Source: Tubiluchus corallicola
Taxonomy: Eukaryota; Animalia; Priapulida
Assembly (NCBI GenBank): GCA_030141605.1
Contig: JAQGDQ010000675.1
Span: 1 to 64,000, forward strand
Direction: 5' to 3'
DNA length: 64,000 bases
Shown: positions 1 to 64,000 of the stretch, piece after piece
Numbering within the stretch: the first letter of the stretch is position 1
Layout of the letters: each line of letters starts with the position of its first letter
Program-made: the position numbers and the translations under genes
The notes under the pieces: model-generated
Told to the model about the DNA's origin: nothing
Databases searched by the model: none
What the model saw: the letters and a program-made list of their open reading frames with translations, nothing else

Positions 1-242
1 GGAAAAAAACTCGAGATATGCCTTACTAATGTAATTCTCAACCGTCTGTCAATGGAATATACAAATCATACCTTTGCTCTTATGAACGCTTTAATATAGG
101 CTTTTCTTGTTAGACAACCAGTTTTTTCAAAGTAACGATCTGTATTCAGTTAGTAGTACTTTATCTGTATCTGTATCTGTCTTAGTACTTATTGTAAATG
201 CGTAATCAATTACACGGGTAAAAGTAATTAAATTCGGAGTAT

Positions 243-1301
<1,059 letters not shown>

Positions 1302-1568
1302 TTACAGTTAATAATGCAGCATCCACATTGAGCGTGTTATTATTACAGTGAACTCTGCATAACTTATGATCAAACAACTCAAATTTTCACGTAACTCAAA
1401 GAATTTCAACAGAAAGGATGAAATCCTTTGTTTGTTTCGCAAAAAACATCAATTAACTCAAATAAAAAATTATGGTCCATTTAATCAAAAACAGGTAAAC
1501 TTACTTCTCCTAACTAAAAAATGCAATTTGTACTCTAGAAAAATGAAAAAGTTTTGTACAACTCAAAA

Positions 1569-2821
1569 CTACCTCGCTGAGAAAATGATTTGTCACATTT
1601 GTGGGGTTTGATTCCAGTATGAGTGTTCATGTGACTGAGAAGATGACCTCGCTAAGAAAATGATTTGTCACATAATTCACATTTGTGGGGTTTCAATCCA
1701 GTATGAGTGTTCATGTGCTTGAGAAGACTACCTCGCTCAGAAAATGATTTGTCACATAAGTCACATTTGTGAGGCTTCAAACCAGTATGAGTGTTCATGT
1801 GACTGAGAAGATTACCTCGCCAAGAAAATGATTTGTCACATAAGTCACATTTGTAGGGTTTCAATCCAGTATGAGTGTTCATGTGCTTGAGAAGACTACC
1901 TCGCTCAGAAAATGATTTGTCACACAAGTCACATTTGTGGGGTTTCAAACCAATATGAGTGCTCATGTGCCTGAGAAGATGACCTCGCAGAGAAAATGAT
2001 TTGTCACACAAGTCACATTTGTGGGGTTTCAAACCAATATGAGTGTTTATGTGACTGAGAAGATTACCTCGCTCAGAAAATGATTTGTCACATAAGTCAC
2101 ATTTGTGGGGTTTCAATCCAGTATGAGTGTTCATGTGCTTGAGAAGACTACCTCGCTCAGAAAACGATTTGTCACATAAGTCACATTTGTGGGGTTTCAA
2201 ACCAGTATGAGTGTTCATGTGCCTGAGAAGATGACCTCGCAGAGAAAATGATTTGTCACACAAGTCACATTTGTGGGGTTTCAAACCAGTATGAGTGTTC
2301 ATGTGACTGAGAAGATTACCTCGCCGAGAAAATGATTTGTCACATAAGCCACATTTGTGGGGTTTCATTCCAGTATGAGTGTACATGTGCTTGAGAAGAT
2401 TACCTCGGTGAGAAAATGATTTGTCACACAAGTCACATTTGTGGGGTTTCATTCCAGTGTGAGTGTTCATGTGCCTGAGAAGATTACCTCGCTCAGAAAA
2501 TGATTTGTCACATAAGTCACATTTGTGGGGTTTCATTCCAGTATGAGTGTTCATGTGAGTAAGAAGATTACCTCGCTGAGAAAATGATTTGTCACATAAA
2601 TCACATTTGTGGGGTTTCATTCCAGTATGAGTGTGCATGTGCTTGAGAAGATTACCTCGACGAGAAAACGATTTGTCACATAAGTCACATTTGTGGGGTT
2701 TCATTCCAGTATGAGTGTTCATGTGCGTAAGAAGATTACCTCGCTGAGAAAATGATTTGTCACATAAGTCACATTTGTGGGGTTTCATTCTTGTGTAATG
2801 TTCAGGTTTCTTACGAAGCAT
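1569..2821 (-). pseudogene. C2H2 zinc-finger array, paralog B (13 intact fingers, then premature stop)
   Basis: ORF 1652-2821 starts MLRKKPEHYTR as in paralog C. A TAG falls inside a finger at 1652-1654, followed by an internally deleted finger to ~1569. It could still encode a truncated 13-finger protein. Confidence 0.75.
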
Positions 2822-3589
2822 GCTTCAATAGCAAAAATATTTATTGTACCGACCACAGCTGCAAGCTTTAAGTACGTTTATCCACAACTGCCGACACTCG
2901 GTTTCCTAAGATTGTAGATCACAGTTGCGAGACTTCAATTCACGTGCAGGAGGTGACAACTATATTGAAAAGAAACCAAAAATAAAATTTACAGTTAATA
3001 GTGCAGCATCCATATTGAGCGCGTTATTATTACAGTAAACTTTGCATAAAACATGATCAAACAACTCAAATTTTCACGCAACTCAAAGAATTTCAGCAGA
3101 AAGGATGAAATCTTTCGTTTTTCCGGAAAAAACATCAACTAAAATTTTTGCCTAACTCAAATAAAAAATTATGGTCCATTTAATCAAAAAACAGGTAACT
3201 TACTTCTCCTAACTAAAAAAATGCAATTTGTACTCTAGAAAAATGAAAAAGTTTTGTACAACTCAAAAACAGAATCATCTTTCGGGAAAATTCTGATGTC
3301 TTACAAGTCGTGCCTCCCCCCAAATATTTTCTCTGGGATAAATCTTTCCGTGTTGTTCACGTGTCCTTTTCCTCACGATAATGAAAAGAGGTACCTGAGA
3401 ATACAAGAACGCGAAGGACAGCAGACAACCTACAAGCTAATAAAAATGAACAAAAGACACAAAGTGAAAGTCTGGTTGAGCAGATTAGTTTTTTAAGGAG
3501 GGAAAAAACTGTGGAATTAGGAAAAAGTAAAAGTGAAAAGATCTCAGAAAAAGAAATTTAAAAATTTTAATGTAGTGCATACAAATTGC

Positions 3590-3700
3590 CAAGAATGAGT
3601 TTAAGGATCAGTTATTATGCCCAGTGTGTGGGAAAGATGATGATACTACTGAACATATGCTTAAATGTAACAGATACGAAGAATGGAAAAAATTTTGAAC
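3590..3700 (+). mobile_element. non-LTR retrotransposon ORF2 C-terminal CCHC fragment
   Basis: Translates to DQLLCPVCGKDDDTTEHMLKCNRY (C-x2-C-x8-H-x3-C knuckle typical of LINE ORF2 ends). Not seen in the paralogous segment near 14200-14800. Confidence 0.5.
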
Positions 3701-3886
3701 TCAAATATTTAATGCAAAATGCAAATCCAAAAATGCAGAGAAATGTACAAGATTTTACCTAACCCCTTGAGAACCAAAAAAGAACACAACAGGTAAACAA
3801 TTTCAAACACAGAAACAGATCAAGTGCTCTCACCATAGCGCTCATACATTTTGCACCATTTACAAAAAGGGGAACTACAATATGGG

Positions 3887-4005
3887 TGTTATGTATTAAT
3901 GCGTCAGAACGCATTGTAAATAAAGTAGTTCGGTAACACGCATAATGGTGTACTATGTTTCGTTATTTCTACTAGATAGAAATCCAGGTACATCAACATA
4001 AAACA
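3887..4005 (+). repeat. left LTR (119 bp, TGT...ACA), pointing inward
   Basis: Reverse complement of 7755-7873 with 2 mismatches by eye. Contains AATAAA. Directly followed by a PBS. Confidence 0.9.
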
Positions 4006-4023
4006 TGGTGTCAGAAGTGGGAT
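4006..4023 (+). promoter_or_regulatory. primer-binding site, 18-nt complement of tRNA-Leu(CAA) 3' end
   Basis: TGGTGTCAGAAGTGGGAT is the reverse complement of ATCCCACTTCTGACACCA, the conserved metazoan tRNA-Leu(CAA) 3' end including CCA. Confidence 0.9.
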
Positions 4024-7000
4024 ATTCTCTTGGTGTATTTCTGCGATTAAGTAGCGCCAAGTACGGATCTTTTCTAGCTTCGTAGCATTTAATAAGTATG
4101 TTCTTCGCTATACCAACTGATTTCTCTACTAATCCATTAGCTTGTGAGTGTCTTGGTGATATGCGGCTATGATCAAAAGCAAATTGATGTGCAAATTCAG
4201 CAAACTCATTGCTATTGAACTCTTTTTGGTATGCCGTGAGTACAAAACCATTTTTTGAGCTGTCTTATGACCGTAGATGCTTTGAATCTCGTTCTAATTT
4301 CTCAATCTCAAAAAATTCACTGTAGTAGTCAGTACAAATTAACCACTTGTAACCTAAGCAGTCAAACAGATCAGATGCTACATGTATCCAAGGACCTTCT
4401 GGAATTTCTGAAGGCATTAGTGGCTCTTTTTGTTGCTTCATTCTGTGTGCTTAACATGTTGCACATTTTGATACAATATCTTCTATCTGTTTGTTGATAC
4501 CTGGCCAATAAACAATATCTCATTCTAGTTGTTTACATTTAACCATACCTAGGTGGCTTTCATGAAATTATATCTAGCGTTCGTTTCTGCATTGATTTTG
4601 GCACAACCACTCTTCCACCTTTGAAGATGATTCCATCTATGTAGCTAAGCTCTTCTTGGAAGTCAAAATATGGCCTTACAAAAGGACTAACTTGTAATCT
4701 GTGTTCAGGCCATCCTTCGGGTGAAGTAATTACTCGCTTTAATTCTTGCAGTGCTTCATCTGTGACTGTTTCTCTTTTCATTTCTTCCAATCTCTTTGGA
4801 TTGATGTTCGATGTGCTAACAACTTCTTCTGCAGAGATACTAAAGATGTGACTGAAATCATCTGTTAAGTTTGGACCACTATCTGCAAGATATGCACGAC
4901 TTAGCGCATCTGTAACTGATATTTCTGTGCCTCTTTTAGCCACTAGTTTGAAGTCATATTGCTGCAATTTTAGTCGCATTCTTTGGAGTCTGAGTGGTAC
5001 TTGATATAGTGGTTTCTCTAAAATTCTGATCAAAGGCAGATGGTCAGTCTCTACTACTATGTCGCTTCTTTCGTATACAAAAGTATGGAACTTCTTCATT
5101 GCAAATACAATTGCCAGAAGTTCTTTCTTTATTTGTGCATATGCGCACTCTGCATCTGTAAGTGCTTTTGAGCCATAAGCAACTGGTTGCTGATTTTGCT
5201 GTAAGACACATCCTAGACCAGACATGCTGGCATCACAAGAGATAGTAATTGGCTCTGTTTGGCTGTAAAATTTCAAGGTTGGTGCTGTAGTCATCACTTT
5301 TTTAATTTGACGGACTGCTTCTATATGAACTTCATCGAAGTGCCATGAGAACTGTTTTTCGCTACTCTCTTTAATTAGCTGTCTGAGAGGCTCTGTTACA
5401 GTTGACAAATTGGGTAAGAATTTACATGTGTATGTAACCATTCCTAATAGCGTTTGGACTTCCTTTATGCACTTTGGCATTGGCATGTCAGTAACTGCTT
5501 TGACTTTGTCTGGATCGATCTGAACGCCTTTGCTACTGATAATATGGCCTGCATATTTAACACTTTCTTGACATAATGCTAGTTTTCTCGGTGAAAATGT
5601 GACATTATTCTCTCTGGCTCTTTGTAATATGCATCTTAGCAACTCAATGTTCTTTGACTGCTACTGAGTCTGCAAGTAAGTCATCAGTTATAATGTTCAA
5701 TTTCTCTATGTCTCCAAAGATTTCCATCATCTTCCGTTGATATAGTTCAGGGGCGGAAGATATGCCCATTGGAAGTCTCCTGTACATGTATCGGCCAAAC
5801 GGTGTGTTGAACGCTGTTAACAAGCTTGACTCTTCATCAAGTTCTAATTGGAAATAACCAGAGTTGGCATCTAGCACTGTGAAATGTTGGCTTCCACTGA
5901 CACGAGTGATTATATCATCAACAGTATTAATTGGGTAATACAAGTAAGGCTTTGTTTAAATCCTTAGGGTCAATTGTTAATCTCACATCAACATCTGGGC
6001 TTAACCCTTTCTTTTTCACAACATGTAATGAGCTGCACCAAGGTGTGGGAGTTCCTACTGGAATTTTTTCAATAATTCCCATTTCAACTAGTTCATCTAA
6101 TTTCCTTTTTGCAGGTTTACGTAAGGCTGCAGGAATGGGCCTTGGAGGGTGAGAGGGAAACTTTGCCAGGCATTTTTCCAATACCCTGAAACACATCTAT
6201 ATATTCATACAATAAAGCTGTAACTGCAGGAAATGGGCATTTTTCAATGCTTTCATGCACTTGTGCATTTGATGTAGGCCTATGTTCAACATGATTAACT
6301 CTTTGCAACAATTTTAGCTCAAGACAAGTTTCTAAACTAAGTATATTTGGTACACTGCCGTTTACTAGCTCACATTTCAACCAATAATTTGCTCCTTTGT
6401 ACACAACTGGTAATTCAACAACACGTAAAGGTTTAATGGGAGCACTACCAAAACCATACATAACTGTATTAGATTTAGCTATTTTAGGTTTAACGTATAT
6501 TGTATCATACTGCTTTTTCGAAATTACATTTACATCTGCAGCTGAATCTATCTTAAAGCTCATATTGCCGCCATCACGAAGTTTGAAATTCACAGTCCAG
6601 GCTTTCTTGCTGTCATCTGATCGACATGAAGCCTGATTTGTTTTGCTACACAAAATAAATGACTTATCTACACAGTTGTCATAATTATAAGTATTTCTTG
6701 AGTCATCATTTACACTTAGATTATTTACAGACCTACTCAGATCATGTTCACTATACATGCAAGCATCATTATGTGAAACATTCTGTGATTCTACACAGTT
6801 TACTCTTTTTCTGCATACTCTTGCAAAATGATTGTATCGTTTGCAAAAATTACATTGCTGCTGCCATGCTGGACATTTTCTCGGTGGATGTGAGTAACCA
6901 CAGCTGTAGCATGTACTATCATGCATTCTGAAACGTTGATTAAAACTGCGGTCACATTTCTGCGTGTATTTTCCTCGCTGTGAAGTATTGCTACGCTGTT

Positions 7001-7741
7001 GCTGGAACAACGCTAAGTCACGACGCTGCTAATTTTTGCTACTCGGCAAAACTGACTGTTGTCGGTCATTTGTTGAAAAATCATGTCGATGAATGTTGTG
7101 GTACCCACTTCTGCTTCTTCCACGACCACGAACAGTATTTATATTCACGTGCTGGTCTCCACTATTAATTGCTGTGTACAAAACACGAGACTGTTGTTGT
7201 TGCTCAAATAACTGCGCCCTTTTAAAATTTCGTCCAAGTTCAAATCTTCGCTCCACAGTTTTTCTCTTAACTTTGAGTCTCTTACACCATTGCTAATTGC
7301 AACACACAATTGGTTATTTAATCCATCACCAAATTCGCAACTGACAGCTATGTCTTTCAATGCAGTAATAAAACTAATGAATTCAGCAATACTCTCATAC
7401 TGACCTTGTTTTCTCTGCTGAAATTGTGTAATGTACCCTTTACGTAATTTTCGTGGTTCGAAATAATTGTCAAATTTAGTGGTGACTGCTGTATATTCAG
7501 ACTTTTCTTCGTCTGTTAAGTTAAGTTGTTGAAAACTTTTTGATATTCCTTGCCAATTGTGTACAGTAACAACGCAACTTTCTGTTCGCCATTAGCATTC
7601 TGCTTACCAGCGGGTGTCATGAACACGTTGAATTCGGCTTTAAATTCTTTCCAGTCCTGGGCGAGGTTCACTTTATCCGTGGAAAATTTTAGTGGCTTTA
7701 GATTCTCCATATTCTATTTACTTTGTTTTCACTAAATTTAT

Positions 7742-7754
7742 ACTTCTGACACCA
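7742..7754 (-). promoter_or_regulatory. primer-binding site (13 nt, tRNA-Leu) upstream of gag
   Basis: TGGTGTCAGAAGT immediately after the right LTR on the minus strand, ~30 nt before the gag ATG. Confidence 0.9.
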
Positions 7755-7873
7755 TGTTTTATGTTGATGTACCTGGATTTCTATCTAGTAGAAATAACGA
7801 AACATGGTACACCATTATGCGTGTTACCGAACTACTTTATTTACAATGCGTTCTGCCGCATTAATACATAACA
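7755..7873 (-). repeat. right (5') LTR, 119 bp
   Basis: TGTTATG...AAAACA on the minus strand, in the canonical 5'-LTR position relative to PBS and gag. Confidence 0.9.
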
Positions 7874-8777
7874 ATGGGAAATCAGCAACATGAGAATGGG
7901 ACACAGAGATTAAACCCACCAGGAAAAACTTCGAGGGACATAGTGAAACAAATTTCAAACACAGAAACAGATAGAGTGCTCTCGCCACTTCGTTCATTAC
8001 ATAATTCCATTCTGAAGCACTAAATATTTTCTTTATCATACGATTCACTTCAAATTTTCAGATTATTTTCATTACTTTTTTTTCTTTCACCGTGTGGGAC
8101 AATCTAACCAGCCCTGCTTTTTGATTACCCAAAACACATTTACATTTGTATATAGGTGAACAGTGTGAGGTTTTTCTTTTGCAGAAACAATTAAAACTTA
8201 TTTGTATTGTGCTCATTGTAGGCCCTTTCACTATATATTGTACAAGAAACTATTGTAAATGTGTAATGGGAAATAAATAACTTCTGAGAGTACGATAAGG
8301 TACCACCAATGACAGTTGAGTATTAAGAATTAAGCCATGCTTCAAAAAAGATGTATAAGTACCTTGAGATCTTGACCATTACTTGTACTATAATTATAAC
8401 ACTCTAATTGAAATGCTAAATGCAAAGTTGAAGCCAATCCAATCACCTCTGCATGCAGTATGGTGAGAGCCAAGCTGGCTTTTGCAATGCTCCCCAATTT
8501 TAGTACAAGGACGATGACCGGCACACAGCACTTGAAGAACTTGCCAAGTCGTTCACACTTGTTAGTTCACTTTCAGAGGGGAATCTCTACGTCTGAACAT
8601 CATCGTCATCTTAGGGGCTTCCGTTATCCAAGTGTTGGGCTTGGAATAGGGCACTAGCCGAAAAAGGGCAATTGGTGCAAATAGGCTAGCCCAAGTAGGA
8701 TGCGTAGTAGATGTGTTAGCCCAAGTATATTGGCTAATTCAGTTTGCAATGAATAGTAAAATAATGGTATTTCTTAA

Positions 8778-9321
8778 AGGAAAACCGGATGATCCTGTAA
8801 ACATTACTTAAGAATAAAGAATGCTTTAAAATATTGAAAATTACAATAGTTTTTTTTAAATCAGAGCTAAGATTAAATAATAATTACCTCGGATACTCAA
8901 ATTTTGTTAAGCATTCAAAGCTACACACGGCTCAGGAAATCTACTAAGATTGGCAGTGGTGGTTTTTGTCACGTGCGCGTGGCCGACAAATAGAAGGCAG
9001 TACCGTGATAACCTTGATCATGAACTCCAGTGTTAGTTTCAAGACGTCATATAATGTAAAGCAAATTTTTGTGACATAAATTTAAATAATACTGTAACAC
9101 TTATGCAAATGTGCTTGACATGCAAGGGAAGTCGCCTGTCATTACACAAGCTGTGGTTAGTTTCTGACGTAAGCAATAGCTATGTTCGGTTGCCGTTAAT
9201 TAATTTTCTAAGTTAAGTATTCAAATATAAGGAACAATTGTTAACTTTTATAGGCAAGAAAATGTACATTTTGGACAGTAAATTAAAATGAGTTTGAGTC
9301 TAAACAATCGTCCATCTTCCT
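8778..9321. mobile_element. Kolobok-like MITE (TTAA target)
   Basis: TTAA on both sides. Imperfect TIR AGGAAAACCGGA / TCCATCTTCCT. A second full-length copy lies at 25250-25726. Confidence 0.7.
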
Positions 9322-9589
9322 TTAAAGAATATTTTTATTGATAAAAAAAAGATATTTATTCTAGTTTATTTAAAGAAATTCAAACTTTGTAAATGTCACT
9401 AAAATATAACACGAGTAAAAAATATCTAGGACGAGCAAGTTAGAGGGCAGCTCCATCTGAGAGGGCCTATAATTTCATTATTCTAGCGGCCCTAAAAGGT
9501 CATAATCCAGCCCTGATTACCAGGTGTATCTTTAGTGTCCGGATCAAGTTGGTACGGATGTCGTTTACAACAGTCATAAAGCAAAGCCA

Positions 9590-9865
9590 TGGATATACGT
9601 GCTAATAGTCGAGTACAAATACGTGTTAACAGTCGTGTACAGATACGTGTTGACAGTCGTGTACAGATATGTGTTGACAGTCGTGTACAGATATGTGTTG
9701 ACAGTCGTATAGAAATACGTGTTGACAGTCGTGTACAGATATGTGTTGACAGTCGTGTACAGATATGTGTTGACAGTCGTGTACAGATATGTGTTGACAG
9801 TCGTATAGAAATACGTGTTGACAGTCATGTACAGATATGCGTTGACAGTCGTGTACAGATTTGTT
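9590..9865. repeat. 24-bp minisatellite, ~11 copies
   Basis: Unit GTGTTGACAGTCGTGTACAGATAT. Confidence 0.9.
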
Positions 9866-11737
9866 AATTGATACTTGTGAATGAATATTAACTATGAAAA
9901 GTCAAAGGAAAATGTATATACCGTGTGATGTGTTTGAAAAACATTGATGGCTCACTGCTTAACAAAAGCATCTGTAGCTTTTACTCGATAAATGAATCTG
10001 GTTTGGCAGGTTCTTCAAGTTTTAGTTCATGGTTTTTAACACGTTCATTTTTGGATATTGTTGTGTTGTAGTTGTTAAAACATGAAGTGTGTAATACGCT
10101 TTTAGTCTATATAGCTTGAGATGAACCATCTCTGTTGCCAACGTTGGAACATGTTTTTCATATACTAATGCTACTGCTTTCTCAAGTCGTCAAATCCAAG
10201 CCGTTTTGCAATGTTCGCAAATGGCAACTGTAGATGGCAGCAGCTGCAGCATTAAAGTGAACAGTGGCTCTATACATGGTGTTTTATTATAATCTCTTCC
10301 ATTTGTAAACATGATTTAAATTCTCCGTTAAAACAAGTGAACCACAAACGTTACAAACGCATCTGGGTTCTTGTAAAATCCGAAGTTTAAATCTGGAAAT
10401 TCATATTTTTATGTTAATTAATTAGAACTTGGTCATAGTAAAAATAAATTATTATTGTGCATATAAAAAAAATCTGTACTTTTTTGTTTGAAAATCGAAA
10501 GTGAAACCCAAAGACTTAATTACTTATTTTGCTTACAATTTTGTGGTGAAGGACTTATCATTTTAATTTTATTCCTAGTGGCGGCTCGTGTATAGGTACT
10601 GTGGAACTGCAGCACCCCCTGGTTTCACTCAATACTATCAATAATATTTGATATAATAAGTCTTTTTTCTTTAATTCTTTTTGTACGGATTCAGACCATA
10701 TGAGGGTAGTATTGTTTGCTTCACAGTTCACCCCAGTGGTGTTTGGCTGGTGTGCGCATGCGGTCATGCACACATGTCTGAGCCCAAGTAGAGAAAGTAC
10801 TGTCCCTCATGCAGTTTGTTGTCGGTTATCATGTGCTTAAAAGTCGTGTACCAACATACTCTTGAACTACGACAATTTAGGCTATTCGTAAGCAAAATTT
10901 TTTTTGTTTAGGATTTTATCAAGTTTATGTATAAACTTCCACGTTTTTTTCTTTAACATACAAATTACAACATAAAATTTACATTTGTTTTTCTTACCCA
11001 GTATTAGAACAACGACTAAAAATGTTCTGAAGCAGCCCCCCCCCCCCCCACTAAGTTTAGCAAGCCGGCATTGTTCCCATGTTTGATTCCGACAATGCGT
11101 TACAGAAACAACAAAATGTATTATACACAGCACTGACATATAACACTTTTATGACGTCACATTTTATGTCAAAAATTATTTATTTATTGAACGAGTTAAA
11201 AAACATTTCGTGTTACACAAAATTTGCACACATTAGTATAAAAATACATCAAACTATAATAAAAGTCTTCAAGAAAAGGATGCAGTTAAAACTTTTATTT
11301 TCCTTCTCTTTTTAGTTGTCATTATTCTATCCAAATCTAATTTTTTTGATCTTATTATCTGTGATTATAGAGTATACATTATATTACACATTTCATGCGC
11401 GCACACACACACACACGCACACATTAAATGGTATAAAAATACACTACACTATATCAAATATATTAAACTAAATAATACATATTAAATTATATTTTACTTT
11501 TAAAATTGTTTTATATTGAAACTCACACATTACATCATATAATAGCACTACATCTAAAATTACATATTATGCTAAAAAGTTAGTACTTTTTAAAATCGTC
11601 TACTAATACAGTGTATAGGCAATTTTCGGTAGGACAGTATTTATAATAGAAACTTTAATTTAGTTTACGATATACAGATCAACAAAATAACAGACAATTT
11701 TGCATCAATTTTGCACCCAAATGTTGTCTATGGATAC

Positions 11738-12075
11738 ATACACTCAACCTTGGATATAAGGGACACCTCCGGAAAAAATCGTCCCTTATATCAGATGTCC
11801 CTTATAGCCGAAACCAAGCTGTTCGAGGGCGGAGGTTAAATTGAGGTTAAAAATCGATCAATTTTGCTTTGATCAGAAGGGTCCGTTATATGCGAGGTAA
11901 TTTATCTGGGTTTCTATTACGCGGGACCCAAAGATGGATACATACACTCAACCTTGCATATAAGGAACACTTCCAGAAAAAATTGTCCTTTATCAGATGT
12001 CCCTTATAGCCGATGTTGAGTCAGACCGAGTGTAGACCTGTACTTTTACCCATATTTTTATGGATTATTGCTACG
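11738..12075. mobile_element. rearranged fragments of a Tigger/pogo-like MITE
   Basis: Two partial copies homologous (reverse complement) to the MITE at 43948-44389. Confidence 0.75.
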
Positions 12076-13615
12076 TATGAGTGTTCACGTGACTGAGAAG
12101 ATGACCTCGCTGAGAAAATGATTTTTCACACAAGTCACATTTGTGGGGTTTCATTCCAGTATGAGTGTTCATGTGCCTGAGAAGGTTACCTCGCAGAGAA
12201 AATGATTTGCCACATAAGTCACATTTGTGAGGTTTCATTCCAGTATGAATGTTCATGTGGCTGAGAAGGCTACCTCGCAGAGAAAATGATTTGTCACATA
12301 AGTCACATTTGTGGGGTTTCATTCCAGTATGAGTGTTCATGTGCTTGAGAAGATTACCTCGGAGAGAAAATGATTTGTCACATAAGTCACATTTGTGGGG
12401 TTTCATTCCAGTATGAGTGTTCATGTGACTAAGAAGATGACCTCGCTGAGAAAATGATTTGTCACATAAGTCACATTTGTGGGGTTTCATTCCAGTATGA
12501 GTGTTCATGTGCGTGAGAAGATTACCTCGCTGAGAAAATGATTTGTCACATAAGTCACATTTGTGGGGTTTCATTCCAGTATGAGTGTTCATGTGCTTGA
12601 GAAGATTACCTCGGAGAGAAAATGATTTGTCACATAAGTCACATTTGTGGGGTTTCATTCCAGTATGAGTGTTCATGTGCGTAAGAAGATGACCTCGCTG
12701 AGAAAATGATTTGTCACATGAATCACATTTGTGGGGTTTCATTCCAGTATGAGTGTTCATGTGCGTGAGGAGACTACCGCGCTGAGAAAATGATTTGTCA
12801 CATAAATCACATTTGTGGGGTTTCATTCCAGTATGAGTGTTCATGTGCCTGAGAAAACTACCTTGGAGAACAAATGATTTGTCACATAAGTCACATTTGT
12901 GGGGTTTCATTCCAGTATGAGTGTTCATGTGGATAAGAAGATGACCTCGCTGAGAAAATGATTTGTCACATAAATCACATTTGTGGGGTTTTATTCCAGT
13001 ATGAGTGTTCATGTGCTTGAGAAGATTACCTCGGAGAGAAAATGATTTGTCACATAAGTCACATTTGTGGGGTTTCATTCCAGTATGAGTGTTCATGTGC
13101 GTAAGAAGATTACCTCGCTGAGAAAATGATTTGTCACATAAGTCACATTTGTGGGGTTTCATTCCAGTGTGAGTGTTCATGTGCATGAGAAGACTACCTT
13201 GCTGAGAAAATGATTTGTCACATAAATCACATTTGTGAGGTTTCATACCAGTATGAGTGTTCATGTGCTTGAGAAGATTACCTCGAAGAGAAAACGATTT
13301 GTCACACAACTCACATTTGTGGGGTTTCATTCCAGTGTGAGTGTTCAGGTGCGTGAGAAGATTACCTCGCTGAGAAAATGATTTGTCACATAAATCACAT
13401 TTGTGGGGTTTCATTCCAGTATGAGTGTTCATGTGCGTGAGAAGATTACCTCGCTGAGAAAATGATTTGTCACATAAGTCACATTTGTGGGGTTTCATTC
13501 CAGTATGAGTGTTCATGTGCGTAAGAAGATTACCTCGCTGAGAAAATGATTTGTCACATAAGTCACATTTGTGGGGTTTCATTCTTGTGTAATGTTCAGG
13601 TTTCTTACGAAGCAT
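12071..13615 (-). CDS. tandem C2H2 zinc-finger protein, 18 fingers (paralog C, intact ORF, 514 aa from ATG)
   Basis: Open frame MLRKKPEHYTR + 18 x 28-aa units. The first ATG is at 13615. Candidate splice acceptors lie upstream (~13700 and ~13755), so the true start is uncertain. Confidence 0.85.
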   Translation of the reverse strand: MLRKKPEHYTRMKPHKCDLCDKSFSQRGNLLTHMNTHTGMKPHKCDLCDKSFSQRGNLLTHMNTHTGMKPHKCDLCDKSFSQRGNLLTHLNTHTGMKPHKCELCDKSFSLRGNLLKHMNTHTGMKPHKCDLCDKSFSQQGSLLMHMNTHTGMKPHKCDLCDKSFSQRGNLLTHMNTHTGMKPHKCDLCDKSFSLRGNLLKHMNTHTGIKPHKCDLCDKSFSQRGHLLIHMNTHTGMKPHKCDLCDKSFVLQGSFLRHMNTHTGMKPHKCDLCDKSFSQRGSLLTHMNTHTGMKPHKCDSCDKSFSQRGHLLTHMNTHTGMKPHKCDLCDKSFSLRGNLLKHMNTHTGMKPHKCDLCDKSFSQRGNLLTHMNTHTGMKPHKCDLCDKSFSQRGHLLSHMNTHTGMKPHKCDLCDKSFSLRGNLLKHMNTHTGMKPHKCDLCDKSFSLRGSLLSHMNIHTGMKPHKCDLCGKSFSLRGNLLRHMNTHTGMKPHKCDLCEKSFSQRGHLLSHVNTHT

Positions 13616-15830
13616 GTTCCAATAGCAAAAATATTTATTGTACTGACCACAGCTGCAAGCTTTAAGTACGTTTATCCACAACTGCCGACACTCGGTTTCC
13701 TAAGATTGTAGATCACAGTTGCGAGACTTCAATTCACGTGCAGGAGGCGACAACTATATTGAAAAGAAACCTAAAATAAAATTTACAGTTAATAGTGCAG
13801 CATCCATATTGAGCGCGTTATTATTACAGTAAACTTTGCATAAAACATGATCAAACAACTAAAATTTTCACCTAACCCAAAGAACTTCAGCAGAAAGGAT
13901 GAAATCCTTTGTTTGTTTCGCAAAAAACATCAATTAACTCAAATTTTCGCCTAACTGAAATAAAAAATTATGGTCCATTTAATAAAAAATGGGTAACTTA
14001 CTTCTCCTTACTCCAAAATGCAATTTATACTCTAGAAAAATGAAAAAGTTTTGTACAATTCAAAAACAGTATCGTCTTCCGGGAAAATTCTGATAAGGCA
14101 TACCCCACTTCCAATTATTTTCTGTGGGATAGATCTTTGCGTGTTGTTCACGAGTCCTTTTGCAACATGAAAAATGGTGTTTCCCTACATAATTTGTTAA
14201 ATTTTATATAATTGTCACCAAATCTCGTCGTTTATGTCTAGAAGGGTCAACTTTCTGTCTTCTATTTAGCTCGCCATCTGGAGGAGAGGTTTAGAGTTTC
14301 TACGCTGAAAAAAGGTCTTCATCACCAAACTCAAAATGTTTTTTTCAGTCGTTTAAATTTGAGTTATGCGGATTTTACTGTATAACTATGCAACAGGTTT
14401 CAACTTTAAGAACACAATCTAGAAACTTTGTCTACTGGCACTAAAGCAAATAGTGCTAATAAACCTCATGGAGGCAGCGACAAATTAACCATTGGGCTAA
14501 CTAGGCTATAGACTTAAGCCCTAATTTATAATAGGGCCCCAAATTCCTGAGACTGATGACCAATCAAACAGAAATTATGCAATTTAGTAAACGGGATAAC
14601 AAAATCATCTAAACAGAACATGCTAAAGATGAGTTTGTTTCAACTTGTTTATTTAGCGACTAGTGAAACCATAATTAAACTATAAATCAAGCCAAAAAGA
14701 AGAATAAGAAATATATTAATAATAGAAAAGTGCAAACTGAAACTACATTTTTACAAAAGACTAGACGTGAACTTGTCAAAATAAACAAGGTTGTACCAGA
14801 AAAAATGCAGAAAAATGTACAAGATTTTACCTAATCCTTGAGAACTAAAAAAGAACACAACAGGTAAACAATTGATCCAAGTTTACAATGAAACACCGCA
14901 GCAGTAGGCAATATAAGAATAAAACACAACTCGCACATTTTGCATCCTTATCATATATATCATTCGCCTATCACGCATCATTTCCAAAAAAGGTAACTAC
15001 AACATGGGAAATCAGAAAGATGAGAATGAGAAGCAGAGATTAAACCCACCAGGACCACTACAAACATCGAGGGACAGTCAAACAAATTTGAAACACAGAA
15101 ACGGATAGAGTGCTCTCACCGCTTCATTCATTACATCATTCCATTCTGAAGCACTAAATGTTTTTTTATCATGTGATTCACTTCAAATTTTCAGATTATT
15201 TTCATTACTTTTTTTCTTCCACTGTGTGGGACAATCTAACAAGCCCTGCTTTTTGATTGCCCGCAACACATTTACATTTGCATATAGGTTAACAGTGTGA
15301 GGCTTTTCTTGTGCAGAAATAATAAAAACTTATTTGTATTATGTTCATTGTAGGCCTTTTCACTATATACTGTAAATGTGCAATGTGAAATAAATGACTT
15401 AAGAGAGTGCGATCAGGTACCACCAATGATAGTTGGGCATTAAGAATTAAGCAGTGCTTCACAAAAAATGTATAAGACTGCCGCTACCTTGAGATCTTGA
15501 CCATTACTTGCAATATAATTATAATGCTCTAATTGAAATGCTAAATACAAGGTTGAAGCCAATCCAATCACCTCTGCATGCAGTATGGTGAGAGCCAAGC
15601 TGGCTTTTGCGATGCTCCACAATTCTAGTACAAAGACGATGACCGGCACACAGCACTTGCCATGTCGTTCACACTTGTTAGTTCACTTTCAGAGGGGAAT
15701 CTCGACATCTGAACATCACATCATCTTAGGAGCTTCCGTTATTCAACTGTTGCGCGTGGAGTAGGGCACTAACCAAAACAGGGCAATTGGTGCATATGGG
15801 CTAGCCCAAGTAGGATGCATCATACATGGA
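13590..15830. repeat. segmental duplicate of the ZnF upstream region
   Basis: 13590-14160 aligns with 2795-3370, 14800-15008 with 3730-3886, and 15004-15820 with 7874-8705. A single ATGGG (15004-15008) marks the empty retrotransposon site. Confidence 0.9.
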
Positions 15831-18800
15831 CTGTCCAAGTAGGAAACTAGACACGGATCACAAATGGAGTCGTTAGCCATACTGGCAGCATCTGTTGTCC
15901 TTGTTTATTTAATAATTGAAAACGTCAATATACATTGAATAATCTATTATACATTTGATAAAATCTTATTGTGAACTAGTAGAATGGCCAGTATTAAATT
16001 TGGTTTCAACATTAATCATCTTGAAGTGAAAAAAGCCCGCTTTTTAAGTGACTCCAAAATTTTCTTAAGGTATATCATTTTTTATTTTGTCTCACTTCAC
16101 AGACAGGTGATTAGTTTCACTCCCTCTTGGACACGTAACTCAATTTCTTCTAAGTAAACGGGCTAGTGAGCTATGTGCCCTACGTAGTTTCTCTCTTTAC
16201 AGCATTAAATTCTTAGTTTAATGTTATGATGACATTCATTGAGCTAATAATAATAATGATGACATTATTGTAAAAAATACATTTGTAAATTGTCAAGGAC
16301 TATCCATCATTATTATAAAGTTAGTTTTTTTAAAACAAATTTGGTTTTATGTTTTTGCGTCAAAATTCTCTATTCTAGACAGAAATTGCCTTGCCCTACT
16401 TGGGCTGCCGAAGTACGACACTGTTTTTCGGCAATTTAGCACATGCGCTTTAGCCGAAGTGTCTTGCTTCGGCTTGAGGCGTACGCCACGCCCTACACAA
16501 CATATCACCACTCATAATTTGATGCCATGTTCCCAAATCTTAAGCTCACCTTCAAAGCCTCATCTGCTGCCACGTGCCAAGTATTCATGTCGTTTAATCA
16601 GAAATGGTGCTGATAAGTCGCTTACTTTTGTTTTATTGTAAATTAAAGTTTAAATGTCGAATCAGTCACTTTCTGTGCTACGTCTCCATATTGTTTTACG
16701 GCTGAATGCGCCTTTGGAATCTGGTCGTGCTTTGTCATGCCACAGTTGATGAAGATTTCCCGTATTCACTATGCATCATGTGCACAAACGAGTTGTGTAA
16801 ACAGTTATTTAAAGCAAATTAATTTGTTGTAATAATATGAATATTTATATTACTTGTCTTATTATGGATAGAATTTACTGTGTCTTGTGGTGCGTTTAAA
16901 GTTGCAAATGTTTTCTCAACTATGTCTTAAGCAGCTGTTTTATGGGGCTAAATTTCACTCGTGTCAGGTGTCAGGGCTGCAGAAGGTAGTAGAACTCGCT
17001 CGTGTGTTAAGCCTACATTATTTTCACCAGCGTCAACTTTTCACCTCTTTAAACAAGTACACATGTACTGCTTCTGAACATAGCGTTGTTTCAATGCCTC
17101 ACGCTAACGAATTGTCTATAGTAATATACTAAGAGCGTGGGCTTACCACAATGATCTACAGCAGGTTTCCCCTTCCACTGTATGTTGAATAGGTTTCCCT
17201 TCTGATTGAAAAAAGACAAATGTTCAAGCCTGCGTTACCTAACACTGGCATAGCAAGTGGTTATGGCACTCGGGGCAAAAAAGAAAACTTTCGGAGCTCT
17301 ACCCTTTTAATGTTTTGATCATTCGTTTCGTGGGTGAGTCCACAAATTGGGCGTTTTTTGTGTCCCTGAGCCCGACTTTCCTTTTCTGACAAAATAGGAC
17401 AAAGATAAACAAATTTTGCTAAGAATCACTTTGAGTTTGATTTGTGGTACTGCAGCAGAGTAACTCTTTTCTCTGCATTAGTTGCACGTAACACGACAGT
17501 CGTTAAACATTCAGCTCCAGCATTAAAACATTCAAAGATTATGAAAGATACAGAACACTTCAGGTTTTCACAATAATCCAGTAAGCATTTAGAGAGACCT
17601 CTCTGTTTCTGCTAAAATTATCGATCTGCTAAGACACGCCGTACCCTACACAGGGGGTGAAGTAACAACATTAGCCTTTTTCCTAGGCTGTTTAGTAATT
17701 ACAATGATCTCTGACTAGACAATTTTGTTGTAGCTTGAAACTTTTATTAATAGTTTATTAATGATCACATTAGTAATTAATAATCAACAGTCAGTGAACT
17801 ATAGAATAGAAGAACCGTACAGCGATTACCCCCTCCCCCCCGTCTACCCCACCTTGCCCCGCCTCTGTTACCTAAGAAAATACAGTAGTCTGCTATACGC
17901 AGCGAGTTGAAAAAAGCCAAACAGTGAAAGTTGTGGGTTTTATTGTTGAAAAACCGACGGTTGTGAAGCTGCATCTTCAAAGTTTGTAGAAATTTTCCGA
18001 GCTTGTAAAAACCTGTTGGCAGAGACGGGGTCGACAGGGAGGCAATCGCCCCAGGGTGCAAGAGTGAGAGGGCGCAAAATTCTTCTAGGATTCAATGACT
18101 GTCAAAACGGTGTCACGTTGGGGTAAAATAGATTAGCTATAATTGCTTAAAATGCAATCTACTGTTGAATGGAAATTTCAAATTCTGTAATTTGTCAAGA
18201 GTCACATGATCGGCCAAATACGTTAATAGGATGCAAAGAGAGTGGCATCGCGCATCTACTGTTTTCAGCGACCAATAAGAGTCGTAACTGTGATAGTGTG
18301 CATGTGTGTGTGTGTGCCTGCGTGCGTGTGTGTGTGTGTGTGCGCATTTGTGTGTGTGCGTGCGTGTATGTGTGTGTGTGTGTGTGCATGTCTGTGATTT
18401 TATTTGTAATGATAATTCACGTAATCTGGACTTTCAGTGGTGTATGATACACAAATAATACCTAGTGTTTCGCACAGCAATGTGTGTTTATGACACCCAG
18501 GTTAATAAATGTACTATTGCCTTCAAATTAAGCATTATTTACATACTATTATTTTCTGTGTTGCGTCTACCTTTAGTAATACATATAGGTAGTAAGATAT
18601 GCTGATATAAGAAACATAGCTGACAAATTTTTTCTCTCTCTCTCTCCCTCTCTCTCTCTTTTGGTTTAATGTTCTAATCATAATAATAATTTTAAATACA
18701 TAAAGTTTAATTTAATACTTAAAGATAGCCATGTTTGTCTCAAGATAGCCATGTTTGTCTCTTTGTTCCAGTTATTGAACATTATTTCATTAGAAACTAA

Positions 18801-20365
18801 AACTTTTGTATCATAATTCACAATCAACAATCGTCTTACATGCAAAATCTGATAATTTTTAATTACCTGGTACATGCACATTAATTAATTATATTGGTAA
18901 CAATTCTGAGAGGGTGGCTGACCTCGATAACTTGTAGTTCTTTCGCCACCCTTTCACCACTAATCAATAATTACTTTTGCACTTTGTAATATTATTGTAT
19001 GTTGTATAGATTTATAAATCACTTAGTTATGTATTTTGCTATTATAAAAGTGATGATAAACTATTAAACTTACCTATTAACTTAACATTAGCAGTGATTA
19101 TGGCTATCACTAACATTCTGCGTAAGGCGAGGATCAAGCTAATCTAGCCACAAGGACGGGGCCTGAACTGAACAGGTGCCGGAAGGCGGGAATCAAATTT
19201 ATTTACAAAATTTACCCTCGCAGAAGAGATAACCAACTGAATAAGTAATGATTACATTGAATTACAGAAGTCTAGCAGCTGTGTTAATGAGATTTTATTA
19301 GCTTAAATAAAAAACATGCACAAACACAAGTGTCCATAACAATGAAGCAGCCAGTAGAGGTACAGAAATTATCTCAGAAAATATGTTTACAGCAATATTT
19401 ACCAACAGTGAATAAAATTGCTTTTAAAACACAAGAAAACCCTCCACTTACACAAAGCTTAAAAATTCGACTTGAAATTTTATACCGCTTACATACACCC
19501 TTTTTGCACGCAGGGCTTGCATCAGCAGTAACGTTGTATAAAACTTATAAATTTAAACTTGCCCGATCGTTAGGTTCAACCATTTTAATGGTAGGTTGTC
19601 TGAAACACGTTTAGACAACAGTGAGCAAAGTTTGGAAAAATAATCGTTCGTAGTGCACATGTTGTTAACTAAGTAAAATTTTAAATTACTGTATCTTGCC
19701 AATAAAATAAAAAATGTGTTTTTGGTTAGAGAGTGGCGCACCCTGGGGGGTGAGCCAGCGACATTTTACCAACTGACGCAAACATTTTAAAACGTTATTA
19801 CTAGTTGCATAAGTCTTTCCAGCAGGTAAGCAAAATGCTAAGTAATATAGATTTACATGGAAACTTTTTTGAGATATAATTTAACATTTCCTTTTCTTCC
19901 CTTGATTTACGTTTGCGTATATGACGTCACGTAATGGCGCAGTTGGAACAGTATTGCGGGAGATTTGTATTGAAAACAAACAAAAATTCCCTTTAACGTA
20001 AATACGATATATGCATAAAATTGATGTAAAGTAACACCATTTTTTAAGGTGATTTTTCTGAAAACTACTTCAGGTACCCCTTTCTTCTCCTTTAAAGTCA
20101 GTGAGAATGATTTGTTTACTGATAGCAATGTTTAGCTATAGTGAATAATATTAGTCTACATGATTTGTTTAATAACTCAACTCACAAATGTAACTGCTTC
20201 AATTAAATCAATTAACAGTTGCTAACCCAAATATCCTATCCCGGAACCTTATTTACAACATGCGAAAAAACGCAGTTTAACTCCACTCTCTGTGATGCGT
20301 GGTTCCACTTGTGGCACGACTGGTACTGTGGCAATACAAGCGAGTGAAGGGGAAACTCGGTCGAG

Positions 20366-29228
<8,863 letters not shown>

Positions 29229-32200
29229 TCTTCTACATAAAACAAATAAGAAATAATTTACTTTTGAAACCCATTAATTTCCAAAAATGTATCAAACATA
29301 AAGAATCTTTCAAAAGACCTAATATAATTAAAGTGAAAACTTCTGGCTTGTAATCAGAAACAGATCACGTATAGCTTTGCAAAACACAGTAGCTAGTAAT
29401 AGGACGCAACGATGCATCGTGATATCTTTTGTGACAATACGTGTAACATCAAGTGCACCAGTACTGCAATAATCGGTATCATTGATATTTAGCACAAGAT
29501 TGACTGTCCGCTGATAAAAACGGAATGTAATGTAGATACGTAATGTTGTAGGCACAAACCTTTTGCTCCATTACCTCTTCCCAGCCAGTGGTATATATGA
29601 ACTAGAAGCCACAATAGGTTAGACTGTACTATTACGAGCTAGACTACTTTTCTACTGTTACATTAGGCTGCAAATGGCTAATTTCTGCCGACATACCGGC
29701 ATTTCTGAACTCAGTATTGGACTAACAATGTATGTATGAATTTTAGCTTTCTAGTCTAGTGCAGTACTCTGTAAAATGTATTTTTCTAGTACGTATTTCA
29801 GTAGTTTGCAGAAATAATACTTGTAGCTAACCAGTACAATTACGTAATAATTTTGTAGACAAGAACAAATTTGTATTTTTGCAGAATAAACAACTTAGCT
29901 ATGGAAATGCAACACTGATTTGAGTGTGTGCATTACATGTAAAAATCAGTGCAGTGAGTGCAGCATTAGCAGACTTGACCATGACAGAGATTTACCTGCT
30001 GCTAACAAAGTGAAGCTGTGGAAGTTGTAATTGTACATTTTTAATTAGGTGCTGCCATCTATGAACTAATCCTGTTACATTCCACCAGCTAACTTTCCGC
30101 CAGTATAATTGTACGGTCATTCACTGGTTCTCCCCCTATTTTAAAGTAATGGTTTTGTGAAGCCTGTGCAAGTCTGCAGAGTCACCTATACCTATATATA
30201 CTGACTGGTTTTACTTTCTAGTCACTCTCTCACTCTCAGTGCAGTGCAGCAGTCGTGCTACTCATGTTTCTTTAGACACTCAACTCTCAGTGTTCAGTGC
30301 AGCAGTCATGCTACTTATGTGTCTTTAGTTTAATAAACACTTTTCTGTTTATGCAGTGCAACTATGTATTATAGATTTTTATTCTTGTTCATACTTCTGT
30401 GCTTAAACACAATCATTACAAAGTGAGTGATCTACAACTTTAAACATGACTTTCACAGAAGCAGTTGAAAGCACAATGTGTTTATAATAATGTATAGAAG
30501 GCAAATTACATTTTTGCTTATAGGTTTCTGAAATGGCTTGCACCAAATGTAAACTAGAAAACACATCAACATATTTTAAATCAAAAGTACTGAGATGTTT
30601 TGCATTTCTGGTGGCTCACAATGCAAACAATACAAAAGTATCTAAACAGAAATCAACCAGCTTGCTGAATTATTTTAACACTAAACATACATATAAAATA
30701 CATCCACAGCTTAATCTAGATTTTTTACTAAAGCCTGCAACGTTAACTCAATGTGTATCATGATACGCGTCTTATCACGTTGTTAGTATTGATGTGTCGT
30801 ATCGTGAGGTTAGTATCGTGAGATGTATCATATTGTGAGGTTAATATTGTGACTTAGGTGTATTGTTACAGCCCTAGCCACAAAATAGTGCATCACTGAT
30901 TAACAAAGAAATTTGGTTTACGTAGTTCCGAGCAAACATATATGCACACTACAAACCTTCCAATAAATATTATAGTATCGATATGATTGTAGTGAGTAGT
31001 TAGTGTTTGGATGGGTGACCTCCAAGAAAACTGTTCCTCATCATCTTCAACTGTTATACTGCCTTTGGCTATTCGAACAAGGCTTGTAGTTGGATGCCAG
31101 TATTTTAAATTTCAATTTCAAACTCTACACTACTGACTAACAGTTTTCTGTTTCACCTCAGAAGATTTATATTATCCTTTACTAGGTATAATTATTGTTA
31201 GCTAGAATGAGTCCTACCACAACTATAAGTTGCCGGTGAGTTTCGGTTCATGGTTTGCAGAGTTCCATTTACTTAGATAACATTAACAATAATCGGCGTA
31301 TCAAAATGAATTGAGCTTAAGAAGTTTTAAATGCAATAGTAGTTAAGTATGACGGCAGTCCCAACTTCCACATAGCTTTATAAAGTGAGAAGAAATAAAT
31401 GACAAGACGTATTAGAGAATGAAATATGAAATTGCATATTTCATAACGATATACTATAGCACACTTAGATTGAACTTCAGAAATTTTATGCACTACAGCG
31501 GTGTCCACTTTCTGCATTGATTTACAAAGTGAAAGTAAAGGGTAAGACGCATTAAAGAACAAAATATGAAACTGCATAACTGATAATTATCTAGTAATTA
31601 GCATTAGGTTTAGTAAAATATTTAACTATAATAGGTACACAACCTGATAGTACAGCAACTGTTGCCTACGGCGTGCCTTACTGCCTGCCACGTGTGACGC
31701 TTGCGTCTCCATCTGCCGATGAATTTTGAAAATAAAATCAAACGAGTGCAGAACTATGATTATTATGCCAAACAGAAATACTAAGTCTAAACAGAAAAAC
31801 TGCATGTGAAAGCTAAAAATTCTTCTCTCAACATTATGAACAATCCTCTCCAAGCAGTGTGAACACTAACTGTGGCCTGTGAGTTTATTCTGATATGGCA
31901 CTTCAGTTCTCTGAGTGAATATTTATTTCTCAACTGCTATTACTAGGCTCATAATTGTTAAAATTACAAGGCAGAATATCCATAATAAAAAATCACAATC
32001 CAAGCACACTAGCCCATGAAACCGTACGATCGTACAACATTATTAGCATTTGGCAGTCCAATGACTTGTCATTAAGTCACACGAAAAAGGCTGGCATGGA
32101 AAAACTTGCAAATTTGGTTACGAAAATTCACTCGAAAAACGTCACTATTAATTTTAGCTAAGCTTAGGGTTATTAATTTTTCCTGCGACTTTTCTCTATG

Positions 32201-33335
32201 ATTGCCAAAGATTCTTCAATCCTTTCCATTAATTTTCAGTCATTTAACACTGGAAGGCTCGCATTGGATAAAGAATTAAACATTAAAAACAACTTTTGCA
32301 AAAACACGAAGAAAAGTAACCAGGAGGACAAGATGTTTTAGCCATAAAGTCATAATGTTAGGTAACAAAATGTCTGCCAGTAAATGAATGGGCAGCCATC
32401 AGAAATTTTATTTATCTGCCATACTGACAAAGTGACCATAACTAGTTGTCTGTAATGAATCCATTACTGTACCAAGAAAAAACCAAGTCAGTATTTGCAA
32501 TAACAATAACCGGTTTATTTATCAATGACTAACAAAAGAAAAAAATATCGAAAATGTCAGCAAAATGCACAGAAATGTCCAGGAAAGAGTAAATAACTTA
32601 AAAATAATTGCAGAAAATAATTCCTTGCAACATCAAAACATGTACAAAGAGAGAAAAGTTTGGTAAACATAACTAGTCGTTTACAACTGCTAGTACAAAT
32701 CATTGAAAAATAAGCATAATGAATCTACCTGTAAACCCAGATTTTGCAGCTAAACTTTTTGTTACCAAAAACTTAGCTGCTAATAAGTAAAAGCTTTAAT
32801 TCAAGTTCCAGAGTGGCCTATACAAAGAAGTGTTCTTTCGCTTTGAGAGGAAAATGTTGTCAAGCCAAATTCTACGACAAACCCAAGAAAACACAAAAGC
32901 ACATTTTCTCAGTGGCGAATTACAGCATTTAGTTATCAGCAAGGCCTATAGTCAACTCATCACTAACTTTGTAAAGCCGTCCATTTAGTACAATCCTTTC
33001 TGTAATCAAATAGGGAAGAAACACACTAATACTCAAACTACTGAACTGTACGTTTACACAAATAAACTAACTGCTCTCTTTTGTTACCAGTCTGTTGTTG
33101 TTTCAACACATAATAATAGAATCATGAAGTCTTACTCCCAGTACCATTTTTTACGCTAGTAGTAAAACATACAATATTAAAATATCTGAAAACAAACAAG
33201 TAAAAGCGATTTCCCTTTCTTTCTGAATATGTAAGTGATTATTCAAGTAACCGTAGAAAATGGAAATTATTAATGGAACTGAAAGGGACAGATTGAGTTA
33301 ACAAGTAATTAAGACAATCACTGCTGCAGTAATTA

Positions 33336-33938
33336 CAGTCTAGCCTCGTTATCTCGCCACTGTCCGTCTACGGCAAATTCTTGGCGAGAGGCGAATATGG
33401 CAAGATAACGGGAATATAACGAAGTTAGTCTATATGTATATACATAATAGTTGATTAACATAGTGTTCAGGATTAAGACAAAACAGTTTTCGCTTAAGAG
33501 ACATCATGTAAAGTTGCTCACACTTTGTGGAAACTCAAACTTAAACGCAGCTTCGGTGTTATAGAGTAAGGATATCGGTGACGCTTTAGTTTCTGTGCGC
33601 ATTAACCAACCACAGCACTCCTAATCTAATCCTGGTGAGACACACACTAGATTAATTATGTCTGTCTATCGAGTACAGCAGCATTGTCTACATACCGCGG
33701 TTATATTGATCGACACGCGGTATATGTATTGGTCGATTCACCTCTGAGTTTGTCTGTTTGGCGACATAACGAATATAGTTTACATAAGCACTCATCCTAG
33801 CATGACGTGGCGAGGGCGAGAAGCGAGGGTGGCGACTTAACGAGGTAAATATCAAAGCAGGAAATCCGTCCTGGTACTTTCTATGACGAGAGACGAGTTT
33901 GGCAGCATAACGAGGGGCGAGATAACGAGGCTAGACTG
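33336..33938. mobile_element. Tigger-like MITE
   Basis: Perfect TIR CAGTCTAGCCTCGTTATCTCGCC with TA duplication. Sits at the start of a ~130-bp dispersed repeat that also occurs at ~58090-58215 and, inverted, at ~28555-28675. Confidence 0.9.
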
Positions 33939-34659
33939 TACAATAGCATGGGCTGCGAGGTATTGTCAAGCGTACACTAATGCATTGTCTGGCACACTTA
34001 ACCTTTGACCTTTTAACGATCGTCATCAATCGCTGGAACTGTGAAAAGGCTTATTGAATGCAACTTGAGTTAATAAGTGAACAAGTAATTAAGATAATTA
34101 GTTTTGCAAATTGCACTGTCGGCATCACTGGTACAAAATGGAAACAATTAAACAAAAGCGAAATTCTAGAAAAAATCTTTAGGTTTCATTGCGCAATTAA
34201 ACTCATCATTGATTGTCACTATATAGTTAAGGACTACGCATTCTACATCATACAAAACAACAAACCCGCATAACAAATTTTGCATGCAGTTTTAAACACA
34301 CTGCAAACAACTAAAATTAACAATATTTATGACTCCATCAGGCAAACTACACCAAGCAATCAAGGACCCCAGTTTGTACTTGAAACCGCTCATACAATTA
34401 TTAATGAATGCAATGCAAATATGACGATTTGGCTGCTACGAACACTGAGGAATATCCCAGTACTATAATGACCCAGCAGAACTATTGCTTGACATTGAGT
34501 GCTATTTATTGGGTAGAAGTCCAAACAGTATGAGAAATAGTTGGCTTGTCAACTTGTTACCATATGCAGCTTCAGCATCAATAGTAAAGAATCACTGTGT
34601 TAGAACTGTAGACCAGTTTCTTTAGCAATATAACTATTGCAATTGCACTTACATTTCTG

Positions 34660-34865
34660 AAAATGTAACTCATTACAGTTACAAGTTACATTGTCAAAAA
34701 AGCAACTAATTACAATTACAAGTTACAAAAAAGTAACTACACTTACAAGTTAGACTGCCAAAAAGTAACTAGTCACAGTTACAAGTTACATTGCCAAAAA
34801 AGTAACTAGTCACAGTTACAAGTTACACTGCCAAAAAAGTAACTAGTAACAGTTACAGTTCTTTT
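34660..34865. repeat. degenerate AGTTAC/GTAACT-rich repeat (probably subterminal repeats of a DNA transposon)
   Basis: Repeated CAGTTACAAGTTACA...AAAAAGTAACTA motifs. Confidence 0.55.
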
Positions 34866-35559
34866 AAATACTAACTGTTGTACATGAAGTTTTACTATAT
34901 CTGGTCTGGTACCGGGTGCAAGACTGTCAAAATTACACCAGAATGAAGTCGTGTTACTGAAATTACAGCAGAAACTACAGTATAACAACAATCGACTGTA
35001 CGGTATTGAAAGAACAGTATAATGGATAGAACACAATACTTATACGATATGAGTTAATAAATTTTTTGTTTGTTACCGGATGAACGTAACGGTAAAACAA
35101 ATTCACAGTAACGGTAAAATTAACCGCTGTAATGGGAGGCGTTATTTCTTTTTCAAGTTACAACAGTTACTAGTTACAATTCCACAATTTTGCAGCTAGC
35201 TACACTTGCTAACATGCTACTCCTATCAATGAATACAGGAAGCTCAGTTACTCAGTAAAAAAACTAGCTCACCTTTCTTCACATGTTGCATGCAGCTAGA
35301 TGAAAAAAATGCAAACTGAACCAAATGATTCAAGAACCTGAGCTTGCAAACGACACTTGGACTCAAAATTGACAACATTTCGCAAGCCGTTATTTAATCT
35401 ACTACGAAGACATCACAAAGTCTATTAGTTACGCTATAATTATAAGGTGAATCACGGCTACCATCTTGCCAGAAACATTTTTATACAGCAGTAGTACAAA
35501 TTAACTTTATGCATAATAAACAGGTTTTTTTGCAAATTTCTTTGTTACATTTTTTCTAA

Positions 35560-35975
35560 GATTAAGTGATAACAGTAGAATAAACCCAACATGCTAAGTG
35601 ACTTGTCCTTTCCTTTAGCACACCACAAACAGTTTAAGTGATAACAGTAGAATAAACCCAGCATGCTAAGTGATTTGTCCTTTCCTTTAGCACACCACAA
35701 ACAGTTTAAGTGATAACAGTAGAATAAACCCAGCATGCTAAGTGATTTGTCCTTTCCTTTAGCACACCACAAACAGTTTAAGTGATAACAGTAGAATAAA
35801 CCCAACATGCTAAGTGACTTGTCCTTTCCTTTAGCACACCACAAACAGTTTAAGTGATAACAGTAGAATAAACCCAGCATGCTAAGGGATTTGTCCTTTC
35901 CTTTAGCACACCACAAACAGTTTAAGTGATAACAGTAGAATAAACCCAACATGCTAAGTGACTTGTCCTTTCCTT
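35560..35975. repeat. 72-bp tandem repeat, ~5.7 copies
   Basis: Near-identical units. The unit matches the end of the element at 54320-54870. Confidence 0.9.
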
Positions 35976-36226
35976 GAAAACTCAGAGAACATGAAGTAAC
36001 TTTGTCAACTATCTAACAACCATTGACATATTACTAACAAAAGATTCAACTTAACAAACCTAAAGATACCATCATAAAATTTGAATTCTATTAACTGATA
36101 GCAATAACATACATAACAGCATTGAAAGCTTACAGTTTTAGCCTTGCATGATTCTAGTATTTCTACTTACATTTCACAGGCACCTAATTTATAAACTACC
36201 CTGATTAATCAAACGATCGCATCAAA

Positions 36227-39200
36227 TTAAGCAGCTTCCAAGCGGGATTTCAGCAAAGCATCCAACTTCCTAGAGTCTGCGTTGAATTTACGAATTCCCT
36301 CCGAAAGTTTGTCATTGGCCATCTGATCTTCGTTCATTTCCCAACGGAATGTTTTTTCATCAAATGTGACCTTTTCCAAGTTTAAACTTTTGGCTGCAAA
36401 AATCAATTACCAGTCAAAACCAAGAAATTTCTTCTAATTTGAATGAGAACTTTTTAAACAAAAACGAGTTCTTTTTAAAACGCTTTACATGCATAAATCT
36501 TTCCCGAATTTTAAACATGAAAAGCGAATGATGTGCAGTCGTGCATAGTTTCAAGCAAAATTTCTTCGAAGTTAACTAGATTTTTAATACCTATTACTGT
36601 TTTTGGACAAATTTCATTACATTTCAGTACGGCAATGATTGTCCCGCACGCAAACTAGCAACTGACTTGATTTTAGCTTGAATGCTTAAATGAGCAAAAT
36701 CAACCAAATAACTCAACCATGCTGAACATGCCCATTTGCACACCAAGATCTGCCATATTGTTTCAAATGAAGACAGCATGATTTTTGATATACTGCCACT
36801 ATTTTAAATCTGATAAAAAGTATATATTTTAACAGAATTAATACTGCAAAAGCATTTCTGATAATTAGATAATAGATTAAAAACTTAATTAACAGCAGGC
36901 CAGCCCAGCCGTTGATGACATCACAAACTAACATGATTTGCAACAGCAAAAATATTCCACGATCGCGTTGCATGTGTTTGTGAAAGAGAAAATTGAAGTA
37001 CAGTGCTACTGTAAACTATTCAGTGTGTTGTACTAAAACTAGGCAAGTTTTAAGATAAAAATTCAAATCGCAGATTTATCGCTGTGTTCACGCATAAGCT
37101 GTTGAACGTGTGTAGTTTGTCACAACCTGTTTTTTGTGCAACGCGTCTTTGAAATACAGATGCTAGTGTCCGTGTAACTATTGAATGGCAAAATGCATGT
37201 GACAGCGAAGAACTACTGGCGCGAACGTGAAATTGTGTTTGTGTGGTAATAATACTTTCACGTAAGTAATTTACATAAGCAAATGCCATCCAAACTAGCA
37301 CAACACTGGCATGGTTTTCAGCCAGAAACAGAAACTTATAGAACTAATGAAGAAGAGAACAACTAAGCCGTCATTTCACCAAGCTCAGTACCCAAGACCA
37401 GATCTAAATGCTAAATAAAGCAGTCAACACCAGGCCTTGAGATAGTTAGGCTCTTTAACTAACCATTTAAACGTTACTAATTGCAGTCGAATAACCGTCT
37501 AACTCTTTCTGATGATGTCATACATTCACTCATTCATTCCCTGAACGAGTAAGCAGTGGGGTTCAAATCTAGCACGCGCCAGCGAGAATGTCCAACATGG
37601 CGACATCCTCGTAACCGACGCGAGTGAAAAACATTTTACACTGTTTGGGCAATCAGATTAATTGAAACAATATTGTAAATAGTACAGTTTTATGTAAGCG
37701 GGACATTGCTAACTGCGTACGCCAACTCAGAAAAGAAACAAGGTTTCATTAATACGGATACGTAGAAAACTTGGCTAAGTGATGGTTAAACGGTTAGTGA
37801 TTTTCTAGACGGTTACACAGGTTAGCAGTCGGCTGAACTGTAATTGATTTTCTAAATGGTTACACCAATTAGAAGTCGGGTAGTAGTTTAAACTGTCTCA
37901 ACTGTTACACATATAAATTTATAGCATTGTAACAGCACAGAGTTAAGCACAAAATAAATAAAATGTTCAAAAACTAAAAAAAACTAGTTTTACCTGTGTC
38001 AGGACAAAGATGGCGTGTAACTGAGGTCTTGCTTGCTTCTAATTCACCAAGCAGCTTGGGACTATAAAAACACAAACTGTCAGAGAAGCGGCAAACATGT
38101 GTTGAAGGTCCACAGTAAACAAAATGTACTTTAACCCTTTCACTACGGAAGGCGACACAGTGCCGCCTATGTTTTTCATGTAAGGGATGGAATGCAAAAC
38201 ATTGTAGAAAAGTTTAACAGCCCTAGGACTGGCGTTGCTTCGCAACAAGTAACTCAATCAGTGTCTGAAACCCGGTGCATTTCACAATACTGTACTGTAT
38301 GGTAAGTTCCCATGCAAAATCACTTGTAGATCGTTGATGAAACGTATGTTTAGTTGATTGTTCTGCATTCTTATCAAATGATTGCATATTATGGATTAAT
38401 ATTGTGTCTTTTGTGAAAACTGGTTTCTAAATATAAGTACATGCTTATTTATGATTGTGAGCACATGTGTGTGGGTGCGTGTGTGTGCGTGCGTGCGTGC
38501 ATTAGTGCATGTGTGTGTGCTCGCATGTGTGTGCATGTGTAGGAATAAAACTGATATTTAGTATTAGTACTCAGCAACGAACAATTATTTGTTTATTTAC
38601 AAAATTCTGTTTTAGTTACACACCACAAGAAGTTATTGTCAAATGTGCAAAAGTCAATGTGGCCCAGTTAAAAAGCAACAACGTAGCAAAAGGGTTAAAT
38701 TAACTCACAGTTACACCAGATCAATAATGTACCAGTCCGTCCGGTACGAAATTGATAAAAATTCTATCAGACGTTCTTTTATAATGAAATAAGCAACACT
38801 ACCTGATGGTCAGGAGGTCACATCCGGCCAGGGCTAAAATTTCTCCAATGTTTCTGAACGAGGCACCCATCACGACGGTCTTGTAGTCAAATTTTTTATA
38901 GTAGTTGTAGATTTTAGTGACGCTCATGACACCTGGGGGAGAGCAAAATAAACATTCATCGCAAGTTTTTACGCAAAATGGACCAAAAAGTCGCACATTT
39001 TCAGAAATAAACGTCCTCAGATTTGTACTATAGCTGATGGTAATACGTCTCATGCATGTATGATCATCAATGATACCTACTACGTCTCATGCATGTATGA
39101 TCATCAATGATACCTACTACGTCTCATGCATGTATGATCATCAATGATACCTACTACGTCTCATGCATGTACGATCATCAATGATACCTACTACGTCTCA

Positions 39201-42200
39201 TGCATGTATGATCATCAATGATACCTACTACGTCTCATGCATGTATGATCATCAATGATACCTACTACGTCTCATGCATGTACGATCATCAATGATACCT
39301 ACTACGTCTCATGCATGTATGATCATCAATGATACCTACTACGTCTCATGCATGTATGATCATCAATGATACCTACTACGTCTCATGCATGTACGATCAT
39401 CAATGATACCTACTACGTCTCATGCATGTACGATCATCAATGATACCTACTACGTCTCATGCATGTACGATCATCAATGATACCTACTACGTCTCATGCA
39501 TGTATGATCATCAATGATACCTACTACGTCTCATGCATGTACGATCATCAATGATACCTACTACGTCTCATGCATGTACGATCATCAATGATACCTACTA
39601 CGTCTCATGCATGTACGATCATCAATGATATCTACTACGTCTCATGCATGTACGATCATCAATGATACCTACTACGTCTCATGCATGTATGATCATCAAT
39701 GATACCTACTACGTCTCATGCATGTATGATCATCAATGATACCTACTACGTCTCATGCATGTATGATCATCAATGATACCTACTACGTCTCATGCATGTA
39801 TGATCATCAATGATACCTACTACGTCTCATGCATGTACGATCATCAATGATATCTACTACGTCTCATGCATGTACGATCATCAATGATACATACTACGTC
39901 TCATGCATGTATGATCATCAATGATACCTACTACGTCTCATGCATGTATGATCATCAATGATACCTACTACGTCTCATGCATGTACGATCATCAATGATA
40001 CTACTACGTCTCATGCATGTACGATCATCAATGATACCTACTACGTCTCATGCATGTACGATCATCAATGATACCTACTACGTCTCATGCATGTATGATC
40101 ATCAATGATACCTACTACGTCTCATGCATGTATGATCATCAATGATACCTACTACGTCTCATGCATGTACGATCATCAATGATACCTACTACGTCTCATG
40201 CATGTACGATAATCAATGATATCTACTACGTCTCATGCATGTATGATCATCAATGATACCTACTACGTCTCATGCATGTATGATCATCAATGATACCTAC
40301 TACGTCTCATGCATGTACGATCATCAATGATACCTACTACGTCTCATGCATGTACGATCATCAATGATACCTACTACGTCTCATGCATGTATGATCATCA
40401 ATGATACCTACTACGTCTCATGCATGTACGATCATCAATGATACCTACTACGTCTCATGCATGTATGATCATCAATGATACCTACTACGTCTCATGCATG
40501 TATGATCATCAATGATACCTACTACGTCTCATGCATGTACGATCATCAATGATACCTACTATGTCTCATGCATGTATGATCATCAATGATACCTACTACG
40601 TCTCATGCATGTATGATCATCAATGATATCTAATATCTGCACTTGCAAACAGAAATCGTTCATAAGTTGGCATAGTTCAAACTACGCTATGATGCTTCAC
40701 AGTGGGATACACCAAAAATTTGGTCAAATGTTAATTTTTTGTTTTATGACAAACCAACGCTAAATATATTGGACTTTATATTCTAGCACCAAATTGTCAA
40801 GAAAATGGTTAAAAAATACCGAAAATCTATTTTTAAAACCCTGTACTCTCTTTTCTGTCTAGAAACTAGTAATGCAATCGAGAAAAACTTGTATTTTCAA
40901 ACTCCGGTAGTAGCTCACGGAAGCAATCATTCTGCCTCAGTTTTTTTTCTGTTGCCAAGCCCAAATCTTCATCAGAAAGAGCCATCTACTGGATTTAAAC
41001 GTAACTTCAACGTGTTCTTGCAAAGTCTGTAGCAACCAACATTTGTACGGTTGCTAAGTGTTTTGAAGAAACACGACAAAAAACAATGGTTAACTTTAAC
41101 AACGATTTTCTCAAGATTATATTTTTCAGTGCGTAGCCTGCACCTCAACTTCAATGTGGATTATCACAGCTTAGAAATAACACAGAGCGATGAACTTGGT
41201 ATCAAAATGATCCTCTTGAAATGGAGATTCAGGATATGTGAATAACTAGAAAAGCTTAATTGCCGACTTATGGACGATTTTGCTATCCAAGTACACTTAT
41301 AGTCTTATTCATCAATTTTATCATAAAGTTACTGTTTCATTTTAGCACTAACAGACCAAACACAGTTTAATTAGAATTGCAATCATAATAAAATTTTCGA
41401 ATGTCGTTGAATATATTTAAAAAATTAGGCAGAGTTGAGTACTAGAGGTATTTCTTCAAACCCGTTGAAACGGCCAAAACCATATGTGCAAAAGTTCTAC
41501 GTAAACAAAACTTATAAACACAGTAAAAAAGTCAAACTAAAATAAATACATAAATAGTACTTGAAAAGCATAATTAGAAGATATTTTATCACTTAGGTAG
41601 AGTTCATTAGCTAGTTCATTGCTTATGGACGACTTTGCTATGCAAGCACACATATCATTCTTAAACAATGAGTGAATACCATTTGTTCATATACTCTCGT
41701 TTGAAATTCTACTGAATTTTCAAAAACAAAATTTTCTAGAAAATTAGTCAACAAAAATGTAACGTGTTAAAGATAAGTAAGTTTGACGGCTCACAGCAAT
41801 GGCTAAAAGTATCTTCTTGACCACATGACACATGTCCGATTTTTGTTGGATAACTACGACGGACATTTTTGTTAGACAGCAAAAACTGGAAGTCAAAAGT
41901 CAGGTAGATCTCAGAGCCCACCAATAAAAAATGGAATCGTAATTATAACAAAGCATGAAAACTCGTTAATTAGACTCACCTGGATCTTGCAAAGGTTCAA
42001 AAGACTTCTGCGCCGTATTGGCAACGAACCAGTCTAAAATCCTTCCCACAAACGGGGAGATTAATGTAACGCCTGCCTCTGCTGCCGCAACCGCCTAGAA
42101 ATGAGAACATATAATTAGACATTATAGGTCCACATTATAGGTAAATTAAGTTCAGATCACAAGGTTAACAAAATGAATTTACCTTACCTGAGCAAAACTG

Positions 42201-45200
42201 AACAGTAAGGTCATATTACAATGAATACCATCTTTCTTTTCTAATTCTCTGCAAAAGACACAAAAGCAAATAAATATTGATTTATATATTAATAAACCTT
42301 CAGCGTCTACTGCACAGGTACTATTACTAACGCTGTATTACACTGGGCACTGAACTCAGTTATTTCTCACACAAAGCACTATGGTGTATGATTTCTGTTG
42401 TACATCTCATAAAATATTATTAATTGCCAATCTTTTCTTGACTAAACTGTAGCATACGTTCAGAACAAATAAAAACTAACAAGGCACTCTTGATATAATA
42501 TTTTTTTATAAATCTAAGCACATTGTAAGTATCCAGTATTCAATGGCAAGTCTGCTTAGGTTATCGTTTTAGACACAAACTACACGGACACAGACACAGA
42601 CATCTTGGATACATGGGTTATTTGGAGTCAGACACAGACAATTTTGGACATAACATATTTGGGCAAACAGGTCATTTCAACACAGGTATTTTGGACACAC
42701 AGCTCATTTGCACACAAGGTAATTTGGATGTGGGTTATTTGGATAAATAGGCTATTTAGTTACTCGGTGTTTTGGAGACATAGGACATTTGGATTCTAGG
42801 CATTTTGAGCAAACTCCCCCAAAAAGATCATTTGGATACATATGACATATGTTATGTGGACACATATGCAATTTGGACAGACGTGGCCAAATACCTATAG
42901 TGTCCAAATGGCCTACATGTTCAAATGACCTATATGTCCAAATGTCTTGCGGTCCAACTGTCCATGGGTCTAAAGGAACCTGTGAACAAATTACCTATGT
43001 GCCCAAGACACATAGGTGTCAAAATTACCTATGTGCCCAAGACACATAGGTGTCAAAATTACCTATGCAACTAAAACAGTCGGTGTCGACGTTGCCTATG
43101 TGGCAGAGACTACCCGTGGGAAATGTTTTGTGATGAAACATCCTGTGTCCAAATGCTCACACACTCCTACTTAGATATTATCTTATTCCAGTTTTACGAT
43201 TTTAGCAAAATGTACTTAGCCATATCTCAGGTAAATAAATTAAATTCATATGAAGCTATTCTTACTCTGCAGCTTTTACTCCTTCCCATGTGGTAGCAAG
43301 CTTGATTAGAATACGTTCTTTAGGTATACCCATTTCTTTATACATTCCAATAAGCTTGCGAGCCTTAGCGATGGACCCTTCTGTATCAAACGATAATCTG
43401 CAAAAATAAACAGTCTTTACCTCTATGAACTTTCCGTGACCGCAGACTAGGTTTGACACAGTTACGCTTCTTACTAACTGCTTAACGTTATTAATTGCAG
43501 TCAGCTAACCGTTTAACCGTTCCCGACGATGTCATACGTTTAACAGAACATTGAATCCACACGATGAACTAACATGAAGAAATTGCCCAACTCTAACCCC
43601 ATTATATAGTCATAGAAAGTCACACAACATGGTATTTCTTCAGTGCGTGAACAAATAACGAACCCTTTTGAATGTTTGATAGTTTTTGAACAACAAAATT
43701 CAATTTATAAAGGAATGATGCAATGACTCCCTCCGAATGAAGCCATGTTTATTCACACATCATGGAATCACCATGTGTGCTGTTATGCTGTTAATACACA
43801 CCTGCTGTGTGGCAGGTAAGTAACTGTATCCGACTGCATCGTGAGAAGTTAATGTAACAGAGTTTCAACAAGTACAAATAAATCTCCATGTACATTTTCG
43901 TGTTAAAAATATCGAAATACTAACCGCATACATTTTAGTTAAATATACAGACAACCTCGGGTATAAGGTACCCGCTTATAAGGGACCACCAACACCGGTC
44001 CCGATTTTTTGCAACGGTTTTCCTTATAAAAATCTTCGTATATAAGGGACGATGTCTTTAGGTCCAGCGCAATAGAAACCCAGGTAAATTACCTCGCATA
44101 TAAGTGACCCAATGATCAAAGCGAAACTGATCGATTTTTAACCTCAATTTTTCGCAAACTCTGCCTTCGAAGAGCTTTGTTTTCGTGGTCACACAATCAC
44201 TGAAGGAGTTTCCTACATACCGTTTGCAATGAACGTGTAGCAATAATTCATAAAAATATGGGTAAAAGTACAGAAAATTACAGGTCTAGATACACCCTCG
44301 GTCTGACTCAACTTCGGCTATAAGGGACATCGGATATAAGGGACAGTTTTTTCCGGTCCCGAGGTGTCTCTTATATCCGGGGTTGACTGTATTTGTATTT
44401 CGTCTGCTTTCACTTACCTTTTCATTTTTTAAAATTAATAATTCATTCATTCTTTTCACAAATAATCTGTGTGGTTTAAATGCGGCATATGCCAGTGGAA
44501 ATGTAAAACATGGCATCCTCATAACATACGCGAGTGAAAAACTTTTTGCTATTTACCGTTTAGATGCTACCTAGGCAAGCAGATTAACTGAAACCATGTT
44601 GTAAATAATACAATTTTATGTAAGCGGGACATTGCTAACTGTGTACGCCGACTCAGAAAAGATACAAAGTTAACTGTCTCAGCTTTAGTACAAAAAGATT
44701 AGAAACAACATGCCTGAAACAATAGGCTAGTCAAGTTTGTCACTTTATTAAACATTATTTCGTATTAGTAGGTCTGTCATTTTGTCAAGACACGAATGCG
44801 TCATTACACATATGCTCACCTACGTCAAACAAATATACTCAAACAAAAAGCAAGACAAAGCTGACATACCAATAGCTTTTTTTATCTTGCGGTATATTTT
44901 CCGTGGTGTATATGAGTTTCAAGTACAGCAAAATCACAATGTGAGTCAATCGGTGGCCTCTGTTAGCATGATAGATTTTGCAGCTATTCAGGCTTTAGAA
45001 GTCAGCTCACAGGTCTGCTGATGACCAAAATTTTGTTTCTCTATGAAACCATTTACTGTCATGTCATTTATAAAAAAAATTATGTAATGTAATACGTGTT
45101 ATGTTAGTTTTGTAATGTCAAATGTATAAATAGTGTCAATGTAATGAGTGAAATTTATGTAATGTAAAGCATGTTTCTGTTAATTGTGTCATGTCAAATG

Positions 45201-48200
45201 TATGTATAGTGTTAAATATGTCATGTAGAATTTAATGTGCTTTCGTAAAATTGTTTTGTAAAAATATTTTAATATGATGTTTGTAAATATGTTCATTTAT
45301 TGTATATAGTTTTGCACTTTAGTTTTTTTAGTATGCACTGGACGCATTTGTCTTGAACAGTGTTGTTATGTTAACATTACGCTTAGGCTTAGTCAATTTT
45401 ATTATAATGAGTGAACCATTTTAATGACAAATAAAGAATTAATATATATATATATATGTTTTTGTTTGGATTCATAAGTGCATGATTTGCACATTCTTTT
45501 ATATTGGGTTATTCCATGTCAATTCACCCAAAATTTTGGATCATCTTCACTCGACCATCTTAGATTTCGATGAAACTTAACATCGGTATTGGGCCTTATG
45601 AGAATAGTTTATGTTCAAGATTTTAGGTCAATCGGTCCATCGGATCAGAAGTTGTGAGAATTTGAAATTTTGGGCTTTTCACACTCTTTCGCGTTTGCCT
45701 GAAATTTCAAATATTCACATCTCAATACCTACTGGAACAAAATTCACGGGAGAGATTAACAAAATACCTCGCATCAACTTCTGTAGAAACACGACCTGGC
45801 ACTATTTTCAGTATTTCCGAACCAAAAAGAACAAACAGCTTGTCAGCAGCTTCCGAAACTTGCTCAGCAACAGTCCTAGGGATAAAAAAAACATCGAAAT
45901 GAAATCATTCGTCAATGATTCATTTTTCAAAAGTTGGTAAATTTCAACGAGCTAGAAAAAAGTTACATAAGAAAACATCAAATTCTGCACTATCATTTTA
46001 TTTACAAAGCTTAGAATACTGTTACTTGAGCTTTAAATAAGCAGTTGTACAACAGTAATCTATAATAATAATAATAACAACAACAACAACAGCAACAACA
46101 ACAACAACAACAACAATAATAATAATAATAATAATCTTTATTTAAAGTCGGCTTTTGGGTCAACAATTAACATTAGCTCAAAGAGCTATTATCGCCGACT
46201 GTAAATAACAACCTACAACTGCATAACAGAGACTATTATTACCCCACTTTTACCCTAAATACCACGCGTCAGGCAGGGCAACAGCAGGTACCATTTTTAA
46301 AGTCTTTGGTATGACCCGGCTGCTGGTTCGAACTCACAACCTCCCAGACGGAAAGCACACGCATTACCACTAGACTAAACCGTCTGGTCAAGTATGCAAT
46401 CTGGGTCGATATCAAGCATAATTCTCTAAGTTGTAGGCTTGCCATATTAGAAAACTAGCAATACGGGACACTCTTAAAATCCCTTTCTATATTACTTTAT
46501 TTACAAACTTATACATGCCTACAAACCCGGACAAACATACTATACAAAAGTAGAGACATAAGCTAAAAACATAAAGCAAGGATTTTAATGGGTTATGAGG
46601 AAAGCAAAAGTATAATCATTTGAACATTATTTAATACAAGCTAAAACAATTATGTAAAGACGAAATCATTTGAAAATATTTATTTAATACAAACAACAGA
46701 GAAATATCATTATTATTATTTAATACAAGCAATATAGGTAATAAAAGAAATTCTGAGAAAGTGAAATTACTGCAAAATTCTTATTCAATAGAAACAATAT
46801 AAAAAATATATAAAATAATACAATATACAATATACAATATATATAATATACACAATACAATACAATACAATATAAAATTATTATTTAATACAAACAATAC
46901 ATAAAATAAACTAAAAAAGTTGTTTCATATGGAGACAAACAAAACTGAAAAATAGTTTCTCTTATGAAAAATATTTTTACGAAACATTTTACGAAATCAT
47001 ATTTTTATTATGAAATTATAATATTACAAAATTACAAATACTGAAATTATTACAAAACACGGGACATTTGGGTGTCCCAGAAAGATCAGTATGGGATAGG
47101 GGTCAAAATTACCAAATATGGGACATGTCCTGCATGTAAGGGGGACATCTGGAAACTCTGCTAAGATGAGACAAAAAAACAACCGTAAGTGTAAATGGTG
47201 CGGTGCATTTTAAAAACAATTAGTTCAGCTAACAAGAAAAGAAAATTAGCAGAAAGTGCAACGTTTTTATAACTAAAAATTTTCTAAAGTTGTCAAGTTT
47301 CTACGTAACATCAAATAGTATCAAGAGTTCAAGAGTTTTGCAAAAATTAATTAATGAATCTGTATTTGCAAGAAGGTATAGAAATTATATTATAGTATGA
47401 TTATTATTTGTACATACTTTCCATGCGTCTTCCCATATTGTATTGCACTATCAAAAAGTGGCTGGTACTGAGGCATTTGCGAGGCAGCCAGTACAAGGGA
47501 TGGATTCGTGGTTGCATCCGTTGGCTTGTATTGCTTCATGGCTAAAACAGAACAAAATTCAATTCAATTTATTTATTAACTCCGCAAGAATGATAAAAAT
47601 ACAGTATCAGGAATACATGCAATATTTCGAAGCAAAGGAGAAGGGCAGCGAAGAACCCGTAAGTTATCTAGTCAGCCACCCTTAAATAGCTATGATTAAA
47701 TAAAATTAATTTTGGCATCGTTCTCAATTTAAATTTGTATTCGGTTGATGTGTGTAATTGGCAATTAAATGATAGATATCGTAATACTGTAGAACATTTT
47801 AGTTTAAATAACGAAAGATTTACAATTCTAAAATACTGTGAATCATGCGAAGCAAACACAATAAAAATAACTTAAGATTTATAACATAACAGAAAATGCA
47901 TAATTTGAGCATTAACTAAAAAATCCGGCAAAAAAACAAAAAACAGTAGAATGATCAACCAAAGTTGTCGAGAAAAAATATAATAGATTAAACCAAGGAA
48001 AAATAAGGCAAATATAAAATCTATTGTTAAAATTTACGATTATTTGTCCATTAAATATTGTCAAGGTGTTATAGGGCTACAGACTTCTCTGTTATTTTTT
48101 CTGAAGTATTTCCAGCTTCTTGTTTTGAACAAACTATAGCCAATAGAACATTGATTAGTAATTACTTGTACCAAGCGGAACCTCATGAATGGCACCTAGT

Positions 48201-49780
48201 AAAAAAGCTTTCTGATCCAATGAAGCATTTTACTGTTAAAAAAGGTAACGAAAAAGCTGACAAAGAGGCAGTAACTTTCGGGCAGCCACTCTGTAAACAG
48301 TTTGTCTTTCGTGCACTCTGTCTCTGGTGAAGCAGACTTTAAACTACTTCACAGTTTGGCTAATTGGAAAAGGTTATCTCTTATCATTCATATCTCTTAT
48401 TTTTCCTTATTATCTTATTTTTCCTTAGCTTAACTTATTATATTCTGTTTATGAACATCTTTGGTTGATCATTCTACTGTTTTTTATCGGATTTTTTTAG
48501 TTAATGCTCACATTATCCATTTTCTGTTATGTTAAAAATTTTAAGTTACTTTTATTATGTTTGCATCGCATATTTACAGTATTTTAGAATTGTAAATTTT
48601 GGTTATTTAAATTATAATGTTCTACAATATTGCATTTCCCATCAGTTAATTGCCAATTACACACGTCAACAGAATTCAAATTTAAATTGAAAACGGTGCC
48701 AAAATTAATTTTACTTAATCGTTGCTATTTAAGGGTGGCTGACTAGATAACCTACGTGTTCTTCACTGCCCTTCTCCTTTGTTACGTAACATTGCATGCA
48801 TTCCTAATACTGTATTTTGTTAATTCTTGAGGAGTTAATAAACGAATTAAATTGAATCTTATCAAATTGTTATGGTTGCAATAGTGAAAACAGAGAAGTG
48901 ATTTATCTCAAAATAAACAGACTTGAACTCTGTTTATAAAAATGGCAGTTCAGTGCACTTTTACCGACACAATGTACTACAAAACGATCGTGGAAGAGAG
49001 CCGTTACAAAAGATTACAATAGCAAAGGTTTTGCTACTTTTTTTCAGTACTGATGATGGTAGCACTCTTCATGTAATAATCAATTGTACAGTCTGTAAAA
49101 TAAAAAATAGTAGTTCATGTAGCAAAGTAAAAATGAACAGTAGATTTTAAAAAGTGCTAAAATAGACACATTATTAATGTTTTGTCTTGAAGTGACCTCC
49201 TGAAAAATGAGATTTTTGCTACAGTGAAGGATAAGAGGTGAATAAAGTGAAATATTAATATTGAAGGAGATTCATAATTTCTTCAAGCTTTTCAGATGGA
49301 GGGGTCATTCGCATACCACTTATCGTATTACCACCTTGTAAGGCAACAGATAAACGCTGGAATAAAAAGCTTGTAGACCTAGTCTCCCCTGTGGCACAAC
49401 TGAATTCGTTTAACAAAAGTACCAAGATATTTTTCCTTCAGCGCCAATAGTGCCAACAGTTTCAACAGCAATTGGTATAAAATTGAAATTTGGCAGAAGA
49501 TTGTTGTATTTCCTACATTTTCTGTTTTCGGCTAACTGAGCTGCATAACCAGCGTAACTGGATGAGCCAACCAAATTTGAGTGTGCCAATGTATCAACAC
49601 AAGTAAAATCCCAAAGTTAGTTCCAAACTATCAATGTGTTACAATTCATTACAAGTACAGGAATTTGTTATGCAACAAATGAAAGGTGGTGTATTTTATT
49701 AAAGCTGTCTCACCTTCAAAGTCTCCGGTGTCAGCAACCACAGTAGTCACTGCTTTCAACTGCTCTAGCTGACTTGCCAT
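36227..49780 (-). CDS. TALDO1: transaldolase, 9 coding exons, 323 aa
   Basis: Exons 49780-49714, 47541-47418, 45875-45768, 43397-43266, 42248-42188, 42094-41980, 38932-38803, 38061-37994, 36393-36227 join in frame with GT-AG ends (972 nt). Motifs [55 protein letters not shown]. Confidence 0.96.
36700..37275. repeat. dispersed repeat (unclassified TE)
   Basis: Homologous segments at ~52760-53140 and ~60470-60625. Confidence 0.7.
39044..40630. repeat. 37-bp minisatellite, ~43 copies, in a TALDO1 intron
   Basis: Unit TACGTCTCATGCATGTA(C/T)GATCATCAATGATACCTAC, very homogeneous. Confidence 0.95.
42560..43165. repeat. foldback-like element of short degenerate repeats
   Basis: TTGGACAC-type motifs in the left half and GTGTCCAA-type reverse complements in the right half. 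Confidence 0.55.
43948..44389. mobile_element. Tigger/pogo-like MITE
   Basis: TIR CAGACAACCTCGGGTATAAG / CTTATATCCGGGGTTGACTG with TA flanks. Confidence 0.85.
46040..46388 (-). mobile_element. tRNA-derived SINE with Meta core and (ATT/GTT)n tail
   Basis: Minus strand: A box TAGTCTAGTGG, B box GAGTTCGAACC, then GGGTCATACCAAAGACTTTAAAAATGGTACCTGCTG (MetaSINE-like core), and a 3' end ...GCCGACTTTAAATAAAG followed by a microsatellite tail. Confidence 0.8.
47555..48858. repeat. long inverted repeat (~440-bp arms) in TALDO1 intron 1
   Basis: 47555-48010 is the diverged reverse complement of 48415-48858. Both arms end outward in AATTG-type tails. A related motif (AGGGTGGCTGAC...GATAAC) lies at ~18910. 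Confidence 0.85.
49295..49617 (-). mobile_element. 5'-truncated CRE-like non-LTR retrotransposon, restriction-like endonuclease fragment
   Basis: Translates to [11 protein letters not shown]...[13 protein letters not shown]...[10 protein letters not shown] and, after a frameshift, [14 protein letters not shown]. Confidence 0.8.
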
Positions 49781-50291
49781 GGCTAGTGTTCTCTTCAACC
49801 TGGAGTATCTAAAATAAATTTTAATAAATTGCTGCGTGACCACCTTAATTTATGGAAATGAAAAAATAGACTGAGATCTTGCAAAAATAATGAACAAGCG
49901 AGGTTACAATTATCAATCTTCCCAATTACCACTAACTCTATGCCATCAAACCAGGCACACACTTCCGAGGTAAAACGCAACGTGACTTTGCATTTTTTGC
50001 GTCATTTTCGCCAAGCTTTCATGTTGTACACGAACGCGATTTCTTCGACACCAGTCTTAGCTGCCTGAGGTCTTGCACATAAGGAATTTTAAGAATATTA
50101 AGGAATGATTATTAAATGTTATGATAAAGAGCTGGTCGACGTGGTCGTGTTAAGCGACGTGTTTGATGCTCTTGAAACAAACACTCTTGAATCAATCTTG
50201 CCTATAACACCATATATATCATTGCATGTTAAACTTACCAGACGAATTTCGTCTTCGTGGCTGTGAAACTACAACGCGATTATCATAAAAT

Positions 50292-50517
<226 letters not shown>

Positions 50518-51544
50518 TAGTGGTGTTGTTGTTGTTGTTTTTGTTCTAAGGCATCGAACATTCAAGCCTGTATTGCAGACATATGAGTAAATTAGAAAAT
50601 AATAAATTTTATGAATTCACCAGAGCCAACTTGAAAGACACGCAAAAAATATACAATTTGAGTGCAAAACAACAACTTATTTCAAAAATATGACTTTAAA
50701 ACAACAAATTAAGTAAAAGTAGATTTATTAATCTTAATTGCTAAGTAGCATAAAGCTATTTTTACTCTGATTCTTAATTTTAGTTTCCTAAATCAGTGAT
50801 ATCAGTCTTTGTGGTAAATTAGCACTTGACACTTATTTGCAGGCACAGTCTTCATCATCCCAGAACTAAATTAATTTTTTGGCAAGCTAAAGTTTTTATT
50901 GCTGATTCGAAATACATTCGGTGCGATTCGAATTAAAAAGGCAAAAATTCGACTCAATTCGATTTCTGGTTGCGTTTGCTCACCCCACAGGCCAACCCTT
51001 ATTAAAAATGCACTAGCGGTCAGCGCATGCGTTTGAGTGAACGCCGAGACAGAAAATTCAGCCAGAAAAAGGTTCATTGCCCTTTTGGGGGGTCAAGACC
51101 CGCAGTTTGGAAACCACTGATCTAGATACTAAATTTTGGGTCACGCCGAAGTGTTTTAATATATTTTATCATTTATCAGTTTTCTGTAAATTGCAGCTTG
51201 AAACTAATGTCAAATAAATTATTACTATTGACGTTGTAAGACCGTAACTGATAGTGGAGCGAACCTACTTGCAATTTTAAAATGAAAAAGCAAGATATGT
51301 GAAGAATTCAAGACTGAAGGATATTCACTTTTATGATCACTAGGCCACACGGCAACTTGTGATCAAGACAGATTGTGTACCCTCATCAGACAAATCTTAC
51401 GTGTCACCTAATCTAACATGATAATCAATTTATTTATTCACTTCATTAATTAACGTTTCTATTTTGATCGTTTTAATAGTTTCACATTTTCTCTTTTACC
51501 ATTTCTTTAGTTCATTCATATTTTTCCTGTTACCTTCAAGATTA

Positions 51545-52245
51545 GTCATCGTCATCATACTCATCATGAACATCTTCATCGCCATCGCCATCCACATTAC
51601 CACCACTGCTACACTGCTGCTGCGACCACCACCACCGCCACTACCATCAACACCACAAGAACCACCACCACCACCTTCATCATCAATCTTACCACGGCCG
51701 TCATCAACAAAACCACCTTATCATCCACCACCATCACCACCATCACCGCCACTACCATCAACACCACAAGAACCACCACCACCACCTTCATCATCAATCT
51801 TACCACGACCGTCATCAACACCACCACCTTATCATCCACCACCATCACCACCATCACCGCCACTACCATCAACACCACAAGAACCACCACCACCACCTTC
51901 ATCATCAATCTTACCACGACCGTCATCAACACCACCACCTTATCATCCACCACCATCACTACCATCACCGTCACTACCACCACCACCACCACCACCATCA
52001 CCACCACCACCAACACCACCACCACCACCATCACCACCACCACCAACACCACCACCACCACCACAACCACTACTACTGCCATTGCCATTACCATCAACAC
52101 CACAAGAACCACCACCCCCACCTTCATCATCAATCTTACCACGACCGCCATCAACATCACTGCCTTATCATCCACCATCATCACCATATCGTCTACCACC
52201 AGTCCATCATCACCAGCTCAATCAGCACCACCACCGCTGCCACTA
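51545..52245. repeat. CCA/TCA-rich low-complexity tract with ~102-bp higher-order repeat
   Basis: Repeated block CTACCATCAACACCACAAGAACCACCACC...TTATCATCCACC. Confidence 0.85.
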
Positions 52246-54319
52246 AGACTGGGGAGTGTTGTCGGTCTGACTGCGCATGTCTGAAGCCACATTTCGCTGA
52301 AGCCAGATCTCGTCAGGTGCGTGCAGTAACATGACCAGAACCGATGCTTCAATCAATTAATTTATCATGTCTGCATAAGCTTGCCCAAATTGCGGTGTCC
52401 ATTATAAACCATTACCAATTGCACTTTGCTTGTTACAACTGCATCTGTGAGTGACTTGTTTAATCCTCTCTACTCGACATCTGTACATGTCACGCGCCAT
52501 TCAACTACCGCACAATCAGTTGTCATTAAACAGAAATGGTCAAATCACAACTTAATTTAGAACAATACAGCGTAGGTCACTGAGATATTAAACGTAAATC
52601 AAACACGAGCTGCACTGTTATTGAATTGAATTGAATTTATAGAAATGATAAAAGCGTATTAAAACAAAACTGGACCCAATCTCAAACTGCAGGTCAAAAC
52701 AATCTACTCTATAAAATATTGAAAGGAAACATACTGTTCTTTCAAAAATGACTTGCGTGAAAGAATTATTAACATAATGTTCAACAGTAAAAATATTCCA
52801 TGAGCGTGTTGCACGTGTTCGCGAAAGCGAAAATTGAAGTACAGTGCTACTGTAAGATATTCAGTGTGTTGTACTAATGTTAGGCTAGTTTTAAGATAAA
52901 AATTCAAATTTCAAATTTACCGCTGTGCTCACGCATGAGCTGTCGAACGTGTACACTTCGTCACCAACTACCATATCTGAACTGAGAGGTACAGCACCTA
53001 TTTTTTGTGCAATACATTTCAGAAATGCAGGCGCTAGTGTCCGTCTAACTGGCGAATGGCAAAATGCAAGTAACAGCGAAGAACTAGTGGCGCGAACGTG
53101 AAATTGTGTTTGTGTGGTTATACTTTTTCACGTAAGTCATTTTTGAAAAAATAGTATGTTTCATTCAATATTTTAAAGAGTGGATTGTTTTGACCAGCAA
53201 TTTAAGATCGAGTCCGGTTTTGCTTTAAAGAAATAAGAAACTGTGTCAGCTGTTCTAACAAACGTTTTCACCTAGTTTGCCAAACATAATGAGACTTGCT
53301 GTAAATTTTAAAAATAATGACATACGAATTTGCCTTGTTAATTTAAAAGTTATGTATCATTGCAAAAATGCAAAAAGATGACCCTAAAGTTTTTTGACAT
53401 TTATACGTAACCGTTTGTGACGTTATAGCGGTAATTTTCAAGGTATTACACAATTTTCTTCTTAGAATATCATGACCAAAATTTTGGCGCTTTGATAATT
53501 TTCTACCACTCTCTTTTTTCGTCGATTACTCTTTCATTGGTGACTCTTCATTTCCGAGTTTAGATGAATTTAGCGGAAACGTATTTTTATCACTGTGTTT
53601 GACCATTGTGTTTCTGGCTTTTTTATACACACGCGTCAATAAATTTTTCATTATCACTTTACAATCGTTCATGGGTAGCAATTTGATATACATACTTCTT
53701 GTAAGAAAAAGCACATCGTAGCCAAAACTCTTTGTATACGAAATGCAAATGTTTGTTTATAGTTGTTGTGGTAGAAATTTGCTTTTACACAAAAACTCCA
53801 TCCACACGTAGAAAATAGACTGTTAATGTGGTTGTAGCGCTTTAAAACTCCTACGGGGCCACACTACTCGAAATAGGTCTTATATAAGACCTATGACTTT
53901 TTTGCTGCTGTATCAGTACAGACATAACTAAATGATTATAAATTAGGTACTGTTCTATTCAGGTGAATCTCCGCTATCCAATCATGTTATTTGTTTAAAC
54001 ATTTATAAGTGATTTAATTGGATAAAAAAAACACACCCTCTTCAGGCGCCCCAGCTTAGCCTATTGAGTAGCTTAGTCTGGTGTACACTTGCGTGATCGT
54101 AGAGACTATTTTATTCATCACCTCCTTGCTACAGTGAAAGCTACAGCCAAGTGATTTTCACAAAAACTATCAAATATAATTGTTGCTTAGTGAGAGCAGT
54201 TTGTTCATGAACCCCTGCAAAATGCAGCAAACGCTTATGGTCCCTCTAAAGGAGTTAATATTTCTTGTCTCGTGTAAAATACTAAAAAGACACACAGGCT
54301 CCTTTTAAAATACCCTTAA

Positions 54320-54870
54320 AGAAAAGGGCAACCCTTCTAGGGGGTTAGGCTTATTTCAATGTTCGTGAAAACACTTAGAAGAATTTAGTAGTTAAACTGC
54401 AATAAGCACCTCGTGTAAAAGCACTATAAAGTCGCTATCACTTCATACTTGGACGCTCCCATTTTGAATGCCCATTCTTCTTCCAATGACGTCATTCGTC
54501 TTGAAGAAAAGTAGCGCACTGTCAATCTTCATCAAAAGTTTAATAAGTTTTTACATAAAAATAGATATCCACTTTTGTGATATTTTTGCGTGAACATTAG
54601 GTAAGCTGCAGAAATTTGAATTAGTTTAAGCAACGCACGCTCACGAAAGGCCACGATGCGCTTACGAAAAGTCACGAAGTCTCTCAGTTACGTCACAATA
54701 TTCAAATGAATGGCGGCAACCAAAACGCCTGAAAATTTTCATTGAAAGGTAGAATATTTTAAATTTATGCTTTATAAGCGATTCTTTGCAAGTTACTTTA
54801 TTACATTTTTCTTATTTTAAGTGTTAATAGTAAAATAAAGCCAACATACTGAATGACTTGTTCTTTCCTT
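54320..54870. mobile_element. Kolobok-like MITE (TTAA flanks)
   Basis: TTAA-AGAAAAGGGCAA ... TTGTTCTTTCCT-TTAA. Its right end is homologous to 35500-35616. Confidence 0.55.
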
Positions 54871-55262
54871 TAAGTTATATTTAAACCTTCACCAGACAAT
54901 GGAACTCGCAATCATCAATCTCTTATTCAAGATTCACAAAGACGGACAAGAAAGAGACAATGCGCCCAGCGGCGGTGAGATACCGCATTCGGTCAGCGCA
55001 GATGGCCAGCTACTGTGCAATATTGACCAGTGTGACGCAACGTTGACCGTTACTGGCGAACCGTTGATGAAATAAGTAGCTCTAATGAGCGCTTTCGTTG
55101 ACGGAATAAGAGGTCAGTGAGGTGCGTATGTTAGACACAATGAGATAAGATCTGTCGAAACTTGAACAACTAGTTTTCTCATTTTAACAATGATATTAAA
55201 ATTGACAATGACGACAATGTTCATGATGCTGACGACGGCGACACTTATTATATGCCTGCATG

Positions 55263-55758
<496 letters not shown>

Positions 55759-56128
55759 CCTGCATGGCATAGGGCCTGATATAGTTTATTTGATACATCA
55801 CTGATTTATACAATTCGACAAGCTGCTTACTGAAATTAATTACAATATTTAGAAGTATTAGCGACTAGGCCTATATTTATATAATATATTTAAATCATGC
55901 ATATTTATGGTATATATGTAATACTAATGAAGTCATATAAATTGAAAAAAAATTATTACTAATAATAAGTTATTTTATTTACACAACATAATTACATATA
56001 TATGGTACGCATGTGAAAGGGAAAGGCTATAAGTTTATTATAATTATTACTAGTAATTATTGTATGTACACTAATTATTGAATAGTTGATGTTATCTACG
56101 AAGTCACGAATATTAGATCTGTAATCAT

Positions 56129-56523
56129 TAGGGGTGAACATCGACCGTCGAGTTCGATTCGAACGAGTTTTTTAATTCGAAATTGATTCGAATCTAAAAT
56201 TATAGTTTCGAATAATTCAGTACTTGAACCACATACGTTCTTTTGTCATTAAAACGTTTAAACGTCACGCAATTAGCACAATTTAGTAGCGACCTCTGTG
56301 CGCAATTTTTAAACTAATTATCGGTGCTTCTATTGCAGAGCAAAATCGAGTAATATGCACGATCTTCGTAAAACCGCGTTACGCTGAGGGTTCGAAAACT
56401 TGTTCGAAAATCTTTCAAACTCAATTCGCATTCGAAATGCTGAAATTCGATTTGATTCGAATTCGAAAGTCACTAATTCGGTTTGATTCGAATTCGATTT
56501 CTGGTAGAGAATGCTCACCCCTT
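56129..56523. mobile_element. hAT-type MITE with ATTCGA subterminal repeats
   Basis: Ends TAGGGGTGAACAT / ATGCTCACCCCTT. Near-perfect 8-bp TSD GTAATCA(T/C). Related fragments at ~50900-50990 and ~27100-27170. Confidence 0.75.
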
Positions 56524-56839
56524 GTAATCACTGACCATATATTTTGTTTTTTTCTAGAAAGACGTCATCTTATGTAGACAATTCAATTTGTTTTAAGTTT
56601 ATTTATCAGCTTTGGTATAAAGAAACCGTCTCATGTGCAAAACGGATTATTGTGATTCTGGTAGCGTCTAGCAGTGGATCATGAATACAATATTTGCCAC
56701 AGTCGTTTCCGGCTGTTACCGTTGCCGGGTTTAAATCAGAAGAAAACATTCGTCTTGAAATTTTACATTACCTACATGCAATCTTATTGCATACAGAGCT
56801 TGTATTAGCAGTAACACTGTATAAAACTTGCAAATTTAA

Positions 56840-57180
56840 TCTCAAGCGATGACCGTTAGACGCAGCCATTTTAATGGTAGGTCATTTTAAACACGTTTAG
56901 ATAACATTCGGTCAAGTTTGAAGAAATAATCAGAGCATTCGTAGCGCACACGTCACTAACAAGTAAAAGTATAAATTACTTTATATTGTCAATAAGATCA
57001 CTAATGCGTTTTTTGTGAACCGGTGGTGCACACTGGGATGGCTACGAAGCGAATATTTTAAATTATTATTTTTGATAATTACATAAGTCTCTCGAAAACG
57101 CAAGGTAACGGAAGTAATATAACTTTGTGTGGGAAATTTTTGTGACATAATTTAAAGTGGCCTTCCCTTCCCTTCCCTCC
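56840..57180. repeat. dispersed repeat
   Basis: Colinear with ~19550-19900 (CCATTTTAATGGTAGGT...AAACACGTTTAGA). Confidence 0.7.
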
Positions 57181-57198
57181 CTTTTAAAGACTAGAATT

Positions 57199-57729
57199 TT
57201 AATGATTAAACAGCATGTACTGTAACTTTGCTGTCTCATTTTTCAAGACAGCTATTTGTGCACGTAATTTCAAATTCTCCTGCTCTAAAATAACAGCTCT
57301 CATCGCGATCTCCTCTTCCTTCTGTCTGCGCATATCACGTGACCTCTTAGCTGCGTCGTTGTTCTTGCGACGTCTCTCCCAATAAGCGGCGTCCTTTTTT
57401 TCTTCCGGCACCGGTTTTACTTTACGTTGTTCGGAATCGGACGACAGCCGTCGCTTGCGGAACAAGCCGGATATAGTCGCGACGGGTCCAAAAGCAGCCA
57501 TATTGGATGCATAACCGGGATATGATGACGTCATTGTTTGATGATAGTGGGGGTAGTGTTGTGAGAGGGGTGCATCGGAGTATTGATAGAGTGAAAACGG
57601 AGGATGAAATGTAAGTTCTTGAGCTTGAGTAACCACCAAGGGAGCATCTTCTGTTTTCCCAGTTACAACTTTCTGAGGAATCGGCTTCTGAAGCCCTTTT
57701 GTTGAACTATAAATGATAGATCCCTCCAT
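57199..57729 (-). CDS. PAR-family bZIP transcription factor, CES-2/giant-like (176 aa)
   Basis: KVKPVPEEKKDAAYWERRRKNNDAAKRSRDMRRQKEEEIA followed by a leucine zipper ending LQYMLFNH. The first ATG (57729) follows a plausible acceptor TTTTTACACTTAG, so the longer ORF from 57876 is probably intronic read-through. Confidence 0.9.
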   Translation of the reverse strand: MEGSIIYSSTKGLQKPIPQKVVTGKTEDAPLVVTQAQELTFHPPFSLYQYSDAPLSQHYPHYHQTMTSSYPGYASNMAAFGPVATISGLFRKRRLSSDSEQRKVKPVPEEKKDAAYWERRRKNNDAAKRSRDMRRQKEEEIAMRAVILEQENLKLRAQIAVLKNETAKLQYMLFNH

Positions 57730-58249
57730 CCTAAGTGTAAAAAATTCACGAGTTAAAAAAGTTAGTACACGATTATATTCAGTGTTATCATAAATACGAT
57801 TAATGAGTCTTTTCACAGTTTCGTTGTGCGCACGCGCATGTTGCTGTAGATCAAAAGTTAAGTGTATCTGTACCACAGCAACAGGTCTTACTCTTAACTA
57901 CAACAGTCAAGAGACGTGTCTAAAGCGCAGCCGTCTGCCGCATCAGTTCAGTAACTTCAGTTGTTTTACGTTGACCTTACGTACTTAATTATGCATTAGG
58001 CTATGCGTAGAGTGATTTACTAACAGGATCTTGCTTGGGAACAAGAAAAAATGAATTAGGCAATGTTCTAGCTAGCTGTTAAAAATTGTTACTATTACAA
58101 TAGCATGGGCTGCGAGGCGTTGGTCAAGTGCACATAAATGTGTTGTCTGGTACTCTTAACCTTTGACCTTTTTCACGATCATCATCAATCGCTGCAACTG
58201 TTAAAAGCCTTAATGCGGTAATTAAAGGCACTAATACAACAAAAGAACC

Positions 58250-59330
58250 AAAGAAAAAATAAGTAGATCTATAGAAATTAAAAAATAAAAATAAATAAGA
58301 AAAGAGAAAATATTAGCATAAAAAATCAGACAGAATTAAAATGCATACAAAAATACAAAAATAAAAATATAAAAATATGAAAGGAGGAAAAATAAGAAAA
58401 GCAATAATGAGAACAGACAAGGAAAAAACAAAAAGGAAAAGTAGAGAAAAAGATAAAAAGAAAGAACGAAAGAAATAGGCGAAGAAGCAAAGGAAAGAGA
58501 AAAAAGTCAAAAAGTAAAATGAAAAGAATATTTGGAATAGAAGAAGAAGAACAGAATTGGAGCAGAAGGGAAGAGAAGAGAGGTGAACAAAGAACTGGAG
58601 GGTTACAAGAAGGAAAGAGAGAAAAATGAAAGAAAAGAGAAAATAAAAGTAGAAAAGAGACGACGAAAAAATAAAACAGGAGTGAAAAGCAAAGAAGAAT
58701 ATATGGGAGAAGAAAAGAAGAGGAAAGAAAATATTCAAGAAAAGAAAAGAAGAAGAAAAAAGAGAAGAAAAAGAAAATGAAAAAGGAAAGGAAAATGAAA
58801 AGAAAGCAAAAGGAAAGAAAAGGAAAGGAACAAAAAGGAAAGAAAAAAGAAAAGAGAAAACAAAACAAAACAAAAAAGAGAGGAAAGGGAAAGCAAAAGA
58901 ACTCAAAGGAAAAGAAACGAGATAGAAAAAGAAGATAAGAGAAACATAAATACTGAAAAAAGCAAAAATAAGAGAAAAGAACAAGATAAAAATGAATAAA
59001 ATGAAAAGAGAATAAAAGGAAAACGGCGAAAAACAAAGAATTGATAAAAAGGTAAAGTAAAGAAAATGAAAAAGTAAATACAGGAAATAAAAGAAAAAAG
59101 AAAAACAAAGAAAGAGAAATTCAAAAGTGCAAAAAATCTGAGGTAAATATCACGATGATGGTCAATTAAGATGCACTTGTAAGCATAATTACCTAACCAC
59201 TTAATATGTAAGAAACAAATTAAAAAGATATTACAAAAGAGCAAAAAACAAAAGAAAGGATATGAAGGAAAAAGAAGGGGTAAAATAAAGAAAATCAGAA
59301 AAAACATTGTTTCCCAAAGAAAAAATTAGA
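58250..59330. repeat. purine-rich (A/G) low-complexity tract
   Basis: About 1 kb of A-runs punctuated by G. Confidence 0.85.
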
Positions 59331-60139
59331 ACTGATAAACCTACCTCGGCTTCCGGTGAAGCCTTTATGCAAAAAAATTTACAAATTAAGCAATCACAAC
59401 GTAGCTTGATTTAAATGTCGTTTCTAAAATCGAGGTTCATCATGGTTTATTTACTTAAAATGATGAAAATGTTTGCTTGTTCTGTGTAAACGGTTTTCAA
59501 AACAATTGCACAAATAAAAAGTTTTCAATCCAAAGCTGACCACAGCTGCAGTCGTAATGACTACATGTTAACAGACAAAACTACGAATGACCATATATCA
59601 CTATGTACTTATATACGTAGCTCGTTTATTATCATGAAACAATACTTGCGTCATTAGTAGAGGACGGCCTATTTGATCTCGCATCCTGTGTACTGCATCC
59701 AACCGCGCTGTCTATGTTAATGTATACGCAACCTTGGTTTTGGAGTGGCTACTCAGGATTTCTCAGAGCCCGGGGAATCCTAAGTACCGGGTTTGCGTTT
59801 ACATTATACAGTGAATGGAGCGAGAACTGGTTGTCCAGAGTGACGTAAATCCACTGCGGTTAACTTTGCGTAATCCCTTTCTGTATTAATGGTCAGCCTG
59901 TTGTGGACAGCGGTCGAAATCCTGCGCTGGATTGAGCCATATTACGCATCGACTATTAAGAACGAGTTATTGTGTAATTAATTAATTACACTGAAAGCTA
60001 CAGAACGCGTAACTCAGGTGTAGGGACCTTATTAATAGAATCCTGTTGCATAAGCTTAGATAAAATAGATATCAAACGCGCAGGCGCGCTTTCCTAAAAT
60101 TAGGCAAGGGTTAAATTTTATGAATCGACTACTTCGACT

Positions 60140-60420
60140 TTCAGAAACCAGAAATTTAATGTGGAACAATTTGCCTGTTTATGTTCGAAACAGAGTTACT
60201 AATGGCAGCTTCAAGAAGATTGCAAATTATTTAGTACACGTACATGAAAGATTTTTTGTGGGTTCCAGATTTGGTCATATGCATTCAAGGCTAAGAAAAT
60301 GCAATGCAGTAAATTAAGAAATGATTTTTTAACAATCACGTAGAGAGAAATCGTTTTCGTGTATGTGGTTGACAATTTGAAGATGTTCAACGCTATTTTT
60401 AAAATCTCATAGATATGATA
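60140..60420 (+). mobile_element. degenerate LINE ORF2 C-terminal fragment
   Basis: WNNLP...SFKK...HSRLR motifs followed by a decayed Cys knuckle. Confidence 0.5.
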
Positions 60421-61140
60421 ATATTGGGTATATTAGTTTAAACGATGATTCGCATAATACGCTCTTTTTAAGTATGACAAAAACTCTACATTTTAACACA
60501 ATGAAAACTGCAAAAGCGTTTCTGATAATTAAATAATAGATTAAAAACGTAATTAATGGCGGGCAAGCCCAACTATTGACGACATCACAAACTAACATAA
60601 TTTTCAACAGCGAAAACATTCCACGAGCAAAAATATACTAATATGCATCAAATTACGTAAAAATGTTGTTGATAAAATAAAAATTGGCCCCAGACAAAGT
60701 AAAAAAGATCGTTGTTAAAGTGAAACAAGATGTCAAATGGTGTTAAGGTGAAAAATGTGTCAAATGTTCAACATCATTAAATGAAGTGTTGCTGAATGCG
60801 GAGTCGTTAAGTGAGAACTTACCGTGTTTGACATGCATTTACATGCCCAAGGAATCTCTTCCTAGAGCCCTACATATAATGTAAACCTGATGAAACAACA
60901 AAAATACCAAATACAGGCATATAGTATGTTGCATATAAGCGTTTAACAAAAGCAACTGTAGATTTAAGGGATGGTACAGGGGCAAACAGGGGCAAACAGG
61001 GGCAAACAGGAGAGCTTGGTGTCAGCAAGTGGGATGATTTGGAATGTTTAAACCTGTGGATCATAAGAGCCATGGCACAACATATTAAGCTGCACTTACG
61101 TATAAACAGTGGTGGATGTACTGATACACGATACTGGTTG

Positions 61141-61273
61141 CAGGCCCTATTTCAAGGGGGGATACTTCCCCGGGGCCTCACCCTCCAGGGGGCCCTCGCG
61201 CCGAGGTAACTTTTTTTGCTTTATGCGAACATACTGCCTCCTCTCCCCCTCTCTCTCTCTCTCTCTCTTGCTG

Positions 61274-61306
<33 letters not shown>

Positions 61307-61670
61307 CCCCCCCTCTCTCTCTGCTCCCTCTCTCTCTCTCTCTTTCCCTCTCTCCCCCTCTCTCCCCCCTCTCTCTCTCTTTCCCTCTCTCTCTCTCCCT
61401 CTCCCTCTCTCTCTCTCTCTTGCCGCACGCGTGCCGTTTGACTGGTGCGGCTCGGTGCCGATGTTCAGCTGTTTTCATTTTCGGAATTTCTAACACCGGC
61501 TTGTACGGAAGTGAGAGTACGGTATTACATATTGCAAAGATGTTGTTTTTCATTTGACTATTTGACAAGTATTAAGAACTGGTCTTGAGACTGCTCTCTT
61601 CGCCCCCCCCCCTGAGGGGGCCTCACACACCCCACTTCCCCGGGCCTCGCTTAGGCTGAAATAGGCCCTG
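61141..61670 (-). mobile_element. hAT-type MITE with (TC)n tract, inverted relative of 55263-55758
   Basis: Same TIR family. 8-bp TSD ACTGGTTG at 61133-61140 and 61671-61678. Confidence 0.92.
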
Positions 61671-61959
61671 ACTGGTTGTGTTCAAGCAATTTTATTTCAT
61701 CAAAATAACGTTGTGGAGTACGTTAATGGTGCATCTTCGCGCTGGGATTATTTGTACCAAACTGTATGAGGGAAGACAAGTCATGTTAAATCTCAATCAC
61801 GAAGATCTACCACTACGTACTCAACAGCATTCTATTGTTATTTTAATGAAATCTAATAGTTTGAAAAAAACAACGTCATGCATTAGCACAATGCAAAGGC
61901 TATGCTTGATTTTAAAGCAACAGGTAAACAAAACGCAAAGCCATATATTTGAACCGTGG

Positions 61960-63999
61960 TCATCTGAACCACGTGATCGTTATCGTGAAAATTCTTAGTA
62001 CAAACACAAGGGTTATTAAAATAATTAAAATACAAATAGTTATCACAAGAATGATAATGGGAATAAGATACTTCATTCGATCCAGTTGTCCTGAGCACGA
62101 CTGTTCTTTGCCGTCTTTCAACACACCTTGCTGCTTCTCAGTCTGGTGTTCTGGGACAATGGCTGATAATAAGGGATGTTCTGTTGTACCGTTTTCTAGC
62201 TTCTGCTGCTTCAGTGTTTCATTCTGAGCCTTTTGTTCTTGCAAAAGTTGTTCTTCATTGGGCATGTCAATGCACTGTCCGCTTTCGACATCTAGCACGT
62301 ATCCTTTTTTGCAGTATTTTTCGCAGTTGTGCTTTTTGGAAAATATACCAGCTTCACGGATCGTGCAGTTTTTGGCTTCCTCGGGATCAGCTTGGCAAGG
62401 AGTACTGCAGTTGAACTCTTTGGATTCTTCTGTTTTGTTTTCTGCGCTACAGACATTTCCTCGTGGTTTGCAATTTCTAACTTTAGTCTGCCGCCCAGAT
62501 GAAGTTCCACAGGGGCTGCAATCTGTGTTAGGGATCCATTCACCCCATGTGCCTTGCTCTTGCTGAATTTCTGGTTTCTCTGTTTCTTGTTTTGGTGGTT
62601 GGTATACATTTTCAGTGGCATGTTCTTGCACGAGTTGTTGGCCATCAGGTAAATCAAGACATTCTTCTTTGTCAATATCAAGGGCAAATCCTTTCCTACA
62701 GTACTTCTCACATTGGTTTCTTTCAGAAAATATACCACTTTTATAAACTACACACACTTGGCGATTATTAGATCCAGCTGGGCAGGGATCTTTACAAACC
62801 ATCTCTTCGGATTCTTCCAGTTTATATTGTGGACCACAAAGTTTTCCTACTGGAGTGCATGTTCTGGTTTTAGTTCTTGTGCCAGACGAAGTCCCACAAG
62901 GACTGCAGTCGTCCTTAGAAATCCATTCACCCCACGAACCTGGTGAAATAAAAAACAAGTCTTCCTCTGTTGATGATTTCTGCCCTAGCCAAGATCCTTC
63001 AACTTGTGGCGGTAGTAGTACATCATCTGGTGAATCAATACATTCTCCTTTGTCAATATCAAGTGCAAACCCTTCCTTGCAGTACTTTTCACATTTCTTC
63101 CTTTCAGAAAATATACCAGCTTCGTGAACTACACACACTTCACGATAATTAGATCCAGCTGGGCAGGGATCTTTACAAACAATCTCTTGAGATTCTTTCA
63201 CTTTATATTGTGGACCACAAAGTTTTCCTACTGGAGTGCATGTTCTGGTTTTAGTTTTTGTACCAAATGAAGTTCCACAAGGACTGCAGCCTTTTTTAGA
63301 AATCCATGCACCCCACGAACCTGGTGAAATAAAAAACAAGTCTTCCTCTGTTGATGATTTCTGCCCTAACCAAGATCCTTCAACTTGTGGCAGTAGTTGC
63401 TCCTTGTCAGGTATATCAATGCATTCGCCTTTGTCAACATCAAACGCAAACCCTTCCCTGCAGTACTTATCACACTTTTTCCTTTCGGAAAATATACCAG
63501 CTTCGCGAACTACACATGCTTCACGATTATCAGGACTAGCTCGGCAAGGATCTTTACAAACAGTTTCCTCAGATTCTTCTCTTTCGTTCAAAGGGCCACA
63601 AAATCTTCCTGAAGGAATGCATGTTCTGGTTCTAGTTTTAGTGCCAGTCGATGTTCCACAAGGGGTACATTCTGCCTCAGTAACCCATTTACTCCATGAA
63701 CCGGGTGGTGGAACATGACATGTTGAGTTGTCGAAGTTGATGCACACTACTTTATTTCGGCATTTTAACAAGTGTTTTGGGCAGTTGTAGTTGCAGAATT
63801 CTTCGTCGCTACCGTCGGAGCAATGCGGATATCCGTCGCATTTGAGAATCTCCCGGTAGCACTGCTGACCATTCATACACTGAAGAAAAGTCTCTTTGCA
63901 CCAAAACAGTTCACAGTTCCTGTTCTTAGTGCAAGTGGGAAAAATATCACAGTCAAACACATCAGGAAGACACTGAACCTCACCTGGGTATTTATCCAG
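61960..63999 (-). CDS. cysteine-rich membrane protein: LDL-receptor class A repeat(s), four TSP1-like + Cys-module repeats, C-terminal TM helix (5' end beyond window)
   Basis: The frame stays open to the window edge. LDLa motif CDGYPHCSDGSDEEFC. Four units with WxxW...CxPCG...TRTC. Hydrophobic LIPIIILVITICILIILITLVFVL near the stop. Confidence 0.85.
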   Translation of the reverse strand: MDKYPGEVQCLPDVFDCDIFPTCTKNRNCELFWCKETFLQCMNGQQCYREILKCDGYPHCSDGSDEEFCNYNCPKHLLKCRNKVVCINFDNSTCHVPPPGSWSKWVTEAECTPCGTSTGTKTRTRTCIPSGRFCGPLNEREESEETVCKDPCRASPDNREACVVREAGIFSERKKCDKYCREGFAFDVDKGECIDIPDKEQLLPQVEGSWLGQKSSTEEDLFFISPGSWGAWISKKGCSPCGTSFGTKTKTRTCTPVGKLCGPQYKVKESQEIVCKDPCPAGSNYREVCVVHEAGIFSERKKCEKYCKEGFALDIDKGECIDSPDDVLLPPQVEGSWLGQKSSTEEDLFFISPGSWGEWISKDDCSPCGTSSGTRTKTRTCTPVGKLCGPQYKLEESEEMVCKDPCPAGSNNRQVCVVYKSGIFSERNQCEKYCRKGFALDIDKEECLDLPDGQQLVQEHATENVYQPPKQETEKPEIQQEQGTWGEWIPNTDCSPCGTSSGRQTKVRNCKPRGNVCSAENKTEESKEFNCSTPCQADPEEAKNCTIREAGIFSKKHNCEKYCKKGYVLDVESGQCIDMPNEEQLLQEQKAQNETLKQQKLENGTTEHPLLSAIVPEHQTEKQQGVLKDGKEQSCSGQLDRMKYLIPIIILVITICILIILITLVFVLRIFTITITWFR

Positions 64000-64000
64000 A

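Follow-up and report, generated by a model that had tools for sequence, protein, structure and literature searches.

The retroelement that lies between inverted LTRs in the genome of the priapulid Tubiluchus corallicola raises the question of whether such a layout arose once, as an accident of copying, or whether it belongs to a family that propagates in this form. A first-pass annotation had offered both answers, namely a DNA with two U3 ends that aberrant reverse transcription produced and a single integrase-type event inserted, or a member of an undescribed dual-primed family with inverted LTRs. We have studied positions 1-64,000 (the window) of contig JAQGDQ010000675.1 from assembly GCA_030141605.1, and have compared the element with the short-read samples X1 and X3 for its junction, PBS and depth, with X4 used also for loose ends before 3887. 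The first answer is supported by the unequal length of the tRNA-matching ends, the point at which integrase is cut, the TSD and an empty paralogous site, while the second is not. We consider it probable (about 0.8) that the left end of the element is plus-strand strong-stop DNA whose 3' end was joined to that of a stalled plus strand, and that the resulting two U3 ends were inserted once by integrase; the element is likely to reflect an accident of copying, not a new family.

Results

The two LTRs are each 119 nt long, read TGT...ACA and are followed directly inward by TGGTGTCAGAAGT. Reverse-complement alignment places the true 5' LTR on the reverse strand at 7755-7873, and the inverted copy, which has its U3 end outward and would represent captured plus-strand strong-stop DNA, lies on the forward strand at 3887-4005. 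Over 132 nt, 3887-4018 is the reverse complement of 7742-7873 except at two mismatches (3904 and 3954), bearing out the inverted layout and the inward tRNA-Leu motifs described in the first-pass annotation. Comparison of the flanks likewise confirmed the reported single 5 bp TSD, ATGGG at 3882-3886 and 7874-7878 (forward strand), which flanks the whole unit once (p ~0.0014 for a chance 5 nt match). The earlier claim that a paralog retains a lone ATGGG with matching flanks, at 15004-15008 on the forward strand, was upheld by alignment of both sides: in this paralogous zinc-finger repeat unit the right flank aligns from 15004 (86% over 844 columns), and on the left the alignment takes in the final ~30 nt of the flank and ends at 15008. 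The outer ends are exact under the one TSD, with zero loss of DNA relative to the empty paralog, and the empty-site joint was present in four of four runs, where it possibly derives from paralogs. Inside the element, neither LTR is adjoined by a purine run of at least 10, in agreement with the polypurine tract (PPT) having been reported as absent. The 64 kb window contains no N, and neither a further LTR or internal copy nor a tRNA gene was found in it.

The coding region is on the reverse strand. Gag, which has its ATG at 7710 and contains Cys/His knuckles, shares 6153-7710 with a protease motif, and the frame there is broken near 7520 and 7222; the stretch for reverse transcriptase and RNase H (4566-6154) has breaks near 6153, 5941, 5645 and 4566, and that for integrase (4026-4567) near 4275 and 4218. 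The PR-RT-RNaseH-IN order with a Gypsy-type reverse transcriptase is that of Ty3/Gypsy, as are the TG...CA LTRs, the PBS beside the 5' LTR and a TSD within 4-6 bp, and the best PDB match was Ty3 Gag-Pol (E 6e-25); the direct LTRs and PPT before the 3' LTR that also mark this group are not seen, the LTRs being inverted and having no adjoining purine run. Frame breaks in the element total about eight. Pol is broken, as is the integrase core, in which no match was found near the 4275 and 4218 breaks to the stretch of the relatives that holds the second catalytic Asp, and the copy is dead. Integrase is also cut, after its RNTPR motif: in each of the 11 relatives aligned, homology breaks off at 4025-4028 (4013-4031 if spurious run-on is counted), abutting the left tRNA match. 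The relatives' integrase continues for a median of 197 residues past the cut (49 of 60 scored); that of the element is short by about 200 residues and its C-terminus is missing. Sibling pieces match from 4026 on and carry different letters before it (two X3 contigs and, among those listed, at least one X1 piece).

The tRNA-matching ends are unequal, an asymmetry absent from the first-pass annotation. On the left, 18 nt (4006-4023, forward strand) are the complement of the 3' end of tRNA-Leu(CAA), their reverse complement being identical to the final 18 nt of tRF Leu-CAA (PMC8632637), whereas on the right the match is 13 nt (7742-7754, reverse strand), a genuine PBS that is followed by a 31 nt gag leader (7741-7711). 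X1 and X3 each have one contig that departs at the 13th nucleotide into the same gag leader, and the 13 nt family PBS is defined by this one contig per sample. The left end exceeds it by five tRNA letters (chance ~0.0006), the extended 18 nt motif occurs once in the whole element, and a full LTR followed by a tRNA complement that is longer than the genomic PBS and ends by 18 nt is as expected of strong-stop DNA. Two bases (4024-4025, assigned to neither strand) lie outside both the tRNA complement and the part shared with siblings. One X3 contig extends to 4023 and then diverges into other sequence, X1 depth is high up to 4023 (7124, vs 463 just past it), and the tRNA match takes in positions 14-18 at 2 of 32 PBS sites of relatives. 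Each PBS is at the 5' end of its strand, from where it could prime only outward across the LTR, for at most 119 nt. Of the tRNA-Leu PBS that had been assigned to each LTR, the motif is indeed present at both, but the left one looks like a copy of the primer and not a primer site.

Among related loci 42 had direct LTRs and none of 78 was inverted, a count to be read with the bias of short-read contigs against inverted repeats, and the PBS was on the coding strand in 32 of 32 sites of relatives. No X1 or X3 contig among those listed bridges the inverted junction, and none listed spans the whole element; the left flank is covered by one X3 contig of depth 10.1. Between 4024 and 4032 the depth in X3 amounts to exactly 7/9 of its value from 4026 onward. 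Contigs derived from the LTR far outnumber internal ones, summed X1 depth being ~70-fold higher for the LTR than for integrase (29427 vs 411.5), a ratio that does not equal copy number. Both LTRs of the element have A at position 69, where G accounts for a depth of 28756 of 29427 in X1 and 331.7 of 331.7 in X3; the sharing of so rare a variant points to one template. Loose ends before 3887 gave no family PPT, being mixed (agreement 0.45 and 0.54), while those of X4 had a purine-rich end (agreement 0.59). The RNA of the 5' LTR and leader folded no better than shuffled sequences (z -0.73).

Discussion

Copying of a tRNA primer stops at m1A58, and we propose that the first plus-strand strong-stop DNA would have copied the tRNA-Leu primer to 18 nt. 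Because it reached 5 nt past the family PBS, this strong-stop DNA would not have undergone a normal second transfer and would have been displaced, in the way described for Ty1 and Ty3. A later strong-stop DNA may then have transferred normally, the plus strand growing to the integrase core, after which the two 3' ends would have met with at most ~2 nt of pairing, each being extended on the other. Finally, integrase, probably acting in trans, would have used the two TG...CA U3 ends, generating the 5 bp TSD. The order of these strand events is a proposal, as the final product alone gives no order. The five extra tRNA letters on one end nevertheless make it likely that a normally discarded by-product of reverse transcription is preserved here. 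Dead-end plus-strand strong-stop DNA accumulates in Ty3 particles (PMC5371799), and PMC2939329 describes both a yeast clone, MK44, in which foreign DNA is joined to the PBS plus two extra tRNA-complementary nucleotides, and a Ty1 integrase that accepts any TG...CA ends and makes a 5 bp TSD. Having neither a PPT nor a direct R repeat, the unit would not retrotranspose again.

The left LTR might instead have come from a second source or a later rearrangement, either from a sibling with a native 18 nt PBS, through nested or head-to-head insertion with deletion or through gene conversion, or by flipping of the 3' LTR in place. An LTR with the 18 nt sequence seems to be present elsewhere in X1 and X3, and together with the two PBS sites of relatives that match at positions 14-18 this means that a subfamily with a native 18 nt PBS could have donated the left end; there is also a guppy ERV whose 5' LTR is inverted, which PMC5210030 tentatively credits to recombination. 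We nonetheless regard such an origin as unlikely, as a deletion would have to stop no more than 2 nt from the 18th letter of the tRNA, both outer ends would have to be exact under one TSD without loss of DNA, and the rare variant common to both LTRs would have to be explained, while a flipped 3' LTR would have kept its PPT and gained no PBS. In-place flipping was rejected, as was autointegration, because neither gives a second PBS with extra tRNA letters.

The clean TG...CA inverted ends with a TSD are what a propagating inverted-LTR family would display, whether dual-primed or moved as DNA by a trans-acting integrase in the manner of Ginger elements, and the excess of LTR-derived over internal contigs means that unseen non-autonomous forms could exist. 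Such a family is very improbable given the orientation of the related loci and of their PBSs, the lack of a junction-bridging contig among those listed for X1 and X3, the broken integrase core and PBSs that prime only outward; the first strand transfer, moreover, uses a direct R, which this element lacks. We attach equally little weight to nuclear end-joining, in which a double-stranded fragment of an LTR end would have been ligated to broken cDNA before integration, with no part played by reverse transcriptase: the two unassigned bases and the little or no junction homology fit this too, but the fragment would still need its 18 nt tRNA copy, and so would be a strong-stop product even then. 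To our knowledge, a double-stranded form of that fragment is not a described intermediate. As the junction is unseen in the listed X1 and X3 contigs and the region is a repeated gene cluster, misassembly may also be suspected, yet it is hardly credible for a window without N in which the LTRs differ at two sites, the five extra tRNA letters are found nowhere else in the element and the TSD agrees exactly with the empty site of the paralog.

Capture of strong-stop DNA, our preferred reading, would mean that this insertion appears to fossilize in a chromosome an intermediate of reverse transcription known mainly from yeast particles. If it is correct, animal Gypsy elements whose PBS is short over-extend the copy of the primer, to 18 nt, they recycle plus-strand priming like Ty1 and Ty3, and their integrase takes two U3 ends in vivo; it also predicts that every inverted-LTR insertion will have an inverted end with more tRNA letters than the family PBS. 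For the terminal repeats of Ginger1, to which an origin from two insertions has been ascribed, it offers a possible alternative in one step. It is doubtful, however, that strong-stop capture is a recurring one-step route from Gypsy to units with inverted integrase ends, supplying the missing step of the Gypsy-to-Ginger1 transition through a ready-made precursor of a DNA transposon wherever the join falls beyond an intact integrase and, through convergent promoters, double-stranded RNA that could silence the family. The importance of the finding is mild, the element being a single dead copy without demonstrated function.

Comparison with known systems

Judged by its sequence, the element is probably a Ty3/Gypsy (Metaviridae-type) member of Mag C/SURL-like affinity, with LTR termini that conform to TGTNATRT / AYANAACA, the motifs of Mag C (PMC3601003 Table 3). 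It shares with Ty3/Gypsy the gag-PR-RT-RNaseH-IN order, a short LTR, a tRNA-Leu PBS and a 5 bp TSD, and differs in its inverted LTRs, the absence of a PPT and a 3' LTR, the missing integrase C-terminus, a second and longer tRNA complement and about eight frame breaks; we file it as an aberrant derivative and not a canonical copy. Our literature search, which left older subscription papers mostly outside its reach, found no inverted-LTR Gypsy insertion; it gave papers on DIRS, the one remark on a guppy ERV, reviews of a general kind and a passage on locust that has no bearing on the question. Like DIRS-1, the element has inverted terminal repeats around gag and reverse transcriptase, but DIRS elements use a tyrosine recombinase, for which the seven frames scanned gave no match and instead integrase homology; the present element has the remnant of a DDE-type integrase together with tRNA primer sites and a TSD. 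The inversion circles formed by autointegration resemble it as in-particle products with an inverted part between LTRs, but arise when LTR ends attack the element and have neither two PBS-bearing ends nor extra tRNA letters (PMC7197481).

Ginger1, as described in PMC2836005, has a Gypsy-type integrase between inverted ends of 40-270 bp that start TGTNR, and its authors proposed an origin from two opposite LTRs flanking integrase; neither 'tRNA' nor 'PBS' occurs in that description, which thus reports no tRNA sequence in Ginger TIRs. Its TSD is 4 bp (CCGG/CCGT) and its integrase is full, with GPY/F, in the absence of reverse transcriptase, whereas the present element has the 5 bp ATGGG, retains gag to reverse transcriptase and has a cut, dead integrase, and its route would be one copying event as against the two insertions proposed for Ginger1. 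There are also parallels with MK44 and the dead-end strong-stop DNA of Ty1 and Ty3 (PMC2939329, PMC5371799), in which an LTR-PBS intermediate with extra tRNA letters has other DNA attached at its 3' end and is then inserted. The partner in MK44 was foreign DNA transformed into laboratory yeast, while here, in a natural genome, it would be the element's own plus strand, which would account for the inverted LTRs and the two U3 ends.

Results

The element is bounded by inverted arms at 3887-4018 and 7742-7873, which a repeat finder reported as 132 nt at 98% complementarity and which, compared directly, mismatch only at 3904 and 3954. This is far above chance and agrees with the inverted TGT...ACA LTRs described in the first-pass annotation, the first 119 nt of each arm having these termini and being followed by TGGTGTCAGAAGT. 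The sequence ATGGG is found at both ends of the element. In a paralogous unit of the zinc-finger gene cluster inside the window, the right flank aligns from 15004 (86%) and the left flank, over its final ~30 nt, as far as 15008. One ATGGG is present there, bearing out the proposal of a single ATGGG target-site duplication. It was also correct that no polypurine tract adjoins either LTR, as all five purine runs of at least 10 in the element lie deep in its interior. Tandem C2H2 zinc-finger arrays of 84-bp period occur in duplicated units at 243-2824 and 12071-13699 (-); roughly 1 kb separates the first array from the insertion, and the empty site lies in the second unit.

Read on the minus strand from the right LTR, the element comprises a 13-nt PBS, a 31-nt leader, an ATG at 7710, gag, protease, RT, RNase H and integrase, with frame breaks near 7520, 7222, 6153, 5941, 5645, 4566, 4275 and 4218. 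The nearest proteins are Gypsy polyproteins (~60% identity), the best match among solved structures is Ty3 Gag-Pol, and the LTR ends match, by motif comparison, the Mag C motifs in Table 3 of PMC3601003. When the element was aligned to its relatives, no match was found to the stretch carrying the second catalytic Asp of integrase. Real integrase similarity stops at the RNTPR motif (4025-4031) in 11/11 proteins aligned, from a set of 120, with two alignments extending weakly as far as 4013, and in the 49 of the top 60 relatives where the motif was located a median of 197 residues (range 47-242) follows it. The inverted module therefore stands in place of the integrase tail, polypurine tract and normal 3' LTR.

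The two ends differ in their tRNA complementarity: the left module pairs with the tRNA over 18 nt (4006-4023), the right PBS over only 13. The reverse complement of 4006-4023 equals the last 18 letters of a fragment labelled Leu-CAA in one table of PMC8632637, and the identical string appears, unlabelled, in a passage of PMC12025293. Two bases, 4024-4025, separate this match from integrase. The element contains the extended motif a single time, so that the extra letters did not originate from another part of it, and a chance match of these five letters has p ~0.0006. A similar motif at 61017-61035 (+), the 18-mer with one base inserted, has no LTR-like CA end before it.

Among 78 related loci in metagenome contigs (from the best 80 of at least 392 confirmed), long-range repeats were direct in 42 and inverted in none, so the suggested propagating inverted-LTR family found no support there; the same test detects the window's own inverted pair, and the bias of short-read assembly against inverted repeats weakens the 0/78. 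All 32 CA|TGGTGTCAG sites, spread over 30 loci, lie on the coding strand and match Leu-CAA contiguously over 9-15 nt. Two of the 32 also match the tRNA at positions 14-18, indicating that native long PBSs are present in the clade; these near-18-nt sites, L012:1844 and L034:103 (locus:position), match at 17 and 16 of 18 letters, the other 30 sites being 9-15 nt.

Part of the stretch (share 0.25-0.46) was present in four of six sequencing runs listed, from at most two samples and all as short-read contigs. Every contig differs from the window at 4058, 4078 and 4106 and hence does not derive from this individual's copy. Junctions were compared in detail in two of the four runs, X1 and X3, whose contigs demonstrate presence, not absence. 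One contig per run departs at 4018 into letters identical to the window's gag leader, which indicates a family PBS of 13 nt. Among the pieces listed, integrase pieces start at 4026 and are preceded by different letters (two contigs in X3, one piece in X1), presumably, from their position, the continuation of integrase; no piece of any kind among those listed bridges 4023-4026. Depth at 4024-4032 was 69.9 in X3, exactly 7/9 of the 89.9 found from 4026 on; X1 had more than expected there (463 vs 320), an excess that might stem from short run-ons on the PBS side. LTR position 69 is A in both window LTRs and G in X1 (depth 28756/29427) and X3 (331.7/331.7), so both ends are likely to come from one template. 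An X1 contig covering 5789-6076 with one difference and no gap shows that the RT break near 5941 is not confined to the window's copy. Probably, then, the donor was itself defective beforehand and relied on enzymes in trans. The empty-site joint (3881 to 7874, five shared letters) was found in 4/4 runs and may be paralogous. Contigs of the LTR and LTR-PBS (3887-4023) were much more numerous than those of gag-pol in X1 and X3, and may represent solo LTRs or a non-autonomous subfamily; the commonest LTR variant was not the same in the two samples (position 3957).

Elsewhere in the window, a 6.4-kb stretch (55263-61670) lies between inverted repeats of 54 nt (93%), with additional arms that carry GA microsatellites, and contains an ORF with a bZIP domain (57202-57897, -). 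No 8-bp target-site duplication was seen by eye at this stretch, which is possibly a DNA transposon with host sequence aboard. A 1.3-kb MITE-like fold-back element occupies 47554-48860 (arms of 263 and 94 nt, 86-87%), a tandem array of a 37-bp unit ~38890-40500 (copies ~98% alike, one 73-nt spacing break), and an open frame of at least 679 aa 61963-63999 (-), with LDL-receptor class A and EGF-like matches slightly below Pfam cut-offs.

Discussion

The first-pass annotation offered two origins for this element, an aberrant reverse-transcription product inserted via two U3 ends or a dual-primed inverted-LTR family. The family is unlikely, since each PBS is at the 5' end of its own strand and would prime outward only, and there is no direct R repeat for the first transfer. 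The aberrant product fits Ty1/Ty3 chemistry. The left end would be the first plus-strand strong-stop product, LTR plus 18 nt, its stop presumably lying just before m1A58 of the tRNA, and the right end the normally transferred product carrying the genomic 13-nt PBS. Their join would lie at the integrase core and include two unassigned bases, each would have been extended on the other, and the product inserted via its two U3 ends; this order of strand events is our inference. The U3 end (TGTTATGT) resembles the inward-read U5 end (TGTTTTATGT), making it a plausible integrase substrate. Against this strong-stop reading, one X3 contig extends to 4023 and then departs into other sequence, X1 depth is 7124 throughout 4015-4023, and one X3 contig spans the left flank, its onward course not visible among the pieces listed.

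In Ty1 and Ty3, according to PMC5371799, synthesis of the first plus-strand strong-stop DNA continues along the primer past the PBS; this DNA is displaced and builds up as a dead end, transfer being achieved by a later strong-stop product. In clone MK44, foreign DNA was joined to the PBS plus two further tRNA-complementary bases, attributed to this dead-end intermediate, and Ty1 integrase is described in the same account as inserting any DNA having TG...CA ends, with a 5-bp duplication (PMC2939329). The window fits the same chemistry, acting on the element itself. The insertion is real and unusual; a one-off copying error, of a type already known but bearing a rare internal signature, explains it well. 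Older retrovirology describes mis-transfer of strong-stop DNA, and PMC9278108 cites one title on this subject; our literature search, which covered that field sparsely, did not find this exact product described.

The element is Ty3/Gypsy by descent, yet departs from canonical Ty3/Gypsy structure. It belongs neither to DIRS nor to Ginger1, and autointegration, as treated in PMC7197481, yields inversion circles, not the element's layout. PMC5210030 notes, giving no mechanism, a guppy ERV whose 5' LTR is inverted. PMC2836005 regards as unclear how Gypsy gave rise to Ginger1 and proposes two opposite LTRs from separate insertions; the present element suggests a one-step route from Gypsy to a Ginger1-like layout, although its own integrase is cut and dead.
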